IMG/VR virus record: IMGVR_UViG_3300040801_001355
Span: 11,750-75,749 of that record
Length of the DNA stretch: 64,000 bases
Reading direction: 5' to 3' (one strand)
Source of the DNA: a virus
Taxonomy: Duplodnaviria; Caudoviricetes
Shown: one piece after another, positions 1 to 64,000 of the stretch
Numbering within the stretch: position 1 is the stretch's first letter
Layout of the letters: the number at the start of each line of letters is the position of its first letter
Program-made: the position numbers and the translations under genes
The notes under the pieces: generated by a model
What the model was told of the DNA's origin: nothing
The model's database searches: none
What the model saw: only the letters and a program-made list of their open reading frames with translations

Positions 1-2
1 AG

Positions 3-1298
3 CACTATGAGAAAATACGCATTAAACAATATGTAGTATTAGACGATATCACAGGGCGCATCAACAGATTCGACGAATACACAGAGGCACAAGATTATTA
101 TAAAGGTCTGATGACCACGTATTCAGAGAACGGTGAGCCATTATACATGGCCGACGGGACAAGTCGAGTAGCTTTCGTTACTACAACTGTCGACAAAATG
201 TTGCAAACCATAATCGTGGGTGACACGGTTATATCTTCTACATTAACTGATTTAAGTGATTTTCCATTTGTTGTGTTTTTCGCTTATTTCAGTGACGGCG
301 ATTTCTGGGCATTCGTTGATTCCCTTATAGACCCGCAGTACCTTGTCAATCGCTTTTTCTCACAGTGGGATTATACATTAGGAGCTTCACATAAGAATAT
401 GATAACAGTGCAAGAGTCACTGTTAAAGAGAGGGTGGTCAGTAGAAAAAGTCCGCCAAGAAATCTCGCGTACAGCTCCTGTTATTCCAGTGATGAATCAC
501 GCAGCGATTGAACCGCGACCTAATAACCCCGTGAATCCCGAATTATTTCAAGGGATTATGTTTGGTATCGGACGTATGAATGATTATGCAGGAGGGCGTA
601 ATGCTCTTGGTCTGCAAGAATCTGCGGCTGAATCAGGGCGGGCGGTTATTGCACGAGCGGAACAAGGCGGATTGGCACGTTTGCCGTTATTTGACAAACT
701 ACGTAATTGGCGACAAAACTTAACCTACAGACTATTATGGTGGATAAAAGGATATATGTCTCCTGCTCAAATGTTGCGTATTGTTGGTAAAGACGACTCA
801 ATTAAATTCACAAATATAGACGACTTAGTTCTAAGCGGCCTTAGAGAAATTAAAACAGATGTTGTTGTCGATGAGGCTACGAAGTCAGAGTCTATTAGAG
901 AAAGACAATATCAACAGACCGTACAGTTCTTCCAGACAGTACAAGGTCTTGTGCCAGGTGACATCGTGGTAGATATGTTGTTAGAATTATCAGAGTTGCC
1001 AGAATCTAAAAAAGATGAGATGCGTTCTAAGTTAGAATTTTCTCAAGCATATCAACAACAAAAAGAACAGCAACAAAATGAACAGAAGCTACAACAGCAA
1101 GTGGTTGACGCCCAAAAGCGTAAGAGCATCAAAGAGATGTTGGAAAGGGATGAAGAGCTTAAAGATGCGACGGAGCAAGTACGCAAATCCCAAAAGGAGA
1201 TGTCAAAAGAAGTTGATGAATTACAAAGATTACGTGAAAAGGGTGAAGAAATAGAAGTGCCTCAGCAGTCAGCAATATCGCAGCTGTTTGGAGGATAA
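3..1298 (+). CDS. Portal protein, C-terminal part (5'-truncated at window edge)
   Basis: Frame is open from nt 3 (HYEKIRIKQY...), upstream of the listed ATG at 111. Segment LGLQESAAESGRAVIARAEQGG..LFDKL and a long Q/E/K coiled C-terminal barrel resemble P22/crAss-type portals. Lies upstream of scaffold and capsid. Confidence 0.75.
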   Translation, partial: HYEKIRIKQYVVLDDITGRINRFDEYTEAQDYYKGLMTTYSENGEPLYMADGTSRVAFVTTTVDKMLQTIIVGDTVISSTLTDLSDFPFVVFFAYFSDGDFWAFVDSLIDPQYLVNRFFSQWDYTLGASHKNMITVQESLLKRGWSVEKVRQEISRTAPVIPVMNHAAIEPRPNNPVNPELFQGIMFGIGRMNDYAGGRNALGLQESAAESGRAVIARAEQGGLARLPLFDKLRNWRQNLTYRLLWWIKGYMSPAQMLRIVGKDDSIKFTNIDDLVLSGLREIKTDVVVDEATKSESIRERQYQQTVQFFQTVQGLVPGDIVVDMLLELSELPESKKDEMRSKLEFSQAYQQQKEQQQNEQKLQQQVVDAQKRKSIKEMLERDEELKDATEQVRKSQKEMSKEVDELQRLREKGEEIEVPQQSAISQLFGG

Positions 1299-1328
1299 GG
1301 ACACAAGTCCCGTTTTATAAAAACTTTA

Positions 1329-1360
1329 CTTGACTTATAGAACTTAATTAAATATTTTTG
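1329..1360 (+). promoter_or_regulatory. Bacteroidota-type sigma-A promoter (CTTG-N20-TATTTTTG)
   Basis: CTTG 1329-1332, 20-nt spacer, TATTTTTG 1353-1360, just upstream of the scaffold RBS. Confidence 0.6.
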
Positions 1361-1381
1361 TATAAAAAGCGAGGAGCTAAT

Positions 1382-2359
1382 ATGGCGATGGATTTAAGTG
1401 TGCTTGATGAAGGCGCAGAAGCAACGACAGAAGAACGCCAAGAAGAGGTGGCAGAAGATGTCCAAGAAGTTGACGCAAACGAACCATACGAAGGACAAGC
1501 CATCGACGACAGAGAAGATGGTGACGGTGATGACGTACAGAGTGAAAGTGAAGAGGAAGGTGGAGAAGCCGCCGAAACTCTTACAGCGTTAGAAAGATGG
1601 CGACAAGAACGTGCGAAGTCTAAGCAGCAAAAAGAGCCGCAACAAAATCTGGACGACCCAGAAATTAAAAGCGCATTGGAATTTGCAAAGTTTGCTAAGA
1701 CAGACCAGTTCACACGTAACATCGCTGCATGGAGAAAGCAAGGTTATAGTGAAGACCAAATCGCACTATACCTTGCGCAACAATACGCAGCAAACGCACA
1801 ACCTAATGAGCAAAACACCGATAACTATGGCGCCAATAATAACACAACAGATATTGACGCAGCTTCCATTGAAGCGCGAGTCAATGAATTGCTGGATTCA
1901 AAGTTGGGGGAATATACGCAGCAGCAACAAAAGCAACAGCAGTTGCAGTTGCAGCAATCGCAGATAAATAACAACAACGAAGTTGTATTCTCCACAGCGT
2001 TAAGCTCAGCTGGGCTTAAAGAAAGCGACATTACAGATGAAGACGCGACAGCATTAAGAGATGCGGTTGATATGTTATACCAAAACATAGACCCTCGTCA
2101 ATATGCTTTTACACAACAACAAGCTGATATGATAGTACGTACAGCTTTTGAAGATAAGTTAAAAAATAACAAAGCTAAAAGGAGTACAAACATGGCACAG
2201 AATGCTCAAAACGCACCACGTGTACTTGGAGCACAGCCAGGAGAAGCGTCCCAAGCCCCAGACAAAAGTCGAGGTAAAGACCCATACGCTCCTTTAAAAG
2301 CTCGACAAGGCATCACAAAAGGTGAGCGCGTTAAAAATTACTTTAAACTTTTTTCTTAA
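1382..2359 (+). CDS. Capsid scaffolding protein
   Basis: Acidic disordered N-terminus and Q-rich coiled coil; position between portal and capsid; AGGAG upstream of ATG 1382. Confidence 0.65.
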   Translation: MAMDLSVLDEGAEATTEERQEEVAEDVQEVDANEPYEGQAIDDREDGDGDDVQSESEEEGGEAAETLTALERWRQERAKSKQQKEPQQNLDDPEIKSALEFAKFAKTDQFTRNIAAWRKQGYSEDQIALYLAQQYAANAQPNEQNTDNYGANNNTTDIDAASIEARVNELLDSKLGEYTQQQQKQQQLQLQQSQINNNNEVVFSTALSSAGLKESDITDEDATALRDAVDMLYQNIDPRQYAFTQQQADMIVRTAFEDKLKNNKAKRSTNMAQNAQNAPRVLGAQPGEASQAPDKSRGKDPYAPLKARQGITKGERVKNYFKLFS

Positions 2360-2390
2360 ACAACTTTACTAAAAGTAAAAGGAGTGCATT

Positions 2391-3710
2391 ATGAAATATG
2401 ACAATAGAGCGGTAACAGATGGCGTCAGAAGTTCGACGTCAGTATTGCCTAAAAAGATTGTCGATGACATTGACTGGCAGATAAGAACACTTGAGCCAGA
2501 AGCAACTCCTCTTTACACATTAGGTCAGGTGTTAGGTACGGGACCAAAGCCCACTAATCACAAAGTCCAAGTAACGCAATATCACGCGTTCGACCATTAC
2601 GACTACTGTTCTAACGTGTATTTGGGAGCTGATGTAGCAAGCGGCGGCTGGGAACGATTCGCACGCTTAACTCTTGACCAACCATCAAGACCATCAACAG
2701 GGAGCACAAACATGTTCTACCAACCTCGCGATAAATTTTATATCGCGTCAACAGGTCAGGTAGTCGAGGTAGTCGTAACCCCAAGAAGCAATTACGATGC
2801 GCACGGGACAGCAATGGTAGTACCAACGGTATTGGCTGGAACAGGTGCATCAGATACGGTAACAACTGGCACGTCCACAGCGGGCACAGTGGTTGTTAGA
2901 AACCTTACGCCAGACCCTATCGCACCATTCTCTCAATCTGACGTTATTTATCTTGGTAACGCAATTTCTGAGTCCCAAGATATTTTAGCTGAACCATCTC
3001 AACGTGACATCTTGTTTGACTGTAACTACGTGGAACACCACGAGAAAGTTATTACGATGACAGAAGACCAATATAAGTGGGTGCAAACTCATGGGTCTGT
3101 TCCTGAGTGGAGCTTCCAACAAAGAGAAGCAATGAAAGAGATGAAGAAAGATATAGATTACCTTGCATTCTTTGGCGAAAGAGCAGTCAACTTTGATGTT
3201 GAGAATAGGCCAGCACGTCACATGAGAGGGTTGTTAAACTCAATCCAAACTAACGTGGCTTATTATAACCCTGCTTCCACGGTTGATTTTGAATTAATGT
3301 TTGCGAATTTCTTGCATAACCAAGCTTTCCGTTATAACCCTAACGGCAAAAATAAGATTGGTATTTGTGGGCCAGACTTCTTGTTCAACTTTAACATGGC
3401 GTTCAGAGAATTTAGAAGAACAACTGATATTGACGTAAAAGCTAAAAAAGCTGGTCTTGATATTGATACATATAAAATGCCGTCGGGCTACACTATATCA
3501 CTTACTTCTTCTGAGGTATTCCGCAGAGGAACTGCGATGAGTAATTGGTGTTTCATTATCGACCCAATGGAAGCTGAATGGAGAATAGTAAAAGACTTCT
3601 CTACTCGTCCGTATCAATTAGCTACTCAACGTGACATTAAGTTAATGATGGAATGGCAAGGCACAATTGCTTGGCATTTAGAACAATCACACGCACTTTT
3701 AAGAACTTAA
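2391..3710 (+). CDS. Major capsid protein (HK97 fold, DUF5309/SU10-like) with beta-rich insertion
   Basis: 439 aa; TPLYTL near the N-terminus, KEMKKDIDYLAFFGER..RHMRGLLNSI and a C-terminal beta region; strong RBS; follows scaffold. Confidence 0.75.
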   Translation: MKYDNRAVTDGVRSSTSVLPKKIVDDIDWQIRTLEPEATPLYTLGQVLGTGPKPTNHKVQVTQYHAFDHYDYCSNVYLGADVASGGWERFARLTLDQPSRPSTGSTNMFYQPRDKFYIASTGQVVEVVVTPRSNYDAHGTAMVVPTVLAGTGASDTVTTGTSTAGTVVVRNLTPDPIAPFSQSDVIYLGNAISESQDILAEPSQRDILFDCNYVEHHEKVITMTEDQYKWVQTHGSVPEWSFQQREAMKEMKKDIDYLAFFGERAVNFDVENRPARHMRGLLNSIQTNVAYYNPASTVDFELMFANFLHNQAFRYNPNGKNKIGICGPDFLFNFNMAFREFRRTTDIDVKAKKAGLDIDTYKMPSGYTISLTSSEVFRRGTAMSNWCFIIDPMEAEWRIVKDFSTRPYQLATQRDIKLMMEWQGTIAWHLEQSHALLRT

Positions 3711-3723
3711 TAGGAGATAGACA

Positions 3724-4392
3724 ATGAGATATATAAGTCCATACGCAAATTTAAAATTGTATCGTAAAGATGGCACAATAGCACATGAGTTCGTAAACGG
3801 CGTACTGGTTGTTGGTGACCAAACTACTACGAATGGCACAGACCTAACGACTAATACATTGGGCTATGTTGTTGACGCATTTGAATATAGCGGCACACCT
3901 GAAACCGAAGTTTTCCAAATTTATTCTACTACCTTAGATGGTGGCGCAGATGACAGATGGGAACTTGCAGGACAAGGCTCGTTAAATGGCGTTGATAATA
4001 ACGGCGATGCGCTGACTAACCTAGAAGATGGTTATAGAGGCTTCTTCTTTGAAGCACCTAAACTATCTGGAGCAGATGGCGCGTCAGCTACAGAAGGTGT
4101 CTGGTATGAAGTGTTAGAAGGCTCTGTAACATATGGTGGTACTGAGTACACGATAGGCCAATTCTTTGAAACAGACGGCGATGCGACAGTAGTAACTGGT
4201 GACGGTTATTATGCGTTAGCTTTGCCTGAGTCCTTGCGTAATAAATGCAAGTGCTTCTGTGCAGAAGAGTTTAAAATAAAGCACCTACAATATGGAGATG
4301 AGCCATTGAGCTACTTCTTCTTTGGGGAGGGATTTAAGCCGCGTAACAGTATGACAACTACAGACGCAGACTTCTACGGATGGATACGTTAA
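3724..4392 (+). CDS. Putative capsid decoration/auxiliary protein
   Basis: 222 aa, G/T/D-rich and beta-type, directly after the capsid gene and before a terminator. Confidence 0.4.
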   Translation: MRYISPYANLKLYRKDGTIAHEFVNGVLVVGDQTTTNGTDLTTNTLGYVVDAFEYSGTPETEVFQIYSTTLDGGADDRWELAGQGSLNGVDNNGDALTNLEDGYRGFFFEAPKLSGADGASATEGVWYEVLEGSVTYGGTEYTIGQFFETDGDATVVTGDGYYALALPESLRNKCKCFCAEEFKIKHLQYGDEPLSYFFFGEGFKPRNSMTTTDADFYGWIR

Positions 4393-4409
4393 ATAGATTT
4401 TAAATATAT

Positions 4410-4463
4410 GGTGGCGGGCTTTAGTTAGCCTCCTCGCTCTCTCTTGCTCGTCACCTTTTTTTT
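4410..4463 (+). terminator. Intrinsic terminator-like stem with long loop
   Basis: GGTGGCGGGC (4410-4419) pairs with GCTCGTCACC (4446-4455) including 2 G-U pairs, followed by T8. Confidence 0.55.
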
Positions 4464-4489
4464 ACAAATATTTTTGAGGAAGCGAGACT

Positions 4490-4909
4490 ATGGCAGCAAC
4501 AAAAAATTCAAATACGGCAGGCACTGTCACTAAAGTTGAAGAAAAAGATTCGTCTACTGGAAGGGTAGTCGAAAAAATTATTTTGCAAGAGGCAGCAAAA
4601 CCAGATTACCTAAGATATGAAGCACGTCACATTCTGAACGATAGTAAAAACAACGCGAAGAATATCAAGACGTTCTTATCACCTAAGAAAAGCTTGTCTT
4701 TATTTGGCAAGAGTTATGACAACAAAGGTTTTGTGATTACATTCAAAGCCTCTACCTTTGAAACGGATGACCCAGATTTAATTGAATTTCTACAAAATCA
4801 TCCGCAATATGAGGTTGCATTCTTTGAAGGCAAATATCCAAAAAGCGTGTTAGACCAAATTGAGAGAGACCACAAAATGTTAACGCGTGACCCAGACGAA
4901 TATAAATAA
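4490..4909 (+). CDS. Hypothetical head-region protein
   Basis: 139 aa ORF with GAGGA RBS. The segment FETDDPDLIEFLQNHPQY resembles small proteins often found after capsid genes. Confidence 0.5.
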   Translation: MAATKNSNTAGTVTKVEEKDSSTGRVVEKIILQEAAKPDYLRYEARHILNDSKNNAKNIKTFLSPKKSLSLFGKSYDNKGFVITFKASTFETDDPDLIEFLQNHPQYEVAFFEGKYPKSVLDQIERDHKMLTRDPDEYK

Positions 4910-4921
4910 TAGGAGTTCAAG

Positions 4922-5311
4922 ATGAAAGATTCAAAAAATAAAAGTGATTACAGCTATGGTCAACCTAAAAAGAAAAAGCGCGATAAGATGGTAAAAGATA
5001 CAGAGGCGTTTTCATTAGGGCGCATCACAGCAATGCAACAACAGAAAGACAAAGAACTCGCAATGGGCGCGTTCCAAAATATGTTAATGATGCAACAAGC
5101 TCAAATGGTGAAGAATGAGGTCACGAATCTTTTATCTGAATTACGTATGCAAATGAACGAAGCGCAGTCAATGATGTCAGCCCCACCAATTCCAGGGATG
5201 ATGCCTAACGACCCAATGATGATGGGCGGCGGCATGCCTCCTGAGATGGGCATGGCCCCAGAAATGGGCGGCGGTATGCCACCAGAAATGGGAGCACCAC
5301 CTATGGTGTAA
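4922..5311 (+). CDS. Hypothetical Met/Pro/Gly-rich protein
   Basis: 129 aa, AGGAG RBS; basic N-terminus, M/Q-rich helix and MMMGGGMPPEMG low-complexity tail. Confidence 0.55.
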   Translation: MKDSKNKSDYSYGQPKKKKRDKMVKDTEAFSLGRITAMQQQKDKELAMGAFQNMLMMQQAQMVKNEVTNLLSELRMQMNEAQSMMSAPPIPGMMPNDPMMMGGGMPPEMGMAPEMGGGMPPEMGAPPMV

Positions 5312-5320
5312 GGAGATATT

Positions 5321-5989
5321 ATGACTGGTCAACAACTCATAGATTTAATGCGTCAGAATCTTCGCGATACTGGCGCATTTTCTCCTGATAGTGCGCTACA
5401 AGGTCAATTTTGGAGCGACTATGAACTATTATTGTTCCTCAATATGGCGCAAGACACAGTGCTCGATAATGCCTTAGTGTATAATAACGAGTACATCTTA
5501 TCGCATTTACATGCAGCGACAACCCAACAAGGATTAGGCGACACAGACCCCGTCGATTTACCCAATGATTATATGCACTATCAATCAGCAGTTGTTGAAT
5601 GGGACGAAAGTTATTTATCTATGGCTAAGTTATACATGGGAGGTGAAGGCGAGTACTACAGAGATACCCAGCAACATATGGCATGGATAGATAGAGATGT
5701 AGTAAAATTTTATAGTAACGGGGTTCCTGTGCGTGGCATATTATATTATTATAAATATCCAGCTGAAATTACGATAGGCGACTTTAACGAGACTTTTGGC
5801 ATAGATGTGTATAACAATTTAATCGTTAAACAAGCCCTTGTGTTTGCTGGACTTAAAGAACCGCAAACTCAGCGAGAGTTTAAAAATTACATTGATGCAA
5901 GAAATACTTCTTTGATAATTGACCCAAAATTATTTAATTACATTGAGCACAGAGAATTGTCTGACAAAATATTACAAGGTGCACAATGA
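5321..5989 (+). CDS. Tail ring/head-tail adaptor protein 1 (P22 gp4/crAss ring-like)
   Basis: MTGQQLIDLMRQNLRD..FWSDYELLLFLNMAQ helical hairpin, beta middle, C-terminal helix. Confidence 0.6.
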   Translation: MTGQQLIDLMRQNLRDTGAFSPDSALQGQFWSDYELLLFLNMAQDTVLDNALVYNNEYILSHLHAATTQQGLGDTDPVDLPNDYMHYQSAVVEWDESYLSMAKLYMGGEGEYYRDTQQHMAWIDRDVVKFYSNGVPVRGILYYYKYPAEITIGDFNETFGIDVYNNLIVKQALVFAGLKEPQTQREFKNYIDARNTSLIIDPKLFNYIEHRELSDKILQGAQ

Positions 5990-6744
5990 CAGCGTTACAA
6001 ACAATAAATATAATACGCTCACTACTTGACGATGGCTTAGATTGGTTTCCGACTTTGCAGCAAACTATTGATGCAATTAACGAAGCTCAACGCAGAGTTG
6101 TGCATGAAGCCGTCAGAAGAAGAGACCAACGTATATTACGTCCATTAATCTATGAAGACAGAGTTGTCACAGAAGAAAATAATGCGGTAACCGCGGAGAT
6201 GCGAACTGTGGATAGTAGCGGCAATATAAGGTACGCTATGTTTCCTGTTTCATGCCGCATCACTGAGTATACTACTAACGCAAAGTTAAGTAGACCAGGG
6301 GCGAAAACGTTTGTAGCACGCTGGATGCCGTACAATACTTTTATGAATTACTATGGGCAAGCTCCTGTGCGACGTCCAAGTTACACAACAGGCTTACAAT
6401 ACCCAAGAGATGCTATCTATACTTTTAATACCTTTTATACAGGTGAGCCAATATTCGGGCCACGAGTATCAACGACAGTGAAATTTAATTATAACGACAT
6501 TGACTTTGATTATGCGGACGTTAAATTTATAGCGTATCCAATTGACTTTGTGTATGATGATGCTAATTGGTCTAATAATGTCGGCCTGGAATTACCCAAA
6601 GAAGTTCATCCGAAAATAATATCAATGGCGGCAGAGCTATTGAACACAACCGACGTCAATGAGTTACAGCGAGGCCGCGCTGTTAGCACGCAGCAAAATA
6701 GAGTTACATTAGATAAGTCAGAGGTAAGCCATGATAACTCCTAA
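5986..6744 (+). CDS. Tail ring/adaptor protein 2
   Basis: MTALQTINIIRSLLDD..IDAINEAQ and LPKEVHPKIISMAAE; ATGA-coupled paralogue. Confidence 0.6.
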   Translation: MTALQTINIIRSLLDDGLDWFPTLQQTIDAINEAQRRVVHEAVRRRDQRILRPLIYEDRVVTEENNAVTAEMRTVDSSGNIRYAMFPVSCRITEYTTNAKLSRPGAKTFVARWMPYNTFMNYYGQAPVRRPSYTTGLQYPRDAIYTFNTFYTGEPIFGPRVSTTVKFNYNDIDFDYADVKFIAYPIDFVYDDANWSNNVGLELPKEVHPKIISMAAELLNTTDVNELQRGRAVSTQQNRVTLDKSEVSHDNS

Positions 6745-7495
6745 TCAATACCCAATAGTACAAGATGTATGGGAAGAAACCCTCATACGTGTGGAAGGCT
6801 TGCGCGAAGGAGAGAACATGGATTTGGGTACGTTTATGCGCCAACTCAATTGGGCGGTGCGCGAAGTTTACCTTGATACACTGGGCTATAAAGGATGGAC
6901 GTATAAAGAGAGCGCTACTAATCTACGCAATGGCGACAGAATAGACAGAAGATTTTTAGAATCAATAAGAGTATTAGTGAGTGAAAGCGGTGAAGACGGC
7001 TCGTTCTTTGAAGCTCGTTATGCTGACCCAAGAGAATTTTTTACTGTGACATCAACGCTTGATTACCCGCAGATTTGGGGACGAGGCAGAAGTTTATCTC
7101 CTATCTACACTTTATGGGGGAATAGAGATTATATCACAGCGATAGGACAGCCGCAACTATTTATTTATTTTCAACCTGATACATTGATAGGGATGATGGA
7201 CGCATATATGGCGCCACCAGAAGTCAATTCTTTTGTAGACGTTGTTCCTATACCTAACGATTTTATTGAATATTTTATGCAGAATGTTATTGTGCGTATT
7301 TTGACAGTGATAGGGCGAGTTAGCGAAGCACAAGATATAGTAGAAAACATTAATCAAACCCGCGCTTCGTTTAAAAGCAAACATCAAGAAAGACAGACGT
7401 TGCAGAAAAGAAAGCTCGAGAGTTTTGTGCAACCAATTCATCCGATTGTACCACCAAAAGAGGAGCCAGGCGAAGTGCCTAATAAATTAGTATGA
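6731..7495 (+). CDS. Tail ring/adaptor protein 3
   Basis: FMRQLNWAVREV and IPNDFIEYFMQNV; same size and layout as its neighbours. Confidence 0.55.
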   Translation: MITPNQYPIVQDVWEETLIRVEGLREGENMDLGTFMRQLNWAVREVYLDTLGYKGWTYKESATNLRNGDRIDRRFLESIRVLVSESGEDGSFFEARYADPREFFTVTSTLDYPQIWGRGRSLSPIYTLWGNRDYITAIGQPQLFIYFQPDTLIGMMDAYMAPPEVNSFVDVVPIPNDFIEYFMQNVIVRILTVIGRVSEAQDIVENINQTRASFKSKHQERQTLQKRKLESFVQPIHPIVPPKEEPGEVPNKLV

Positions 7496-8313
7496 AACTA
7501 TGGGAATACATATCGGAAATAAAATTACGTATGCACCGCTTGAATGTGTTAAACAATTTAAGCGACATACAATTAGCAACCTATATGAACATGGCTCGTA
7601 AGCAAGCGCAACGCTTAGCTGTTGATTTAGTGCCGCATAGGTTTGCGCGCATAGTGCGATTAAATATAAGTAGCGTATCAGAGCAATACTCCAATACTGC
7701 TAATAACTTTTATGGGCAACAAAGAGTATTATTGCACCGAGTCATATTGCCAAGAGATTTTATAGACGCCTACAGCGTTAGATTATCTTTTGTATTAAAT
7801 GGCCAAGATAGATTGTATGAAGCTCGTAAATATAGTATGGAAGAAATGTTTACGATTAATGCACATACTTGGAATAAACCTTTGCCAACGTCTCCAGTAT
7901 ACGCATTAAGTGTAGAGGATATAGTCGGTAATACTCGTAACGATAAGAACTGGGTAATGTATCTCGGAGGCTTGACAATCGATACTAATTTAACTCTTTT
8001 CGACACAGTAGACGATGGGACTGTGCCAGAGGTTGAAGTTTGGTATACAGCAATATTGCCCGACTTAGAGTTAGACGCAGAAGATATATACAACGCAGGC
8101 GACGCAGAAGACGACTTAACGATGCCTCCAGATATAGAGGAGTTCGCAATCAATATGGCTACGTTCTATGCGTTACAATATATTGGGGCGCAACAACAAG
8201 CTCAGATAGTTAACGCAGAAATCAATAGATTGCGTCAACTAATCACAGAAAATTATTTTACAGCAGAACAAAAAGCATCATCACTATTGCCGTCACAGGA
8301 GGGGCTTGAATAA
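7492..8313 (+). CDS. Tail ring/adaptor protein 4
   Basis: MKLWEYISEIK..LSDIQLATYMNMARKQ and MPPDIEEFAINMA. Confidence 0.55.
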   Translation: MKLWEYISEIKLRMHRLNVLNNLSDIQLATYMNMARKQAQRLAVDLVPHRFARIVRLNISSVSEQYSNTANNFYGQQRVLLHRVILPRDFIDAYSVRLSFVLNGQDRLYEARKYSMEEMFTINAHTWNKPLPTSPVYALSVEDIVGNTRNDKNWVMYLGGLTIDTNLTLFDTVDDGTVPEVEVWYTAILPDLELDAEDIYNAGDAEDDLTMPPDIEEFAINMATFYALQYIGAQQQAQIVNAEINRLRQLITENYFTAEQKASSLLPSQEGLE

Positions 8314-9080
8314 TGGCATCAACTTTTGCAGAATTATACTCGGATTATCAAGACGCAGTTAAAGCGTACACAGAAAAACTTGACGTCAACCCCGTATCTT
8401 TTATGAGGCAGATAACCCGTGGGATGCAGCTATTCCAAAGAGAAACGGAATACGTCGAAAGAGTTGTTACTCTCAATAAAAACATTGATGGCTTTTGGAT
8501 AGTCCCTGCTGATATGTTAAGGATAGTAGAATTACGCGAATATATTGGCGACGAAACTCGACCGATAATCCTTAATGAATATACACAGCAATCACGTAAT
8601 ATGGAAACCGAAAGGTCACGACATTCAGATGTGCCGCATGATTGGGACTTGCGCGGTACTAATCAAGCAGGGCGCGGCGGATGGACAGATAAAAGTAAAA
8701 TTGCGTCATTATATGGCAGAGAGCTTTATATGTACCCGACATACGACGGTGATGATATAGACTTATATTATATTCCAGACATCCTTGCGTTTACATCGCC
8801 ATCGGCTGCACCGTCGCCATCTGACCAATGGCAAGACTGGTTTCCGCTTGAAACAAACTTTAACAATTTATTTACTACTGCAAGAATTACGCCGTCATTA
8901 GCACCGTATGAAGCAGCGTTTTTAGATTATGCAATTTCACTCTTTATTAAAAGCAAAGGGAGTGCGAATTACTTAGTATATGAACGGAGGTTTTATAACG
9001 ATATACAAAGAGCTAAAGATAATAAGCCTTCTTATTATAGTCAAGGCAGCGCTGATTATTACCTTGCACCTTGGAGTTGA
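8313..9080 (+). CDS. Tail ring/adaptor protein 5
   Basis: MASTFAELYSDY..FMRQITRGMQLFQRET and LAPYEAAFLDYAISL. Confidence 0.55.
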   Translation: MASTFAELYSDYQDAVKAYTEKLDVNPVSFMRQITRGMQLFQRETEYVERVVTLNKNIDGFWIVPADMLRIVELREYIGDETRPIILNEYTQQSRNMETERSRHSDVPHDWDLRGTNQAGRGGWTDKSKIASLYGRELYMYPTYDGDDIDLYYIPDILAFTSPSAAPSPSDQWQDWFPLETNFNNLFTTARITPSLAPYEAAFLDYAISLFIKSKGSANYLVYERRFYNDIQRAKDNKPSYYSQGSADYYLAPWS

Positions 9081-9081
9081 C

Positions 9082-9834
9082 ATGGCAAAAAAAGCACCAA
9101 AACGTAACCCTGATTATCAAAGCCACACAGAAAGAATGGCAGAAGTAAAACGCCGTGAACGCGAGAAGCGCAATCAAGAAATGGCGTTAACTAAATTTGA
9201 TAAGAGAGCACAGTATGTTTATAATAAATATAAAGATACAATAGAAGATGCCGCGGCGAAATACTCTATTGACCCATGGTTAATGGCTGTGCAAATTACT
9301 AAAGAATCTTACGGCAACCCTCAAGCTAAATCCGACGCAGGGGCGATGGGGCTGTCGCAATTTATGCCAGGCACAGCAAAGGATATTGGGTTAAAAAATC
9401 CATACGACCCAATCGAAAGTATCTATGCACAAGCTAAATATCTTAGAAGATTAGCTGACATGGAGTATATTGATAATGATATGACGTTAGCTTTAGCAGC
9501 GTATAACGCAGGACCAGGTAACGTTCAAAAATATAGCGGCGTGCCCAAATTTAAAGAAACATTAAACTATGTCGACGTCATTCCTAAGTCGCTTGAAAGA
9601 ATACGTTACAATCAAAAGTTAACCCAAGAAATGTCAGGCATACAAGAAGAGGCAAACGCGGCGTTAGAAAGCGCGCAAGAGCTGCCCGATAATATATTTA
9701 AAACACAACAACCAAGCTCTGTTGATGTAAATAAAAATTACGCACGAGAATACGAGAGCAAAGTGCCGCATGAAAACAGTAAGAGAAGGCAGTTAAACAG
9801 GCCAAATTTATTCCAAAGATTACTGGAGTTATAA
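9082..9834 (+). CDS. Soluble lytic transglycosylase (SLT, GH23) domain protein
   Basis: Catalytic KES motif, GAMGLSQFMPGTA, and ALAAYNAGPGNV..ETLNYV; ATG 9082 follows GGAG. Confidence 0.92.
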   Translation: MAKKAPKRNPDYQSHTERMAEVKRREREKRNQEMALTKFDKRAQYVYNKYKDTIEDAAAKYSIDPWLMAVQITKESYGNPQAKSDAGAMGLSQFMPGTAKDIGLKNPYDPIESIYAQAKYLRRLADMEYIDNDMTLALAAYNAGPGNVQKYSGVPKFKETLNYVDVIPKSLERIRYNQKLTQEMSGIQEEANAALESAQELPDNIFKTQQPSSVDVNKNYAREYESKVPHENSKRRQLNRPNLFQRLLEL

Positions 9835-9835
9835 G

Positions 9836-10948
9836 ATGTCAGACGGGGAAAAGAAACGACAAGGCGGCGAAGCTGCGATAGGCGCAGATTTCGATGATAA
9901 CAGACCATGGAACGATGGTGTTATACATAATATAATGTATAATGAGATGGGCGTGTCTCCTGCGATACCATACGAGGGAGAGCCGCCGAGAAAGTTGCCA
10001 ATTTTAAATCCAGAGAACCCTGTGTTTCGTACTAATAAAGATTTGCCTATTACTTATACGAACAGCAAAACAGGCATCCAGTTTAGCGAACCAATTGGGA
10101 CGAGGTTATACCGCAATACTGGTTCACTGTCCCCTGAGTTAAGCCCTACAGATGAAATGGTTGATATGCCTATATGGAATACAGAGGAACAATATAAAAA
10201 AAATATAAAAAAATATCGTGAGAAGTTTAATCTAAATGAAAACAATATGCCTAAGCCGCCGCCTGGTTCACGTGGAATCTTTGGGGTAAAGGATGAGCGC
10301 GACCCGTACGACCCAAAGTATAGGTATCCGTCGCCATTTATTGATGACATTAAGTTAGACTATATTCTCAACACACATGTCAGCGACAATGATTATGGGC
10401 GGGATATGTATGAAGCATCAGCTAATGCTGCATGGCGATATGACGGAGACCCGTATGGTTTGATTCGCGAACATTTTTATAATAATTATGTTAAACAAGG
10501 CAAAGTTACTTTAACAGGAGATTACGATAAAGATACGTGGCGAGAGTATCTGCCGACAGCAGACGAAATTTATATGGTAAGAGAATATTACAATAGTCAG
10601 TTTGATGCGCCAACCCAAGCAACCAATCGAGTGGCACAGCATTATCCAACGGCGTATATGGCAGAACACAAAGGTAACTCAAACCGCATTGGGGCTACGT
10701 ATATTGAAGCGCTGGAGAAGAAAGCGAAAGAAGAGTACGAAGCATGGGAGCAAGAAAAAAAAGACAGAGCATGGCGTCGCGCTCAAGCAGCTGGTGCGGC
10801 TAACACAATGCGAGAAGGTGCGCACGACAGAATGTATCAACGACAACCTATTGAATACAGGAGAGAAGATTGGATAGATGAGGCACCCCTAATAATCAAA
10901 CCTCCTAAAAAGAACAGAGATACCTTAAACAAGTTATTTGGGCAATAA
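9836..10948 (+). CDS. Hypothetical virion (possible cargo/ejection) protein
   Basis: 370 aa hydrophilic ORF coupled between the SLT and muzzle genes. Confidence 0.5.
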   Translation: MSDGEKKRQGGEAAIGADFDDNRPWNDGVIHNIMYNEMGVSPAIPYEGEPPRKLPILNPENPVFRTNKDLPITYTNSKTGIQFSEPIGTRLYRNTGSLSPELSPTDEMVDMPIWNTEEQYKKNIKKYREKFNLNENNMPKPPPGSRGIFGVKDERDPYDPKYRYPSPFIDDIKLDYILNTHVSDNDYGRDMYEASANAAWRYDGDPYGLIREHFYNNYVKQGKVTLTGDYDKDTWREYLPTADEIYMVREYYNSQFDAPTQATNRVAQHYPTAYMAEHKGNSNRIGATYIEALEKKAKEEYEAWEQEKKDRAWRRAQAAGAANTMREGAHDRMYQRQPIEYRREDWIDEAPLIIKPPKKNRDTLNKLFGQ

Positions 10949-10949
10949 T

Positions 10950-13900
10950 ATGAATGACTATAAACCGCAAATAGTAACGCAATTTACAGGATTAAATTCC
11001 GCAGTCGCCCCAGAGTTAATTAACGATGGAGACGCTCGTGATATATTAAATTTTCGTATGGAGAAAGACGGCAAGCTGGTAAGCCGCAACGGCGTATATA
11101 CTGGGCTACATAGCTTTGTGTGCGAAGATAACGATGCAGACCCAGCAATCACTTGTGCTACTAACGAAGAAAATATAATGCGCAGGAAAAGCTATCTTCA
11201 TAGTAGAGGTATACTTGGTATTGGTGAAATTGTATTAGATGGCTACCACAGCGGGCTAGATAGCGATAGATGTATGATTTATGCAATGCGTTCAGAACCA
11301 TCAAAATTTTATACTGGCGATAGAAGATGGCAAACGACATATTTATTTGTACCTTCTAAAGGGAGTTACACAAACACATTTATGCCAACGCGCACAGAAG
11401 ACCCATACGATGCGGCTGATTGGGCTGATTTAAACGCTAACCCTGGCGTACACTTTTCGCATAAATACGACAAAGACCCTAACGGCATAGATTTTGTAGG
11501 CTCACAATTTTTAGACGCTCCTGATAGATGGGTAGCAGAAGAAGATGATATTGATGAGATAACCGACCTATATAAGAATGACGACTGGATAAAACAGTAC
11601 GTTGACTTTGAGCAATATAGACACAAGGTTTTAGTAGCTGATAGAATTAATGGCGACTTAATGATAGAAGACGAATGGGATAGAGGTCATCGTGATGAGA
11701 ATAATCACAACGCCCATGCGTTAAGACTACGTCCTAATACTCTGCAAAAATTTAATATAGAAGATATTTATTTCGACCTATCTTTTAATAGTAATGGATA
11801 TAACGATAAAGATAGCGGCGTCGAAACAGGAATGGGTTTATATAAGTTTGAGTTAGAAACAGATGTGACGGTAGCCACGAGAGACAATTTTGATGGGAGA
11901 TTAACTGATACTAATTATCTTGGAGTTGACGCAGAAGAAATGAAAGGTGGGTGGGGCGCATATTTACGAGCAAGCTACTTAGTATCTGCTGGTGCGGTCT
12001 CAACTTTATTGAGTTTAGTTGAGCAGGCTTTGCCAAACTCCTCCGATGGCGGGATGGATATATGGAGTTATTGGTCAGTTAACAATGAATTGAAATACAC
12101 ATTTACAAATGAAAACACTAATGCCGAGTACGTCAACTTATTGTCACAGCCCAAAATAAAAGAACACAAATACTTTGACGAAACAACATCGGAAGAAATT
12201 AAAGAGTATCCCGCAGACTTTTATAAGTGGGACGATTTCTCTCTTGCTTACTACCCAACTCTTGGCAGACGAGAAGATTATGAGTACTCTGGCACAGAGT
12301 CTAATGATGAATTTTTACTAAGAGATTATGACAGAGAGTTCACGCAAACCTCATCTACATCTCCTAAGATATACCCTTTAGATGAAAAGGAAGACCCCGC
12401 GAACCAAGTGCCATTAGGCGTATGGCGATATAGATTTGTATGGGATTTTGGCGATGGGATTTATTCAGCGCCGTCAGTCGATGTGCCTGCTCCAGATATT
12501 ATGTGGTCACCATTGCGCGACAGCGGTTGCGTAGATAGCGGCAATTTATATGATAGGCCAGAAAGATTTGGCAATAGTAAAAATGATTTAACATCACAAT
12601 TCCTACAGCAATACACAGAACAAAGTGGGACATATAGCGGCAGTGATTACTCGCCATTTATAGATGTACCTCATATCTTTGACGCATCTGGGGATTTAAC
12701 GCAATTCGGCCAACTCTTTTACGATATTAAAAATGAATTATACAGTGACGTACAAAGCAAATACGGTACGCCGCCAAGCGGGGCGTCTAATATGTGGTCG
12801 CATAATGAGAAGGGAGATTTTTCTACTTTAATAACAACAGACTTTGGCGATGGGATGTTGAAGTTAAATGGATTAGTTTGGGAAGGGTTTGGCACTACAA
12901 GGTCAATAGCTGATAACAATTATGTCGCGTCATTAAAAGTCTGGGACTTTGTTGATTTATCTTATCGGACGATAGGTGTGTCAAGTGTACGCGATAGTTT
13001 CTTGAATAATGGCGGCTTAATTGTCCCAATTTTTCAAGATAGCGGTAGGCCTGAAACGCAGAATTCTTTATTTGATGACGAAGGCAAATTGCGATTAGGG
13101 TGGAAGAGGGGGACGCCGACATCGGCGCCAACATTAGGTACGCAAGATTTATTTGCACAACTAATTGTTCCTGGATTTTGCTTAACAGCAGGTCGCACGG
13201 AAACAAATAGCCCAAGTCAAGATATGTCTGACACATTCTTCTCAGATATCTTGATTCCAGAGTATGCAACACGCGCTGACTCATCAGATATATTTATAAA
13301 TTTTGTATGCCAGGATGAAGTTACAGTAAACAATGACGACAAAAACAATGAGAATGATGGCACATTAGATTTAATTAGGCCCAACACATTGTTGCGCGCG
13401 ACTAAAAGCAACGCAGATAGATTGGTGGTGACAAACCCACAGATACCAACAGAGGTTTTAGACAGACTTATTATCCAAGGGATAGTGCCATTGCATTTAA
13501 TACAAAATGGCGATTATGTTGCAGCGCAAAGTCGATATAACGTTATGACAGGAGGAGGCGCCCCAAGTTCTTTTGCGAGGAGCGTGCCACGTACAGCATA
13601 TGGCTTTAAAACGTCGCCAACACAGTATAGGCATGCTGATGATAAGGCTGCTACACGTATTAGTAATGGCGATACTTTTGTTGACAACTTAGATGTGCGC
13701 ATTTATGGAGAAGGTGAACGCTTGATGATACCTGAACAACTCAGCTCAATCTTCCCAAGTTCGCTACTCTTTGAAGCACCGCGTATCGCGATACGCATTA
13801 ACGAAGACAAAGTGCCTAAGAGAGCTAAGAGGTTGTTAATATTTAGAACGGTCGCATCGCACAGAAATGATTACGACCCCAATTCATTTGGGTTAGTAGA

Positions 13901-16076
13901 TGAAGTTGATGTGCCATGGAATGGGGCGTCAGTTCAAACATCATTAAAAGACGGCAAATTGGCGTATGATGGTTCATTCAATAATAGAGAAACCAATACA
14001 GTAGAGGGCATATATTTCTTCGATGACGTACAAGATGACGCGTTAGATTTTAGTGAGGATATTTCAAAGTATGACGGGTTGACTGAACCAATCAAGTCCC
14101 GCTTTAACATGGCGCTTAATGAAAGGGTTTACTACTCTAACTTTGAAGAAAGCTATCAGCCACATCAGCACAAATCTTATGTGCGTGGCGTTGGCCCATC
14201 ACAACCCATTGACCAATTGCAACCCAAATATAAGAAAATTACAAGTCCTAAGGGCGATATTTGGATGACGAACCAAGCACATTATGTATTCGCCTATGAA
14301 GATATAAATGGGGTTGTATCTCCATCAACACAAATAGTTACTATTTATACAACCTCAGATAAAGCAAATGTCTTTTATAACTTAGGCTTTGCTTATGACT
14401 CTTCTATTAAACAACTGAACGTGTATCGCTCTACGAATAGTTTACCGAAAACTCTCAATGAAGTTGCGAGGAGTTATGAGATAGGCGAAACAATTGATGG
14501 CGTTAACTTTTATAAGATAGGTGAGTTAGAATATGATAACGAAGGGATATTTTTAGATGATAATCTACCCAATGGCTCGCTGGCTCCCGAGGTGGTGAAA
14601 GTAGGAGATAACGATATAAGGCCAAACTTCAAGCCATCCACTTATAATTATGAAAGTGCTTTACGTTGGTCAGAGCCATATCTTCCTGATAAAATTAAGA
14701 GCGACAGTTTTTCTGAGTATCGAGCAGGAGACGGCGACCAAATTACAGGCGTGGAATCTCAATATGGCAACTTGGTAATATTCAAAGAGAACTCAATCCA
14801 TAGGGTTGCAGTACAAGCAGCGGACCCGCCATTGTCACGTACTGATGAGATTACTCCTGAATACGGGTGTATCGCACCTAATACTCTTATTAACGTGGAT
14901 AACACTCTTTACTTCTTATCGTGGAAAGGGTTGATAATGTATGATAACAATAAGCTGCAAAAGATTGACGGCAAATTTGACGAAGAGCTACAGTTAGTTA
15001 TCAAGGAAGCGGGCGACCACATACGTGATGCAGCGTGTGGGTACAACCCATACTTTAATGAATTATATTTGAACGTACCAATGTTAAACAGCACCTCAGC
15101 AGTGCAGCCTGACGATGGCGGTGGTGGCGACATTGTTAATGGTGGTGACTTTAGCCCAGCATCTATAGACTTCCCTAACCCATATACTCAACGACAAAAC
15201 ATAGGTTATTATGGTAAGAAGAATCTATATGGTTATGATAGAGAAATCTTAGGCCACGTATACGTTATACATCTTGGCGGGAACTATGTGACTAAATTTA
15301 GTTATATACCACAGATTTATGTGGACGACGTAACATATTTATCTCGTATACACCAATCACAATTACTGCGTAAATACTATACCAACTCTCTCGGAGAAAT
15401 GAGAAGCGCTGATATACACCCATCTCGATATGGATGGCAAGATGATAAGCTCAAGCACGCAGGCTTTTACATAGAGACCCCATACAACAAAGATGGACGC
15501 AGCACATTTATAGATGAAGACGAATTGTTGGATGCGCGACAATACTCAGGTGAATATACAGATGCAGTGGACTGGGAGTTAGATTTAAACCAACGAATTA
15601 CATACCCATTCTTAGAAGAGTTCCGAAGCAAATTCTTCACAGGTGGCAGTGAGTCTGTTATTAAAAGAGTCCGCCAAACCCATAGCAATATGTTCTCTAA
15701 AGGATATATAACTATGAGGGGTATATCAATACCTAATGATTCAATAGACGATAGGATAGATAACTTACACAATGTCACGCGTGATGTCGAAAAGATATTT
15801 ACACGTAGAGACCAAACATTCGAGTATAATCCTACGATAGATTACGCAACAAACGACTATCATCCATTACATACTAATGACTATATTAGTGGAACGCAAA
15901 CGAATCTACTACGTTTTATTAATAAGGCAGACTCCTTCGTAGACAACAAAGAATATGGGTGGAATGATTTAACAGGCAAGCCAATACGTTACGGGATAGA
16001 TATTATCGCGTCTAAAAGAACGCAAATAAATCAGATAGGATTTTATTGGAGAGCTATACATAGTTATCTTGGATAA
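10950..16076 (+). CDS. Tail nozzle/muzzle (P22 gp10/T7 gp12/crAss muzzle-like) protein
   Basis: N-terminal FTGLNS..PELI..GDARDILNFR..DGKLVSRNG; C-terminal LRWSEP..GDQITG..LVIFKENSI..YGCIAPNT..LYFLSWKG propeller blades typical of tail stabilisation proteins. Confidence 0.75.
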   Translation: MNDYKPQIVTQFTGLNSAVAPELINDGDARDILNFRMEKDGKLVSRNGVYTGLHSFVCEDNDADPAITCATNEENIMRRKSYLHSRGILGIGEIVLDGYHSGLDSDRCMIYAMRSEPSKFYTGDRRWQTTYLFVPSKGSYTNTFMPTRTEDPYDAADWADLNANPGVHFSHKYDKDPNGIDFVGSQFLDAPDRWVAEEDDIDEITDLYKNDDWIKQYVDFEQYRHKVLVADRINGDLMIEDEWDRGHRDENNHNAHALRLRPNTLQKFNIEDIYFDLSFNSNGYNDKDSGVETGMGLYKFELETDVTVATRDNFDGRLTDTNYLGVDAEEMKGGWGAYLRASYLVSAGAVSTLLSLVEQALPNSSDGGMDIWSYWSVNNELKYTFTNENTNAEYVNLLSQPKIKEHKYFDETTSEEIKEYPADFYKWDDFSLAYYPTLGRREDYEYSGTESNDEFLLRDYDREFTQTSSTSPKIYPLDEKEDPANQVPLGVWRYRFVWDFGDGIYSAPSVDVPAPDIMWSPLRDSGCVDSGNLYDRPERFGNSKNDLTSQFLQQYTEQSGTYSGSDYSPFIDVPHIFDASGDLTQFGQLFYDIKNELYSDVQSKYGTPPSGASNMWSHNEKGDFSTLITTDFGDGMLKLNGLVWEGFGTTRSIADNNYVASLKVWDFVDLSYRTIGVSSVRDSFLNNGGLIVPIFQDSGRPETQNSLFDDEGKLRLGWKRGTPTSAPTLGTQDLFAQLIVPGFCLTAGRTETNSPSQDMSDTFFSDILIPEYATRADSSDIFINFVCQDEVTVNNDDKNNENDGTLDLIRPNTLLRATKSNADRLVVTNPQIPTEVLDRLIIQGIVPLHLIQNGDYVAAQSRYNVMTGGGAPSSFARSVPRTAYGFKTSPTQYRHADDKAATRISNGDTFVDNLDVRIYGEGERLMIPEQLSSIFPSSLLFEAPRIAIRINEDKVPKRAKRLLIFRTVASHRNDYDPNSFGLVDEVDVPWNGASVQTSLKDGKLAYDGSFNNRETNTVEGIYFFDDVQDDALDFSEDISKYDGLTEPIKSRFNMALNERVYYSNFEESYQPHQHKSYVRGVGPSQPIDQLQPKYKKITSPKGDIWMTNQAHYVFAYEDINGVVSPSTQIVTIYTTSDKANVFYNLGFAYDSSIKQLNVYRSTNSLPKTLNEVARSYEIGETIDGVNFYKIGELEYDNEGIFLDDNLPNGSLAPEVVKVGDNDIRPNFKPSTYNYESALRWSEPYLPDKIKSDSFSEYRAGDGDQITGVESQYGNLVIFKENSIHRVAVQAADPPLSRTDEITPEYGCIAPNTLINVDNTLYFLSWKGLIMYDNNKLQKIDGKFDEELQLVIKEAGDHIRDAACGYNPYFNELYLNVPMLNSTSAVQPDDGGGGDIVNGGDFSPASIDFPNPYTQRQNIGYYGKKNLYGYDREILGHVYVIHLGGNYVTKFSYIPQIYVDDVTYLSRIHQSQLLRKYYTNSLGEMRSADIHPSRYGWQDDKLKHAGFYIETPYNKDGRSTFIDEDELLDARQYSGEYTDAVDWELDLNQRITYPFLEEFRSKFFTGGSESVIKRVRQTHSNMFSKGYITMRGISIPNDSIDDRIDNLHNVTRDVEKIFTRRDQTFEYNPTIDYATNDYHPLHTNDYISGTQTNLLRFINKADSFVDNKEYGWNDLTGKPIRYGIDIIASKRTQINQIGFYWRAIHSYLG

Positions 16077-16099
16077 GATAGAAAAATTAATTATATTTG
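16068..16099 (+). promoter_or_regulatory. Bacteroidota-type promoter (CTTG-N20-TATATTTG)
   Basis: CTTG 16068-16071 and TATATTTG 16092-16099. The 15-mer TTAATTATATTTGCA is shared with 28817-28831. Confidence 0.65.
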
Positions 16100-16120
16100 C
16101 ACAAAAAGTGTGGAGTAATA

Positions 16121-17197
16121 ATGGCCATAAAAACATATAGAATTTTACGTGAACGTCAAGCTCACTTACTTAACGCAACAATACAGCGGCTAAAGATGCC
16201 ATTGTTAGCGGGAGGGGGTGTAGTTAGCGTAGACGCTGACGGCAACTTCATTAACAGCGCGAGTGTCCCTGGCGCTCCTGGAGTTGATTTAACTTGGGGT
16301 TCGATAACAGGCACGTTGTCAGACCAGACGGATTTGAATAGTGCTTTAAGTGATAAGTTAGAAGCCTCTGACATTGCCAATAAAGTCGATAACACTACAA
16401 CGGTAAATAGTCAAGCATTAAGTTCAAATGTAACATTGGATGCGGACGATATTTCTGACGCTTCAACTACGAAAAAGTTTGTCACCGATACAGAAAAAAG
16501 CACGTGGAACGGGAAGCCCGATAATAAAGCCGATATTGGTTTAGGGAGTGTTCCTAACTTAGACACAACTAATGCGGTTAATAACGCACATACTCACGCA
16601 AATAAAGCTACATTAGACGCTACGCAAGAATCATTTACTACAACTTTAAAAAACAAACTTGATGGTGTTGATACAGGAGCTAACAATTACACACATCCTG
16701 CAACACATCCACCTTCAATCATAACGCAAGATGCAAGTAATCGGTTTGTTACCGATGCAGAAAAAAGCACGTGGAATAGTAAACTTGATTCAGTACCTTC
16801 AAATACAGACGCTGCAAAAATAGCTAATGGGACGGTATCAAATACAGAGTTTCAATATTTGAACGGTGTTACAAGTGCAATTCAAACGCAAATAAATAGT
16901 AAAACTCCCAAGATTACAAGAACCACACAATCAAATTTAACGTGTAATTTTGCTTCAACAAATTACATTGTAGCAACTGTAACAGGGAATCAATCCTTCT
17001 CATTATCAAATGTTCCAACAGATGAAATAGTTACAGTCTTAATTATCAATACTGGTGGTGGCGATATTACTTTACCAAATACAGCCGATTACTTTTCAGC
17101 AGCAACATTTACACACGCTGCGGGTGGTGTTCGGGAATATTCAATATTTTATGATGGCACTAATCGTTATTGGCAAGTATCTGAGGAATTGACATGA
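16121..17197 (+). CDS. Tail fibre protein
   Basis: WGSITGTLSDQTDL, K.DIGLGSVPN, YTHPATHP and a duplicated FVTD.EKSTWN.K motif, all typical fibre shaft repeats; small beta-rich C-terminal domain. Confidence 0.75.
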   Translation: MAIKTYRILRERQAHLLNATIQRLKMPLLAGGGVVSVDADGNFINSASVPGAPGVDLTWGSITGTLSDQTDLNSALSDKLEASDIANKVDNTTTVNSQALSSNVTLDADDISDASTTKKFVTDTEKSTWNGKPDNKADIGLGSVPNLDTTNAVNNAHTHANKATLDATQESFTTTLKNKLDGVDTGANNYTHPATHPPSIITQDASNRFVTDAEKSTWNSKLDSVPSNTDAAKIANGTVSNTEFQYLNGVTSAIQTQINSKTPKITRTTQSNLTCNFASTNYIVATVTGNQSFSLSNVPTDEIVTVLIINTGGGDITLPNTADYFSAATFTHAAGGVREYSIFYDGTNRYWQVSEELT

Positions 17198-17910
17198 TAA
17201 GAAGACGTGTCATAAAAGGTAGGAGTAAAAGTGGTGGTGGAGTTGGCAGATTGTATCATTGCGATGGAGATTCTGACAAAATCTATGAATTAGATGTAGA
17301 TACAATGTTAGACATTTCGAGTGGCGGTGTTGCAAGTCCGTCAACAAATCCAACTGGCGTAGGTGGAATAAGTGACAGATTATATCATTGTAATTTAAAT
17401 AGTGACAAACTCTACGAAATAGACATAGACACAAGGTTAGATATAAGTTCGGGCGGTGTTTCAACACCAGCGTCGTCTCCTTACGGCGTAGGTGGAATAA
17501 GTGATAGATTATATCATTGCGATTCAAATAGTGACAAACTCTACGAAATAGACATAGACACAAGATTAGATATAAGTTCGGGCGGTGTTTCAACACCAGC
17601 GTCGTTTCCTTTTGGCGTAGGTGGAATAAGTGATAGATTATATCATTGCGGTTATATAGCTCGCAAAATCTATGAATTAGATGTGGGTACTTTATTAGAT
17701 ATAAGTTCGGGCGGCGTAGCAAGTCCGTCGACAGGAGCCATGGGTGTTGGTGGAATAAGTGACAGATTATACCATTGTGATGAAATTGCTGACAAAATCT
17801 ATAAATTGGACGTGGACACGAGGTTAGACATAAGTAGCGGTGGTGTATCAAGCCCGAGTGCACGCCCATACGGTATTGGTGGAATAAAAGTAGTTGAAGA
17901 AGCAGTTTAA
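17194..17910 (+). CDS. Five-repeat beta-propeller-like protein (putative receptor-binding subunit)
   Basis: Short MIRRR leader followed by five 42-43 aa repeats RLYHC...KxYExDxxTxLDISSGGV..P....GxGGISD. Confidence 0.7.
   Translation: MIRRRVIKGRSKSGGGVGRLYHCDGDSDKIYELDVDTMLDISSGGVASPSTNPTGVGGISDRLYHCNLNSDKLYEIDIDTRLDISSGGVSTPASSPYGVGGISDRLYHCDSNSDKLYEIDIDTRLDISSGGVSTPASFPFGVGGISDRLYHCGYIARKIYELDVGTLLDISSGGVASPSTGAMGVGGISDRLYHCDEIADKIYKLDVDTRLDISSGGVSSPSARPYGIGGIKVVEEAV
17248..17889 (+). repeat. Five in-frame 129-bp tandem repeats
   Basis: Units 2 and 3 are nearly identical at DNA level (e.g. AGTGACAAACTCTACGAAATAGACATAGACACAAG occurs twice). Confidence 0.9.
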
Positions 17911-17928
17911 TAAATTAAAGGAGATAAA

Positions 17929-18249
17929 ATGGAATATTTAAGAATCGAATTAAAACAAGGCACTCCGTTAGATGCCTTTTATCCAAGAATAAAAAACAAA
18001 TTCAATTGGACTGCATTCGGAACAAGCGTCCAAGCAATTCAATTAGATACTAACGTAATCACAGGCACTAAAGAAGAAGACGGTGATTATATTTACGTGT
18101 TACCGATAGCGGATAAGACACAAGCATTAAAAGCACAAAAGCATTTATTGACTTTTAAAGTTGTGAAAACGGTAACAATCTTAACAGAAGAACAGGCAAT
18201 TGAAGAAAAGCGTATCATAACAGAATTTAAAAAATCTCAAAAGGTGTAA
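17929..18249 (+). CDS. Hypothetical protein (tail fibre module)
   Basis: 106 aa, AAGGAG RBS. Confidence 0.55.
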   Translation: MEYLRIELKQGTPLDAFYPRIKNKFNWTAFGTSVQAIQLDTNVITGTKEEDGDYIYVLPIADKTQALKAQKHLLTFKVVKTVTILTEEQAIEEKRIITEFKKSQKV

Positions 18250-18250
18250 T

Positions 18251-18829
18251 GTGTATTATTACATTATAAACGATAAAATAAAAGGTTATGAAAAGCAATT
18301 TGATTCTGCTTTATATTCATATCCTGAATTAACAGAAGGCCAAAAAACCTTTTACGAAAGTAATCCTGATGCAACTTTACAAGAAGTGTTAAATGAAGCA
18401 TTGACAGTAAAGACAGCAGAGGAATTGCTAAATGATGCAATTGAAAGTAAGCTCTCTGACTTTAATCAATGGTTAAGAGAGCAACAAGATACACCGATTA
18501 CGGTTAATTTGCCAAGTGGTGCAGTTGCAGAGCTTAAACCTAACGAGCAAGTAGAAAGTAATCTAACTAAACAATCAAATGGTTTAGATAAGATGTTTGC
18601 TCTGCATACAAAAACAGGTGGTCAAGCAGGATTAGATGAAAGCACAATTGTTATTGACATATTAAATTATGACTTAACAACTACATCGGTTAGTTACACA
18701 GAGTATCTAATGGTACTCGGAACTATGTTTGACAAATTTAACGAGCTATATATAAAGAGCAAAGGAATACCCGCACAGATAAATGCGTGTACCACAATAG
18801 AAGAAGTCAATGCGATAGCATGGGAGTAA
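18251..18829 (+). CDS. Tail fibre assembly chaperone-like (DUF4376-like) protein
   Basis: Helical; ends with QINACTTIEEVNAIAWE, the typical I.A..T.EE+.AI.W terminus. Confidence 0.6.
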   Translation: MYYYIINDKIKGYEKQFDSALYSYPELTEGQKTFYESNPDATLQEVLNEALTVKTAEELLNDAIESKLSDFNQWLREQQDTPITVNLPSGAVAELKPNEQVESNLTKQSNGLDKMFALHTKTGGQAGLDESTIVIDILNYDLTTTSVSYTEYLMVLGTMFDKFNELYIKSKGIPAQINACTTIEEVNAIAWE

Positions 18830-18832
18830 TAT

Positions 18833-18940
18833 ATGACAACAGCAGAAATTATAATGTTAAGTATTATCGTAGTAGGCGGCGTCGGCCTTATCGCAGGCGC
18901 AGTTTATATGAAGCGTTGGTTTGATAACCTGAGGCCATAA
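18833..18940 (+). CDS. 35-aa single-TM peptide (not in ORF track)
   Basis: MTTAEIIMLSIIVVGGVGLIAGAVYMKRWFDNLRP; GGAG upstream; TAA overlaps the next ATG. Confidence 0.55.
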   Translation: MTTAEIIMLSIIVVGGVGLIAGAVYMKRWFDNLRP

Positions 18941-19425
18941 TGCCATACAAACCTCAATATATCGAGGTTCATTTTAGACGCGGCTTAGGATACAGCGTGC
19001 CAGATACAGTTGTGTCTATTGCAACGTTATCTTTACATAGCCACGCTGAACTATATATAGATGGCTGGTCGTATTCCGCAACAATGAAAGAGGGAGTACG
19101 CAAAGTAAAAGGCAAAAGGCTTAACGATGGTACGTGGGATGTATATCGCATTAGAGTAACGTCAGTACAGAAAAGGCAGATGCTGCAATTTTTCGAGGCG
19201 ACTAAAGGTCTGCCGTATGATTATCTTGGCGTCATCTTTTTCATATGGATGCCATTTAGTATACAATGCCCTAAGAAATACTATTGTTTCGAGTGGGTGT
19301 TTGGCGCGTTACGAGCTGGCTTCAAAGAATTAGTGCCACCGTTTTTACCAAATGTTTCTGGTCACGCATTACGTCGAATAGTAAAAGATTTAGAAAAGAA
19401 AAACGCGAAGTATTATGGAAGATAA
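18940..19425 (+). CDS. Permuted papain-like NlpC/P60 (YiiX/YebB-type) hydrolase
   Basis: His before Cys: SHAELY ... GLPYDY ... KYYCFEW. Confidence 0.7.
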   Translation: MPYKPQYIEVHFRRGLGYSVPDTVVSIATLSLHSHAELYIDGWSYSATMKEGVRKVKGKRLNDGTWDVYRIRVTSVQKRQMLQFFEATKGLPYDYLGVIFFIWMPFSIQCPKKYYCFEWVFGALRAGFKELVPPFLPNVSGHALRRIVKDLEKKNAKYYGR

Positions 19426-19744
19426 CATACAAAATAACGCAGGATTTATATTAAAGTATATTGAGATAATAGTGCCTATTCTTATCGCTGGTGTGGTAGG
19501 AATCATAGCGATTGTGGGGTTCTTTTTAAAAAGACTTATCACATCTATCGACAATATGCAAGTAGCCTTTGCGGACTTTGCAGGAGAAATGAGAGTGCAA
19601 ACAGAAATAAATAGTAACATCAAGGAGGACGTGGCTGACTTAAAAAAGTTAGTAAGCGATACGACTTTAGATGTAAAAAATCTGGATGTACGTTTAACAA
19701 CTCTGGAGGTTGCCCACGACCATTTCCATAATAAAAAGAGTTAA
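19415..19744 (+). CDS. Holin-like single-TM protein with coiled coil
   Basis: TM segment IIVPILIAGVVGIIAIVGFFL followed by a heptad coiled coil. Confidence 0.45.
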   Translation: MEDNIQNNAGFILKYIEIIVPILIAGVVGIIAIVGFFLKRLITSIDNMQVAFADFAGEMRVQTEINSNIKEDVADLKKLVSDTTLDVKNLDVRLTTLEVAHDHFHNKKS

Positions 19745-19749
19745 AGATA

Positions 19750-22700
19750 ATGTCTAAAAGAAGACTGCCAAATAACGCCCCTTACCTACGCCCCATGGAC
19801 AACAAGGAGCGAGATGCCACTCGCCGTAATAAAGGTATTCCTCCTAAGCAAACAGCCTTATCTGTTCAAGACGTAAGAGACTACTCGACCCCCGAAGGGG
19901 CTGCACAAGCCAATGAGGAGATGAGAAGATTGCGCCTTGGTATAGACGAGGTGACCGCGCGTCTCCAAGGATTAGGCGGCGGTGATGCTGACACCTCAAG
20001 TATTAGAAATATTATTGGTGATGGTGATGGCGGTAGCGGCGGTGGATGGCGCAGTCCTCAATCAGGCTTTACTGTGCTGCATACTGACGCATACAAGCGT
20101 TCTGGCGCCCCCGTAGATTTCCCAAAAAGAATAGATGTATTAGACATTAAAGATTGGCCGCTGGTCTTTAATGAGCCCCCAATCCCCGTAGCAATTGAGT
20201 GGACTATATCAGGAAACCCCGACAACCTCATATACAACACATTGGATAATGGCGATGGATACACAGCGCATATCACCGCATCTGGGTACGTATTAACATC
20301 TCATATACGTGATGTGGTTGAAGAGTATCTTAGCGGCTATAGCGGCACCATGGTGCAATCTGGGTTCACCGTAGAGCACGACCCTTATTTCGGCAGCGAC
20401 CAAATAGTCAGTCTTCCTAAACAAATTGACATGCTTTCTTTTAAAGACTACTCTCTTGCATATACGCGAGAACCTTTGCATGTTTTTACGCAGTGGACTT
20501 TATCGGGGGCACAAGACTCAGATGTAGAGCATGGCGATTATAACACTTTAGTGAATGACGCAGGGCATACAGCGTTTATCAGTGTATCAGGCATGATACC
20601 TTATGGCGACATAACAAGCTACCTTTCGGGTTGGACATCAGGGATGATTGTCGATATTAGTACATCGGGCGTCGTAGCTGGAGAAAGTGGGTATTCTGGG
20701 TACAGTGGTTACAGTGGTTACTCTGGATATAGTGGTCAGGATGGGGCGCCTGGCCCACAATCAGGCTTTACCGTCAGGCACAGAGTTGGCCCGTATAACA
20801 ATGTGGCTGCGACAATCGACGCCGACAGAGTCAAAGCAGTTGATACATTATTATTCGATGATGATGATATAGCTTTTACTATTCCGCCTTTACGCACCTA
20901 TATATCGTGGTATATATCTGGTGACGCAGACGACTCAGGCTACAACACATTAGCGGACAACAGCGGGCACCAAGTCACTATCGCTGCATCTGGGCTGATA
21001 CAGTATGGAGAGCTGACTGAATATATCAGCGGCTTTGTAAGTGGTATGATTAGCGGCTCGCCAAGCGCATCAGGGTACAGCGGTTACTCGGGCATTAGTG
21101 GGTACAGCGGTTACTCTGGTACGTCAGGTTACTCTGGCCAAGATGGCGCAAGTGGCTATAGCGGAGCAAGCGGAACGTCGGGATATTCAGGAATCAGTGG
21201 GCAAGATGGGGCGTCAGGCTACTCAGGATACAGCGGCTACTCAGGTCTCAGTGGATATAGTGGTGAGCCAGGTGATAGTGGCTACTCAGGATACTCGGGC
21301 TTGAGTGGTTATTCAGGTCAGGATGGTGAAAGTGGCTATAGCGGGGCGAGCGGAACGTCAGGATACAGTGGTTACTCGGGCATTAGTGGGTACAGTGGTG
21401 AACCTGGACGACTGTCAGGCTTTACTGTGCAGCATCATCCTTGGCTATCTGCAACGACCGTAGCGGACTTACCAAAGAAAATCGACGTCTTACAATTTAA
21501 AGATTTTTACTTAGCATCACAAGTGCCGCATCTTAACGTATATACGGAATGGTCCATTTCAGGATTAGATGATACCAGCGCTGGCAATACGGCTTATAAT
21601 ACATTGCTTAATAACGATGGGCATACGGCTGTAATATCAGTATCTGGTTTTGTTGCTTATGCCGAGCTGACAGAGTATATTTCTGGTTGGACGTCAGGCA
21701 TGATAGTAGATATTGGCACGTCAGGCATTAACGAAGGCACATCAGGTTATAGCGGATATTCAGGATACTCGGGTTACAGTGGTTACTCTGGGTATAGTGG
21801 TCAGGACGGCACGATAGGAGAGGATGGCGCAAGTGGTTATAGCGGATATTCTGGCACGTCAGGTTACTCAGGTGAGCAAGGTGCATCAGGATATAGCGGT
21901 TACTCAGGACAAAATGGCGCATCAGGGTATAGTGGTTATAGCGGACAAGACGGGGCAAGTGGATTTAGTGGCTACTCAGGCGAAGTAGGCGCATCAGGGT
22001 TTAGTGGTTACTCAGGTCAAGACGGAGTAAGTGGTTACAGCGGCTACTCAGGTCAAGACGGTGCGTCAGGATATAGTGGGGCAAGTGGTGCGTCAGGATA
22101 TAGCGGCCAACCTGGACGACTATCAGGCTTTACTGTGCATGCTTACCATAATATTTTTGGCACGTACGCTGTAGCTGATTCACCAAAGAAAATTGACGTC
22201 TTACAATTAAATAGCAGAGCGGTTGCTTTTAACAACCCTCCTCTTGAAGTGTTTAATCAATGGATTGTCTCAGGCGGCCCAGACGTTGACGACCCAGAAA
22301 CATCTGGATATAACACATTGGTAGACGAGAGCGGACATACAGCATACGTCAGTATGTCAGGGTATATACCTCGCAATGTTATCGAAAGCTATTTATCAGG
22401 GTGGGTGTCAGGGATGATTGTTGACGTAGGTACATCAGGCATCCAAACAGGGGCGTCAGGATATAGTGGGTATAGCGGCTATTCGGGGTATAGTGGCGTT
22501 AGTGGCTTTAGTGGTTTTAGTGGAGCAAGTGGCACGGGGCCGAGTGGGTATAGCGGCACGAGTGGTTATTCAGGTTATAGTGGTTACTCAGGAGAGCAAG
22601 GCACATCAGGCTATAGTGGTTACTCAGGTATCAGCGGACAAGACGGCACGTCGGGGTACTCAGGGCACAGCGGTCTAAGCGGATATAGTGGTTACTCAGG

Positions 22701-25700
22701 ACAAGACGGTGTGTCAGGGTATAGTGGACAAGATGGACAAAGCGGTTATTCAGGAGTTAGCGGTTATAGTGGGTATAGCGGCATAAGCGGCCAGGACGGT
22801 GCGTCAGGTTATTCGGGCTACAGTGGCCAAGATGGCGTGAGCGGGTACTCTGGCATTAGTGGATACTCAGGATATAGTGGCACATCAGGATATTCGGGGT
22901 ACTCAGGTCAAAATGGCATTAGTGGATATTCAGGACAAGATGGCGCGTCAGGTTATTCGGGATATTCAGGACAAGACGGAGCAAGCGGGTACTCAGGGTA
23001 TAGTGGTCAGGATGGTCTTAGTGGATACAGCGGATACAGTGGTTACAGCGGCCAAGACGGGGCAAGTGGCTATAGCGGATACAGTGGTCAAGACGGAGCA
23101 TCAGGCTACTCAGGATATTCAGGTCAAGACGGAGCATCAGGCTACTCAGGATATAGTGGTGAACCTGGACGACTGTCAGGGTTTACTGTGCAACACCGCA
23201 CATCATCAATAGATATCACGGATATAGATTTACCTAAGAAAATAGACGTGCTCCAATTCCAAGATTACAGTCCTGTTGGGACTACGGGGGCGTTGTGGTT
23301 CGGCAATGTATGGTCAATATCTGGGCAACTTGACGAGGCAGGATACAATACACTTACAGATAACAGTGGGCATACGGCATACATATCGTCATCTGGCTAT
23401 GTATTTTATGATGACTTAACGGATTTTATCAGTGGCTTTGTGTCTGGCTCCATAGAAGATTACGTAGAAAATTATGAAGGCATTAGTGGCCAAAGCGGCT
23501 ATTCGGGGTACAGTGGATACTCAGGATATAGCGGCTCTAAAGGAGATAGCGGATACTCAGGGCAAGCTGGTTCGGACGGTCAATTCGGCGGCTTCTCGAC
23601 AACGTTTATATTTAATGACGACACTACAGGCAGTGACCTTTCATCATTTAGAAGCGGCATATTACGATTTAACGATTCATTTATGGTGCCAAATATTGGC
23701 GTCTCAGAAATCACTGTGTCAAAAGATTATAGTGAAGAGGGATTGGCTGATATAGGAGATTGGCTCGCCAACTCAATACCAAGCAACGATGCGTATATAC
23801 GTGTAAGCAACTTAAACAATCCTAATAAATTTGGTCTATTAAAAATAAATGACGTGTCAGGATTTACGTATACAGTTAAATTGTATGTTGATGAAATCTT
23901 AGGTTACCCAGGAACTACAGCTAATCGTTCATGGGGTGCGTCAACAGATGGCGACCAAGTTTTATTATCAGTAACAACCATAGCCCAGTCAGGTTACAGC
24001 GGATATAGCGGCTACTCAGGTGAGCAAGGCGCGTCAGGTTACTCGGGTTACTCAGGACAAGATGGGGCGATAGGTGCATCAGGCTACAGCGGCTACTCAG
24101 GACAAGACGGCGCGTCAGGATATAGCGGCTACTCAGGTCAAGATGGGGCGATAGGAACAGACGGAAGATTTGGGGGCTTCTCAACTAACTTTATATTTAG
24201 CGGCGACTTAACAGGTGCAGATGTTATCGCAGATAGAAGTGGCGTTATTAAATTCAATCAGTTGTATAGCACCAATACGACGGAAGTCACTTTTTCTAAA
24301 GACTATTCTACAGAAGGCCTCGGTAATATTCTTAATTGGTTAAGCGGGACATTAACTAATAATAATGGGTACATTAGAATAGCAAACATTGACACACCGA
24401 GCCGTTATGTTCATTATAAAATTAATGATATATCAGGCTTTACGTACACTGTTAAAGCATACGTTGATTTAGTTGTGGGATACCCAGACAGCATCATTAA
24501 TAGAATATGGGGTAGCATTGCAAATGGCAACGAAGTCTTTGTTAGCTTAACGGATAACGGAGAACCAGGTGCGTCAGGATACAGTGGTTACTCAGGCTAC
24601 TCTGGGTATAGTGGTCAAGACGGAGCAAGTGGCTACTCTGGGTATAGTGGTCAAGACGGAGCAAGTGGCTACTCTGGGTATTCAGGCCAAGATGGGCAAA
24701 GTGGGTATAGTGGTCAGGATGGAGCGTCAGGGTATTCAGGATATTCAGGTCAGGATGGAGCGTCAGGGTATAGCGGATACTCAGGACAAGATGGAGCGTC
24801 AGGATACTCAGGATACAGTGGGCAAGACGGCCCACAAGGCGCGTCAGGATATAGTGGGTTCAGCGGTTACAGCGGTCAAAACGGCGATAGCACTACATAC
24901 GGGACTCTTCCTAACAATAGTGATGCCGCAATTACGCCAACATACGAAGGAGTGCCTACAGGCGATACTCGTGGCAGTGGTTCAGTTGATTTACAAATGG
25001 CGCGTGGCTCTGCATCGCAAGTAACACATGGGGCTCATTCTTTTGCAGTTGGCGGGCATAGCACGTCTTATGGTATATATAACGCTGCGATAGGTTACGA
25101 CCACTTTATATCTGGCGATTATAATATTGCTGCTGGGCGTGGGCACACAATTGCTGAGGACAGGTCTATTGCTGTAGGATATGCCAATACTATTTCAGGT
25201 AACGATAACGCAGTTTTCGGCGGGGCAAACAGAGCGTATAGCGGTAGTCGCAACAATTTAATAGGCGGCGAAGGCATACAGTTAATCAACTCATTCGCAA
25301 ACTTATTAGGTGGTGGAGCGCATCTTCTTACAAATAGTCATTTTAATATTGTTGCAGGCTCAGGACATAATGTTTATGGAAGCGGTAACGCTGCATTTGG
25401 GTGGGACACTTATATCAGCGGCGACTATAATGTAGGCGGTGGCCATAAGGCGTCCATACTTGGTAACGATAGTTTAGTTGGCGGATATTTGTCTTATGTA
25501 AGTGGTGATAGCTCTATAGCGTTTGGTAACACTGTATCTGTTACTGGAAATTTTAGTACTGCTTTAGGCACGCAACACACAGTAATTGGCGGAGCTTCTG
25601 TAGCATTGGGTAGCACGCACGCCATAACAGAATCCTACAATGTCGCAGGCGGATATGGCCACGATATTTTTGGTAGTTATAATATTGCAATGGGCGATAG

Positions 25701-26505
25701 GCATCTTATATCAGGCACCCATAATGATGTTGATGGTCGCACTAATGTTGTATCAGGCGATTACAATAGCGTCCATGGCCAAAACCACAATATGTCAGGC
25801 GACCATAATATAATAGCAAATTACCAAAATACTGTATTAGGTGACCACCACACTGTCTTATCAGATGGAAGTGTAGTTTATGGTCTTGGTAATACCGTTA
25901 TTGGTGGCCACGACGTATATGTAAGTGGCATCGATTCAACGGCTATTGGGGCAACAAGTTTATGCGAAGTTAGAGGTAACTATAGTTTTCTTACGGGTTT
26001 TGACAATCATGCGGAAGAAAACCACGTAGCAGTCTTTGGTGCAAATGCGCTGGCATCACACCATAATGAATTTACAATAGGTGGGCCGATTGGCGGCGGC
26101 ATTAATCGTCATGCCCAAACTGGTTCCGTTAGATACGTTGGACAAAGACCGTCGAATGGATTAAGCGAATTATATCTACGATACAATGATACGAAAAGAT
26201 TTATTATCCCAGATTACACGTCATATCAATGTACCTTGCAGTATATTGGCATGAAATTAGATGGGACAAAAATTAAGTCAGGCGAGCGCAAATTTTTAAT
26301 ACATCGTCGTAGCGGGGCGGGGACAGTCGTTTTAACTGGGCTTGAAACAATAGGTTCTGACCATGAGTATGGCACGCCATCTTGCTTTATTGTGGTAACT
26401 GCTGACACAACAAATGGCTCGCTTAAAATACAAACGACTAATGGTGAATCAGCTACATATGATTGGGTCGCTACCTTATATTATACTCAAATCAGCACAC
26501 AATAA
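19750..26505 (+). CDS. Giant collagen-like tail fibre/adhesin (GYS triplets, repeated globular domains, YadA-like beta-roll head)
   Basis: 2251 aa; long runs with Gly every third residue (GYS, GQD, GAS); six SGFTV..H..PKxIDxL..YNTL..GHTA domains; two GxFGGFST domains; C-terminal G-x-x-N/H beta-roll repeats. Confidence 0.8.
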   Translation: MSKRRLPNNAPYLRPMDNKERDATRRNKGIPPKQTALSVQDVRDYSTPEGAAQANEEMRRLRLGIDEVTARLQGLGGGDADTSSIRNIIGDGDGGSGGGWRSPQSGFTVLHTDAYKRSGAPVDFPKRIDVLDIKDWPLVFNEPPIPVAIEWTISGNPDNLIYNTLDNGDGYTAHITASGYVLTSHIRDVVEEYLSGYSGTMVQSGFTVEHDPYFGSDQIVSLPKQIDMLSFKDYSLAYTREPLHVFTQWTLSGAQDSDVEHGDYNTLVNDAGHTAFISVSGMIPYGDITSYLSGWTSGMIVDISTSGVVAGESGYSGYSGYSGYSGYSGQDGAPGPQSGFTVRHRVGPYNNVAATIDADRVKAVDTLLFDDDDIAFTIPPLRTYISWYISGDADDSGYNTLADNSGHQVTIAASGLIQYGELTEYISGFVSGMISGSPSASGYSGYSGISGYSGYSGTSGYSGQDGASGYSGASGTSGYSGISGQDGASGYSGYSGYSGLSGYSGEPGDSGYSGYSGLSGYSGQDGESGYSGASGTSGYSGYSGISGYSGEPGRLSGFTVQHHPWLSATTVADLPKKIDVLQFKDFYLASQVPHLNVYTEWSISGLDDTSAGNTAYNTLLNNDGHTAVISVSGFVAYAELTEYISGWTSGMIVDIGTSGINEGTSGYSGYSGYSGYSGYSGYSGQDGTIGEDGASGYSGYSGTSGYSGEQGASGYSGYSGQNGASGYSGYSGQDGASGFSGYSGEVGASGFSGYSGQDGVSGYSGYSGQDGASGYSGASGASGYSGQPGRLSGFTVHAYHNIFGTYAVADSPKKIDVLQLNSRAVAFNNPPLEVFNQWIVSGGPDVDDPETSGYNTLVDESGHTAYVSMSGYIPRNVIESYLSGWVSGMIVDVGTSGIQTGASGYSGYSGYSGYSGVSGFSGFSGASGTGPSGYSGTSGYSGYSGYSGEQGTSGYSGYSGISGQDGTSGYSGHSGLSGYSGYSGQDGVSGYSGQDGQSGYSGVSGYSGYSGISGQDGASGYSGYSGQDGVSGYSGISGYSGYSGTSGYSGYSGQNGISGYSGQDGASGYSGYSGQDGASGYSGYSGQDGLSGYSGYSGYSGQDGASGYSGYSGQDGASGYSGYSGQDGASGYSGYSGEPGRLSGFTVQHRTSSIDITDIDLPKKIDVLQFQDYSPVGTTGALWFGNVWSISGQLDEAGYNTLTDNSGHTAYISSSGYVFYDDLTDFISGFVSGSIEDYVENYEGISGQSGYSGYSGYSGYSGSKGDSGYSGQAGSDGQFGGFSTTFIFNDDTTGSDLSSFRSGILRFNDSFMVPNIGVSEITVSKDYSEEGLADIGDWLANSIPSNDAYIRVSNLNNPNKFGLLKINDVSGFTYTVKLYVDEILGYPGTTANRSWGASTDGDQVLLSVTTIAQSGYSGYSGYSGEQGASGYSGYSGQDGAIGASGYSGYSGQDGASGYSGYSGQDGAIGTDGRFGGFSTNFIFSGDLTGADVIADRSGVIKFNQLYSTNTTEVTFSKDYSTEGLGNILNWLSGTLTNNNGYIRIANIDTPSRYVHYKINDISGFTYTVKAYVDLVVGYPDSIINRIWGSIANGNEVFVSLTDNGEPGASGYSGYSGYSGYSGQDGASGYSGYSGQDGASGYSGYSGQDGQSGYSGQDGASGYSGYSGQDGASGYSGYSGQDGASGYSGYSGQDGPQGASGYSGFSGYSGQNGDSTTYGTLPNNSDAAITPTYEGVPTGDTRGSGSVDLQMARGSASQVTHGAHSFAVGGHSTSYGIYNAAIGYDHFISGDYNIAAGRGHTIAEDRSIAVGYANTISGNDNAVFGGANRAYSGSRNNLIGGEGIQLINSFANLLGGGAHLLTNSHFNIVAGSGHNVYGSGNAAFGWDTYISGDYNVGGGHKASILGNDSLVGGYLSYVSGDSSIAFGNTVSVTGNFSTALGTQHTVIGGASVALGSTHAITESYNVAGGYGHDIFGSYNIAMGDRHLISGTHNDVDGRTNVVSGDYNSVHGQNHNMSGDHNIIANYQNTVLGDHHTVLSDGSVVYGLGNTVIGGHDVYVSGIDSTAIGATSLCEVRGNYSFLTGFDNHAEENHVAVFGANALASHHNEFTIGGPIGGGINRHAQTGSVRYVGQRPSNGLSELYLRYNDTKRFIIPDYTSYQCTLQYIGMKLDGTKIKSGERKFLIHRRSGAGTVVLTGLETIGSDHEYGTPSCFIVVTADTTNGSLKIQTTNGESATYDWVATLYYTQISTQ

Positions 26506-26514
26506 AAACCGTGA

Positions 26515-26546
26515 CTTGCGTCACATTTAATAATTCATTATATTCG
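26515..26546 (+). promoter_or_regulatory. Bacteroidota-type promoter variant (CTTG-N20-TATATTCG)
   Basis: CTTG 26515-26518 and TATATTCG 26539-26546, ahead of the glycosyltransferase operon. Confidence 0.5.
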
Positions 26547-26578
26547 CAACTTATCATTACACACAGCGAGGAGAATTA

Positions 26579-28333
26579 ATGACTGAACTACAAGAGAAGT
26601 ACGGCAACCATTGGGAGAGGGCTGTCCGACATGACGGTGAGTCCATGCACAATTTAGAAAAAGGCCGATACGATTGGGCGGCGCTATTTGTATTGGAGCA
26701 TCTCCAGAGAAATCCAGAGGTCAATATTACTGAGATAGCCTCATCTAATGGATACGGCATCAACTATATTTTAAATATAGTAAAGGGATACGTGCCAAAT
26801 GCTAAAGTCAACGTTACTTGTTACGACTACGACGACAAGGTTTTAAAGCTTGGCAAGAAAATGTTTGGCAAGAAAGCAAACTCGTGGAGTTACCACCAAA
26901 AAGATTTACGCAAAGAAAAGGATGTCCAATCTATTATAGACAACAATAAAGCTGACATCACGCTATTCTTTGAAGTGTTAGAGCACGTTGAAAATGGCAA
27001 AGAACTTGCTGTTGAGTTAGCTGAACAAACATCTGGCATCTTTTTAGCGAGCACCCCATACAATGAAACGCCTGGATTCTGGGGGCCGCATCACGTCTTG
27101 CACAATATAAAGCCCGAAGACTTTAAAGAAGGTGTGTTTGATTGGATGTATATAACTCCGTCTGGTGCGCACGGCTGGAACCCAGTCGCTACAAAACCTG
27201 ACAACTTATTGATAGGTTCATCAAAAGATGGGGAGGCATGGAATCTCGATTTTTTACAGAAGCCTACTGTAACCGCTACAGTCTCGACCAAAGGAAGGTA
27301 CGATACAACCTTGCCATTGACTTTAATGGGGATCGCAACACAAGCGTTATTGCCTGATGAAGTGATAGTATACGATGATAACGCGCAAGAAGATAGGGTT
27401 GACTTTAACAAGCACCCAATATTATCACACATTATTAATCTTTTCGCGATTAAAAAAGTGCGGTTCAACGTCATCTACGCACCTGGTCAAGGACAAGTAC
27501 CTAACCATCAGCACGCATTAGATAATTGCACAACTAAATATCTGTGGAGAATAGATGATGACAACTTTACAGAAGGCGATGTCTTAGCCAAATTACTAAA
27601 GCGCATTGAACAGAGCGATGAGATTGGTGCAGTAGGTGGAAATGTATTCTTTACAACAAGAAACTTTGTTGCGCCAAAACCAGATTATGTCAAAGCGAAC
27701 ACATCGTATCATCTATACGAAGGGTGTACAAATATGTGGTTTGCACGTACAGATGAAGAAGAAGTTGACCACTTATATTCTACATTTCTTTATAGAGTAG
27801 AAGCGGCTCGTAAAGGTGGCGGGTATCAAGACGACCTTTCTCCTGTTGGGCATGGCGAAGAAACGGTGTTTACAGCACGCATTAAAGAGGCTGGGTACAA
27901 GTTAATCACTATGCCAAATACAACGACATGGCACATGCAAGAAATGAAGGGCGGCATCCGCAGTTACTCACATAAATTTATGTGGGACCATGACGAAAAA
28001 AGAAAGCGTGAAGCTCTTGATAAATTGGGGTGGGACCCTGAGCCACACGGAGAAAAGACAATTCTTCTTGAACACGGCTTAGGCGACGTTATTGCATTCA
28101 GAGAAGTCTTGGATGAAACTTTAGCTGAGGCAGATGACGATACTAAAATCATTATCTTCACAGGATACCAAGAGGTCTTTGAAGATTATTTAGATGACCC
28201 ACGTGTTGAGTTGTTGTTACCTTCGCAGTTCGTTAAGACAGCAGAACATGGCACAACATCTGTTTATAAATGGATGAATGAGAATAATTTCAGTGGGCAT
28301 ATTACTGACGCATATAGGAGGATGCACAAATGA
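26579..28333 (+). CDS. Fusion of SAM-dependent methyltransferase, GT2-family glycosyltransferase and GT9-like N-terminal half
   Basis: EIASSNGYG/FFEVLEHV/STPYNE (class I MTase); VTATVSTKGRY, IVYDD, WRIDDD, GHGEET (GT-A fold); EHGLGDVI (GT9/GT-B start). Confidence 0.8.
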   Translation: MTELQEKYGNHWERAVRHDGESMHNLEKGRYDWAALFVLEHLQRNPEVNITEIASSNGYGINYILNIVKGYVPNAKVNVTCYDYDDKVLKLGKKMFGKKANSWSYHQKDLRKEKDVQSIIDNNKADITLFFEVLEHVENGKELAVELAEQTSGIFLASTPYNETPGFWGPHHVLHNIKPEDFKEGVFDWMYITPSGAHGWNPVATKPDNLLIGSSKDGEAWNLDFLQKPTVTATVSTKGRYDTTLPLTLMGIATQALLPDEVIVYDDNAQEDRVDFNKHPILSHIINLFAIKKVRFNVIYAPGQGQVPNHQHALDNCTTKYLWRIDDDNFTEGDVLAKLLKRIEQSDEIGAVGGNVFFTTRNFVAPKPDYVKANTSYHLYEGCTNMWFARTDEEEVDHLYSTFLYRVEAARKGGGYQDDLSPVGHGEETVFTARIKEAGYKLITMPNTTTWHMQEMKGGIRSYSHKFMWDHDEKRKREALDKLGWDPEPHGEKTILLEHGLGDVIAFREVLDETLAEADDDTKIIIFTGYQEVFEDYLDDPRVELLLPSQFVKTAEHGTTSVYKWMNENNFSGHITDAYRRMHK

Positions 28334-28806
28334 TTGTATTAATATCACCTTTTAGCAAGAAGACAATGAATGGCGACCCATCGCCTAAAGACTATCCATA
28401 CTGGAATGATGTAATTGACATTTTAAAACGTAAATTAAAGGACGATATATATATAGTGCAGATTGGCGTTCATGGTGAGGAGAGGCTCAACGGCGTTGAT
28501 AAGGTTTCCAACAATCTATCGTTCAAAGGTTTAAAAAAAGTTATCAGTGAAATAGACGGGTGGGTAGCAGTAGACAATTTCTTTCACCACTTTGTACACG
28601 CATATACTCCAGAGGTAAAGGGCGCAGTGTTGTGGGGGCCATCAAGCCCACAGCACTTTGGGTATGAAGAACAGCTTAACTTAGTAAAAGACCCTAAGTA
28701 TTTTAGGCCAGACCAATTTGGTGTATGGCATGATGTAGAGCCAAACCCAGACGCTTTCTTAGACCCTGGCACAGTAGCCGATATACTCATCAAAGAATTT
28801 GGGTAA
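28330..28806 (+). CDS. GT9 (heptosyltransferase-like) glycosyltransferase, C-terminal half
   Basis: KDYPYW..VI, IVQIG, WVAVDNFFHHF..AVLWGPSSP..FGY. Confidence 0.75.
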   Translation: MIVLISPFSKKTMNGDPSPKDYPYWNDVIDILKRKLKDDIYIVQIGVHGEERLNGVDKVSNNLSFKGLKKVISEIDGWVAVDNFFHHFVHAYTPEVKGAVLWGPSSPQHFGYEEQLNLVKDPKYFRPDQFGVWHDVEPNPDAFLDPGTVADILIKEFG

Positions 28807-28829
28807 GTTATTTTTTTTAATTATATTTG
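28798..28829 (+). promoter_or_regulatory. Bacteroidota-type promoter (TTTG-N20-TATATTTG)
   Basis: Exact consensus: TTTG 28798-28801 and TATATTTG 28822-28829, ahead of the lysis cassette. Confidence 0.7.
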
Positions 28830-28843
28830 CAAGGAGTTCTACG

Positions 28844-29143
28844 ATGGATAAGAATTTACGTAAAGACGACGATAGAGAGTTTTTAAAGTCGAAAGAGTTA
28901 TGGGTAGTAGGTGCTGTTGCATTGGCGTTATTTTTACTGACATACTTTTTTGCCCAAGAGTTTTCAAGTTTTACAGCGGGAATCTTACGCTCGACAATTG
29001 TTGTCTTATTCTTAGTCGCAGTAGATAAATTTTTACTCAAAGACATAAGCACGATAAATGAAATCAAAAATAACAATATTGCTTTTGGGCTGCTTCTTAT
29101 GGCTATCGCTATCATCATACACGCAGGATTCGCAGCGGTGTGA
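28844..29143 (+). CDS. DUF350-like three-TM membrane protein (holin candidate)
   Basis: Three hydrophobic helices; EIKNNNIAFGLLLMAIAIII terminus; AAGGAG RBS. Confidence 0.6.
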   Translation: MDKNLRKDDDREFLKSKELWVVGAVALALFLLTYFFAQEFSSFTAGILRSTIVVLFLVAVDKFLLKDISTINEIKNNNIAFGLLLMAIAIIIHAGFAAV

Positions 29144-29696
29144 CGTAGTATGCGAGGCGGAGCAGGAATTGGGCGTCAATAAAAAAGACGACCAAGAACG
29201 CATATTGGATTATTTAGAAAGCGTGAATATTACGCGGTACGCTAATTGGTGTGCCGCGTTTGTACGTTTTATCTTGGATGAGGCTAACGCAAAGTACCCA
29301 ACAAAAAGGTCTGGAGTTGCACAGCACTATAAATTTAAAGATTCATGGGACGCACGAGATGTGTTGAATAAAAAAGTAACAGTACCTCGTGGCTCGATAG
29401 TAGTGTGGGCACGACGCAATTCATGGACTGGACATATCGGATTCACCACAAAAGATTGGAGTGGTAAACGGGGAAATACAATCGAAGGTAATACGACTAC
29501 ATTAATCAAGGGCGGTGGCGAGCAAGAGAGAGCGGGAGGTTACGTTGCAGAAAAGCGCCGTGCAATTGAACCGTATAACTATTGGCGCATTGTTGCATTT
29601 ACACGAGTAGAATACAATGAAGAGATGGCTCAAAACAATCATCGCCCTAATTGCGATAAGTCTCATCATGTTAGGTTGCTGTCCAAAGATAACTGA
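29058..29696 (+). CDS. CHAP-domain endolysin with N-terminal signal peptide
   Basis: NWCAAFV, GSIVVW..GHIGF and TIEGNT; hydrophobic leader MKSKITILLLGCFLWLSLSSYTQ. Confidence 0.85.
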   Translation: MKSKITILLLGCFLWLSLSSYTQDSQRCDVVCEAEQELGVNKKDDQERILDYLESVNITRYANWCAAFVRFILDEANAKYPTKRSGVAQHYKFKDSWDARDVLNKKVTVPRGSIVVWARRNSWTGHIGFTTKDWSGKRGNTIEGNTTTLIKGGGEQERAGGYVAEKRRAIEPYNYWRIVAFTRVEYNEEMAQNNHRPNCDKSHHVRLLSKDN

Positions 29697-30069
29697 GACA
29701 GGGACCAAAACAGTTGAGGTTATCGACTACATTAACAAGCCAGACGTCGAGTTTCAAGCTCGGCCTATTACCTATTATAGTGCAGACACATTGCACACTT
29801 TAGGCCTTATGAGATTTACTCTTGATACAGTAGTCAAAGTATTCCGCTCTAATAAGTGGGTGCATGACACCGTGTCGTTAGAGTATAATGCGGACAGTAA
29901 TATATTGGACTTCAATATATCAGCAGAAGTTGATACAACTTTTTACAAAGAAACTACTATTACAAACACAGTCGTTGAACCTACGTCACTTGAAGATAAA
30001 GCGTTCTATATTGCCATAGGATTATTTGGCGGCATACTTATAGCAATATTATTAAGGAGGGTGGTATGA
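29617..30069 (+). CDS. Lipoprotein with C-terminal TM (unimolecular spanin candidate)
   Basis: Lipobox LIMLG-C, beta-rich middle, C-terminal AFYIAIGLFGGILIAILLRR. Confidence 0.6.
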   Translation: MKRWLKTIIALIAISLIMLGCCPKITETGTKTVEVIDYINKPDVEFQARPITYYSADTLHTLGLMRFTLDTVVKVFRSNKWVHDTVSLEYNADSNILDFNISAEVDTTFYKETTITNTVVEPTSLEDKAFYIAIGLFGGILIAILLRRVV

Positions 30070-31040
30070 GTTTATTTGGTCAACTCTTAGGTGCTGGAGG
30101 TATGGCATTAGGAGGAGGAGCTGTCGGCACGGCAGGGAATCTTCTTGGCAAAATAGTACAGAACACAGGTGTAGGACAGTCCTTATCAGAATCTTTTGGC
30201 GACAGTCAAGGGTACGAAGGGATGGACGAGGCATTAGGCTTAGCGGCTAAACACGCCAACTCACTTCTTATCAATACTAACTCAGCAGGACAACGTGGAG
30301 ATGCAGCTCGTACGGGGTTCAATATAGCCCAACAAGGCTTTACCCCCGAAGCAGCAACAACTTCTGCGTACAATAGGGCTTTGTCGCAAGGCGACCAACT
30401 TGGTCAAGCAGGAAGACAACAAGCTATGGCGATGGCAAGAGCTGGACAAATGGGGGCTGGTCAAGCTGTCGACTCGGCACAAGAAACTGTCAGAGCAATG
30501 GGCGGCCCAATGTCCGCGGTGACGGCGGCAGCTCGTGCAGCAGGACAAGGCGCGTCACAAGCTAACCTTCAAGCACTTGGTCAAGGAAGCCAAGCAATAC
30601 AACAAGGCTTACAAGGCGCAGCTCAGTTAGGACAAACTGCATCACAAAATAGAAACGCAGCGTTAGCTCAGCAATACGAAAGAGACGTCAAGCCGTACTG
30701 GAATAGAGAAACATCTATGCAAGGTTTAGGTTCATCGTTAGGTAGCACTGGAGCAAATATAGGCGGGGGCATAGATAGCCGCAACGAAACGATATTTAAT
30801 TCACCACTTGACACATTAAGTCGTGGCATGAATTACATGGGCGGTGGAATGTTTGGCAATGCACTTAACAATATGATGAGCGAAGGCAAGACTCCAGAGC
30901 AACAAGCCCAAGAACACCCAGTCGGTCAATACGATTTAACAGCAGGTGGCAATACACCACCATCATCATTTGGCTGGAATGGCGCTGGGTTATTCCCACC
31001 ACCACGACGTGGCAATTGGTTAACAAACTTGTTTAATTGA
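30066..31040 (+). CDS. Gly/Ala/Gln-rich ejection (DNA pilot-like) protein
   Basis: MSLFGQLLGAGGMALGGG amphipathic start and A/Q/G-rich helices; first gene of the ejection cluster. Confidence 0.6.
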   Translation: MSLFGQLLGAGGMALGGGAVGTAGNLLGKIVQNTGVGQSLSESFGDSQGYEGMDEALGLAAKHANSLLINTNSAGQRGDAARTGFNIAQQGFTPEAATTSAYNRALSQGDQLGQAGRQQAMAMARAGQMGAGQAVDSAQETVRAMGGPMSAVTAAARAAGQGASQANLQALGQGSQAIQQGLQGAAQLGQTASQNRNAALAQQYERDVKPYWNRETSMQGLGSSLGSTGANIGGGIDSRNETIFNSPLDTLSRGMNYMGGGMFGNALNNMMSEGKTPEQQAQEHPVGQYDLTAGGNTPPSSFGWNGAGLFPPPRRGNWLTNLFN

Positions 31041-31050
31041 GGAAAATATT

Positions 31051-31593
31051 ATGGCAACAAAATTAGATAATAGCAGAGGATTTGGTGAAGGCGTCAGTGC
31101 TTGGGACAAAATCGCAGATAGACGACATCAGCGCGGGGTAGAATATAACAGACAGTTGAATACTGCGATGACGAATCAAGCCCAAGCTTACGAGAAAGCA
31201 GAGTCTGATGCAGCTAAGATGGTGGCGACTGGCCACTTAGATGCAAGTCAAATTGACAGTTATATGAATCGACGCAACAAAGTTATTCGTCAGCAGTACG
31301 ACCCAATAGTGCAACAGTACCAAGTACAAGGTATAACCACGAATCCAATGGGTGATATAGGGGCGCAATTTAACACCACAAGAAGAGGTGTCGAATTTAT
31401 AAAGCCGTGGCAACTTGGCCAATGGAGACGTAAGCAAGCTATACGCAAAGCGCTGCACCAAGAGTACGGTAAAGACTATATGATAAATCGTGCGTATGGC
31501 GATAATTATTATACAGGTCTAACAGGCAATAAGGTGTCCGCACAATTAGATTTAAACAAAATTTTAGGACTACCTACGGCTGAGCCGTGGTAA
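31051..31593 (+). CDS. Putative internal virion protein
   Basis: 180 aa helical ORF within the ejection cluster. Confidence 0.5.
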   Translation: MATKLDNSRGFGEGVSAWDKIADRRHQRGVEYNRQLNTAMTNQAQAYEKAESDAAKMVATGHLDASQIDSYMNRRNKVIRQQYDPIVQQYQVQGITTNPMGDIGAQFNTTRRGVEFIKPWQLGQWRRKQAIRKALHQEYGKDYMINRAYGDNYYTGLTGNKVSAQLDLNKILGLPTAEPW

Positions 31594-31605
31594 TAAGGAG
31601 GAGCT

Positions 31606-33186
31606 ATGCCGCAAAACAATAACACATGGATTACAGACCGCGTATTAAGACAAGCGGCCGCAGCGATACAAGACCCGCTGGAGTACGGCGACGTTCAGAA
31701 CCCCGATGGCATTAGTTCGCCTATGGATTTACAGCCTCACCTACCCAAGGACGGGGGGTCACTTGGCACGAGCGTGTATACGCCAGAGTCTATTGAAATG
31801 TGGAACATCTTGAACAAAGGCCGCACAAACGAAATTCTTCAATTGATGAATGATTATAAAACCTCCGTAACGGAACAAAGCCAGAAAATGCAGGACGAAA
31901 AATTTCGTATTGCGAATGACCTTGTGCCCCCAAAAGACCAATCAGCTTTTGCTAAGAGACAACGTCAGAACATAGGTGAGTATGGTGGCGGCGCTTACAG
32001 AGAAAGTGTCGATGCGATGCACACCTCATTTGCTCCTCCGTCTTTCGTGGCTCCCGTTAGAAAGCCTGAGTTGCCAAAGAAAATTGACCCACCAAAACCA
32101 ACGAGGATGAATGCAAGCCAAAGCGCACCAAGTGGGGCGTCAATTTCAGCGCGAATGACACAACTTAGATTGCCACGTATATCTACAAACCCACAAGACC
32201 AAAGCGTCTTGCACGAAAGAATCGAAGCTAATAAGCATGACCCGATTATCGACGGTACGACTGCATTTGAATTTGCGGCTAATGTCGACCAAATAGATGT
32301 AGCTGAAACCTATCTGGTAAACTCAGATAACCTTGCCTTAGCGAGTAATCCATGGTATCAAAATGGTGCGCTTGTATTTGCAAAAGATGAAGGCGGCAAT
32401 GCAATCGCTAATGTTGATGAGGCTTTATTACAACAAGCTATCATTGATACAAAAGCCGACAAGTTTTTTAATGCCAACACGCAGCGCACAGCACTACAAA
32501 CTATGCACGCTATGTTAGCGACGGAGCTGCGATATGCTGAGTTACAGCAAGAGAAATATCTGCAAACAGGCTTGGAAAAGGATAGGCCGAGAATTGACGC
32601 AGACACTTTGAGTATGTTTAATATCCAAGTCCCACAAAACGATGGCGCGCCAAGCTTTATATCGTCTATTAATGGTGAGAAGATTATCGAAAAAACAAGT
32701 GGCGGCGAGTTGCTTCTTAGCGTAAAAGTTGGGTATGATACTGGTGGGGTTTTAGGCTCAACCACGCGCAAAGAAAGAGTTATAACAATCCCCGTCGCAG
32801 ATATTCGAGAAGTTAATAGGTATATCACCGAGCCAGAACTTTTATCAAATCATCCGTCAGTTACCAAACTTGCTAACTCGTCTGTTGAAAGCGTTCAGCC
32901 TAAACTCGATAAAAAAACCACCACTAAGTTAGCTAATGTATTTAGAAAAGTCTTGAGAAAATCATATAACTCTGGTAACAATAAAAGTATTATTGCAAAG
33001 GACAACGTACAAAGACCTGGACAAAATGGGACGTGGCGTAATGATGCCGACGATGTAAAAAACTATACATACGAAAAGCTAATGCAAGATACATTCGGTT
33101 CTTACGCAATTGAAATACTACTACAATCAATCACAACAGACCGTAACGCCATCCACTCTGGAGGCTTAGGGGTATCTTCTCCATAA
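31606..33186 (+). CDS. Putative internal virion protein
   Basis: 526 aa, AAGGAGGAG RBS, Pro-rich linker. Confidence 0.5.
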   Translation: MPQNNNTWITDRVLRQAAAAIQDPLEYGDVQNPDGISSPMDLQPHLPKDGGSLGTSVYTPESIEMWNILNKGRTNEILQLMNDYKTSVTEQSQKMQDEKFRIANDLVPPKDQSAFAKRQRQNIGEYGGGAYRESVDAMHTSFAPPSFVAPVRKPELPKKIDPPKPTRMNASQSAPSGASISARMTQLRLPRISTNPQDQSVLHERIEANKHDPIIDGTTAFEFAANVDQIDVAETYLVNSDNLALASNPWYQNGALVFAKDEGGNAIANVDEALLQQAIIDTKADKFFNANTQRTALQTMHAMLATELRYAELQQEKYLQTGLEKDRPRIDADTLSMFNIQVPQNDGAPSFISSINGEKIIEKTSGGELLLSVKVGYDTGGVLGSTTRKERVITIPVADIREVNRYITEPELLSNHPSVTKLANSSVESVQPKLDKKTTTKLANVFRKVLRKSYNSGNNKSIIAKDNVQRPGQNGTWRNDADDVKNYTYEKLMQDTFGSYAIEILLQSITTDRNAIHSGGLGVSSP

Positions 33187-33198
33187 TACGAGGCAATA

Positions 33199-36100
33199 AT
33201 GAGTATCAATAGCAACTATCAAGCTTTACAGCCAACATCTTGGTTAGAGGAAGAGCGCGAAAAAGAAAAGAAACGTCGCGACTCAATACGTCAAACAGAA
33301 GAATATCGATCAATATATGGTGGCGACTCGCTTGCCGCGCCGCCTACCCCGTCTATGGATTTAACAGGAGGGGCGGACGAAGGCCCATCGTGGCTAAACC
33401 CTCGTCCTCAAGACCAAGTCAGACAACGCAGGGCTTCTGTTTTTGACATCATTAAAAACACTCAATCCGTATTTAACCCTGACGCCAAGCCATTAGGCTA
33501 TGGTACGGAGTCTGTTGAGATGAATAATATCAGAAGGTTAGCTGCCGATGGACAGATAACCATAACAGATAACGGTGATATATTTAGAAATTATTTAGAT
33601 GACGACGGCAATGTTCAACGCGAAACAATACCAACTCATTATGTGGATACTAACGAGGGCAAGGTTAAACCTTACTCTTATACTGATGAAGATAAGAAAG
33701 AGTGGTGGGAACTTGCACCTAAATTGATTACTCATACCAACCCATTGACTGCGCCAATTGCGATGGGGTTAGACGCTATTACTAAAAGTACGACAGGACA
33801 AATTGATGCAGAGCAATTTGAAACCAAAGCTCGTCAAGAAACTCCTAAGCAATTAGACGATGAAGCTTCTCTCAACACAGCGGTCGAACACTTTATGGTG
33901 AATCCCGTTGAGAAAGTAGCTGACGCCTTTATGAGTATCGGTACAACTGGGCGACAACAGGGGGACGTAGATTTATTTAAGAGTGGAGAAGGCAGTAAAT
34001 ATAATACGTACCAAGCAGTAGGGGCTATAGCTAATGATGTGACAACCGCGTTGACGGCAGGGGTAGTCGCGACAGTTGCGACAGGCGGCGTAGCAACAAC
34101 TGCGTTAGCTTCTGCTATACCGTCAATACGCGCAACATGGCATGATGTAGCAAGCGGCAAGATGACTACAACAGGTGGGGTTGAGCAAACCCTTATAGAT
34201 GTAACAACGTCATGGGGTGGCTTGAAAGTAGCAAAAGCTCTTGGTCCAGCGTCACGAGCAGGACGACAAGCTATTACTAAAGCAGCAGAAGCAGGATACA
34301 ACCCGTTTTTAACAGCGTATAAAAATGGAATGCGATATGTTATAGCGCCTAACGCTATCAACTTTGGGGTTGATGCAGCGGGGGGTGCAGCTACTGCGGC
34401 TATAAATATATCCCAAACACAAGACGTAAACCTACAAGATGCTGAGCAACAAAAAGCCATAGCTTTACAAGCACTATTGGAAGGTGGGCTGGGGTTATCT
34501 CTTGGCATTATTATGGACGCGGTTGATGTTGGCAAGATAAGTAGAAGTATTAAAAATAATAAAGCCAACACACCTCCCGTTCCAGAAGACCGCAGTGTTA
34601 AAGAGAAGTTAGACGATTTAAGACGACAGCAAAATGCAGATAAAGATGATGGTAATTTAGACGCCAATATAAGAGACGCTGTTGCCCAGCGTTTAATATG
34701 GGAGCCTAATTTAACATACGACCCAGATGCTATAGCTACCTCTCTTATTAACGACTTTAATATACAACCATCAAAGCACGGGTTATTAGTCGAGCACGTA
34801 ACTCATGCGATGGAAGCACAGAAATTACTTGCAAATATTAAAAGTTCAGCAGACGCTAAGTTAGGCTTAGCTGACGAACCTATCGCACAATATGTAACCG
34901 ATGAAGTGGTCGCGACTGCTTCGGCTATTAAACCAAATAGCAAGGTGTTAAAAAATTCTGACTTTGTGGCAACGGAGCAGTTGTTAAGCGGCAAAGAGCC
35001 AACGGAGGAGTTGCAACGACAATCATTCCGTGAGCTAAATAACATGAGTAACCTCATGTATGGGCGAGGTATCGCGGCAGACAATGCAGGTGATTTGCTG
35101 TCTGATATGGATAGCTTTAGTAAAGGTGCCGTGCCTTCTAATTATATCCCGCCGTCTAACTCTTACTATGGCCAAGCATTCGACCAATTAAATACGGTTG
35201 AAGGACTGGACGAAACAGTCAGCCAAGGAGCGTTAGAACTTATGGCTCGTGGCGAAGTATCACAATTACTTAATCAACAATTTGATGTGCTGCAAGAAAT
35301 AGGTTTATCAGCAGAAGACGCAGGCGATATATTAAAGCATGCGTATCTTGGGTTAGATAAAGACATGCCTAACTCAGCAGACTTCTTTGACACAATAAAT
35401 AAGGCAATACAAAAAGACGGTGAGCTTCGTACGCTTGTTGATATAGACAATAAACTATCAGACCACATTGACGATAACCATGAGCTGTATGATATATACG
35501 GCGATAATTTATTAAGAATTGTGCAGAGGGAACCAGGGTTAAGTTTCGTACAGACTCCTGACCCAGCAACGGAAGCAGCTATACAAGTCGAGCCGACTCC
35601 CGCAGAAAGCCAGGTACTTGACGAGGCCACCACTAAAATTGTTAACGATAATGTTGACGCCATGTCACCCGAAGCTAAAGAAGATGTCGCAACTAATCTA
35701 AAGAACTTAGAGAGCGACAAAGTGGGCGGGGAAGATGCGGCAAAAGAAACAACTGACTTCCTTAGTGGTAGCCCAAAGCGTGAAGAAAACGTAGCTAAAT
35801 ATGAAGCAGCTCAAAATGACGCATCTAATCAAGCGGAGGAAACTACTAATCGTCACAATTTAACTCAGAACCGCGATAATAAAATGATGCAGCTGTGGAA
35901 TGATTGGGTTAATAAACGTCGGACAAAGAAGTTTTGGGGTGCATTTGGCAAAGACTTAGAGATAGATGATGATTCAGAAGGCGCGTGGGATTATACGTTT
36001 GGGCGCGATATAACAGGAGTCTTCGAGCCAACGGCCAATTGGCCTTATGGGCTTGTGGCTATACGCACAAAAAACGCATCTAATATTAAGTTTCCAACGT

Positions 36101-39100
36101 TAACTGATGCGGGCATCAGCTCTCCTCCGTTAACTATAGGCAATGAAACCCGACAAGTTAGTTTACACGAGGGTATCCACGCAACCTTTCATCAACAGGT
36201 TATAGGAGACCCAAGGTTTTCGCTCGATATGGGTGAGGACGCGTTTCTAAAATTGCGCGCACAAAAACATAATGAGTGGAAAGATAGTTTTTTATATGAC
36301 ACTAAATACCCACAAATCTTAGACGACGCTCAACAACAACTCTCAATTGCGCAAAGCCAAAACGCCATGGGGCTTGAGAACCAGGCTGAAATTGATAGAC
36401 TTAAATATATTAATAAGTGGCTTAATTACTCCAAGTCGCAGGGCGGGGATATTGAGGAATTATTTACGGTATCTTTTAGTGACCCCGTTATAACGCAGTG
36501 GCTAAAAGGCAATGGGCATTACGCAGGAATAGAGGATTGGTGGCGTAATAATATTAACGAATTATTGCCACAAGAGATGGCCAACGAGGCTCTTGGCCGT
36601 CGTGTCTTTATGTCAGGCGATTATCTTATGGTAGCCGCAGCCTTAGGACTTGGCTTAGACCCAGAAGATGAGCATGGCAATGACGTTGGATGGTTGCAAG
36701 TTGCTTTATTAGGCGCCGCATTTGGTGGTCGTTTACCTAAAGTTTTAAAGCAAAGGTTTAAGAACGCGTTTAAAAATAACTATGTTCCCGTAGAGATGGA
36801 GTCTAATAATTCTGACGCGCTTAGACGCTTACGCTTAAAAGAAAATTATACTGAACTACCAACAGATGAACAGGCAAAATTAAACAACGAGTTACACAAG
36901 TCAGTTCAAAAAGATATTCAGACCGTCAATTCGTGGATGGATGCGGATAGCTGGAATCCATTGGCTCGTTTATACTCATCAAAGATGGAGAGCGTCCTGA
37001 CAAAATCAGGCGTGCAAGATGGGCGGCACACACTGACGGGACAAGAAAAGCCAATTGGCCCCACGGAATTAGCTATGCGTCGAGAAGAAGGTAGGCAAGC
37101 AGCGTATCAAATGCAAGGCAAAGTTACTGAGGCAGATTTGGAGTGGCGTAATTTTACCACTGATAAAAAGATGCGTGGCGCTGTAATAGATGCCTCGTAT
37201 AATATACATGGTCGCTTAGTTGAAAAAGAGTTACAAGGAGACTGGGACTTTAATGATTTAACTGCCGACCAACAAATGCAAGTTGACTTAATAATTGCCG
37301 ACGAACTTAATAAAGCAGCGAACAAGCACGGCGTTAATAATATAGCTGAACTACAAACCTCTTATGATTTATATCGTAAGTATCAAGATGTGTTGACTGA
37401 GTTTGAAGCTAATGCTGCGACGATGAAAAATTACGGTCAAAGCTACGAAGACTTTAAGACGGAGACTATCGGTGAAACCGCGCCGAATAATATACTTATT
37501 GAACAGCAGCAAACAGCAATTAAGTTGAAGCGCGATGAATTACGTGCTAAAGAAAAAGATTTAGCTAACGTAAAAACTCAAAAAAAGGCGGCTGATAAAT
37601 TAGTTGAAGAGCACGCTAAAAACCCTGCTGACTACACGCCTCAACAAAAGTTACAGGCAAAGCGTATACAATTGGCCGCTGATAAATGGCTTGAAGAAGT
37701 GAAAGAAGAAGTTAAGATTGCACGCGCCCAATTAAATGCGTTGCGCCGAGACCCTGTATATGGTATCGCAAAAGAAAAAAGAAAGTTTGCTAAGATTTTA
37801 TTTAATACGGTAGAAAAACGTTCGCCTAATACACAGTATATTGATAGGCATACAGCGTCACGCCGTAAGAAGCCATACACAATAGTAATATCTGAGATAG
37901 ACCCTGAAACAGGTAAGCTTGTTAAGCCAAGTGAGTCTCGTATCAAATTGATTGAAACATTTGGCACACAAAATCAACAGACAAATTACGAAACTGACGC
38001 AATTGTAGATGGCAAACTACGCTACATTACGCTACCTGATGGGACAAGAGGTCGCGAATACAATGTTGATGGTGAATGGGTTCCAGTGAAGTGGGACCCA
38101 TTTAACGCAACTGAACGTAGGCGCTCAACCCAACAAGCTATCAACGTATCTATCCAACAAGTGTTACGCAACTTAGGGATGGTAGATGGTTCGTTAACTT
38201 CAAAAGATATGGCGGCGCTACATAAGAGCTTATCGACGCTTAGTAATAATATACAAAAGTCCTATGCTCATGGTCTTGATGTTGAGGAATCTGACATAGC
38301 CGCACAAGCAGCTGCGTTAGAAGAGTTACTTGGCCCAGTGTTAGAAACTGGCGTGTTAAATAACTCTGAGTCTATCAACAATATCTTTTATATATTAAAC
38401 CATATTCAAAAATCTACGTTAGGCCGCTCAGTTAAGAGTAAGAATTATCAAACCAAATCTATAGTAGATGGGTACACTGCGAACGATTGGTACAAGTGGC
38501 ATCAAGAGACTTCTGACATTAAGATGAATGTATATGCTAACGACATGATAGATGGCGCTTATGAAGCTGAACTCATGCGACAAATGAATGCACTCGGTGA
38601 TAACGGGTTGACCCGCACGCCTTATTTTGATTGGTTGTTTAGAGAGTATAGTGATGCAAAGTACATAATGTCGCCAACAGCAAACGATAACGCATGGTAT
38701 AAAAATGCCCTGCACAACGGCGTCTCTCTTTTAACAGGAGCAACGCTTGCTTTATCTCCTGGCTCTGCTATACGCAATACTTACCAAGGTATCGTCGGAG
38801 ATATTATGTCGCCTACAGCAGAGGCACGGTCGCGTTGGATAGATGGCTTAGTAAATGAAGCGTCTATGAGAGTGAAGTCAGCTAAGCATACCTTCGATAT
38901 TTATCGCAAGAAAGCAACGGGCAATGTTAGCCAAGCAGAATTAGACCAAGCCTATGAAGACGCAGTAAAAGCAGCGACTTCTACCGACGCTCTATTTACT
39001 GACCCACAATTCCATGACGCAGTTGATGAAGCAGTACTACGTAGAATTATGCAAGTAGGCATAGCGGACGACGACCCGTCGTCTCACTTGCTTGGTTCAA

Positions 39101-40764
39101 AGACTGTGCGAGAAGGCGTGCAAGGTGTGCTCATCTTAACACGTATAACTGATTACGCAAACCGTATGTCTGCTGCGATGATAGGAGCAAGACACTGGAT
39201 GGTTAGCAACCCGTACGACCCGAAGCTACATGGTTCTGTTCAAGATTATATTGAAACCGCGGCTACAATCGGAGGGTTAAAAGCTAACACGGTCAACGGC
39301 CGTTATGGAATTAACGATATGTCTCCTGCTATTAGACCTTTCGCTCGTCATTGGTTACTACGTAATACTCTGACAATGTGGAAGCCCGCTATCAAAGCAA
39401 TGGAAAACTGGAATCGTGCTATCATTAATATCAAACCATTCGCAAAGAGCCGACCACATTTAGGCAAAGCCTTTGCCACGTTAGCCGCCGCACAAGCAGC
39501 CGCGTTATTATTTGGCGGTGTCAAAGCAGCGTACTTATATGGCGATATTAAAAATATATTAGATAACTTTGACGAGTTAGCCGACAACATAGCGAATGAA
39601 GCGGGGGAAATCAAGGAAGGTTTTTCTGAGAAATTGTGGAACGAGATATATGCCGCGGCTAAAAAGCACGGCATCTCTAAAGATTATGTAGACGCAGCTC
39701 GCTTAACGTTTGAATACGGCGCACTATCAGCGTGGTTTAATGTCAACTTAGCAGCTGACGAAACCTTGGGTGGATATGCAGAGCCGTTTAATTTAAGTAA
39801 AATGGTGCGCATTATAGACGCTGCATGGGAGGGCATCGACAAGAGTGAAGAGAACGCAATTTTAAACGGGCTATTTAAAGCTGGGCTGGAAGCAGCAGGT
39901 GGTCGCGTTAAAGGTTTTTATAATGGTATAGTCCAAATACAAGATGGTTATCATCAAACTAAAAATGGCGACAGAATTACAGAGGCTTTCTTGACTGAGG
40001 ACGGCAAGGTAGAGGCAAGATACGTACCATATACCATGCAAGACTTGCTCGCAGAAGTTTTCTTTGGCAATCAACTGAAAGAAACAGACGCCAATATGCG
40101 TAGTTACTTAGACGAAAACCCATTATATACTTTGGAACAGAAGGTTGCATACGCAAATAAAATACTTAATGCGTCGGGTATCAAGATGGCTGGTTCATCA
40201 GACACAGAATTGAAGCGTGAGTTTATTAAGAAGAGTGGTATCATCCACCACATAGAAGACGTACGCGCCAAAATCTTAGATAAATTTGAAGAGGCCGCGC
40301 CTAAGATTAAAGCGTCACGCATCAAACTCAGCGAGTGGTTCGATAGCGAGGAGGGCCGCGCAACACTCATGGGTCAGAACGACCAGATGGGGCCAGCGAC
40401 TAACAGAGAAATGCAGCAAATCAAAAGCGCCTTATACAACGACGTCAACGCCTTTTACATTGACAAGATAGTAGCCGACGCGTTGAATGAAGTGGTACAG
40501 GAAAATGGATTACGCGAAAAATTTACAAATAGAATAAATGTACCTAAAGGTCAACCGCTATTTACTTATTTGTTTACAAGCAATCAATTGGCTATTTCAG
40601 AAACAGCGTTTTATGACGAGATAAAAAGTGGTGGCGGAGATATTAAGAAAACATTAGAAAAATATTATCAGTCAGAATATGGTGGCTTTGATTACGTCGT
40701 TGCTAAAACAAAAGCAAAGCTAAAACAAAAGCAATATAAAATAGAACGATTAGGAATAGATTAA
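33199..40764 (+). CDS. Giant internal virion/ejection protein with zincin HExxH motif
   Basis: 2521 aa; A/G/T-rich membrane-like segment near the N-terminus, HEGIH at nt 36166-36180, coiled coils and a hydrophobic helical C-terminal third. Confidence 0.65.
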   Translation: MSINSNYQALQPTSWLEEEREKEKKRRDSIRQTEEYRSIYGGDSLAAPPTPSMDLTGGADEGPSWLNPRPQDQVRQRRASVFDIIKNTQSVFNPDAKPLGYGTESVEMNNIRRLAADGQITITDNGDIFRNYLDDDGNVQRETIPTHYVDTNEGKVKPYSYTDEDKKEWWELAPKLITHTNPLTAPIAMGLDAITKSTTGQIDAEQFETKARQETPKQLDDEASLNTAVEHFMVNPVEKVADAFMSIGTTGRQQGDVDLFKSGEGSKYNTYQAVGAIANDVTTALTAGVVATVATGGVATTALASAIPSIRATWHDVASGKMTTTGGVEQTLIDVTTSWGGLKVAKALGPASRAGRQAITKAAEAGYNPFLTAYKNGMRYVIAPNAINFGVDAAGGAATAAINISQTQDVNLQDAEQQKAIALQALLEGGLGLSLGIIMDAVDVGKISRSIKNNKANTPPVPEDRSVKEKLDDLRRQQNADKDDGNLDANIRDAVAQRLIWEPNLTYDPDAIATSLINDFNIQPSKHGLLVEHVTHAMEAQKLLANIKSSADAKLGLADEPIAQYVTDEVVATASAIKPNSKVLKNSDFVATEQLLSGKEPTEELQRQSFRELNNMSNLMYGRGIAADNAGDLLSDMDSFSKGAVPSNYIPPSNSYYGQAFDQLNTVEGLDETVSQGALELMARGEVSQLLNQQFDVLQEIGLSAEDAGDILKHAYLGLDKDMPNSADFFDTINKAIQKDGELRTLVDIDNKLSDHIDDNHELYDIYGDNLLRIVQREPGLSFVQTPDPATEAAIQVEPTPAESQVLDEATTKIVNDNVDAMSPEAKEDVATNLKNLESDKVGGEDAAKETTDFLSGSPKREENVAKYEAAQNDASNQAEETTNRHNLTQNRDNKMMQLWNDWVNKRRTKKFWGAFGKDLEIDDDSEGAWDYTFGRDITGVFEPTANWPYGLVAIRTKNASNIKFPTLTDAGISSPPLTIGNETRQVSLHEGIHATFHQQVIGDPRFSLDMGEDAFLKLRAQKHNEWKDSFLYDTKYPQILDDAQQQLSIAQSQNAMGLENQAEIDRLKYINKWLNYSKSQGGDIEELFTVSFSDPVITQWLKGNGHYAGIEDWWRNNINELLPQEMANEALGRRVFMSGDYLMVAAALGLGLDPEDEHGNDVGWLQVALLGAAFGGRLPKVLKQRFKNAFKNNYVPVEMESNNSDALRRLRLKENYTELPTDEQAKLNNELHKSVQKDIQTVNSWMDADSWNPLARLYSSKMESVLTKSGVQDGRHTLTGQEKPIGPTELAMRREEGRQAAYQMQGKVTEADLEWRNFTTDKKMRGAVIDASYNIHGRLVEKELQGDWDFNDLTADQQMQVDLIIADELNKAANKHGVNNIAELQTSYDLYRKYQDVLTEFEANAATMKNYGQSYEDFKTETIGETAPNNILIEQQQTAIKLKRDELRAKEKDLANVKTQKKAADKLVEEHAKNPADYTPQQKLQAKRIQLAADKWLEEVKEEVKIARAQLNALRRDPVYGIAKEKRKFAKILFNTVEKRSPNTQYIDRHTASRRKKPYTIVISEIDPETGKLVKPSESRIKLIETFGTQNQQTNYETDAIVDGKLRYITLPDGTRGREYNVDGEWVPVKWDPFNATERRRSTQQAINVSIQQVLRNLGMVDGSLTSKDMAALHKSLSTLSNNIQKSYAHGLDVEESDIAAQAAALEELLGPVLETGVLNNSESINNIFYILNHIQKSTLGRSVKSKNYQTKSIVDGYTANDWYKWHQETSDIKMNVYANDMIDGAYEAELMRQMNALGDNGLTRTPYFDWLFREYSDAKYIMSPTANDNAWYKNALHNGVSLLTGATLALSPGSAIRNTYQGIVGDIMSPTAEARSRWIDGLVNEASMRVKSAKHTFDIYRKKATGNVSQAELDQAYEDAVKAATSTDALFTDPQFHDAVDEAVLRRIMQVGIADDDPSSHLLGSKTVREGVQGVLILTRITDYANRMSAAMIGARHWMVSNPYDPKLHGSVQDYIETAATIGGLKANTVNGRYGINDMSPAIRPFARHWLLRNTLTMWKPAIKAMENWNRAIINIKPFAKSRPHLGKAFATLAAAQAAALLFGGVKAAYLYGDIKNILDNFDELADNIANEAGEIKEGFSEKLWNEIYAAAKKHGISKDYVDAARLTFEYGALSAWFNVNLAADETLGGYAEPFNLSKMVRIIDAAWEGIDKSEENAILNGLFKAGLEAAGGRVKGFYNGIVQIQDGYHQTKNGDRITEAFLTEDGKVEARYVPYTMQDLLAEVFFGNQLKETDANMRSYLDENPLYTLEQKVAYANKILNASGIKMAGSSDTELKREFIKKSGIIHHIEDVRAKILDKFEEAAPKIKASRIKLSEWFDSEEGRATLMGQNDQMGPATNREMQQIKSALYNDVNAFYIDKIVADALNEVVQENGLREKFTNRINVPKGQPLFTYLFTSNQLAISETAFYDEIKSGGGDIKKTLEKYYQSEYGGFDYVVAKTKAKLKQKQYKIERLGID

Positions 40765-40958
40765 TGCAGTGGTACACATATAAAGTTGTAGAAAATAGCG
40801 AGGGTTCTACGCTTTTATATTGTGAAAAAGGCGAGCACTTTATGCGCATCAATTTTTGTTTAGATGCGTCACAAGAATACACGCAGGAAGACATCGAGAA
40901 AAAAAGGAGGCTATATGAAAACGGGTGCCGACAAGACGAGCAAGGATTTAGAGAGTGA
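40764..40958 (+). CDS. Small hypothetical protein
   Basis: 64 aa, TAATG-coupled to the giant protein; overlaps the next gene. Confidence 0.35.
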   Translation: MQWYTYKVVENSEGSTLLYCEKGEHFMRINFCLDASQEYTQEDIEKKRRLYENGCRQDEQGFRE

Positions 40959-41682
40959 ACTATTATCTTTACACTCATTAAAAAAAGACAAGGCTGTCGA
41001 CGAGCTGCTACAATATCTTCGCATTGGGGAGACGCTGGGCAACTCACGCATGAGAGCTACATATAAAGAGTTAGCTCAGAAGTATAAGATAAGCGCATTC
41101 ATATTAAAGAGAGCGCAGACAGTAGCTAAAGAGTACAACGGCAAGTGGCATGAGGCTATACAACACTTCCAAGCATCAAGGTTTCACGACCCAAGCCAAT
41201 GGCTTATATCTAACTACGATAAAATCATAGAGCGTGATGGGCGCAATCGTTATGCCAGGCCTGAACGTAAAGCTGGCCAGGATATAAAGAGGAACAGCGA
41301 AGTTATCAGAGCTTCTTTAATTAAGATGGGTCATATGTCACGTGAAGACGGCGACGAAGGAGCAAGGCGCAAAGCAAGAAGCGTTTTGTATGATGCGTCA
41401 AGATTAATATCGAGATACATACCGCCAAGGATACAAACTCAAGAAGAGCGTGACCTTATTAAGTACATGCCGTGTAGTTCATGCGGCAATCCTGACCCGC
41501 CTCAAGATGGTTTTAAGTTGTTTAAGGTTAAGGGTTATATGCCGTATGGTGTATGTGATGAGTGTTTAGAAAAAAGCGAGGGCACAACAGAAGATATGAT
41601 TGACTGGTCAATATTGGCTAACAACTACTATGTATACGCGCGTCAATTGGAGCACGACATTAATCTTATACCAGGGTTGTAA
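40915..41682 (+). CDS. Hypothetical protein with HTH-like segment and CxxC..CxxC zinc finger
   Basis: AGGAGG upstream of ATG 40915; ATYKELAQKYKIS; MPCSSCG...VCDEC. Confidence 0.55.
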   Translation: MKTGADKTSKDLESELLSLHSLKKDKAVDELLQYLRIGETLGNSRMRATYKELAQKYKISAFILKRAQTVAKEYNGKWHEAIQHFQASRFHDPSQWLISNYDKIIERDGRNRYARPERKAGQDIKRNSEVIRASLIKMGHMSREDGDEGARRKARSVLYDASRLISRYIPPRIQTQEERDLIKYMPCSSCGNPDPPQDGFKLFKVKGYMPYGVCDECLEKSEGTTEDMIDWSILANNYYVYARQLEHDINLIPGL

Positions 41683-42110
41683 TGGTTACGCAAGATACAG
41701 AGATAGCTGTTAGTTTAAATACTATACAAAAGTTACGCTACATTGCTACATTATTAGAAGATGTGTTAGGCGTAGCTTTAGATGAAGTGCAAACGCTGGG
41801 CTACCTCGTGCATAATATTAACTTCTTAACTATACCGCATGGCTTTCAAGAGCTGGTATATGCTACTGAGTTATCGGATTACCTTGCTAATAGACGCACA
41901 AGTAAAGAGCAGAAATTCACGGGATTAGTTAAGTTAAATCTTACGTCTAATATATATAATAAAATGACAATCAAAACGCGCGAGCTTGACCCGAATACTA
42001 CGTATACGCATTCAATGATGGCAGGGATATGGGCAGCTTATGGCAAGCCAGTTGTCGAAAGGATACATCGTAAGTATATAGCGCAGGAGAAATTTAATAA
42101 TGGAAATTAA
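41682..42110 (+). CDS. Hypothetical protein
   Basis: 142 aa, TAATG-coupled ORF. Confidence 0.5.
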   Translation: MVTQDTEIAVSLNTIQKLRYIATLLEDVLGVALDEVQTLGYLVHNINFLTIPHGFQELVYATELSDYLANRRTSKEQKFTGLVKLNLTSNIYNKMTIKTRELDPNTTYTHSMMAGIWAAYGKPVVERIHRKYIAQEKFNNGN

Positions 42111-42351
42111 TATCAAGTTAATAGTGTCGCCGCCATTTATGAATATAACAATTCAATCACCTGGTCGCACTATTACGTTAAGCAATGCAGAAGATAAGCC
42201 GTTTGAAAGGACGGTTAAAATATTACAAGACTTAATCTATACATCGTGCAGACGCGCAACACCGCACGCCCGCAACAGACTGTATGTACGCACCATCAAT
42301 GAATTAAAATCAATGGAATCCTATCGTAAGAGGCGATGGCGGAACAAATAA
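42100..42351 (+). CDS. Hypothetical protein
   Basis: 83 aa, AGGAG RBS; last plus-strand gene, its 3' end overlaps the convergent HTH gene. Confidence 0.45.
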   Translation: MEINIKLIVSPPFMNITIQSPGRTITLSNAEDKPFERTVKILQDLIYTSCRRATPHARNRLYVRTINELKSMESYRKRRWRNK

Positions 42352-42618
42352 ATTATACTCAGCCTCTATTAATTTAATAATAAACCTACGTGCTTTAACG
42401 TAGGCTTTGCCGCCTTTGTCCATTATTAATAAGTCCCAATAGACTTCAGGTATTGATAAGTGTTGTAGTATTTTTTCTTTATCGAACGGCATTATATTTG
42501 TACGCCCATTCTCTAAGTTTCTGTATCTATGTGGACTCATATGTATTTTATGAGCCATATCTTGCGGCGTCAAATTACATTGACGTCGTAAATATTGTAA
42601 AATCTCTGACTCTTTCAT
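42310..42618 (-). CDS. XRE-family HTH transcriptional regulator
   Basis: LQYLRRQCNLTPQDMAHKIHMSPHRYRNLENG; AGGAG RBS. Confidence 0.8.
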   Translation of the reverse strand: MKESEILQYLRRQCNLTPQDMAHKIHMSPHRYRNLENGRTNIMPFDKEKILQHLSIPEVYWDLLIMDKGGKAYVKARRFIIKLIEAEYNLFVPPSPLTIGFH

Positions 42619-42688
42619 TTCAATCTCCTGTTTAAGTTTCGTGTAACCACCAGATAAACAAAATACTACGTTATTGCATCAAGCAAGC

Positions 42689-43327
42689 CTACTTGCTTGG
42701 GTCGTTTTGTCTTTGTATTCCCATAGCCGTTTCAAGTATCGTTCTGCCAGCTTCGTAATCAACCAAGTTTCGAGCGATTTTATCCGTTCTTTGATTGCCT
42801 TTGTATTTGTAAAAATCAAATTCGTGAAATGCACACCACTTACTTACTTCATCTTTGCCCCCCATTATTGGGGATTTACGCTCATTCAAATTAGTAGGTA
42901 AATTAAAATTAGTCCAATACAGGTGTCTGCCTCGCTTTGTAGCAGGTATTAATGGCTCGTAATAGGGCGTTACATTCTCAACCACATATTTGCCATCAAA
43001 CCACTTATCCAAGAATATAATTTCTTGATAAAGTTTCATATCAGGATACGTACTTTCTGTTGTATTTCTTCTTGCAAATCTCGCTCGGCTATGTGTCGAG
43101 CAAGGTGGAGAACTCCATATAAAATCAAAGTCTTTATAATTATCCAATAGGTATTGGTGTGCATCAGCAACTATTACCGTATCATTAGGAAATCGCTCTT
43201 GGTATAATTTTGCCAGCTCTGTATCAAGTTCAACGGCTATTACTTCAATGTTATCCGCAACTTCATCCCACTTGTAACGGTTCCCGCCCAAGCAAGCATA
43301 AAGATTTAATATTCTGTATTTCTTCAT
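42689..43327 (-). CDS. C5-cytosine DNA methyltransferase (short phage type)
   Basis: ILNLYACLGGN (motif I variant), WSSPPCS (IV) and VVENV (VI). Confidence 0.85.
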   Translation of the reverse strand: MKKYRILNLYACLGGNRYKWDEVADNIEVIAVELDTELAKLYQERFPNDTVIVADAHQYLLDNYKDFDFIWSSPPCSTHSRARFARRNTTESTYPDMKLYQEIIFLDKWFDGKYVVENVTPYYEPLIPATKRGRHLYWTNFNLPTNLNERKSPIMGGKDEVSKWCAFHEFDFYKYKGNQRTDKIARNLVDYEAGRTILETAMGIQRQNDPSK

Positions 43328-43368
43328 AGGCAACTTCTTCAAGTTCTTTGTCAAATGTTAGCTTCATA

Positions 43369-43674
43369 TCAATCACGTACCTCCCAGACGCCGCTATGAT
43401 ACCAATGCCATAAAGGCTCTCCGCCAAAGGTAGCGACTAATCTTTTGCCGTAAGGTGGCGTACCATCTTCTTCGTCGTTAGCTTCTTCTATTATATCTCT
43501 TACGTCGTCCGATACCATTAACACGTACCTCTCCCAATTCTCGTCTATATCATTAAGATTTTTCTCTGGTTCAGCAGCTGATTTAATAAACGCCCTCTCG
43601 TCTAATGCTACGTACACCTCGTGTTTATCTGGGTGTGTATATCTTTTATCTTTTTGACGTGTCTTTAATTTCAT
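43369..43674 (-). CDS. Hypothetical protein
   Basis: 101 aa, AGGAGGAG RBS. Confidence 0.5.
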   Translation of the reverse strand: MKLKTRQKDKRYTHPDKHEVYVALDERAFIKSAAEPEKNLNDIDENWERYVLMVSDDVRDIIEEANDEEDGTPPYGKRLVATFGGEPLWHWYHSGVWEVRD

Positions 43675-43693
43675 CGCTCAATCTCCTCCTAAT

Positions 43694-43718
43694 AAAAAGC
43701 CACGCTGTTAACGTGGCT
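43694..43718 (-). terminator. Intrinsic terminator-like hairpin
   Basis: Minus strand AGCCACG-TTAACAG-CGTGGCT followed by T run. Confidence 0.5.
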
Positions 43719-43727
43719 ATATTTTTT

Positions 43728-44285
43728 TTAATCTGTTTCTTTGACGCGTTGCCAAATGTCTTCGGTCAACGTCCAGCTTAACAGATAAATGTAAGTGAGT
43801 ATCTTATAGACAATCTCATCTATCATTTTCTCTGTCAAGTTTCTTGTGTTAAACTCTTTATCGTGCTTTAAATACTCAAGTATAGAGGCGCTGTGCTTAC
43901 TCATGTTGCCTTGCATCGCATCTAACGGAGTGGTCGCCCCGCCGCTTTGTGATGCCTGTAACCAGAAGTTGTTAAATCTATCGCCGCCATCTTGCGTGTA
44001 CTCTTTTGCTTTACCCATAGTTCTGTCGTTGATTAGCTGCAATACTTTATCAAAGACAACCGCAAAAGCCTCTTGCGTCATAGTCACGCCTTCTGTTTCA
44101 AAGTCTGCGAGAGCGCGTTTACTTGTTACAAGTGGAGTCACTTCGTTAATGAGCATGAGTATGTCGCCTATGTTCTCGCTATTATACTCGCCCTCTATCA
44201 TCTGCGTTAACTTTAAGTAAGGTTTATTACGCGATGGTGCTAACGCTTCGTTAGCTTCACGCTTTTCACTATTCTTATCTGACAT
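43728..44285 (-). CDS. All-alpha nucleotide-metabolism-associated (MazG/Nmad1-like) protein
   Basis: KAKEYTQDGGDRFNNF..MSKH..SI..EKMIDEIVY pattern. Confidence 0.5.
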   Translation of the reverse strand: MSDKNSEKREANEALAPSRNKPYLKLTQMIEGEYNSENIGDILMLINEVTPLVTSKRALADFETEGVTMTQEAFAVVFDKVLQLINDRTMGKAKEYTQDGGDRFNNFWLQASQSGGATTPLDAMQGNMSKHSASILEYLKHDKEFNTRNLTEKMIDEIVYKILTYIYLLSWTLTEDIWQRVKETD

Positions 44286-44298
44286 TTATCCTCCGTAA

Positions 44299-44709
44299 TT
44301 AAAATGGTACATCATCATCTTCTGTTGCCTGTGCTGACGCATCAGGCGCGGCTTTAGCATAAGAGTCGTCGTTGTTTTCTTGCCTACTTACGAACTGTAT
44401 TTCATTAGCCTTGAGATATTTATATCTCTGCTTATTGCCATCGTCATCTGTGTACTCGTAACTTTCGTCTGGTCCAGCAACATATACCATGTCGCCTTTA
44501 TTTATCTTCTCTACTTTACCGACCAACGGGCCAAAGACTGTGACGTTGTGCCATGTTACTTGTTCTACCCATTCGTCATTCTTATCTTTGTAGTATCTGT
44601 TAGTTGCCACAGTTAACTTCGCTTTCTGTGTGTCATTTTTACCGACTGTAATCTCGGGTTGCATCCCTACGTTGCCAAGTATTTCTTTGCGGTTAATATT
44701 AATAGCCAT
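44299..44709 (-). CDS. ssb: Single-stranded DNA-binding protein
   Basis: ILGNVG..PE, LTVATNRYYKD..WHNVTVFG, KGDMVYV and an acidic DDDVPF tail. Confidence 0.93.
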   Translation of the reverse strand: MAININRKEILGNVGMQPEITVGKNDTQKAKLTVATNRYYKDKNDEWVEQVTWHNVTVFGPLVGKVEKINKGDMVYVAGPDESYEYTDDDGNKQRYKYLKANEIQFVSRQENNDDSYAKAAPDASAQATEDDDVPF

Positions 44710-44724
44710 TATAAACTCCTAAAA

Positions 44725-45804
44725 TTACTTAAATAAATTGCGCTTGATTCTAAACGACCTTGCGCCTGGTTCTTCTACTAAATACTTGCGATATAACTCT
44801 GCATTTTCAGCTTTAAAGCTATCCGCGTTAAACTTAAATTTGTTCTTGTTGTTTTTCAGTGTTGCATATACCGTGCCATCGTATGTCAATTCCTCTGCGT
44901 CTTCTAAATATATCTTTACGTCATCTTTTAATGCCGCTATCATACCACCTATATCTTTAGCTTCCTGCTGCAAGTCGGCTGTAGCGTCGAGTATCTGTTG
45001 TTCAACCTCTTTTTGTTTATCTTCTAACTTTACGATAGCTTCGATTGGGTTTTGTGTTAACTCAGCTAAGTAATCCTGAGCTACTGTCAATGCGTCAGAA
45101 TAAAAATCACTCAGGTCACGCTGCTTCTTAGGAACGGCAACAGAGTATCGTTGCTTCCATTCGTTAAGGTCATTAACGGGCGGTGGCTCTTCGGGTATTA
45201 CATGACGATTCCAAAAGTCCTCCGCTAATTCTAACAGCAATTCAAATTTTTCTCTGTCAAATTGTACGGGGAATATTTTTAAATCATTATCTAATAACGC
45301 ACATAGATGTGACTCTTCGTCAACCGCTATATCATCACCAAATAGCTTGTTGTATTGTTCAACGTAATCAATATATATACCCGTGTTCCACATTAATTGT
45401 GTAACGTACATATCAGGTGGCCCATCCTTCCACATATTTTGAACAGCATAGCCAACTGAGTTCTTATGTTCAACAACCCTGTGTTTGCCATCACTCAACA
45501 CAACGATATTATCAGGCGTAGTGTGTGCCCAACTGTATCTTGGGTGCTTGATAACTACGTCTTCTGACATATATAAATCGCAACCCATTTCTTCTGCGTA
45601 TAACTGTGCGATAAAAGACTCGATGAACGAGCCTCTTCGCATAGCTATCGTCGGAGTAGTCTTAGTGCCATTCACTTTTCTATCCCACAATTCATAAGGC
45701 GTTTGATAGTGGTTCTCCCCTGTCAATATGCCAATCTCACTACCACCTATTGATGCGGCACGTGCCTTTAAAAACTTCTCTTCTTCTTCCCTTGTGCGTA
45801 TCAT
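44725..45804 (-). CDS. YqaJ-like viral recombinase exonuclease
   Basis: SIGGSEIGILTG, MRRGSFIE, TPDN..EHKN, YVTQLMWN. Confidence 0.9.
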   Translation of the reverse strand: MIRTREEEEKFLKARAASIGGSEIGILTGENHYQTPYELWDRKVNGTKTTPTIAMRRGSFIESFIAQLYAEEMGCDLYMSEDVVIKHPRYSWAHTTPDNIVVLSDGKHRVVEHKNSVGYAVQNMWKDGPPDMYVTQLMWNTGIYIDYVEQYNKLFGDDIAVDEESHLCALLDNDLKIFPVQFDREKFELLLELAEDFWNRHVIPEEPPPVNDLNEWKQRYSVAVPKKQRDLSDFYSDALTVAQDYLAELTQNPIEAIVKLEDKQKEVEQQILDATADLQQEAKDIGGMIAALKDDVKIYLEDAEELTYDGTVYATLKNNKNKFKFNADSFKAENAELYRKYLVEEPGARSFRIKRNLFK

Positions 45805-46527
45805 TTAATTACCCCCTGTTGCAATCGATTGAATTTCCTTTAAGATTTTATCGTAATTACTTTTATCAACTTCTTTCAATGAAGTCAACCCGTTGTTACC
45901 CAATATAGTTAATACACCTTCTTGCGATAAGCCAACCTTCTGCGCCTCAGCCCATAACGTTGCCCCGAGTGACGCAGTTTTCTTTGCTTGCGCTGTACTT
46001 GGGGGGTTCTTAGGAGTAGACTTAGGGGCCGCTTGGGGGGTAGACTTAGGGGTCTTACGCTTTACAATCTCCTTCTTCCCATCTACATTATCGTCTAAAT
46101 TATTATTGTCAGGCTCTTCGTTAGGGTTATAATATGGTATGTCAAATATCATGCCATATACATAACGTTTTACATAAGTAGACGTCGCGCCAAATCTTTG
46201 TACTAAATTTCTTTGTTGCGTGTCTGATGAGATATTGTTAAATACGTAGCTTAACTGGTCTTCTGGATTATCTGTGCTATAAAATACAACAGTCACATCA
46301 TAGTCGTCTACAACTCCGTCGCTATTTTTATTACCCTTCATAGAGAAGTGTGACCATAAGCCATTCTCTACTAATAGTGGATTGAGAGCTTGTTGTATGT
46401 CACGTAGCTCTGCATAATTGTATTTTTGGTGTGGGTTTTTACCGTGTTTTTGCACCCATAACCCATCTTTAACGGCGTTTAATTTTTGATAAATGTTTTC
46501 GCCGCTTATTACTTTTTTCGCTGGCAT
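45805..46527 (-). CDS. ERF-family ssDNA annealing protein
   Basis: KHGKNPHQKYNYAELRDI..LNPLL and QRFGATSTYVKRY..F. Confidence 0.85.
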   Translation of the reverse strand: MPAKKVISGENIYQKLNAVKDGLWVQKHGKNPHQKYNYAELRDIQQALNPLLVENGLWSHFSMKGNKNSDGVVDDYDVTVVFYSTDNPEDQLSYVFNNISSDTQQRNLVQRFGATSTYVKRYVYGMIFDIPYYNPNEEPDNNNLDDNVDGKKEIVKRKTPKSTPQAAPKSTPKNPPSTAQAKKTASLGATLWAEAQKVGLSQEGVLTILGNNGLTSLKEVDKSNYDKILKEIQSIATGGN

Positions 46528-46805
46528 AAGTCCTCCGATATAATAAAAAATTCAACATCGCCTATAGTTAAAGGCGTGTCGGTTAAATGTTTAAAGTATA
46601 ACTTTCTTTTAATGCGTGTCGGGATTGTAGCTTCCCAAGCTGTTTGATTCTTTTGTACGTACGTACCTATCGTATTGAATATAGTGTCGCCCTTCCTTTT
46701 GCCAAGGCGTTTGCACTTAATATTGTTACTATCTAAAAAGCGTGATAGTTTTTTACCGTTTACTATTTGATATTTTGGCGTGTCAATTTTTATTGATGGT
46801 TGCAT
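46509..46805 (-). CDS. Hypothetical protein
   Basis: 98 aa, overlapping and coupled ORF in the operon. Confidence 0.4.
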   Translation of the reverse strand: MQPSIKIDTPKYQIVNGKKLSRFLDSNNIKCKRLGKRKGDTIFNTIGTYVQKNQTAWEATIPTRIKRKLYFKHLTDTPLTIGDVEFFIISEDLCQRKK

Positions 46806-47169
46806 TTCTTCGCTTTATCTCCTTTAAGTGTTTCTCGTGTAAGATGTTTATTGCATACGTGATACACGCAACAATACTATATATTATTGTATCCCCATCT
46901 AAAAAATAATAGATAAATACCGCGCTAATAAGCGTTGTTGTAACATATAATATCGTAGAGTACCCCAAAAATGTAGCGTATAATAATGACATCATCCATG
47001 TAATTGCTACGACGTACTGTATATCAACTGTTATAAAGCTGAATATAACGAGTGCAAGTAACGAGAAGATTTGGATTGCTCTGTGCCATATACTTTCCGT
47101 ATCTACATTTAAAGTTAGTGCAAATAGTGGTGGTAAAACTATGGTTAAGAATAAGATTTTTATGTCCAT
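46783..47169 (-). CDS. Multi-pass membrane protein
   Basis: About four hydrophobic segments with a basic C-terminal tail. Confidence 0.55.
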   Translation of the reverse strand: MDIKILFLTIVLPPLFALTLNVDTESIWHRAIQIFSLLALVIFSFITVDIQYVVAITWMMSLLYATFLGYSTILYVTTTLISAVFIYYFLDGDTIIYSIVACITYAINILHEKHLKEIKRRNATINKN

Positions 47170-47765
47170 AATTTACCCTTTAATTTTGCTCGTGCGTTAT
47201 TTAGTTTCTTTCGTAGTTGCGTCGTGTGTGCGTTCGTGTCAACCAGCAAGATGCTAATCAACCTCAATTCTTCCGCCGTTAATTTTACCTCCGCTGTCGG
47301 CGCGTCCTTTTTAATTTTTAAAAAATCTTGGTTATTATACGCTGCCTTATACGCTAAGGCGTACGATGAGTATGGTTTTATAATCCCGTCAGGTCTTACC
47401 GTAACATATATACGTGTTTTGTTGTCTTCTAAATCTTTGTAATATATTTTAATATGGTTAAGCTGCTCCTTATACTTATACCCATTAAGTCTATCGTTAA
47501 CAAATTTATCTGCGTCTGCCACTTTGTCTATATCTATCAGCTCGCTGAGTATCATACGGTACTTATCGGGATACAGATACGGATTAATTTGGACGGTCTT
47601 ATTATCCGAGGAGGACTTCAATAACCCGTATCGTATACCCGCAGCAACAGCTTGATTTGTAACGCCTAAGTCTTTAGCCAACTGTTCGGGCGGCACAAAC
47701 GTATCGGTGTTACGTTTACGCTTAGGCGTAGCGCTATGCAATATGAGCCCCTCATTATTTTTCAT
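47160..47765 (-). CDS. HTH (MerR/excisionase-like) domain protein
   Basis: VPPEQLAKDLGVTNQAVAAGIRYGLL. Confidence 0.55.
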   Translation of the reverse strand: MKNNEGLILHSATPKRKRNTDTFVPPEQLAKDLGVTNQAVAAGIRYGLLKSSSDNKTVQINPYLYPDKYRMILSELIDIDKVADADKFVNDRLNGYKYKEQLNHIKIYYKDLEDNKTRIYVTVRPDGIIKPYSSYALAYKAAYNNQDFLKIKKDAPTAEVKLTAEELRLISILLVDTNAHTTQLRKKLNNARAKLKGKLWT

Positions 47766-49113
47766 CGGATATTTCGTATTGTTCTGCCACAATTTCCGCT
47801 TCCAACGTAAACAAGTCTTCGACAGTTACAAGGGGTTCGCCACAATCTTCGCAATACAACAATACTTTCTCCATATCTATGTCGGATATATCGTTATCCT
47901 TTTTATCCAATGTGTCAGAGTATAAATCATATGCAAAGTCACGTATCTCATACTTGTTGTATTCAGTATCACAGTGCTTACAGAAGTAAGCGTCGTCGAA
48001 GTTTTCGTTTAAAGTTGGTGGTAAAAAACTGTCAACCGCTGCGTCATCTTTAAATGGAGGCTCATCAAATTGATAGTAATCACCGTAATCATTGTACGAA
48101 TATATCCCTTCCCACATCTTACCCTTGCCACGATAAGAGTATCGTGGTGCAGGTTCGCGTTCTACCAATAAATTTTTCCAATTCAATTGAAGCAGAGCGT
48201 TAATAAGTGTCGTCATAAACAATATATCTTGCGACTCATTGCGTGAGTGCTGGTCAAAGTAACCGACACTAATATTTGTGCACTCAGCTATATACGGAGC
48301 AAACTCACGTGAGTCTGTGTATACACCTGTTGGGTCAGGCGACATAAAGACACCATACTTTGCAAGTTCATCACTGAGTGACAGAGCGAACGCGTCTGAT
48401 GCAGTTGTGTAACCCGCTTGTTGCGTGACTATAGAGTCATACCCACGTCTATCAAACGATATAACTATATTTATATCCCGCAGTGGGTGGTCGCTGCTAT
48501 TACCTGTATATGTAGGATACTTAGGGGGCGTGATGGAAAACTCCGTGGACTCAACCTCTTTATAAACGTACTTATATTTAGGCCACTTATCTTTCTTGCT
48601 TTTATCTTCAACACGTACGCTCTCCATTTTGGTGGTAGTTTTTTGTTCACCGTATTGCGAAGGGTTGCCGCTATATAAATCCAATACGTTCCTATCAAAA
48701 TCTGTAGCTGATGCGGTCGAACCTTGACACCCACATTCTTCGTCTACAAAAAATGCGTATATTCCAGGCACATTATTCTTCATCATAAAATCCATTATTG
48801 TTATGCCGCTTTTGTCGTCAGCTCCCAACACTTCGCCATGTGTAGCTCGTACATATCTGCCATCTGAATCGTGTATGACCTGACGATAATGAGCCGACAC
48901 ATCATCCATGTGTGCAGCGAACATAACGTTGGGCTTGTATCCTATGACACAATAAATGTTGCCGCTCTTATCAAAATATTGCTTGGCATCGTAACGTGGT
49001 ATTTTGTCGTAAAATCTATAGCTCTCTCCCGACGGGATGTTATACTCAGTATATTTCAAAAACGTCTTACGTACTTGCGTTGGCGTTACTTTATAAGTTT
49101 CCATTTTCTTCAT
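47755..49113 (-). CDS. M28/M20-like zinc peptidase with C-terminal zinc ribbon
   Basis: FAAHMDD, LGADDKSG, DEECG, SFDRRG, YTDS, NISVGY..QH; CKHC..CEDC. Confidence 0.85.
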   Translation of the reverse strand: MKKMETYKVTPTQVRKTFLKYTEYNIPSGESYRFYDKIPRYDAKQYFDKSGNIYCVIGYKPNVMFAAHMDDVSAHYRQVIHDSDGRYVRATHGEVLGADDKSGITIMDFMMKNNVPGIYAFFVDEECGCQGSTASATDFDRNVLDLYSGNPSQYGEQKTTTKMESVRVEDKSKKDKWPKYKYVYKEVESTEFSITPPKYPTYTGNSSDHPLRDINIVISFDRRGYDSIVTQQAGYTTASDAFALSLSDELAKYGVFMSPDPTGVYTDSREFAPYIAECTNISVGYFDQHSRNESQDILFMTTLINALLQLNWKNLLVEREPAPRYSYRGKGKMWEGIYSYNDYGDYYQFDEPPFKDDAAVDSFLPPTLNENFDDAYFCKHCDTEYNKYEIRDFAYDLYSDTLDKKDNDISDIDMEKVLLYCEDCGEPLVTVEDLFTLEAEIVAEQYEISDEK

Positions 49114-49132
49114 TTAAGACTCCTAAAATTTA

Positions 49133-50812
49133 TTAAAAAGGTATTGGTTCTGCAGGCTCTTCTGTCGTCTGCTTTACTTCGGGGCGCTGTTTGATAACGT
49201 CTTGTATTCTCTTTACAAACTCTGACATTGAAATATCGCGTGTATGTCCTATGACTGACACCCTACGAATAATGTCGTTACTTATCTTTACGTCATCGGG
49301 GTTTGGGATTTTTATCATAGCTCTCTTGTGATTGTCGTCCCACCCAAAAGCATAAGACGGTACGTAAATAAATGGAAATATATTAGATAGTGCATGACGC
49401 ATAACATAAGCCCACTTTTCTGTCGGCATAAAAGGACGGTGTCTATTCGATAAGACGAATACGTCTGTTGTCATAACGTTCTTTCTACCAAGTGTTATAT
49501 GCCAACCAGCATCACCGTAGCGTTCTAACACTATTGTTGTGTTGTCTAACATAACCGCGCTCTCATACCTGATGTCAGATAGTGGGATTGAACAACCAAG
49601 ATTATCTGTTGACCTATTTTCAGTTGACCCTTGTATCCAGCATAACGCCTTATTGGGTTCGCGTTCTAATAATTCCCCTGCTTTTTTCAGCGACAAAATA
49701 TTGACGTAATTTTTTTGTTGTTCCATTGCGTTATCAATTTGGATTCTTGGCATTGCGTTACGCACGTTATCCATATAAGGGAAGTAACCCGTACGTGACA
49801 CAATATGATAATGGCTATCGTCTGTTAACGGCAGACTGTCACACTCAGCCCACTCAACCCACGTAGAACCATAAGTTTTGTCTAAGTATTTCTTAACAAC
49901 TTGCGTAAGACTCCTTTTGAAAGACTCCTCGTTCTGCGTAGAGTATACTCGTGGCACATGGTAATGTTTAGCGTCGTGATTAACGTATATTATACCACGT
50001 GACACTATTTTATCGCGCACTTTATAGTAACCTATGAATACATTGTCGTGTAATTTGGAAGAGTAAGCATAACAATCATTTAATATGTTAAGCGGGTTAG
50101 GCGATAAGCATGAGTACGGTCCAGGTGAAGCCTCATCATTTGCGTATACTTCTTCAACGATAGACTTGTAAGTATCAGGATAATTTGACTCATCACACGC
50201 TGGCTGAATGACGATTTTGTCAGTTTGCACGAATGTTTCTGCTGCCTTAGTCGCCACAACTTCTAACGTTGCGCCAGCTACTACATTATACAGTGACTTT
50301 AGATATTTAGTCGTAGCTTTGGATTCTATAATTGCATCCGCATCTTTTGTATCGCACATCGCATGCCCCCGACTTTTAGTCGTCACATAATTTTGCAACC
50401 TTATATTGTCGCTATCTAAATCGGCCTCATTTTCAACGTGTAAGCGTAGAATTGGACATATTATTGTATACGTTACGCCACCAATTACAGCCTTATATAA
50501 ACGCATTTTCTTTAACTCAGTCTTGAGATAGGTTTTAGCGAGACTCCAACTCTTTCCGTTGTCGTGGGATATATAGACGCCTCTTTCATATAACCCCCAT
50601 AACGCATCGTTATCAAAAGGTAACTCTATAATGGTAGTAGAAGCGTCTAATTTAACATAGTGGTTTTCGTAAACCCTTTCTGTCTCTAATGCAACGTTTG
50701 TTGTCAACGCGCTTGTTGTCAACGCATTTATTGCTACGTCTGCTGGGTCTGTAGAAAGCGACGTAAAATTTTCGCGTTTTATATTTACTGTGTTTAAATC
50801 AGTTAATCGCAT
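49133..50812 (-). CDS. SC(M/L)-domain protein, paralogue 1
   Basis: GPYSCLS..CYAYSS..NVFIGY..IVSRGII..RVYS..FPYMDN; GGAGG upstream of ATG 50812. Confidence 0.6.
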   Translation of the reverse strand: MRLTDLNTVNIKRENFTSLSTDPADVAINALTTSALTTNVALETERVYENHYVKLDASTTIIELPFDNDALWGLYERGVYISHDNGKSWSLAKTYLKTELKKMRLYKAVIGGVTYTIICPILRLHVENEADLDSDNIRLQNYVTTKSRGHAMCDTKDADAIIESKATTKYLKSLYNVVAGATLEVVATKAAETFVQTDKIVIQPACDESNYPDTYKSIVEEVYANDEASPGPYSCLSPNPLNILNDCYAYSSKLHDNVFIGYYKVRDKIVSRGIIYVNHDAKHYHVPRVYSTQNEESFKRSLTQVVKKYLDKTYGSTWVEWAECDSLPLTDDSHYHIVSRTGYFPYMDNVRNAMPRIQIDNAMEQQKNYVNILSLKKAGELLEREPNKALCWIQGSTENRSTDNLGCSIPLSDIRYESAVMLDNTTIVLERYGDAGWHITLGRKNVMTTDVFVLSNRHRPFMPTEKWAYVMRHALSNIFPFIYVPSYAFGWDDNHKRAMIKIPNPDDVKISNDIIRRVSVIGHTRDISMSEFVKRIQDVIKQRPEVKQTTEEPAEPIPF

Positions 50813-51948
50813 TCTTCCTCCCAGCCCCACGTGCCATCAGCCTGCGGCTCCCAAGTCGCATAGTTTGCTGAAACGTAGTCTCCGTTTATTGTAATAACGT
50901 CAAAATCTTTACTGCCATATAACGCGGTTAATCCATGTGAATCTGTATCTGTATATGCCTCAGTATCGTATATCAACTCTTTACTCCCGCCTAACACTAA
51001 GCAGCTTGATGCTTCTTCAATACGTGCAAATCCGTCGATATAAGGGACGATGTATTCTCCGCAACAACCAGGATTAGGGGCGACTTTAACGCTTATTGTT
51101 TTCTCGTAATCTTCATTAAAAGTGTGCACGCTTACTACTGCGTCAGCATCTACAAAATATTCTTTAAGTTTATTCATCGCTAACTTTCTAAATATGTTGT
51201 TGTTTACTTGTGCATATGTGTCATTCAAAACAACTACTTTTTCATCGTCAGTTATAAATGCTAAGCCTCTCGCAACAATGGTATCGCTGCTATTAACTGC
51301 GTAAACTATAAACACATTGCCCTTTTCTTTAGAAGAATGTGCATAAAACGTATTCAATACGTTACTTATGTTGTTCGACATACATGAACGCGGCCCCTCT
51401 TTATACACTTGTTCTATGATGGTTTCGTGTAAATTTGTCGTTGGTTCTGCGTGTGCAGGTTCAATGTAAATGTCCCAATCCATTTGACGTTTAATTTCAT
51501 CTTTAATAGCGCCAAATATATCAGCGTATATTTCAAACCACTGTTGTTTGTTTAAAGTAACGTTGTCATAATATTTTACTGACCTTTTTGCGAGTTCACG
51601 CAAGGTTTTACGTAAAGCCTCACCTCCAATCAAAACTAACTTACCGTTTTCATAGGCCATCGTCATAGCGCCAATGCGTGAGTATACGTAGTGACTTTTA
51701 CGTAACATACGTCTGACACTGTATTTAGAGTTAGTTACTACGTGTTCTTCATCAATTCTATTCCCTAAAGAATCTACTTGTATTATTGCGTCTTTTAGAA
51801 TTACGTATGCTCTATGAAACGCGTGGTATATAGGTGACTTATTAGTGTAGGGTATTTGAATGTTGTATGTTGTATCGTCATGTGGAATGTTCACATGAAA
51901 TGTACCTATCTCTACTTCGCGTGTTTCTGTCGAGTTATGCCGCGGCAT
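50803..51948 (-). CDS. SC(M/L)-domain protein, paralogue 2
   Basis: GPRSCMS..FYAHSS..NVFIVY..IVARGL..VPYIDG. Confidence 0.6.
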   Translation of the reverse strand: MPRHNSTETREVEIGTFHVNIPHDDTTYNIQIPYTNKSPIYHAFHRAYVILKDAIIQVDSLGNRIDEEHVVTNSKYSVRRMLRKSHYVYSRIGAMTMAYENGKLVLIGGEALRKTLRELAKRSVKYYDNVTLNKQQWFEIYADIFGAIKDEIKRQMDWDIYIEPAHAEPTTNLHETIIEQVYKEGPRSCMSNNISNVLNTFYAHSSKEKGNVFIVYAVNSSDTIVARGLAFITDDEKVVVLNDTYAQVNNNIFRKLAMNKLKEYFVDADAVVSVHTFNEDYEKTISVKVAPNPGCCGEYIVPYIDGFARIEEASSCLVLGGSKELIYDTEAYTDTDSHGLTALYGSKDFDVITINGDYVSANYATWEPQADGTWGWEEECD

Positions 51949-54001
51949 TATTGACCTCCATTAAATTTAGTTGTCCTTGTGCGTTAGTTTTTGTGTATCC
52001 TTTTACAAAATACTTTATATCGTCGTGTATTATTTCGCCCCAATCGTATTTAACTCCGCTTTTGTGTCCTAATTCAAAGTGCTCCATGAAAGAACCGTCT
52101 ATTAAAGAGTGAAGCGGGACAAATTTAACGACTTCAAATATCCTGTCGTCATCGTATGCCAGGGCTTTAATAGGCACGTCAAGCGTTAAAAATTCTGACT
52201 GTGTAAAACCCCAAGGTTCAGAGGGCTTACGCACTAAGCATAATTTGCCACTTCTATATTGCAAGTAGCCGCTTTCAATCATACCTGTAATGTCAAGCGT
52301 ATGATATTTATGCGCATAACATTCCACGTAGTCAGTCCAACTATCTACATCGGGGATGGCATAAGATTCGTTCATACACGAATTTTCCTCAACTATGAGA
52401 ACTCCTCTATCCGCATGAAGACTAAAAGCCGACGGCTTCACACACAAGTACTTTTTATTGGTTGCACGATAACCATATAAATCTGGCTCGTCGTTTACAG
52501 GCACATAATCTGACCCCACTATGCTTCCTGTGCTCTCTATTACGTCAATAGATTTATAATCGTCGTCGTTTACATCAATATAATCTTTAATTATATCACT
52601 ATATACTATATCTTCGTGATGTATGTCGACCTGCGAATCGTAAGTTTGAGAGTAAACAGCGTCATCTTCTGCAACATATGAATCGTGATATTCTGACCAT
52701 GCGTAGTCTGAAAGATGTATATATCGTGCCCTTCCATCATCATACACAATGTCGTAATCTTCAATATGATAATATTCATCTTGCTCTTCGATGTATACCG
52801 CTTCGTCGTCGGGGACGTATTCTCCAAGATTCGGGATATATACACGATCGCCACAGTCATCGGCTGAAAAATGCGTCGGGCCGCCGTTATCTCTGTAATG
52901 GTGCTTGTCATTATCGCCGCCTAACAGAAGTTGGTCATAATATCTGTTAGATATATCGGCATATTTATTTGGCAATGACTCGTATTCTATAGCGTCAATA
53001 CCATCCCAACTATCTATGTATGGGACTAATTCATCTTTATCTTTAACTAACACAGTAACCGTGCACCCAGAACTTTCCGCGTCAAAAACATCTTTATATA
53101 TCGTCGCATTTGGGTACATTTCTTTTAATTCGTCAGCCACTTGCACGACAAAAGCATAGTCGTATGTTGTGCGTGATGAGTATGGTTTTGCGATAATAAG
53201 CTCGTCTTTATCTTCGTTATCTGTGACAAAAACTAATGACCGTGCTAATATATTATCGTTCTCATCTTTGCCGTATGCTATATGCACGTTATTAAGAATC
53301 TGCGAACTGAACGCATACGTATTAGTTAAAGCTACCCTGCCATCTCTATCCCGCGCCATACATGACGTAGGTTTAGCGTCGTTATAAATATCTACGACAT
53401 TTTGGTTGCATGGCATAACTTGGATATGCAGTTTACCATATTTGCGTTTGTGGTAATCAGCAATACTTTTTAAAGCCGCCGTTAAATAAGTTGCCGCCTT
53501 CTTGCGTATAGGCTTAAGTAATGACGAATAAGTTATTATGGAATCCATTATTTTACTACCATTATCTTGGGGTTCAATTCTACGCTCTTTATTACGTAAC
53601 CTACGACTATTGTTCATCGGGAAATTCCAGTGCATACGCTTATTCTCGCTGTCCCAACAACAGTACCTATATAACATCATTCTGCCGTCTCTCTTTATCG
53701 TATACTTTGTTTCAACAAGATGTAGGCTATTCTTAACCATAGCTTTAATCGGGATTAAGTTGTCTTCTTCCCACGTATCAGCCATCTTTAAGCCCCATAT
53801 TTGACCTTTGTAATGAACTACGTAAAAATTGACGCTATTCATAAGTTCGTCAATTGCCTCGCGATTGTTGTTGGGGTTATCAAAAATATTTAACGCATTT
53901 AGTTGTTTTAACGCGTCTGGACACGCTTCTCTTTGGGAGTCGGCAGTAAACGGTTCTTGATGTCGAAAGAAATCGTCCCCGCTTATATAACTGTAATACA
54001 T
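51935..54001 (-). CDS. SC(M/L)-domain protein, paralogue 3, with D/Y-rich repeats
   Basis: KPTSCMA..TYAFSS..NVHIAY..ILARSL..KPYS..VPYIDS; AGGAGG upstream of ATG 54001. Confidence 0.6.
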   Translation of the reverse strand: MYYSYISGDDFFRHQEPFTADSQREACPDALKQLNALNIFDNPNNNREAIDELMNSVNFYVVHYKGQIWGLKMADTWEEDNLIPIKAMVKNSLHLVETKYTIKRDGRMMLYRYCCWDSENKRMHWNFPMNNSRRLRNKERRIEPQDNGSKIMDSIITYSSLLKPIRKKAATYLTAALKSIADYHKRKYGKLHIQVMPCNQNVVDIYNDAKPTSCMARDRDGRVALTNTYAFSSQILNNVHIAYGKDENDNILARSLVFVTDNEDKDELIIAKPYSSRTTYDYAFVVQVADELKEMYPNATIYKDVFDAESSGCTVTVLVKDKDELVPYIDSWDGIDAIEYESLPNKYADISNRYYDQLLLGGDNDKHHYRDNGGPTHFSADDCGDRVYIPNLGEYVPDDEAVYIEEQDEYYHIEDYDIVYDDGRARYIHLSDYAWSEYHDSYVAEDDAVYSQTYDSQVDIHHEDIVYSDIIKDYIDVNDDDYKSIDVIESTGSIVGSDYVPVNDEPDLYGYRATNKKYLCVKPSAFSLHADRGVLIVEENSCMNESYAIPDVDSWTDYVECYAHKYHTLDITGMIESGYLQYRSGKLCLVRKPSEPWGFTQSEFLTLDVPIKALAYDDDRIFEVVKFVPLHSLIDGSFMEHFELGHKSGVKYDWGEIIHDDIKYFVKGYTKTNAQGQLNLMEVNNAAA

Positions 54002-54020
54002 TTTGCCTCCTATAAAATTA

Positions 54021-54055
54021 AAAATAAAAGGGCGACGCACTCATAATACGTCGCC
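54021..54055 (-). terminator. Terminator-like hairpin
   Basis: GGCGACG-N11-CGTCGCC (54031-54055) followed on the minus strand by CTTTTATTTT. Confidence 0.5.
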
Positions 54056-54061
54056 ATATAT

Positions 54062-54718
54062 TTACTTCGCATCAATATTTACTGTATCGATATTAATAAC
54101 GATATGAGGTGTGCCTGTGCTGTTGCCACGTGACAATAAGAGTGATAAAAAATCGCCAAGAGACACATTTAAAGCGTCTTGTGTATCATTATCATCTTCT
54201 ACCACTTCTTCTGTCGTCGTATCTTCTGTCGTTGCGTCCTGCGCGTCTTGCGTGTCGTTAACTCCGCTGTTGAGTTCTATTAACGCGCCGTCAAAATAAC
54301 TCATAAGTTCGGTTACGTTGTTTTGGAATACGTCGTCATCATATTCGTCATCTATGTCGATTGGATAATAATCCTTAAAATACGACTTAGAACTACGATT
54401 TGCAGCACAAATATCCCACAAATCTCTATCTGTTTCGATAGTTTTGTCAGATGATTCAGAGTAATTCCCGACGTTATATTTGATACGAGATACTTTCCAT
54501 TTGCCATCGTCTGTTTTAGACTTAGCAATACGTGCGTAAATATCCGCCAAATCCAACGATTCTTCTAACGTTTTATTCAACGCTAACTGAAACACCGCTA
54601 TACGTAGTAGTATTTCGTTTACTTCTTCTTGCGTCATTACTCGCTGGGCATCTCCCAATGCGTTTGTAAATGTCTCTGTCGCTTCTTGGCGACTTCTTTC
54701 TACTAATTGACGTATCAT
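54062..54718 (-). CDS. Hypothetical acidic early protein
   Basis: 218 aa, GAGGAGG RBS. Confidence 0.55.
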   Translation of the reverse strand: MIRQLVERSRQEATETFTNALGDAQRVMTQEEVNEILLRIAVFQLALNKTLEESLDLADIYARIAKSKTDDGKWKVSRIKYNVGNYSESSDKTIETDRDLWDICAANRSSKSYFKDYYPIDIDDEYDDDVFQNNVTELMSYFDGALIELNSGVNDTQDAQDATTEDTTTEEVVEDDNDTQDALNVSLGDFLSLLLSRGNSTGTPHIVINIDTVNIDAK

Positions 54719-54773
54719 TACGTCCTCCTCTAATTAATTATTAAAAATAACCACGCATCTTACGTGGCACGTT

Positions 54774-54797
54774 AGAACCTCGCCTTAACGAGGCTCT
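54774..54797 (-). promoter_or_regulatory. UUAAGG-loop stem-loop, copy 1
   Basis: RNA AGAGCCUCG-UUAAGG-CGAGGUUCU, 9 bp with one G-U. Confidence 0.85.
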
Positions 54798-54828
54798 CAC
54801 GATTAAAGTATAAAATGTATATAATGTT

Positions 54829-55011
54829 CTACGTATTTTGTACGTTATCCTCTAACTCGTCTAATTTGCCGATAAACTCAGACGTCATCTTAAGACGTAC
54901 CTGTGCTTCGTGGCAGCCAGGGTAATCTTCGTCGTCTAATGATAAGTGTAAATCATTATCGTATAAATTGAGTTTCTCAAGATAATATTTACGTAATTCT
55001 TTTATCGTCAT
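54829..55011 (-). CDS. Small early protein
   Basis: 60 aa, GGAGGATTT-ATG leader. Confidence 0.55.
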   Translation of the reverse strand: MTIKELRKYYLEKLNLYDNDLHLSLDDEDYPGCHEAQVRLKMTSEFIGKLDELEDNVQNT

Positions 55012-55022
55012 AAATCCTCCGA

Positions 55023-55403
55023 TTAATTTAATCTCATTTCAAATTCGCTGTCATTTTTATCTAATTCTTTTTCGACAGAGCTATACGTTTTTTCCATGAC
55101 TGTTTTTATGGCGTGCAAAAATAACAAAAGTCCCTCATCATAATGGATGACGTCAATATCGTCGTCGGTTTTAATACTGTCCTCAAAAAACTCGCTTTCT
55201 ACGCCAATGCCTAACTGAAATTCAGACGACACTATTGGATTGTCAAAATTACCTTGAAATATAACCGTTTCGTCAGCCTTATCAAGTATAAAACGTAAGC
55301 TTATAGTTGTAAATTCGTTTGGTGTCACAGTATACATTGCGTCTGACTTAAAGTCATCCGTACATGAGCCGTTTGTATATTTGTCAAAATCAATCTGCTT
55401 CAT
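55023..55403 (-). CDS. Acidic early protein
   Basis: 126 aa, ATGA-coupled to the upstream 53-aa ORF. Confidence 0.55.
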   Translation of the reverse strand: MKQIDFDKYTNGSCTDDFKSDAMYTVTPNEFTTISLRFILDKADETVIFQGNFDNPIVSSEFQLGIGVESEFFEDSIKTDDDIDVIHYDEGLLLFLHAIKTVMEKTYSSVEKELDKNDSEFEMRLN

Positions 55404-55561
55404 CGTTGTCTCCGATATGTGTTTTTATTAATTAATTCTTTGTCGTAAGCATCGAACTCGTTGTAAGTCCGACCGCTCCATATGCCCTTGATACGTGCGG
55501 AAGCTACTACTGCATGACGCAGTGCTACGATAGCCACTCCACATATTAAAAATGTTGTCAT
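55400..55561 (-). CDS. 53-aa early peptide with hydrophobic N-terminus (not in ORF track)
   Basis: MTTFLICGVAIVALRHAVVASARIKGIWSGRTYNEFDAYDKELINKNTYRRQR; preceded by the conserved CTTATAGGAGGATTT leader; TGA overlaps the next ATG. Confidence 0.7.
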   Translation of the reverse strand: MTTFLICGVAIVALRHAVVASARIKGIWSGRTYNEFDAYDKELINKNTYRRQR

Positions 55562-55611
55562 AAATCCTCCTATAAGTATTAAAATTAACGTAGCATTTTA
55601 CTACGTACGAC

Positions 55612-55635
55612 AAGACGTTGCCTTAACAACGCCTT
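55612..55635 (-). promoter_or_regulatory. UUAAGG-loop stem-loop, copy 2
   Basis: RNA AAGGCGUUG-UUAAGG-CAACGUCUU, 9 bp with one G-U. Confidence 0.85.
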
Positions 55636-55640
55636 AGCGA

Positions 55641-55826
55641 TTAATCGTCTTCTGCGTATAATAGTGTGTCAAGTAAAATCAGCCCGTCCATAATTGCAAC
55701 AATCAGTACGTATGAAAACCTCTGACCTTGCGTCCATAACATGGGATTAATAATGCCGAGTATGAATACCCAACACGCAAACGCAATAATTGGTATAGCT
55801 ATCAGTGTTATTATACGTTTTTTCAT
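55641..55826 (-). CDS. Two-TM small membrane protein
   Basis: 61 aa with two hydrophobic helices; ends AEDD. Confidence 0.6.
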   Translation of the reverse strand: MKKRIITLIAIPIIAFACWVFILGIINPMLWTQGQRFSYVLIVAIMDGLILLDTLLYAEDD

Positions 55827-56170
55827 ACGACCCCCAAAGATTCTAATATTGTTTGCGACGATACAGGCATCTCGTTTATATAAACCTTCCCTTCAAACGG
55901 GAAATATTCGCCATGTGAACCAGGCGTCGCTATATACCAATCAAAATCTTTTTGGTACACGTGGACACTTGCTAAGTGGTTTATGCGATTTTTTGTCGCA
56001 GTTGTCACAAAACCTCCGTGTTGCACATATACCCCTCGTTCGTCACGACCTATAATGTCAGTCCAATAATACGTTATTGTCTTGCCATCTGTTCTGTCGT
56101 TTTTTATCGTTTTACTTTCGCCGTTATACCATGCGTCTAAAACTTTTGAAAATCCATCTAAGCGTCTCAT
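55823..56170 (-). CDS. Conserved-type phage early protein
   Basis: GGFVTTATKNRIN..VYQKDFDWY pattern resembling small early proteins seen in other phages; ATGA-coupled. Confidence 0.6.
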   Translation of the reverse strand: MRRLDGFSKVLDAWYNGESKTIKNDRTDGKTITYYWTDIIGRDERGVYVQHGGFVTTATKNRINHLASVHVYQKDFDWYIATPGSHGEYFPFEGKVYINEMPVSSQTILESLGVV

Positions 56171-56511
56171 ATTACGTTCTCCAAAATATCTTCTACATCG
56201 TTATCTAAACACGCTATTACCGTAAATAATTTGTAATTCAATTCTAACTCGTCTTTTATGTGCTGCATAAGTGCGGGGACTTCATCGTCATCTAACACTT
56301 CTATCGTGCTAATGATGTGTGCGTTTATATTCTTTGGGTCTTTTGCGTTATATATCGACCCGCCTTCTCTGTTGTATAAGCGGTAACGTGTAACACACAC
56401 ACTTACCGTTTCAACGTCTTTAACAAAAGAATTGATTGTGTGTTGAATATTATCCAAGCATTCTTCCGCTTCTTTTAACGATGTGATTTCACACCTTAAT
56501 ATTACGTTCAT
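56167..56511 (-). CDS. Early protein
   Basis: 114 aa, CTTATAGGAGGATTT leader. Confidence 0.6.
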   Translation of the reverse strand: MNVILRCEITSLKEAEECLDNIQHTINSFVKDVETVSVCVTRYRLYNREGGSIYNAKDPKNINAHIISTIEVLDDDEVPALMQHIKDELELNYKLFTVIACLDNDVEDILENVI

Positions 56512-56529
56512 AAATCCTCCTATAAGTTG

Positions 56530-56811
56530 TTATATGACTTTAAATTTTTTGTCTGAATTATCGACAAATCGTATCATGTCGTATTCTGACGTAAAGTAGT
56601 AATTCTCGTTATTTATCGCATTTTCAAAGTCTGCAATAGACTTAAAAATACGTCCGTTAGCATCTGCGTATTCAAAAAGCTCCTCGTCACTCGCACTAAT
56701 GAGACGGTTGTCCCACGTGCAAACTATAACGATAACCCGTCCGCCTATTAACTCGCTCACTCTACGTGAACGTTCTCTTTCTTCTATTATGTCTGCGTCA
56801 AATTGTGACAT
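56530..56811 (-). CDS. Early protein
   Basis: 93 aa, CTTATAGGAGGACGTT leader. Confidence 0.6.
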   Translation of the reverse strand: MSQFDADIIEERERSRRVSELIGGRVIVIVCTWDNRLISASDEELFEYADANGRIFKSIADFENAINNENYYFTSEYDMIRFVDNSDKKFKVI

Positions 56812-56863
56812 AACGTCCTCCTATAAGTTAATTAATAACACGTGCCACCATCGACACGCACAC

Positions 56864-56889
56864 AACAACACCGCCTTAACGGTGCTGTT
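56864..56889 (-). promoter_or_regulatory. UUAAGG-loop stem-loop, copy 3
   Basis: RNA AACAGCACCG-UUAAGG-CGGUGUUGUU, 10 bp with one G-U. Confidence 0.85.
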
Positions 56890-56906
56890 ATTATTTATTA
56901 ATCGTC

Positions 56907-57347
56907 TTAATCGTCTTCGCCCGCAATAATAATATATTTGTCGTCCGATACTTTAACCGTCATTGCAGCACCACGTGTCCACCCTTGGACGTAATCAGGG
57001 ATTATATGTATGACGTCGTCAATATCTTCAAATTCCATTGAAACGACAGAATCATTAGTTATTATAAGCGTGTCCATTTGATATGGATATATCGCATAAA
57101 TGACTTCACTCTCTTTTAAACGAGGGTCATTTAATATCTCCTGGATACGTGTTTTCAATGTGTCGTGGAAACGCAAACGCTCAGGGATTACCGCTGCATA
57201 GTTGGCGGTATAAACGCCGTCGCCTAATAGATACACTTTACGTGTGTCGCCAAGCTCTTCTTTAACTTTTGCAAAACTGTCGACCACGTCTTGTGGTTGC
57301 TCTGTGTTAAAGGCTGTCTCAAACCTTCTTGCTTTTATAGCACTCAT
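56907..57347 (-). CDS. Early protein
   Basis: 146 aa, CTTATAGGAGGATTT leader; ends GEDD. Confidence 0.6.
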   Translation of the reverse strand: MSAIKARRFETAFNTEQPQDVVDSFAKVKEELGDTRKVYLLGDGVYTANYAAVIPERLRFHDTLKTRIQEILNDPRLKESEVIYAIYPYQMDTLIITNDSVVSMEFEDIDDVIHIIPDYVQGWTRGAAMTVKVSDDKYIIIAGEDD

Positions 57348-57355
57348 AAATCCTC

Positions 57356-57505
57356 CTATAAGATGTTACGAAGACGATACACTATGTATGCGTCTAAAAT
57401 AAATACGCCTATTATATATGTATAGGCAATAACGTGTGACCACTCTATTATAAGAGCAGCCACGATATTCAAGATTAACGTTATAATTAACTTGCGTTGT
57501 GTCAT
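57356..57505 (-). CDS. 49-aa two-TM peptide (not in ORF track)
   Basis: MTQRKLIITLILNIVAALIIEWSHVIAYTYIIGVFILDAYIVYRLRNIL; ATG overlaps the upstream TGA, and its TAG lies in the next RBS leader. Confidence 0.65.
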   Translation of the reverse strand: MTQRKLIITLILNIVAALIIEWSHVIAYTYIIGVFILDAYIVYRLRNIL

Positions 57506-57792
57506 TCTTCTTCTCCTCGTAATAATAAACTTAAATTTAAACTGTCTTCTTCTTCGTATAATTTAACAGTAAATTTAGCGGCGTCGTCAATTAGTTCACA
57601 AGCGTCTTCTATATTAACGGCGATAGTAGACGCAAAATCATCGTCATCTATTAAATAGACTACGCTTGTATTGTTACCAAGTGTCAGTGACGTTATCATT
57701 ATGTTGTCCTCAAATAACGTTAGCTCTGCAACTACTTTTTGAAACTTCATAATTGCAGTGCGTGAACCCGTAAAATGTGAGTATAAATACAT
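57502..57792 (-). CDS. Early protein
   Basis: 96 aa, GAGGAGG RBS. Confidence 0.6.
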   Translation of the reverse strand: MYLYSHFTGSRTAIMKFQKVVAELTLFEDNIMITSLTLGNNTSVVYLIDDDDFASTIAVNIEDACELIDDAAKFTVKLYEEEDSLNLSLLLRGEEE

Positions 57793-57826
57793 ATCGTCCT
57801 CCTCGTATAAGTGAAAAAAAAATATC

Positions 57827-57860
57827 TAACGTGTGATAAGCCTTAACTTATCATACGTCA
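57827..57860 (-). promoter_or_regulatory. UUAAGG-loop stem-loop, copy 4 (long stem)
   Basis: RNA UGACGUAUGAUAAG-UUAAGG-CUUAUCACACGUUA, then GAUA and a U-run. Confidence 0.8.
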
Positions 57861-57970
57861 AACACCCTATCCACTCGGCATAACGAACCAAAATTTCTTT
57901 TATATTACTACGTCAAAACTCTACGTTGTCAATTGCCGTATCGACTCGGCATTATAGTAGATATAACCAC

Positions 57971-58014
57971 AAAAAATCCTACCCAACACGTTTTTACACG
58001 TGCTAAATAGGATT
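57971..58014 (-). terminator. Terminator-like hairpin after the two AT-rich first genes
   Basis: AATCCTA...TAGGATT outer stem with inner CACGT/ACGTG, then a T run on the minus strand. Confidence 0.45.
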
Positions 58015-58019
58015 AAATA

Positions 58020-58346
58020 TCAATCTTTTGTTTGTCTTTTTCCTCGCTTTCTTTGTTTTTGTGCACTTTTAAACAGATTTAATATTGACTTGTCAATCTT
58101 TCCGTTTTTATCGGAGCTTAAATAATTAGACAAATCAACGTTACTATTAAATTTTACGTTGTCATTGTCAGTAATAACCGTGTTAATTTCATCGATAATT
58201 TTATTATCAATTAATCTTACCGTTAATTTGTTACTGTCAATCGTAACGTAAATTTTAATGTTTAAACTCTTTGCAACTTGCATATAAGATAAAAGGGAGC
58301 TTTTCAGCTCCCTTTCTATCTTGTTTTTTAGCAACGTTAATAACAT
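58020..58346 (-). CDS. AT-rich hypothetical early protein
   Basis: 108 aa, TAATG-coupled. Confidence 0.55.
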   Translation of the reverse strand: MLLTLLKNKIERELKSSLLSYMQVAKSLNIKIYVTIDSNKLTVRLIDNKIIDEINTVITDNDNVKFNSNVDLSNYLSSDKNGKIDKSILNLFKSAQKQRKRGKRQTKD

Positions 58347-58978
58347 TATTCTGTTTCACTTGGATAAGTGAGTACACTCTCATCACTATAAGTGATTTCA
58401 AGCCCATTTAAATTAAGCAAGTCTAAAAATTTACTTTTTGTATCACTTGAAAGTTTGTTATCAATAACGTTTGTTGTGCTAATACCTTCAATGTTTTTAC
58501 GTATATATTCGATAGGTGTTTGACTGCTTAATTCAATGTTATTCGGTTCAAAGTATCGTTTAATCCACATATCATTTAAAGTGCCAAACTCAATCAATTG
58601 ATTGTTTTTATCAGTTGCAATAATCGACGTCGGTTTTTTGACGTCAGATTTTGACTTACGAGCATAAAATTTAAACTCATTCGCATCGTTGCGAGCAAAC
58701 GTAAAATCATTAGGTAAAAACTCAAGGGTTTCAGCATCTAAGAGACTAATTAATTTGTCAAGAAACTTTTTGTTAGCACGTTCACGTGCTTTTTTCTTGA
58801 TTTCTTTCTTATTCTCTTTTAACGTGTCATCAATACGTTGTAAGTCATCAATATTGATTTTTCCACTTTTAAGAGCGTCTAACATTGCGTTAATGTCAAA
58901 ACTCTTTTCCTGGTCATTACCGTTATTATTATTAATAACGTTTTCTTTGCTTGTGTGTGTTTTTTGGAAATTTTCCAT
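58346..58978 (-). CDS. AT-rich hypothetical early protein (K/N/D-rich, coiled coil)
   Basis: Likely start is ATG 58978 (MENFQK...), inside the TTG-started 228-aa track ORF. Confidence 0.55.
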   Translation of the reverse strand: MENFQKTHTSKENVINNNNGNDQEKSFDINAMLDALKSGKINIDDLQRIDDTLKENKKEIKKKARERANKKFLDKLISLLDAETLEFLPNDFTFARNDANEFKFYARKSKSDVKKPTSIIATDKNNQLIEFGTLNDMWIKRYFEPNNIELSSQTPIEYIRKNIEGISTTNVIDNKLSSDTKSKFLDLLNLNGLEITYSDESVLTYPSETE

Positions 58979-59039
58979 TTTTAAACTCTTGTAAGAAGTT
59001 GAACAAAATATTATATTTATACCTGGTAACAAGTTAACA

Positions 59040-59057
59040 CAGTCAATAAATTGACTG
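59040..59057. promoter_or_regulatory. Perfect inverted repeat, operator-like
   Basis: CAGTCAAT-AA-ATTGACTG; contains TTGACT on both strands, upstream of the leftward operon. Confidence 0.45.
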
Positions 59058-59430
59058 CATACGCTTTAAACGTGTTGCTGTCAGGTATCAATTAAATTGT
59101 CAAAGAACTATTTTTTAATATACAATTAATATGCCAAAAAAGCATTTTTAACTGTCTTATAAAGAAACTGTTTTAATTTCCTTATAAGGCAATTAAACTG
59201 CCTTATTTTTAAGCATAACATATATTAAAATATACGTCATACCAACTCTTGCACGTTTCAAACCAAATTAATATATATAATTCTCATTTTCCTATCAAAT
59301 ACCATGCCAAATGATTAGAGTGTCAAGTTTATTACACAGTATTACGTAGAATAGATGTAACTTGCTAAGTATCAATGAGTTAGTTCTTGTGTCAGATATA
59401 TTTCACACTGTCAGATTAATTACACACAAT

Positions 59431-59570
59431 CTATATTGCTATGCAGTAATATTGCTCTTCGGTAATATACTATATTGCTATGCAGTAATATTGCTATGCA
59501 GTAATACGGTGGGGGGTCATGCAACATTATCACATCAAGCACCCACAAACTATATTGCTATACAGTAATA
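59431..59570. repeat. Four copies of the imperfect palindrome TATTGCTAT(G/A)CAGTAATA
   Basis: Copies start at 59434, 59473, 59489 and 59553; 26-mer CTATATTGCTATGCAGTAATATTGCT is identical at 59431 and 59470. Confidence 0.85.
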
Positions 59571-59597
59571 TAACGATGTAGTAAAACTACTACAACC

Positions 59598-59617
59598 TTG
59601 TAGTAATATTACTACAA
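59598..59617. repeat. 20-bp perfect palindrome
   Basis: TTGTAGTAAT-ATTACTACAA. Confidence 0.9.
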
Positions 59618-59711
59618 TGACAAGTTTACTTTACATTATGACAAGTTGACATGACATTATGACAAGTTGACATGACAGAGGGACGTGACAAAATGACAGA
59701 GGGGCATGACA
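59618..59711 (+). repeat. TGACA iteron-like cluster
   Basis: Ten TGACA in 94 bp, including a 21-bp tandem duplication ACATTATGACAAGTTGACATG (59633-59674). Confidence 0.85.
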
Positions 59712-60013
59712 AAACGGCAGGAGGAGGATCATTTTCTATTAATGGAAAGGGAGGGGTAGCTCACATTCCTGGGCTGAGGCTGCGGGGGGATACCCCATTC
59801 ACCCAAAATTAGTAAAATTTAGATTTTGGCATGAAAATTGCAGGACTTCAAAAAGAATCATAACAGACCCCCGTCCCCCTTTTATATATAAGGAGAAAAG
59901 CTTGGCAGGGGGTAGTACCCTAAAAAGTTTTTTTTGGGAAAAATTACCAACAAAACTCATCGTCGCCTACAAAATGTGTGGGCGTATTATAAATAAAACC
60001 ACAGGAGTATTAC

Positions 60014-60568
60014 ATGAATTTCTCAATAAAAAATATTGAGGCTATATTAGACGACTTGTTTAATGTGCACGCAGAAGAAGCGAAAGACAACATGGGCGAA
60101 ATCAGAACCAGAGCCATCTTAAAAAGGAGTTACGACAAACTCAGAGAGGTCGGGCACATTGACAGAGTATTGTCGCAATATGAGATAATGCTTGAAGAAT
60201 TATACGATAGTACAGATGATTACTATGAGTTAAGCTTAGATATGGCTACGTTGAGTCTTATTATGACTATTATTGATGCTGAGTTTTTCAGAGGATATAT
60301 CAAAGAGAGGTGGCCCAATCTATACGTAGAAGAAGGTATTGATGTGGCCACGCAAGTAGCTACACAACAAGATTTCTTTAATGAATTAGCAAAATTAAAA
60401 GAGCGAGGCAATAACGACGATAAGTTGCACGCGGCTTTATCAGCTTACGGATTAAGCCAAGCCAATAGCTTAGGGGGGCAGTTGGCGAGCTTAAACAAGA
60501 TATTAGAATACCGCGGTAAAAAAGACGACTCTAATAATCCAGGTTTAATAATACCACAGAGTAATTAA
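60014..60568 (+). CDS. Hypothetical protein, possible terminase small subunit
   Basis: 184 aa helical, AGGAG RBS; QLASLNKILEYRG resembles TerS C-terminal helices; lies next to the repeat region. Confidence 0.35.
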   Translation: MNFSIKNIEAILDDLFNVHAEEAKDNMGEIRTRAILKRSYDKLREVGHIDRVLSQYEIMLEELYDSTDDYYELSLDMATLSLIMTIIDAEFFRGYIKERWPNLYVEEGIDVATQVATQQDFFNELAKLKERGNNDDKLHAALSAYGLSQANSLGGQLASLNKILEYRGKKDDSNNPGLIIPQSN

Positions 60569-60569
60569 A

Positions 60570-60959
60570 ATGGCATTAGCACAGAGCTACGACATAGCGG
60601 ACGAGATAATAACTCTCGTCTGCAATGTCTCAGGACTAAGTAAGAGCGAGTTGTTAGGCAGAGATGGGCATAACGAATATGCGGTGCCACGAGCACTATC
60701 CGTCTATATGACATACACTTACACCTTACTAACTTACGCAGAAATCGGGAGGTTATATGACAACAGAACTCATCCATCATTATTAAGCATGATAGAAACG
60801 GGGCGGGTGTATGTAATGCAACAGCCACATATAACACATATATACAATGGGTTAGTAAAAAAGTTAAAAGACAAATTTGAATTAGGCGACTTCCAAGGTT
60901 ACGTGTTTCCAGAAGAACGACACGCTGCTCGAGAAGCCGAGTTAAGGAGGGGAGAGTGA
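60570..60959 (+). CDS. Stand-alone DnaA domain IV (DnaA C-terminal HTH)-like protein
   Basis: IITLVCNVSGLSKSELLGRDGHNEYAVPRALSVYM..LTYAEIGRLYDNRTHPSLL parallels DnaA ..R.IAMYL...SL.EIG..FGGRDHTTV. Confidence 0.8.
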   Translation: MALAQSYDIADEIITLVCNVSGLSKSELLGRDGHNEYAVPRALSVYMTYTYTLLTYAEIGRLYDNRTHPSLLSMIETGRVYVMQQPHITHIYNGLVKKLKDKFELGDFQGYVFPEERHAAREAELRRGE

Positions 60960-60981
60960 TTGCAAAAAAGGAAATTGAGAA

Positions 60982-61212
60982 ATGAAAGATAAAGATTATA
61001 TACAAAAACACATTATGCAAAGAAAAGAGGAACTGATAGAGCTTGAAGAGTTTTGGCAGACATTCAAAGACCAAAACGAAAAGCTGAAATTTTATTCAGG
61101 AGCAGTTTATAGTATCCAAGCGGAAGTTAGTAGCCAAATGGCTTTTCTTCAAAGGTCGATTAATGACCATGAAAAATTGTTAAAATCAAACAAACAGGAG
61201 ATTGAGAAATGA
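60982..61212 (+). CDS. Small coiled-coil protein
   Basis: 76 aa helical. Confidence 0.5.
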   Translation: MKDKDYIQKHIMQRKEELIELEEFWQTFKDQNEKLKFYSGAVYSIQAEVSSQMAFLQRSINDHEKLLKSNKQEIEK

Positions 61213-61373
61213 AATTACATGAAATTATTGAAGTACATCAAGAACCTTATTTTAGAAAAATGAGAGTAGAGGGTGGATTTATGTATAACTTTTACGATGT
61301 CGAAAGAGATGAATATAGACAAGAATGGACTTTTGTTCCTGATGCAAGCGACGGTTCTAATAAAATGCAGTAG
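61209..61373 (+). CDS. 54-aa hypothetical protein (not in ORF track)
   Basis: MKLHEIIEVHQEPYFRKMRVEGGFMYNFYDVERDEYRQEWTFVPDASDGSNKMQ; AGGAG RBS, ATGA overlap. Confidence 0.6.
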   Translation: MKLHEIIEVHQEPYFRKMRVEGGFMYNFYDVERDEYRQEWTFVPDASDGSNKMQ

Positions 61374-61440
61374 CGCACAAACAAACATTGGATAGAAGCA
61401 GAACGCCAACCTGCGCTATTCATTTTATTTATTGTTGGCA
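61346..61440 (+). mobile_element. attC-like imperfect hairpin (degenerate)
   Basis: ..GCGAC-GGTTCT-AATAAAATG(C)AGTAGCGCA ... TGCGCTATTCATTTTATT-TATT-GTTGGCA; one extrahelical C; 95 bp. Confidence 0.45.
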
Positions 61441-61455
61441 TTTCGTTTTTGAGCG

Positions 61456-61725
61456 ATGGCAGAATTTGGAGCAGCACTTAAAGTAAAAAACCCTGACTTT
61501 TATTGTCAGAATGTATGTGGCGAAGTTGATTTTTCAATTGATGAATGGAATAAAGCATTTCAATATTGTGAAGATGCTGGAATTGAAGGGGAAGAAAGAG
61601 ATAGGATTTTAAGCCCTGAACTATTCCCATGTGAAAAGCAATGTGAAGCCTGCATAAACATAGTATTAGATACCCAATTGAAAAATAAGCGAGCAAGGGA
61701 AGCACGGATGAGCGTAGGCAAATGA
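61456..61725 (+). CDS. Cys-rich hypothetical protein (cassette-like ORF)
   Basis: 89 aa with CxxxC and CxxxCxxC; flanked by GTTGGCATT and AATGCCAAC. Confidence 0.55.
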   Translation: MAEFGAALKVKNPDFYCQNVCGEVDFSIDEWNKAFQYCEDAGIEGEERDRILSPELFPCEKQCEACINIVLDTQLKNKRAREARMSVGK

Positions 61726-61767
61726 ATGCCAACTGGTGGTTAAACGGAACTTTAAATAAAAGATATA

Positions 61768-61986
61768 ATGATGAATGATTTAAATATATTTGATGAAAAC
61801 GGCAAGGCATTACATATAGCTGATGTTATAAGCCGTTTTAGGTTTAAGTTAGAGGTAAACGCTGGTAGATTAGCTGAACCATTAATAAACCAAGGAAAGC
61901 AACCAAAAGAAGATAAGGATTGCCATAAAGCATTTTTAATGTTAGCCCACTTAGCCGAGATTGAAGATTATTTAAATGGCTTATAA
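61768..61986 (+). CDS. Hypothetical protein (cassette-like ORF)
   Basis: 72 aa; its stop TAA lies inside GGCTTATAAC, the reverse complement of GTTATAAGCC at 61825. Confidence 0.55.
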   Translation: MMNDLNIFDENGKALHIADVISRFRFKLEVNAGRLAEPLINQGKQPKEDKDCHKAFLMLAHLAEIEDYLNGL

Positions 61987-62057
61987 CGTAAATATAAACG
62001 TAATACGCTTTAACCGTCGTTACGAGTGGTTAAACGAAACAAAACGGAGATTGAAGA

Positions 62058-62393
62058 ATGATACTCATACACACTGATAGTTTGACAGCACGGTGCAACG
62101 ATGATAATTATCTCGTTCATATTATAGGCAATGGCATTGGGTTAGAAATCCCAACACTTAACGTAGCCTTGCGTATAAATATGAAGAAGGAGAGCTTAAT
62201 GACTGCACGTAAATTAATGAATTACATTTACTTAAATAACAGTGTACACATTTCTCCGACTCTTATTATAGTACACAATAAGTTGGGAGATGACAAATTA
62301 CACAAAGATTGGCACATAGAAATTAAACACCCTATCATATACAACTTAGATGTATGGAGGGAATTTGGTCACATAAATCAAAAGGAGATATAA
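62058..62393 (+). CDS. Hypothetical protein
   Basis: 111 aa, GGAG RBS. Confidence 0.5.
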   Translation: MILIHTDSLTARCNDDNYLVHIIGNGIGLEIPTLNVALRINMKKESLMTARKLMNYIYLNNSVHISPTLIIVHNKLGDDKLHKDWHIEIKHPIIYNLDVWREFGHINQKEI

Positions 62394-62394
62394 A

Positions 62395-62754
62395 ATGGTA
62401 GTATCAGTAGCGGATAATTTAGACGCACCAGGTGTCGTGCAAATAACATTTATGGCACAGGAGAGCCAGCTTGCCAAGGGGGACAACGTTGATTTTGACG
62501 ATGCGCTTGATGTAGCGATGTGGTTATTACGTAGTCAATATAAGCTTTTGCGTGAAGGCCACATACTTCATCAGCAGATAAAGGAAAAAGTCAAGGAAGA
62601 AGTCTTACCACAAAAATCAAAAACAGCCTTTGACGCTATACAAAAAATAAAAAATGATGCTTTGAAAGCCGTCGAGAAAAACGCACCGACATTTAAACAG
62701 ATAGAAAGTAGCGACGAGTTGTTTAAGAAGATGACGGGAGAAGATTTGACATGA
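62395..62754 (+). CDS. Hypothetical protein
   Basis: 119 aa, AAGGAG RBS. Confidence 0.55.
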   Translation: MVVSVADNLDAPGVVQITFMAQESQLAKGDNVDFDDALDVAMWLLRSQYKLLREGHILHQQIKEKVKEEVLPQKSKTAFDAIQKIKNDALKAVEKNAPTFKQIESSDELFKKMTGEDLT

Positions 62755-63719
62755 GAACTTTATCGTTTAAATTAGGCTCGGATGGTTGGGTGGACTTACC
62801 GCCCCTAGATAACACGATTAGCAGGCATTATTCTTTATACGAAATAATAACACAGGCATTCGGTATATCTATACCTCGAAACCCCGACCCATTCTACGCT
62901 CCAAGGCCACCATACTCATACGTTGGGAGTATGCGCAGAATAAGTATCTCGTTAATTGGGAATGATGCAATTCAGTTTAGAGCAAAGACCCAATATGACA
63001 GCGGTAAAAAGTATTACGATTATTTCAAATTGAGCGCTCCAGAGCAAGTTGTGTTATCCTATGTATTACACAAAACTATACATGGCGATAATGTAAATGA
63101 ATATTACAAAGAAATAGCTCATCGTTTTATCAGGGCATTCAGTAAAAAGTACGCTCAAGAATTACGTAAGGTAGCACAAACATGGTTGGTCAAGCAAGAG
63201 TTAAACGAACCAGACAGGTTTGTTGTTTGCAATGAAAGAGAGAGAGTGAGGATTAAAGAGTTATTATTAGGCTTTTTAAACGGGGGGAAAGATGTATTGC
63301 TTCCTGAGCAAACAATCTTAGAGAAATTGGCGGAAACGGGAAACGTCGATGAGCCAGGCGACAACGATAGAATACAATTATTAAAGTACGATGGCTACCA
63401 TGGGTTTAGATTTGTAGGCAGAGATAGCGTGGGAACCGACAGATACAGTGGTTATCCAAGCACCAGCGACCAAGACGGGATACTTGGTGTTGCAGAGCGC
63501 GCAATGCGTATGGCGCGTACACCACCATCATCATCGTTAAACTATAGCGGCAATTATATATGGACGTTTGAAAATGGAGCGGTTATAAATTTAGGGGGCG
63601 TTCAAGAAAGAGTGGTATCAGGCAGGCTATCGGAGTCATGGCGTCCATCGGACGAAGAAATAAGAGAATCTATAGCAAATGATACAGAATTAGAAACAGA
63701 ATTAGAGGAGGAAGAATGA
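62751..63719 (+). CDS. Hypothetical protein
   Basis: 322 aa, ATGA-coupled, acidic C-terminus. Confidence 0.55.
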   Translation: MRTLSFKLGSDGWVDLPPLDNTISRHYSLYEIITQAFGISIPRNPDPFYAPRPPYSYVGSMRRISISLIGNDAIQFRAKTQYDSGKKYYDYFKLSAPEQVVLSYVLHKTIHGDNVNEYYKEIAHRFIRAFSKKYAQELRKVAQTWLVKQELNEPDRFVVCNERERVRIKELLLGFLNGGKDVLLPEQTILEKLAETGNVDEPGDNDRIQLLKYDGYHGFRFVGRDSVGTDRYSGYPSTSDQDGILGVAERAMRMARTPPSSSLNYSGNYIWTFENGAVINLGGVQERVVSGRLSESWRPSDEEIRESIANDTELETELEEEE

Positions 63720-63940
63720 ACAAGGAATTGATTAAAGTTTTATCTAATGCCAAGTTAAGCGACAGAGCCAAGAAGTTTGCAATAGCAATGTATGTTGTTA
63801 TTGAAAGCCAAGAATCATTAGATAGCACAACAGAGCAAGAAGTCTATAGTAAGGTGTGGCAGGAAAGTATAACAGACGCCGAAGTGCGTATAGCCATAGC
63901 AGAGTTAAAAAACACAGAGTTGTTTAATGCCATCGTATAG
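63716..63940 (+). CDS. Small winged-helix-like protein (resembles replication-initiator N-termini)
   Basis: LSDRAKKFAIAMY ... ITDAEVRIAIAEL; GAGGAGG RBS. Confidence 0.4.
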   Translation: MNKELIKVLSNAKLSDRAKKFAIAMYVVIESQESLDSTTEQEVYSKVWQESITDAEVRIAIAELKNTELFNAIV

Positions 63941-64000
63941 AGCAAACAGTGTAATTAATACACACCAGAAAAAAACAAAAAAAAAAAAAAAAAAAAAGAA

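Follow-up and report, generated by a model that had tools for sequence, protein, structure and literature searches.

Three tandem genes upstream of an MH-clan peptidase gene in a phage genome very probably form a divergent branch of a phage and plasmid family

In the early regions of Autographiviridae phages, genes of the type of KP34 gp10, PhiM1_09, PP16 orf10 and VP93 gp6, annotated as hypothetical proteins, are located directly upstream of a gene annotated as putative peptidase. Their products carry the motifs Y..GP.SCM, R, Y and PY.D, and the family of PP16 orf10 corresponds to PHROG 13313. This family is absent from Pfam (no match was obtained for any of 72 members), no function has been assigned to the gene pair in Pfam or in the literature searched, and no functional study of the pair was found in that literature. 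Other known systems with which the present locus can be compared are the MH-clan peptidases (PepT-like M20B enzymes 3gb0 and 3rza, M42 TET peptidases and M28 enzymes), which have an H-x-D, D, E-E, D, H set of active-site residues; the GNAT superfamily, including FemA/FemX and the L/F- and R-transferases, with the element order strand, two helices, three-strand meander, helix, strand; and the PcfJ-like domain (PF14284), a domain of unknown function carried by conjugative plasmids and Herelleviridae phages, in which a beta meander comes after one conserved Cys at the end of a helix.

The window analysed here, which is the whole stretch of 64,000 nucleotides, comes from a phage that has a contig of about 75 kb and, unlike the phages carrying the KP34 gp10-type genes, is not related to the Autographiviridae. 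Its open reading frame list contains four co-directional ORFs on the minus strand (51935-54040, 50803-51948, 49133-50830 and 47755-49113), of which the three upstream ones are adjacent and encode proteins of 701/688, 381 and 565 aa. Paralogue 1 (P0004, 51935..54001) has 688 aa if translation starts at the ATG at 54001 and 701 aa if it starts at the GTG at 54040. The ATG is the more likely start because a terminator-like hairpin (54031..54055, minus strand, 11 pairs and then a T-run), just upstream of this gene, covers the GTG; the same hairpin is likely to be the boundary of the transcription unit. Paralogue 2 (P0003, 50803..51948) is the shortest of the three copies with 381 aa, and paralogue 3 (P0002, 49133..50830), of 565 aa from a GTG and with an ATG at 50812, is placed directly upstream of the peptidase gene. 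As the junctions between these genes overlap or are 19 nt apart, the arrangement fits a single transcription unit of three paralogues and the peptidase gene. Downstream there is a co-directional block of seven genes (43728..47792) encoding three small proteins with no assignment (47160-47792, 46783-47169 and 46509-46805), an Erf annealing protein (45805-46527), a YqaJ/RecE-like exonuclease (44725-45804), an SSB (44299-44709) and a phrog_6802 protein (43728-44285), after which another terminator-like hairpin was found (43698-43718). None of these downstream genes co-occurs with the pair in other loci.

As the initial annotation of this DNA had claimed, the three adjacent genes share one domain embedded in unrelated flanks. 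A core of about 150 aa is common to P0004 (aa 203-345, window 53006-53434), P0003 (aa 159-307, window 51028-51474) and P0002 (aa 205-356, window 49763-50218), with 24 invariant columns and 29-32% identity, and the flanks cannot be aligned with each other. The pairwise BLASTP values (4e-14 for P0003/P0002, 5e-8 for P0003/P0004 and 3e-4 for P0002/P0004) indicate that the likeness of the cores exceeds chance. The motif string proposed earlier was also essentially correct, since P.SC(M/L), YA.SS, NV.I.Y, I.(A/S)R and PY(I/M)D all appear in the core alignment; in P0003 the invariant Ser188-Cys189 is encoded at approximately 51382-51387, and in P0002 the motif reads PYSCL. In P0004 the core is preceded by the N-terminal flank and followed by an acidic Tyr-rich repeat region and a C-terminal part that ends in NNAAA. 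Within this last part a degenerate second NSCM...YA motif (52295..52384, aa 553-582) gave secondary HMM matches, and this could derive from an additional core copy that has since decayed, the similarity being at the level of the motif only.

The three window proteins are, on sequence grounds, a very divergent branch of the large phage and plasmid family that includes KP34 gp10, PhiM1_09, PP16 orf10 and VP93 gp6, and we hold this family identity, together with the peptidase linkage of the window genes, with high confidence. The link was reached through the genes upstream of peptidase homologues, not by direct search with the window sequences, and it rests on HMMs built from mixed members. A family HMM constructed without the window sequences matched P0003 with 38.5 bits (E 4.4e-8) and P0002 with 17 bits, the best value in 600 shuffles being 10.4. 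Comparison of the three-core alignment with the PP16-family alignment using hhalign was weakly suggestive (E 0.024), and KP34-like and VP93-like family members ranked top when BFVD was searched with P0003 using Foldseek. All three copies contain, in the same order, the Tyr, Ser-Cys-(Met/Leu), Tyr, Arg, Tyr and Pro-Tyr-x-Asp, P0002 retains every residue conserved in the family, and the predicted core is the same as that of the KP34 gp10-type proteins.

The Tyr, Ser-Cys-Met, Arg, Tyr and Pro-Tyr-x-Asp recur throughout a family whose members are otherwise only 15-25% identical. Members had been gathered by means of a degenerate DNA version of V-Y-x-[E/N]-G-P-x-S-C-M, which biases the counts at those residues, and for this reason conservation was counted again using only the members reached by way of the peptidase; of these, 45 of 45 have the Cys. 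The residues pointed out at the outset as invariant in the window (Cys, Arg, Tyr and PYxD) are conserved far outside it, and for the Cys the wider family leaves the claim standing. The C-terminal zinc ribbon (CxxC...CxxC), present in 50 of 72 family members, and the acidic tails that many of them also have, are less constant. The CxxC pairs are found in none of the three window copies, and acidic repeats and an AAA end only in P0004, so that two window copies differ from many KP34 gp10-type proteins in having neither the ribbon nor the acidic Ala-Ala tail. Being missing from about a third of the family, the ribbon is not family-defining.

The divergence of the window copies, which occur as three in tandem, is past the reach of BLAST and of word searches, and this also separates them from the KP34 gp10-type genes. 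Megablast and tblastn against phages matched the window sequences to nothing but the window itself, and screening 5.8 billion proteins through a word index yielded no homologue beyond it. When the three-core alignment was run as a profile against 1.8 billion representatives, it recovered nothing except fragments of the proteins encoded in the window, and scanning IMG/VR with this alignment or with the peptidase alone again gave only the window. The three proteins have no match in Pfam or PHROGs. Among 167 IMG/VR loci no close relative of the window phage was present and none of the neighbouring genes was matched. A sequence profile search of the PDB with the family alignment gave only insignificant LIM-like matches to the zinc-ribbon part.

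Gene 47755..49113 (P0001, minus strand) encodes a two-zinc MH-clan exopeptidase of 452 aa (phrog_4191, E 3e-63), which confirms that a zinc peptidase follows the three genes directly. Its active-site set is intact (H68, D70, D99, E125-E126, D221 and H289) and comprises the full ligand set of the MH clan; H68, D70, D99, E125, E126, D221, D267 and H289 are invariant in the alignment of the peptidase family. The earlier label of M28/M20-like was fair, as the family belongs to the MH clan and is by profile nearest to PepT-like M20B and M42 enzymes (PepT 3gb0, 5e-8; tripeptidase 3rza, 8e-7; M42 peptidase TET1, 8e-5). The family, which may lack the lid/dimerisation domain inserted in the M20 family proper, is typically of about 330 aa, and its PepT matches cover stretches of the catalytic domain only, with none seen outside. 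P0001 has in addition a Lys-rich insert of 68 aa (aa 137-205) and a C-terminal double-CxxC extension, both of its own and absent from the other members of its family. We considered whether this C-terminal zinc ribbon could be a transferred C-terminal module of the large-protein family, and rejected it, as the family C-terminal profile gave no support.

The proposed linkage to the peptidase gene is also seen in other genomes. The peptidase gene adjoins the domain gene in 57 of 64 testable domain loci and is absent in seven, making the adjacency near-obligate, and a domain gene was found in 55 of 80 peptidase loci, the other 25 having no detectable one. In the window the order is domain, domain, domain, peptidase, all on the same strand. 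Multi-copy arrays of the domain were found elsewhere in one IMG/VR phage contig and in one Methylobacterium plasmid, and domain to peptidase ratios of 3:1, 2:1 and 3:2 occur. No third gene family, amidoligase or ATP-grasp included, co-occurs with the pair across loci, and the module lies in early-region or DNA-entry-type contexts.

Regarding the fold, the initial annotation had described the layout of the domain as PcfJ/GNAT-like. In the AlphaFold model of P0003 (m65fb5473e3de) the core has pLDDT values mostly of 75-87. GNAT was the sole fold class returned by VIA-align and Foldseek with two independent models, the matches being weak, and no PDB structure matched the full-length model in Foldseek at E<=1e-3. 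The GNAT half of the description agrees with these weak fold matches, the only ones obtained, and the predicted core appears to follow the GNAT order of elements. The PcfJ half received no search support. The pyrophosphate motif of GNAT enzymes (Q/R-x-x-G-x-G/A after strand 4) is not found; at this position the window copies have Y-(A/S)-x-x-N... with no Gly, and the family consensus is Y.R.YGD.

We tentatively suggest that the three genes represent a lineage-specific tandem triplication within a two-gene module of phages and plasmids, consisting of a putative cysteine-dependent transferase and an exopeptidase. In this module a large protein, whose conserved core spans about 230 aa, carries Tyr-x-x-Gly-Pro-x-Ser-Cys-Met, Arg, Tyr and Pro-Tyr-x-Asp and is predicted to be GNAT-like, is followed by the two-zinc MH-clan exopeptidase. 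As for the mechanism, it is possible, if rather doubtful, that a transferase-type core and the exopeptidase act together on protein or peptide termini. In the core, the Ser-Cys loop, situated where the GNAT fold has its acceptor site, would carry an acyl- or aminoacyl/peptidyl-enzyme thioester, and the classical acetyl-CoA site would be bypassed. Shortly after the DNA has entered the cell, the two proteins would together target the ends of proteins or peptides, whether of the host or of the phage. The three copies would keep one chemistry, with unrelated N- and C-terminal flanks aiming at three targets and one peptidase shared among them.

The rival that survives best, which we consider unlikely but serious, is that the core is non-enzymatic and works as a specificity or activating adaptor for a putatively lidless exopeptidase, the flanks recruiting substrates and so giving three target ranges. 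The asymmetry of the linkage (peptidase with no domain in 25 of 80 loci, domain with no peptidase in 7 of 64) suggests that the domain relies on the peptidase rather than the peptidase on the domain. The unequal copy ratios, the small size of the peptidase with its PepT alignment confined to the catalytic domain, and the missing acetyl-CoA motif also favour an adaptor. However, an invariant Ser-Cys, Arg, Tyr and Asp in proteins so dissimilar otherwise resembles a catalytic or ligand site more than an interface.

The writer and eraser system proposed in the initial annotation is improbable; in it, the three proteins would label different targets with an acyl or peptidyl tag, which the peptidase would take off or shorten. 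The GNAT-like fold matches, the tight coupling of three paralogous genes to the peptidase gene, and the inclusion in the MH clan of deacylases such as ArgE and DapE are in its favour. An eraser would nevertheless be expected seldom to occur with no writer, and yet the domain gene went undetected in almost a third of the peptidase loci; moreover the acyl-CoA motif is missing and no donor-forming enzyme (amidoligase, ATP-grasp) accompanies the pair.

A divergent PcfJ-like domain is a very unlikely identity for the core. By eye the order of elements is alike (a strand, a helix ending in EG..L.HC in PcfJ and in NGP.SC in the window, a Tyr and a three-strand meander), each family is found in phages as well as on conjugative elements, and a protein-language search listed one viral cluster with PcfJ in 44% of its members (score 0.80), which is a lead only. 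Against this, the Pfam PcfJ model matched neither the window proteins, nor their cores, nor any of the 72 family members, and hhalign gave probabilities of 0.1-0.3% with a narrow PcfJ alignment and with one broadened by members from Bacillus, Staphylococcus, Listeria, Polaribacter and Brevibacillus phages. The top 50 BFVD structure matches contained no protein labelled as PcfJ. Just as little can be expected of the idea that the large proteins are substrates, pro-proteins or decoys, processed by the peptidase or engaging host ClpXP-type proteases through Ala-Ala tails like the end of the ssrA tag: such ends (Ala-Ala in 39 and Ala in 50 of 113 distinct members, NNAAA in P0004), the acidic tails and the zinc ribbons of many members agree with it, but two of the three window copies have neither Ala-Ala end nor ribbon and keep all the conserved core residues, which argues that the core and not the tail is the selected part.

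Returning to the transferase and exopeptidase reading, a more specific and quite improbable version of it is that the module is a protein-terminus editing system on incoming DNA, in which host termini trimmed by the exopeptidase would be capped anew or lengthened by the cysteine-dependent GNAT-like transferase, in a manner analogous to the aminopeptidase and L/F-transferase steps of the N-degron pathway. If so, host proteolysis would be redirected or defence proteins disabled, and the triplicated copies would serve as targeting subunits that have diversified.

Hundreds of sequenced phages carry the gene pair, which is also found on conjugative plasmids; among the phages are KP34-like Klebsiella phages and the podophages of Pectobacterium and Vibrio that are in use, or have been suggested, for therapy and biocontrol. 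Since it is among the first genes expressed and lies beside anti-restriction genes, the pair is a candidate tool for host takeover or anti-defence. The window copies, invisible to BLAST and to an HMM search of 1.8 billion proteins, indicate that the family reaches further than sequence searches do, and the minimal copy P0003, having neither zinc ribbon nor acidic tail, eases its study. They also show that the core can multiply and acquire new flanks alongside just one peptidase, which suggests that the core is the constant working part and that the flanks are exchangeable parts for targeting.

A widespread uncharacterised gene pair is present at positions 47755-54040 of the window in a new form, triplicated and extremely diverged. 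Four co-directional ORFs are found here on the minus strand, joined by overlaps of 14 and 28 nt or separated by a 19-nt gap. These include P0004 (51935-54040 from a GTG), P0003 (50803-51948) and P0002 (49133-50830), encoding paralogues 1, 2 and 3, and P0001 (47755-49113), encoding a zinc peptidase. The initial annotation of one domain common to three adjacent genes, with a zinc peptidase as the next gene, was borne out. The paralogues can be aligned over a single core of ~150 aa only. In this core 24 columns are invariant, among them those of P.SC, L...YA.SS, NV.I.Y, D.I..R, a Tyr and PY.D, and pairwise BLASTP between the paralogues gave E-values of 4e-14, 5e-8 and 3e-4. In a core tree of 115 tips the three copies form their own clade (support 0.83) on very long branches, which fits duplication within the window lineage followed by fast divergence, long-branch attraction being also possible. 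A second 'ENSCM...YA' stretch in the C-terminal part of P0004 (52295-52384, minus strand) is a weak extra match of the family HMM and may be a decayed fourth copy. Directly upstream of the P0004 gene lies a terminator-like hairpin (54031-54055, minus strand); since it overlies the GTG at 54040, the initially annotated ATG at 54001 is the likelier start.

P0001 matches phrog_4191 'peptidase' (E 3e-63) and retains the complete two-zinc residue set of the MH clan (H-x-D, D, E-E, D, H). Its family profile matches PepT-like M20B tripeptidases (5e-8, 8e-7), an M42 TET peptidase (8e-5) and M28 aminopeptidases (0.01). Directly after the Glu-Glu motif the protein carries a 68-aa Lys-rich insert (48499-48705, minus strand), and its C-terminus is extended by ~120 aa that include two CxxC pairs (47755-48120, minus strand); both are missing in all 15 other family members aligned. 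Megaphage genomes of 630-735 kb (LR745206.1 and related uncultured records) have four to six separate peptidase-matching places each.

Downstream of P0001 and in the same direction are three small unknowns, followed by genes for Erf, a YqaJ-type exonuclease, SSB and a phrog_6802 protein, past which the next terminator-like hairpin is found (43698-43718, minus strand). Many stems of such hairpins in the minus-strand early region are centred on ACGT or CACGTG (for example 43698-43718, 54750-54768, 55588-55606, 56838-56861 and 57975-58014, all minus strand) and may represent a phage-specific regulatory family; 28 terminator-like sites were observed against 13 expected. The remaining window is a structural module encoding a portal, a major head protein, a 2251-aa collagen-like tail fibre and proteins of 1712 and 2521 aa. 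The tail fibre gene (19750-26505, plus strand) is located in a region where GC is raised to 0.45-0.48, compared with ~0.40 elsewhere. The 2521-aa ORF (33199-40764, plus strand), which closes the module, matched no PHROG and, by tblastn, none of 50,697 phage records. No nucleotide match to the window phage was found in the phage collection and, as none of the genes neighbouring the cluster was matched by any fetched locus, this phage is isolated.

The window core matched only itself by tblastn against phages, in a word search of 5.8 billion proteins, as an HMM against 1.8 billion representatives and against IMG/VR. Homologues of the peptidase are present in 364 phage records, chiefly Autographiviridae of Klebsiella, Pectobacterium and Vibrio. 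In PP16, Kp2, OWB and Pasto the peptidase is directly preceded by a gene for a 516-711-aa 'hypothetical protein' in which '(V)Y.NGP.SCM', an Arg, 'Y.R.YG' and 'PY(L/V)D' follow one another as they do in the window core. Scanning IMG/VR with a degenerate DNA pattern that encodes V-Y-x-[E/N]-G-P-x-S-C-M retrieved 87 stretches; in 83 of them an encoded protein matches the mixed-member HMM (E < 1e-5). Independently of this, a Foldseek search of viral predicted structures with the P0003 model placed KP34-like/VP93-like phage proteins (Klebsiella KpV48, Vibrio VpP_DE17) at or near the top, together with proteins of Shigella phage Buco and Caulobacter phage Lullwater and similarly long proteins of uncultured phages. 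None of 72 non-redundant family members matches any Pfam model, and PP16 orf10 is assigned to PHROG 13313, of 'unknown function'. Published comparisons count the pairs KP34p10/p11 and PhiM1_09/10 with the early genes that are conserved but have no known function (PMC4411677, PMC6115819).

A same-strand adjoining peptidase was found in 57 of 64 pattern-derived loci with enough flank. Among 80 loci retrieved through the peptidase, a domain gene was detectable in 55, directly upstream of the peptidase in 47, downstream in seven and on the opposite strand in one; it was undetected in 25, many on large contigs. Dependence is thus asymmetric, the domain rarely occurring without the peptidase and the peptidase often without the domain. 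When all neighbouring ORFs were clustered, only these two families co-occurred broadly. Multi-copy arrays also exist elsewhere: L041 has the order domain-domain-peptidase, L038, L047 and L087 have domain-peptidase-domain, and Methylobacterium indicum plasmid pVL1_2 (699-9944) carries a tandem array of domain, domain, peptidase, small ORF, domain and peptidase, with a glutamate-tRNA ligase family gene 3 kb downstream. A divergent domain subtype ('LW.SCMRY', 'RALLW', 'MDRIY', 'PY.DTF') is located downstream, not upstream, of the peptidase (IMG/VR loci L101, L105, L106, L108, L109 and L116, many from large contigs), and in L038, L047 and L087 one peptidase is flanked by both subtypes. The surroundings can be of DNA-entry type. 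The pair on pMC4, a conjugative plasmid of Sphingopyxis, is bordered at one end by DUF2958 and ParB-like genes and at the other by toprim and DUF2493 genes, and in phage Pasto it is immediately preceded by an ArdA-like gene.

Because the pattern search forces the motif, conservation was assessed in a second set, retrieved via the peptidase alignment alone. The Cys is present in all 45 non-redundant domain proteins (43 by hmmalign, two by inspection), and, in P0003 numbering, Tyr182, Ser188, Met190, Arg227, Pro302, Tyr303 and Asp305 each reach a conservation of 91% or more; the three window copies retain the full set. Another conserved stretch of the family consensus, AYT....KG..DR.T..KPG.YL, lies ~50 aa N-terminal of the core as initially annotated. 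A C-terminal CxxC...CxxC ribbon occurs in 50 of 72 members and is missing from the window copies. Ala-Ala ends 39 of 113 distinct members and Ala 50, far above chance. Such ends resemble that of the ssrA tag and suggest a possible connection to host AAA+ proteases; in the window, P0004 ends in NNAAA (51935-51946, minus strand), but the other two copies have no Ala-Ala end.

AlphaFold models reached a mean pLDDT of 58 from the three-sequence core alignment and 60 from the 72-sequence full-length alignment, in which the core was mostly at 75-87. By eye the order of elements in pCF10 PcfJ resembles that of the core, and a protein-language search gave one PcfJ-containing viral cluster (score 0.80, a lead only); however, the proposed resemblance to PcfJ was supported neither by a Pfam match nor by any signal in profile-profile comparison of the core family with a narrow PcfJ alignment or with a second one, to which five phage PcfJ proteins had been added.

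Observation extends to family membership, residue conservation, adjacency to a peptidase with an intact site and DNA-entry-type contexts, and no further. The asymmetric linkage keeps alive a model in which the domain protein is an adaptor, the specificity subunit of a lidless peptidase. The same asymmetry speaks against the writer/eraser system initially proposed, in which domain proteins and peptidase would be a simple pair adding and removing a tag. As the Ser-Cys, Arg, Tyr and Asp are invariant in a family otherwise 15-25% identical, they probably form a catalytic or ligand site, and in a GNAT-like frame the Ser-Cys loop would line the acceptor cleft. Together these two points lead us to favour a cysteine-dependent transferase-type activity for the core protein. 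With the flanks of the domain proteins serving as targeting parts, such a transferase-type core and the exopeptidase would act jointly on protein or peptide termini.

Follow-up and report, generated by a model that had tools for sequence, protein, structure and literature searches.

The early region of an uncultured phage raises a question of RNA biology: why do its long intergenic gaps carry hairpins with the same loop on stems of different sequence, and what, if anything, reads them? The initial annotation of the window (the whole 64-kb stretch of DNA analysed here) had reported four such hairpins; all four are present at the reported sites, on the minus strand.

A hairpin family with an invariant tip

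In the window, the motif GTTAAGGC is matched at four places only. These are the four hairpin sites, all on the minus (sense) strand, and in each copy the motif forms the tip of a 9-13 bp hairpin, here termed hairpin A (copies s1 to s4). The reported core, G-UUAAGG-C on stems that differ and still pair, is borne out; loop and closing pair are invariant in 4/4 copies. In an ungapped 30-nt alignment of the four copies the 9-bp helix is 97% paired, with double compensatory changes at seven of the nine stem pairs; the observed covariation was reached in 0 of 500 shuffles. Eight tip positions are invariant, while the stem has changed at almost every position. In 200 dinucleotide shuffles, no loop occurred more than twice among hairpins with at least 7 bp of stem and a 6-nt loop, versus four times here. 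The 8-mer count by itself is not significant (4 versus 1.9 expected); the signal lies in its context.

A G-U wobble at the sixth pair had been described for three copies. Indeed, s2-s4 share a GC...GU frame with G.U at pair six; s1 has G-C at this position and, two pairs farther from the loop, an A.C mismatch. The suggestion that selection acts on the minus-strand RNA agrees with the predicted folds, which favour the sense over the antisense strand by 6-7 kcal/mol; the family is specific to the sense strand. Hairpin A forms with a probability of about 1.0 in every full junction.

When the whole window was scored with a family model, the four members reached 31-37 bits and everything else 17 bits or less. 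A shorter relative had been proposed at 42680-42699. A hairpin does lie there, over the methyltransferase stop codon; it scores 7.3 bits, below about 25 random window matches, and was rejected as a member. Two sense-strand hairpins at 42379-42410 and 43693-43723 (17 and 16 bits) were also rejected, having in common with the family only the UUAA at the start of the loop. Under-representation of TTAAGG (14 occurrences versus 37 by dinucleotide shuffles) was discarded as a signal (maximal-order Markov z = -1.2); the deficit is explained by avoidance of CTTAAG and palindromes.

The motif had not been recognised as a described element, and this still holds. Rfam gave no match in the whole window at gathering thresholds; a search of 54600-58100 at E up to 10 gave two chance-level matches, both elsewhere. 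Nothing relevant on a UUAAGG hairpin was found in the literature.

UUAA is self-complementary, and the loops could in principle pair with each other as kissing loops or with a trans-acting RNA as antisense targets. Four base pairs are a weak pairing, however, and the window contains no further copy of the loop complement outside the hairpins (no other CCTTAAC or GCCTTAAC was found). This reading is the least probable of those considered here.

Organisation of the early unit

The hairpin-bearing early unit extends from about 57.96 to 54.03 kb on the minus strand and contains 11 small, mostly acidic genes; canonical terminators bound it at both ends (Table 1). The genes form four groups that are translationally coupled within and separated by cassettes. 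All four gaps of at least 79 nt in the unit hold hairpin A. Each copy of hairpin A opens a repeated cassette, newly recognised here, whose intergenic sequence aligns over about 85 nt. Next in order come hairpin B, which is weak and terminator-like, an AU-rich tail and finally a strong ribosome-binding site. The leader copy has a U9 run in place of hairpin B. A terminator-like hairpin with a U-rich tail overlaps every copy of hairpin A or starts 5-6 nt after it, and the A and B folds are not mutually exclusive.

Table 1. Features of the early unit and its boundaries (positions in the window)
Feature	Position	Strand	Description
Hairpin A, s1 (operon leader)	57829..57858	-	G-UUAAGG-C loop; 7-bp upper stem, A.C mismatch, 4 more pairs; 31.6 bits
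Hairpin A, s2	56862..56891	-	13 bp including G.U wobble; 36.4 bits
Hairpin A, s3	55609..55638	-	34.8 bits
Hairpin A, s4	54771..54800	-	36.9 bits
Extended s1 hairpin	57814..57868	-	About 22 bp with A at its tip, then U9 tract 57814-57822; -21.5 kcal/mol; z = -5.2 (91-nt leader)
Hairpin B2	56838..56861	-	Terminator-like, weak; AU-rich tail
Hairpin B3	55588..55606	-	Terminator-like, weak; tail UUAAUUUUAAU; apex GUAA-R-AUGC in common with B4
Hairpin B4	54750..54768	-	Terminator-like; tail UUAUUUUUAAU
Canonical terminator T1	57975..58014	-	End of upstream two-gene operon; upstream limit of the hairpin-bearing unit
Canonical terminator T2	54031..54055	-	11 bp, tail CUUUUAUUUUU; then directly the same AU-rich tail, ribosome-binding site and ATG 54001
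Two 25-nt direct repeats (ATGCCGAGTnGATAnGG...TTGAC)	57857..57952	-	Spacing 71 nt; perfect TATAAT upstream of them, 57951-57956

The distance from hairpin A to the next start codon is 52-68 nt and that to the upstream stop codon 5-31 nt; the leader copy s1 has no upstream gene. The two spacings and the leader copy together tie hairpin A to what lies downstream. In its predicted fold the extended s1 hairpin looks like a leader terminator or attenuator, and the direct-repeat region is a candidate promoter/operator of the unit. At the other end, T2 forms a fifth junction, which does not contain hairpin A. Both T2 and a further canonical terminator, T3, are followed at once by a ribosome-binding site; there is no promoter-sized gap, so the genes beyond them need read-through. 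About half of the terminator predictions by consensus are to be expected by chance (28 found versus 12.9 expected).

Whole junctions align with 71% column identity. The similarity reaches the last codons of two upstream genes, including a 12-nt repeat, AAGACGATTAAT, which is a tandem duplicate at s2 (repeat family D11), and the ribosome-binding leaders are common to the junctions (repeat families D1 and D2). This supports a view of the hairpins as passive structural or insulating parts of duplicated intergenic modules, serving as recombination points for the shuffling of small early genes; the loop would then be retained by descent or for stability, not by a reader. PeSLs of T4-type phages are such modules: they combine a stem-loop with a Shine-Dalgarno sequence in about 100 bp of intergenic DNA and separate small early genes that are orphans (PMC2839356, PMC4122927). 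The cassettes described here are likewise repeated composites between small early genes with similarity across the whole junction. The s1 hairpin lies between -35-like and -10-like hexamers, as do many PeSLs (PMC2839356), and two further sense-strand hairpins also open their loop with UUAA.

In contrast, PeSLs have a strong sigma-70 promoter and conserved GC-rich stems, whereas the stems here are variable and three of the four copies lack a promoter: a search of the cassettes for sigma-70-type promoters gave no promoter-like site in s2-s4 and only TTGACG-17-TATCAC in s1. The loops of other terminators in this phage differ from the hairpin A loop, and no inverted repeats were found around the gene groups. 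Eight invariant tip positions against turned-over stems is a pattern not expected from drift or gene conversion. A passive role is unlikely. Two related ideas were rejected: a promoter role of the loop, as -35 or -10 hexamer (the four copies have no consistent partner hexamer at 16-18 nt) and an integron-like arrangement (no cassette-wrapping inverted repeats were found).

Relatives of the phage

The phage comes from a microbial mat and is an orphan, with no known relatives; its lineage has almost nothing in common with cultured phages. Neither close nor distant DNA relatives were found among deposited phages, and protein-guided searches of IMG/VR for loci encoding the 701-aa, 452-aa and 218-aa proteins gave none. 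Homologue searches with the 701-aa protein, a 267-aa form of the same protein and a 115-aa early protein returned this phage alone; the contigs that gave these matches belong to this phage (99.95-100% identity). Viral, metagenome and genome collections (IMG/VR, JGI metagenomes and GTDB genomes) were covered by five motif scans, which used the hairpin with the ribosome-binding site, with the AU-rich tail or with TATAGGAGG, and recovered nothing beyond this phage and chance matches. In the IMG/VR, JGI metagenome and GTDB scans, paired-stem matches occurred at chance frequency and no locus had several paired copies.

Independent JGI and Logan contigs from the same sample are identical at all four hairpin sites. 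The sequencing runs found to contain the phage are three DNA runs from one microbial-mat sample, which give identical low-depth contigs; there are no RNA runs and no variants among them.

The gene content bears on a further reading, in which the sites act as DNA: hairpin promoters, as in N4, or another DNA-level signal for a phage polymerase or nuclease. The hairpins do lie upstream of small early gene groups, and the late operon ends with the gene for a giant 2521-aa protein. However, neither this protein nor any ORF of at least 150 aa in the window (the contig is longer) has a motif, Pfam, PDB or PHROG match to an RNA polymerase; Atlas places the 2521-aa protein near polyvalent proteins (LPD38/39), a lead only. 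A fixed downstream start motif is absent. The N4 promoters P1-P3 have a 5-7 bp stem and a 3-nt loop, unlike the 9-13 bp stems and 6-nt loop found here. A DNA-level role is very improbable. The initial annotation had listed three kinds of protein-recognised signal; the N4-like promoter finds no support on these grounds, and antitermination and RNA processing are both kept as tentative options.

A proposed read-through signal in early RNA

An invariant loop and closing pair and a fixed wobble on otherwise free stems fit recognition by a protein; it is because tip and closing pair are fixed while the stems are free that a reader of hairpin A is proposed. As judged from sequence, the hairpin most likely binds a protein that would govern whether early RNA is read through or cut. 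Our best guess, to which we give a probability of about 35%, is a nut/boxB-like, protein-read RNA signal acting on adjacent attenuators. Hairpin A would act as RNA, and a protein would read it at two points on the same face of the helix: the invariant G-UUAAGG-C tip and, five pairs beneath it, the G.U wobble. The bound protein would alter the behaviour of RNA polymerase at the attenuator just downstream; the same binding may also have an effect at T2 and T3, strong terminators that lie farther downstream. Such a signal would time or grade early and delayed-early expression.

The family, its covariation, its strand specificity, the cassette context and the terminator-like neighbours are all observed and speak for this reading; the protein reader and the antitermination outcome are what we infer from them. 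An intrinsic terminator has a U-tract right after a GC-rich hairpin. Hairpin A of s2-s4 lacks the tract and does not belong to this class; U-tracts follow the extended s1 hairpin and the distinct hairpins B alone. A RAT-type switch between A and B was rejected, as B forms with or without A. This compatibility of the two folds favours a processive, nut-type signal.

There are several points of likeness to the lambda nut/N system: a small RNA hairpin, here with a proposed loop-specific reader; one copy in the leader and the others between genes, just upstream of terminators, which is the position of nut sites; and a long early operon with internal terminators that need read-through. Nevertheless, the hairpin A family is not a member of the lambda type. 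BoxB has a 5-bp stem and a GNRA-like pentaloop, whereas the present stems are 9-13 bp and the UUAAGG loop is either a hexaloop or a UAAG tetraloop closed by U.G; the present operon also differs from the nut arrangement in having four copies. A linear boxA lies a few nucleotides upstream in the lambda type. By eye, candidate sequences are seen upstream of s4 (CUUUAAUCG) and s3 (GAUUAAUCG); these are AT-rich, overlap stop codons and are absent from s1, and the likeness to boxA is weak, limited to one copy and not convincing.

Several observations count against the read-through signal. Hairpins B2 and B3 are weak, and four sites are more than processive antitermination needs. A transcription start at the TTGACG-17-TATCAC pair would leave s1 outside the RNA. 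Family searches of the early genes found no Arg-rich N-like protein or other recognisable RNA-binding protein, and Pfam and Atlas gave nothing usable for candidate readers. The only basic antiterminator candidate is a 108-aa protein (58020-58346; pI 9.9) with a Lys/Arg-rich tail, which has no informative match.

Iron-responsive elements and MS2-type operator hairpins combine a conserved loop and a helix irregularity five pairs below with a free stem. Hairpin A has the same design, typical of the footprint of a single RNA-binding protein; this is an analogy rather than homology, since sequences, organisms and functions are unrelated. ANTAR targets consist of two hexaloop hairpins in tandem, with A and G at loop positions 1 and 4, respectively, the second overlapping a terminator. 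This class was rejected: in hairpin A the corresponding loop positions are U and A, the B loops have 3-6 nt, A and B do not compete, and there is no Rfam match.

Possible processing or protection of the early RNA

A close rival of the read-through signal is cleavage: an endoribonuclease of host or phage would cut the early RNA into four segments at hairpin A, or hairpin A would protect the segment ends. The layout resembles that of the T7 early operon, with tandem promoter-like elements, a leader site, one site in each long gap and an end terminator. The extended s1 helix (about 22 bp with a mismatch) resembles an RNase III substrate, and stable hairpins with no U-tract suit end protection. 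The T7 sites R0.3-R1.3 and the Bs-RNase III sites of SP82 share with the present unit a leader site plus one site per long gap, a host-transcribed early operon, an end terminator and related structures. The SP82 sites have internal loops in their stems, where each receives a single cut (PMC1935012).

Helices of the T7 and SP82 sites are longer and contain internal loops, and conservation lies outside the apical loops; in hairpin A, by contrast, the tip does not vary, and three of the copies are not long enough. RNase III sites have about two helical turns and usually an internal loop, whereas s2-s4 are just 10-13 bp with no internal loop. Apical loops are not known to be read by bacterial RNase III, and the invariant loop would therefore call for another enzyme; no recognisable nuclease was found among the early genes. 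In addition, cleavage offers no account of the U9 run that follows s1 or of the U-rich tails of the B hairpins. We put processing or protection well under even odds and rank it below the read-through signal.

Implications

All support for any function of hairpin A comes from four copies in one genome, and the proposal is accordingly a hypothesis, if a well-defined one, and not a discovery. A novel RNA-binding protein, phage early or host, could recognise the UUAAGG hexaloop together with the fixed G.U wobble and drive a new antitermination or RNA-cleavage system; we advance this tentatively, at less than even odds. If a dedicated protein reads the hairpin, the two would form a compact new RNA-protein recognition pair and would represent a novel means of timing early gene expression in a phage.

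Structure and significance of the hairpin family

Hairpin A is a recurring, loop-conserved hairpin with four copies, s1 to s4. The octamer GTTAAGGC forms its tip in 4/4 copies, all on the minus strand; the genes from ~59.0 to 42.3 kb have this strand as their sense strand. When 30-nt segments with the loop in the middle are aligned without gaps, 97% of the cells of the 9-bp helix are paired. Its closing G-C pair is invariant, seven pairs show double-sided changes, and the sixth varies on one side only (G.U in s2-s4, G-C in s1). The observed covariation was reached by 0 of 500 column shuffles. The initial annotation described four hairpins with a common loop core, differing stems that still pair and a G-U wobble at the sixth pair in three copies; these figures bear it out. 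RNAfold adds a U.G pair closing the loop, which leaves a UAAG tetraloop.

The 8-mer count by itself is unremarkable (4 vs 1.9 expected). In a census of all window hairpins whose loop has 6 nt and whose stem has 7 bp or more, this loop with its closing pair occurs four times in the real sequence; in 200 dinucleotide-preserving shuffles no combination of loop and closing pair, whatever its sequence, was seen more than two times. With a covariance model derived from them, the four copies reach 31.6-36.9 bits, against 16.9 and 15.8 bits for the next matches. Independent contigs of the same sample (JGI, Logan) carry all four sites without differences, which rules out assembly artefacts. A hairpin at 42680-42699, earlier proposed as a shorter relative, is real, but scores 7.3 bits with the family model and is not counted as a member. 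This hairpin and one with the loop UUAAAGCA both lie in the zone where the late (plus) and early (minus) operons converge.

Because of G.U pairs, s2-s4, the weaker hairpins 3' of them (B2-B4) and the extended s1 helix gain 2-7 kcal/mol in stability on the sense strand relative to the antisense strand; the other strand is favoured solely by the short s1 core. When whole junctions are folded, the closing pair of A forms with a probability of ~1.0. Apart from the short s1 core, these results support the earlier proposal that selection acts on the transcribed (minus) strand. N4-like hairpin promoters for a phage polymerase had also been suggested and are not supported: window ORFs of at least 150 aa contain no two-barrel or T7-type polymerase motifs, and for the 2521-aa protein Pfam, PDB and PHROG gave no polymerase-type match. 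In the ESM Atlas this protein lies near clusters with LPD38/LPD39 (polyvalent-protein domains), no more than a lead; it may be a multi-domain protein that is injected.

Operon and junction organisation

The hairpin-bearing stretch is one transcription unit. Its 11 small genes are mostly acidic and without known function. Hairpin copies fill all four intergenic gaps of at least 79 nt between 58.02 and 54.72 kb; the remaining gaps are at most 18 nt or are overlaps. The 25-nt direct repeats ATGCCGAGTnGATAnGGnnnTTGAC ahead of s1 may serve the unit as tandem promoters or operators; the repeat region showed no canonical sigma-70 pair.

The four junctions can be aligned over their full length. Hairpin A is followed after 5-6 nt by hairpin B, which is weaker and has a tail rich in U and A, then by a strong ribosome-binding site. 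A consensus scan scored B as terminator-like in s2, s3 and s4. The leader copy s1 lacks B; here A caps a ~22-bp helix running into nine U residues. The T2 junction lacks A but shares the tail and ribosome-binding site. From A to the next start codon the distance is 52-68 nt, compared with a variable 5-31 nt from the preceding stop codon; A therefore looks tied to the downstream sequence. Tandem duplication of AAGACGATTAAT at s2 hints at recombination or duplication at junctions. A second shared start block, GGAGATTGA(G/A)AAATG, occurs outside the early unit (e.g. 42619, 43675, 60975, 61200).

ACGT is present at 27 per 2 kb in 54000-60000, three times the density in the rest of the window (~8 per 2 kb). 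It peaks at 27 per kb in the four junctions, and often builds the stems of B hairpins and of T1.

Features of the window
Feature	Position	Strand	Remarks
GTTAAGGC octamer	54782-54789, 55620-55627, 56873-56880, 57840-57847	minus	sole matches in window, both strands searched
T1, canonical terminator	58014-57975	minus	closes upstream two-gene operon
Perfect TATAAT	57956-57951	minus	3' of T1
25-nt direct repeats ATGCCGAGTnGATAnGGnnnTTGAC	57857-57881, 57928-57952	minus	71 nt apart, between T1 and s1; each ends in -35-like TTGAC
T2, canonical terminator	54055-54031	minus	end of early unit
T3, canonical terminator	43718-43698	minus	
12-nt repeat AAGACGATTAAT	55640-55651, 56897-56917		last codons (proteins ending ...EDD) and stop codon of genes upstream of s3, s2
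Start block CTTATAGGAGGA(t/c)(t/g)tATG	55562-55577, 56512-56527, 56812-56826, 57348-57363, 57793-57811		common to five early genes
Methyltransferase stop-codon hairpin	42679-42700		perfect 8 bp; terminator-like on plus strand
10-bp hairpin, loop UUAAAGCA	42379-42410		inside XRE-type ORF (42310-42618)
Direct-repeat array, dense	59033-59700		TGTCAT-type units, several ATTACTGCATAGCAATAT copies; divergent region between two early operons
129-aa protein	60570-60959		DnaA C-terminal helix-turn-helix domain (Pfam PF08299, E = 1e-10); near repeat array
2521-aa ORF	33199-40764		end of late operon; no Pfam or PDB match

Relatives and other features of the genome

No DNA relatives were found among deposited phages, where portal and peptidase have remote protein matches only. 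Among 1.8 and 5.8 billion proteins, an early gene and the gene adjoining the hairpin region gave only self-matches, located on short contigs belonging to this phage. Five motif scans (IMG/VR, JGI metagenomes, GTDB genomes) yielded paired hairpins about as often as expected by chance, and at no locus more than one paired copy. Only three DNA sequencing runs, all from one microbial-mat sample, contain the sequence, and their contigs are identical.

The adjoining gene is a 701-aa ORF whose true start is ATG 54001, after T2, not GTG 54040. A same-phage JGI contig (L011) differs by one base at its position 984 (window 53238), giving a stop codon that splits the ORF into 267 aa and a second gene of ~380 aa. 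Either the long ORF is a variant with read-through, or there are two genes here.

The repeat array at 59033-59700 is probably a replication origin or operator field. Short palindromes are nearly absent from the window (observed vs expected: GATC 4 vs 181, CTAG 3 vs 121, CCGG 0 vs 59), and many 6-bp palindromes are depleted (ATGCAT 0/29, GATATC 6/49, GAGCTC 0/16, TCATGA 0/16, GGTACC 0/14, TTCGAA 0/10, CTTAAG 4/20), a pattern that suggests heavy restriction-site avoidance. Enzymes originally found in filamentous cyanobacteria cut several of these sites, which would fit the microbial-mat source.

Possible function of hairpin A

An invariant loop and closing pair, with a fixed wobble five pairs below on otherwise free stems, is the usual footprint of one protein on one face of an RNA helix. 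Hairpin A may be read in this way; from its position we infer how such a protein would act. Each A overlaps a terminator-like structure or immediately precedes one. The operon runs on for 12 kb through T2 and T3, and each of these terminators is directly 5' of a ribosome-binding site, with no space for a promoter. This arrangement favours a nut/boxB-like signal (probability about 0.35) that would let RNA polymerase read through the adjoining attenuators.

A close rival, itself rather unlikely, is a processing or stability site. The early operon of T7 is arranged alike, with a site in the leader, one in each long gap and a terminator at the end; however, three of the copies are short for RNase III, an enzyme not known to read loops. 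A passive, PeSL-like junction cassette would account for the junction-wide similarity, of which the 12-nt repeat extending over the last codons of two upstream genes is a part, but is improbable and leaves unexplained why the tip is invariant when the stems are fully turned over.

Further candidates found no support. The loop has no consistent partner hexamer across the four copies as a host-type promoter hexamer (a weak TTGACG-17-TATCAC pair surrounds the hairpin in s1 only). Its complement is found nowhere else in the window, as an antisense target would require. Gene groups are not wrapped by inverted repeats as in integron-like cassettes, and B folds with or without A, unlike a RAT-type switch.

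Hairpin A matches no known RNA family and a literature search for the loop returned nothing relevant, in agreement with the initial annotation, which did not recognise it as a described element. The family consists of four copies from one orphan genome. The motif is undescribed and belongs to a familiar class, that of nut sites, T7 and SP82 processing sites and PeSLs; its anatomy is clean and testable.

Follow-up and report, generated by a model that had tools for sequence, protein, structure and literature searches.

In a 64,000-nt stretch of DNA from a virus of the Caudoviricetes (the window, part of a longer contig), positions 61353-61987 probably, at roughly 65% in our estimate, represent a pair of neighboring gene cassettes that belong to an integron-like system endemic among Bacteroidota phages. 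The unit with ORF5 as cargo covers 61353-61733 and the one with ORF6 61734-61987; three site positions were found on the plus strand within 650 nt, and searches of the 64 kb for a recombinase detected none. For sites of this phage family, the region therefore has the composition of a loosely defined CALIN, i.e., at least two sites within 4 kb on one strand and no integrase nearby. An initial annotation made from the sequence alone had already described gene cassettes here, interpreting them as relics of canonical integrons captured from a host. Our analysis supports the gene cassettes, while the canonical integron with its integrase IntI, GTTRRRY cores, and capture from a host is not supported.

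Layout of the two units

The four strings on which the initial annotation was based were recovered as two complementary pairs, GTTGGCATT (61434-61442) with AATGCCAAC (61725-61733) and GTTATAAGCCGTTT (61825-61838) with AAATGGCTTATAAC (61974-61987). The second pair matches at 13 of 14 positions, the lone mismatch being a G.T wobble on the sense strand, and its TAAC contains the stop codon TAA of ORF6. Both pairs revealed a 13-nt unit-end form with complementary N5: 61434-61446 pairs with 61721-61733, this R'' box being perfectly complementary to 61434-61442 in its last 9 nt, and in the second unit the partners are 61825-61837 and 61975-61987 (13 bp with one G.T). The attC-like hairpin described for 61346-61440 is present as well (9 + 8 bp, C at 61368 bulged). 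The proposed hybrid nature of 61727-61831 also proved correct, since its halves do not match, the 3' half being the L'-R' arm of a widespread element of which the 5' arm is missing. Finally, 61981-62040, for which only left-arm-like pieces had been noted, harbors the AAC box and lacks its GTT partner. The coordinates of all parts are given in Table 1.

Table 1. Parts of the two cassettes and of the adjoining sequence in the window (^ marks the end of a unit)
Feature	Position	Strand	Remarks
o54, constant part	61209..61352	+	resident early gene, 48 codons, ...PDASD
Folding site, cassette 1 (site A)	61353..61446	+	spacer GGTTCT first
L'' arm, cassette 1	61359-61377	+	AATAAAATG-C-AGTAGCGCA, bulged C at 61368
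Loop between L'' and L', cassette 1		+	34 nt
L' arm, cassette 1	61412-61429	+	TGCGCTATTCATTTTATT, then spacer TATT
R' arm, cassette 1	61434-61446	+	GTTGGCATT-T-CGTT
ORF5, cargo of cassette 1	61456..61725	+	89-aa protein, six invariant Cys
R'' box, cassette 1	61721..61733	+	AATGAATGCCAAC; cassette end AAC^
Hybrid folding site, cassette 2 (site B)	61734..61837	+	degenerate 5' half, without L''
ATG within folding site, cassette 2	61768	+	
L' arm, cassette 2	61806-61821	+	GGCATTACATATAGCT, then spacer GAT
R' arm, cassette 2	61825-61837	+	GTTATAAGC-CGTT
ORF6, cargo of cassette 2	61768..61986	+	72 aa
R'' box, cassette 2	61975..61987	+	AATGGCTTATAAC; stop TAA inside box
Sequence 3' of last cassette	61988..62057	+	without R' arm, without attI-like TATTATATAT
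Local hairpin	62010-62035	+	TTTAACC-N12-GGTTAAA; 3' of last cassette
Repeat	62027-62040	+	TGGTTAAACGAAAC; 3' of last cassette

Taken alone, the features of the window were no better than chance. When the 76 inverted repeats of a 5-kb region were ranked by length, neither pair came within the top 25, fold z-scores of the sites ranged from -1.3 to +0.6, and a search of the sites against Rfam, which has no attC covariance model, resulted in nothing above noise. The box AAT[G/T]-N5-YAAC was found five times in the window compared to 7.6 expected and is thus not enriched, and arithmetic from base composition predicts about 1.5 perfect 9-mers per 700 bp. The features gain their significance because the same architecture recurs across a large family.

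In addition, a 14-nt direct repeat (TGGTTAAACGRAAC) is located 17 nt ahead of two start codons in the window (5 matches with up to 2 mismatches vs. 2.3 expected); the unit ends themselves are inverted and not direct repeats. Searching ten local ORFs against Pfam and PHROGs revealed a DnaA domain IV (60570-60959) as the only match, and structure and atlas look-ups of the cargos gave no lead.

Recurrence of unit ends and frames in related phages

In contigs of related Bacteroidota phages, the gene-end box AAT[G/T]-N5-YAAC was found 238 times on the gene strand, but only 57 times on the opposite strand, with 54 expected. A perfect upstream GTTR-N5 partner was identified for 97 of 227 boxes (43%), compared to 0.6% with N5 permuted. 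The N5 varies from gene to gene, giving more than 35 different pairs, while AATG pairs with CGTT and AATT with AGTT. The resulting architecture, 5' GTTR-N5-(T)[C/A]GTT ... 3' AAT[G/T]-N5-YAAC, brackets dozens of different small genes, and it is this family that supports the claim of the initial annotation that these are cassette units whose core and inverse-core ends are complementary and whose folding sites resemble attC. Sites of the relatives are about 60-150 nt long, with R and L boxes that pair with G.T wobbles and show no conserved bulges; short 'empty' hairpins exist in two loci (L082 and L099), a variant to which the idea of a cargo inserted into a hairpin loop was confined. Since one-mismatch pairs comprised 23 G.T vs. 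6 A.C, pairing appears to be selected on the sense strand, a bias equally expected for RNA structure.

Whole gene units joined at AAC^ distinguish phages that are otherwise nearly identical. Between loci L074 and L077, the flanks are 99.6-100% identical and the difference is a 337-nt unit that has only TAAC in common with the target, and a 526-nt unit lying between two boxes sets L098 apart from L103. Two observations go against the cassette reading: loci with a common leader site diverge after GATGTTAT, showing that breakpoints are not confined to AAC^, and loci with the ORF5 frame exchange cargo inside the arms. Breakpoints inside conserved stretches would also fit homologous recombination in any conserved stretch.

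For cassette 1, positions 61353-61462 displayed 93% identity (102/110) to locus L235, and the ORF5 frame was 93% and 82% identical to its relatives, whereas both flanks and the cargo were at a background of 46-58%. The arm pair of ORF5, together with the upstream hairpin site, brackets three unrelated cargos elsewhere (L235, L221, and L244), and in all three, similarity ends right after AAC. In L221, the stem carries a compensatory change from TAGCGCA:TGCGCTA to TGGCGCA:TGCGCCA, and the cassette-1 box is followed by an attI-like TACTATATATA and a 9-codon remnant of a recombinase gene. The exact 16-mer GTTGGCATTTCGTTTT gave 51 matches in viral contigs, three of them in cassette form; 46 of the 51 were set aside as unrelated, having no AATGCCAAC partner within 1.6 kb. 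For ORF5, 52 protein clusters and 18 viral contigs were found, with conserved C17, C21, C38, C59, C63, and C66, the closest relative being P0001 (94%). The neighbor genes in the window were never found alongside ORF5 relatives, and ORF5 itself had no Pfam or PHROG match and a poor fold model.

The left junction of cassette 1 lies in the resident gene o54, whose family (32 clusters, mostly 84 aa) shares the first 48 aa followed by at least five unrelated tails. One member, P0160, is identical to o54 of the window through PDASD and different thereafter; therefore, the junction 61352/61353 is a recurrent recombination breakpoint. Cassette 1 supplies the last 6 codons and the stop of o54 (61353-61373). 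The boundary triplet here is GAC and not AAC (site-A box AAGCGAC), which again goes against the cassette reading. We also considered, and rejected, that excision of both units restores o54. The joined frame does stay open across both units (61988-62077), but it is unlike the tails of the o54 family, so that the units replaced the original o54 tail rather than simply splitting the gene.

For cassette 2, the 3' half of site B is identical to a conserved element of more than 50 loci. In this element it pairs with a 5' arm (GGCTATGTGYAGTGCC) to form a 16-bp helix that is 98.7% paired among 52 sequences; one of its pairs shows compensatory changes in 13 cases, and three positions are G.U. Since this 5' arm is absent from the window, the long stem of site B cannot form, a further point against the cassette reading. 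ORF6 belongs to a family of 106 protein clusters and, compared to L049, showed 91% DNA identity inside the unit vs. about 53% (background) in the flanks. Its ends are conserved in 14 loci, with a block of similarity from AAC^GG.. to ..TTATAAC^ that stops directly after AAC. The first 22-24 codons of ORF6 (..IFDENGKALHIADVISRF) are encoded by the folding site itself, and more than 20 unrelated proteins begin with this leader. For this segment, we rejected the combination of a promoter and an N-terminal peptide signal, e.g., a capsid-targeting leader, as the 'leader' is the 3' arm of the covarying 16-bp helix.

The lack of complementary ends in sister phages had been named by the initial annotation as a refuting observation; in the relatives, the complementary ends are kept. 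No locus was found with ORF5 and ORF6 together or with either beside any other neighbor from the window. A search of cultured-phage DNA with 60000-63800 resulted in no match, and no sister of the window phage was found using a 322-aa neighbor as query; recent movement of either unit is therefore without support, which also counts against the cassette reading.

Recombinase linkage and alternative readings

The unit arrays of related phages are linked to the gene for a Xer-like tyrosine recombinase of about 265 aa without room for the IntI-specific insert, and the gene adjoins the site in G002/L071 and L016/L024. In 80 loci chosen by a 266-aa recombinase alone, 116 box pairs were located upstream on the recombinase strand, five on the other strand, and none downstream. 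The distance from the end of the last box to the recombinase ATG is 43-53 nt in 21 loci. The sequence after the last AAC^ is conserved (the TATTATATAT site), while the sequence before it is unrelated between loci; in L221, the cassette-1 frame of the window lies directly at AAC^TATTATATAT. Against TIGR02249, the phage recombinases reached 157-170 bits in two stretches, with a cut-off of 265. Most cassette-bearing loci (L005-L013, L049-L116), many of them short fragments, have no recombinase within 4-5 kb, and comparing all loci with one another for indels next to the recombinase yielded nothing useful at identities of at least 85%.

As the initial annotation had stated, no integrase was detected within the 64-kb window: PF00589 had no match among 34 window ORFs, and tblastn with either recombinase resulted in no match. 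Since the attI-like TATTATATAT motif was not found within the 64 kb either, the two units appear as orphans and not as a platform.

Based on these data, we propose the following scheme. A unit runs from AAC^ to AAC^ and consists, in order, of a folding site, the cargo, and an R'' arm AATN-N5-YAAC. The folding site is built of a spacer, L'' arm, loop, L' arm, spacer, and R' arm GTTR-N5-NGTT, its loop being able to carry a promoter region, a start codon, and the first codons. In a putative circularized unit, R'' would meet the site, and the R''/R' helix of 13 bp and the L''/L' helix of up to 16 bp would combine into a single long hairpin on the gene-sense strand, mimicking a two-box recombinase core site as attC does. 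In platform phages, the array ends at AAC^ beside the conserved TATTATATAT site and the Xer-type recombinase, which may excise and insert units, with strands exchanged at AA^C (read as G^TT on the opposite strand). The units of the window may have been delivered in trans, e.g., during co-infection, to the secondary site GAC^ in the 3' end of o54, and this CALIN-like orphan pair would now be expressed with the early operon. More tentatively, and at slightly less than even odds, we take the units for mobile elements of an undescribed phage-borne counterpart of integrons with an I2-less Xer-type recombinase and bulge-free sense-strand hairpins, the orphan pair implying in-trans delivery to secondary sites.

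The alternative that survives best is that the hairpins act in mRNA, in processing, stability, or translational coupling, while genes are shuffled between these conserved elements by homologous or microhomology recombination without a dedicated recombinase. The selection of pairing on the mRNA-sense strand, seen in the three G.U of the 16-bp helix and in the wobble excess, fits this explanation, as do the start codon and leader of the next gene held by the sites and the several breakpoint positions within conserved stretches. Gene-boundary indels also occur in box-less phages (L040/L048, L036/L037), and the promoter/stem-loop (PeSL) cassettes of T4-type phages (PMC2839356, PMC4122927) offer a precedent. 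However, the 4 nt (TAAC) that the L074 insertion has in common with its target are too little for homologous recombination, and the 116 pairs are without exception found to one side of a tyrosine recombinase gene, in the same orientation as that gene. Arrays ending at the conserved AAC^TATTATATAT 43-53 nt ahead of this gene are not predicted by an RNA role, and the invariant GTT/AAC ends correspond to the universal crossover triplet of integron sites (PMC4792948). We regard this alternative as unlikely.

Canonical integron cassettes, i.e., attC relics brought in from a host integron or CALIN via host IntI, were the interpretation of the initial annotation and appear very improbable. The GTT...AAC layout and the stop codon within the inverse core would agree with it, and Qi et al. 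2023 (PMC9892861) report CALINs and attC sites recombining with IntI1 for virulent phages including a Polaribacter phage. Measured against a canonical attC (R'' RYYYAAC, R' GTTRRRY, 57-141 nt, single-strand fold, extrahelical bases), however, the R' boxes GTTGGCA and GTTATAA and the R'' boxes TGCCAAC and TTATAAC fit in GTT/AAC only, the rest failing at 2 of 4 positions per box. A host IntI did not emerge either, as nothing exceeded the TIGR02249 cut-off in three element-bearing Bacteroidota genomes and the phage contigs (phage recombinases 170 vs. 265), and capture from a host integron has no support, every ORF5 and ORF6 relative that could be placed being on a viral or phage-like metagenome contig. 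Furthermore, conserved units run AAC^, site, ORF, AAC^, so that each ORF follows its own site and occupies the folding strand, an arrangement opposite to that of an integron cassette. The published site of the family also failed with IntI1 (PMC9892861).

Chance inverted repeats in AT-rich intergenic DNA, which the unremarkable repeats and box counts of the window alone would allow, are practically negligible and already refuted by the perfect-partner statistics and the recurrence of the ORF5 frame, with arms carrying (T)CGTT/AATG extensions recurring around other genes on many contigs and both boxes lying exactly at the ends of consecutive ORFs. A MITE with terminal inverted repeats was rejected as well, since the arm middles differ between units.

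Relation to known systems and implications

The pdif modules of Acinetobacter plasmids are gene units between inverted Xer-type sites and are thought to be moved by Xer recombination. In contrast to the phage units, they have full 28-bp duplex XerC/XerD sites at both ends and depend on host enzymes, and neither folding sites with R and L boxes nor recombinase-linked arrays are known for them. With integrons and CALINs (PMC4889954), the phage system shares a tyrosine recombinase of the Xer/IntI branch next to a docking site and a one-directional array of single genes, imperfect palindromes with paired R and L boxes and invariant GTT/AAC bounding each unit, unit-specific complementary ends with junctions at G^TT (other strand), and the existence of enzyme-less orphan clusters. 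It differs in its enzyme, which at about 265 aa is too short to accommodate the IntI-specific insert and scores lower than the IntI cut-offs, and in its R stems of 13 bp and L stems of up to 16 bp with wobbles replacing extrahelical bases. Moreover, the site is located upstream of the ORF and may encode its start and first 22 codons, the ORFs point to the recombinase gene and lie on the folding strand, and the carriers are phages.

PeSL cassettes of T4-type phages (Arbiol et al. 2010, PMC2839356; Comeau et al. 2014, PMC4122927) likewise comprise small early genes with repeated promoter/stem-loop flanks, which related phages gain, lose, and exchange as units. They differ in using direct repeats for homologous recombination and lack unit-specific complementary ends, a GTT/AAC core, and a linked recombinase. 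The CTX phage and XerCD (Escudero et al. 2016, PMC4792948) similarly combine an I2-less Xer-type enzyme with a bulge-free ssDNA hairpin mimicking a duplex site, but there the whole genome enters the host dif site by host enzymes, without a cassette array or a phage-encoded recombinase.

The only published work we found that touches the system is the study of Qi et al. 2023 (PMC9892861), which describes CALINs in virulent phages, including Polaribacter phage P12002L, whose host belongs to Bacteroidota as in this family. Two sites were called there by HattCI and treated as ordinary attC. One of them, P12002L_attC1 (Table S3), with the layout TGCTAAC-GG-...-TCGTTTTAATG-...-GTTAGGC, is a site of this family and the published site most like ours; it failed to recombine with IntI1. 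The ends GTTGGCAGT-AGTT and AATT-ACTGCCAAC flank gp37 of P12002L. The available part of the paper contains no account of 13-nt unit-specific ends, leader-encoding sites, a Xer-like recombinase, or a docking site.

Escudero et al. 2016 (PMC4792948) called the joint origin of the integron enzyme and its folded sites a chicken-and-egg paradox and speculated on a 'viral, Xer-like ancestor' of integrons, for which the system described here, if true, would be a living candidate. Integrons are the textbook bacterial device for gene capture, and a widespread phage version with a plain Xer-like enzyme and bulge-free hairpins would make the question of their origin testable at the bench, with cultured Polaribacter phages carrying such sites. 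The window itself adds enzyme-less cassettes in a phage otherwise unrelated to the usual carriers, with a junction that cuts a resident gene, a pair that would correspond, in a phage, to a CALIN at a secondary site. If true, the system would also explain the trading of small early genes, which are often decisive against host defenses, and its cassettes would spread such genes, possibly with counter-defense functions, across phage lineages.

Two cassette units in the window

From the sequence alone, the initial annotation had described two consecutive small ORFs, here ORF5 and ORF6, as attC relics, i.e., as integron cassettes captured from a host via host IntI or recombination in attC arms. As an observation this was confirmed as a whole: the four complementary strings were all found at the stated positions (see table), and folding of 61346-61440 revealed an attC-like hairpin with a bulged C. 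Regarding the interpretation, the reading as gene cassettes held, but attC relics of a host integron did not: the units in the window belong, as cassettes, to an integron-like system of phages. Taken alone, the window stayed at chance level, as neither of the two inverted repeats ranked within the top 25 by length among 76 in 5 kb, and the fold z-scores of the three putative sites ranged from -1.3 to +0.6; an Rfam search of these sites resulted in no match.

Coordinates of the two units and of the gene at their left edge
Feature	Position	Remark
o54 (resident early gene)	61209-61373 (+)	cut by the left edge of cassette 1
Cassette 1	61353-61733	contiguous with cassette 2
ORF5	61456-61725	between GTTGGCATT (61434) and AATGCCAAC (61725)
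Cassette 2	61734-61987	contiguous with cassette 1
ORF6	61768-61986	GTTATAAGCCGTTT inside at 61825; AAATGGCTTATAAC at its end (61974); stop within TAAC

The window is a phage contig encoding a portal, a head protein, a RecE-like exonuclease, ERF, and SSB, and a DNA search of 60000-63800 against cultured phages revealed no match. It also displays a large divergent gap of 1 kb (32% G+C) holding iteron-like direct repeats (59390-59720, three units of 21 nt and three of 37 nt), and a gene with a DnaA domain IV (60570-60959) begins about 850 nt downstream; this region is likely a replication origin or control region. Furthermore, a direct repeat, TGGTTAAACGRAAC (61737-61750 and 62027-62040), lies exactly 17 nt ahead of the start codons of ORF6 and the next gene and may serve the operon in regulation or ribosome loading.

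In line with the initial annotation, no integrase was detected in the window: PF00589 had no match among its 34 ORFs, tblastn with the recombinases described below resulted in no hit, and the docking motif of the recombinase loci was not detected either. The left edge of cassette 1 interrupts o54. In the family of this gene (protein clusters P0160-P0186, usual form 84 aa), the first 48 residues are constant and followed by at least five unrelated C-terminal tails, and the switch point coincides exactly with the cassette edge; P0160, for instance, equals the window through ..PDASD and differs beyond. The last six codons of o54 are supplied by cassette 1, likewise those of the upstream ORF in the viral locus L235. 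At this left boundary the window has the triplet GAC, not AAC, and no further arm was found to the right of cassette 2. A frame joining o54 across both units is open, yet unlike the tail of the o54 family, so that the units replaced sequence rather than merely splitting a gene.

Mobile genes with unit-specific ends

The ORF5 family counts 52 clusters and has six invariant cysteines (CxxxC...C...CxxxCxxC), a pattern suggestive of a small protein that binds metal; AlphaFold gave a poor model (pLDDT 57). The ORF6 family comprises 106 clusters. The comparison covered 18 viral loci retrieved with ORF5 and over 80 loci, viral and metagenomic, retrieved with ORF6 or with its initial 22 codons; none of them contained the partner ORF or any other neighbor from the window. 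Both are genuine genes, each moving alone. Two differences between L036 and L037, related phages with ORF5 relatives, do not involve the AAC box: a 1029-nt intein-like insert in a conserved gene (L036 3190-4220, with C...HN|C at its junctions) and a methyltransferase gene of 879 nt (L037 1843-2723).

At the DNA level, the loci L074 and L077 have flanks of 99.6-100% identity and differ by a 337-nt unit (a site plus an 81-aa ORF) having only TAAC in common with its target, while a 526-nt unit between two boxes separates L098 from L103. The frame of ORF5, consisting of the hairpin site upstream, the GTTGGCATT-TCGTTTTT arm, and the terminal ..AAATGAATGCCAAC, was found around three unrelated cargos in L235, L221, and L244. 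Between the window and L235, identity reached 93% in a 110-nt stretch of the site and 82% in the final 33 nt, with background levels in cargo and flanks; all four sequences diverge directly past AAC|, and L221 carries a compensatory change in the stem of the frame site.

Across the fetched loci, the gene-end box AAT[G/T]-N5-YAAC (R'') occurred 238 times on the gene strand and 57 times on the opposite strand, with 54 expected. A perfect 9-nt complement, GTTR-N5 (within R'), was present upstream of 97 out of 227 distinct boxes at a distance of 11 to about 1400 nt, mostly 130-350 nt, compared to 0.6% paired after permutation of the middle five bases. The N5 is gene-specific (more than 35 different pairs), and the adjoining four bases covary, CGTT with AATG and AGTT with AATT, always leaving one G.T on the sense strand. 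Pairs with one mismatch showed G.T 23 times and A.C six times, which indicates selection for pairing on the sense strand. Both pairs of the window are ordinary members, the ORF5 pair being a variant with an additional T before CGTT. Over the whole window boxes are not enriched (five versus 7.6 expected), and only the ORF5 and ORF6 boxes coincide with gene ends. Cargo-free "empty" units, their arms parted only by TCGTTTTAATG, were seen in the loci L082 (740-768) and L099 (2121-2149); this 11-nt loop is also the apex of compact sites in Polaribacter phage P12002L.

For ORF6, similarity among 14 loci runs from AAC|GG.., via a conserved element (about 65 nt long) and the ORF, to exactly ..TTATAAC|, with 91% identity between the window and L049 inside this block versus about 53% outside. 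The same element, together with the initial 22 codons (..IFDxNGKALHIADV), occurs at the start of more than 20 unrelated small proteins as well, where similarity stops after GATGTTAT. Here, GGCATTRCATATAGCY forms a 16-bp helix with GGCTATGTGYAGTGCC, the former being the 3' arm and the latter, some 85 nt further upstream, the 5' arm. Throughout 52 distinct sequences, 98.7% of cells were paired, versus 20-46% with the partner slid; one pair changes from U:A to C:G 13 times, G.U occurs at three positions, and beyond the helix GTTATA pairs with TATAAC. In the locus L112, the arms match at 25/27 positions (fold z-score -5.6). The ORF6 "leader" is not primarily a peptide. The window has the 3' arm alone, so that its middle site is a hybrid, as proposed initially, and is unable to fold.

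A Prolixibacteraceae MAG (L119, WTWZ01000033.1) harbors a CRISPR array (about 3030-4570) whose 37-nt repeat is present in at least 20 copies; one of its spacers has the exact sequence of the L'-R' arm of the cassette site (..GGCATTGCACATAGCCGATGTTATAAGCCGTT). This spacer is a direct host link between these phages and Bacteroidota.

The recombinase platform and proposed movement of the units

A gene for a tyrosine recombinase was found on three of the five large carrier contigs; in G002, L071, and L016/L024 it follows the cassette immediately. The enzyme has 265-266 aa and the domains PF00589 and PF13495; the best NCBIfam scores, 190 bits for XerA/integron-integrase (cut-off 220) and 170 bits in two stretches for TIGR02249 (cut-off 265), place it near the Xer/IntI branch, under every cut-off. 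It is too short for the IntI insert; Escudero et al. 2016 (PMC4792948) discuss this I2 insert and the extrahelical bases, and also that integrons might have originated from a viral, Xer-like source. A true IntI was not found in three Bacteroidota genomes carrying the element.

Collecting 80 viral loci by the recombinase protein alone revealed 116 perfect box pairs on its strand, all upstream of the gene and none downstream, and five on the opposite strand. The last box ended 43-53 nt ahead of the start codon in 21 loci; past its AAC| follows a conserved docking site, TAT(A)TTATATAT.., and on the near side of AAC| the loci have unrelated sequences. On the opposite strand, the arrangement reads recombinase, docking site, G|TT, cassette, cassette, as in an integron. 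The cassette-1 frame of the window is located at such a docking site in L221, whose platform has lost the enzyme. After 6499-6507 on the minus strand (reversed coordinates), ..AATGCCAAC|TACTATATATA.. leads into nine recombinase codons (MKKLNYYEI) and a stop, and a Walker-A ATPase gene is next.

A related site has been published: Qi et al. 2023 (PMC9892861) report a screen of 10,705 phage genomes yielding 17 CALINs, one of them in P12002L. The P12002L_attC1 sequence in their primer list (Table S3) maps to the minus strand of NC_028924 (about 30057-30005) and shows the YAAC-GG start, TCGTTTTAATG loop, and GTTAGGC end of the present family, and the adjoining gp37 is bracketed by GTTGGCAGT-AGTT and AATT-ACTGCCAAC. 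According to that report, the site did not recombine with IntI1. Our literature search found no published account of the unit-specific ends, leader-encoding sites, short recombinase, or docking site.

The data directly support the architecture, the covariation, the unit boundaries, and the linkage to enzyme and docking site, and also show the units of the window to be orphans; on this basis a likely mechanism can be proposed. A unit would circularize, bringing R'' to the folding site, and a single long sense-strand hairpin with R and L boxes would form; the Xer-like enzyme might then carry out strand exchange at AA|C, the partner being either the docking site or a further unit. Both units of the window could have been delivered in trans to a secondary site. 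The main rival is that the hairpins act as RNA and that ordinary recombination takes place in conserved stretches, similar to PeSLs (PMC2839356, PMC4122927). The wobbles on the sense strand and breakpoints at more than one place fit this explanation, whereas the L074 junction of just 4 nt argues against it, as do the arrays, which are co-oriented and one-sided and terminate at a conserved site next to a recombinase. A role as RNA and a role in recombination could coexist.
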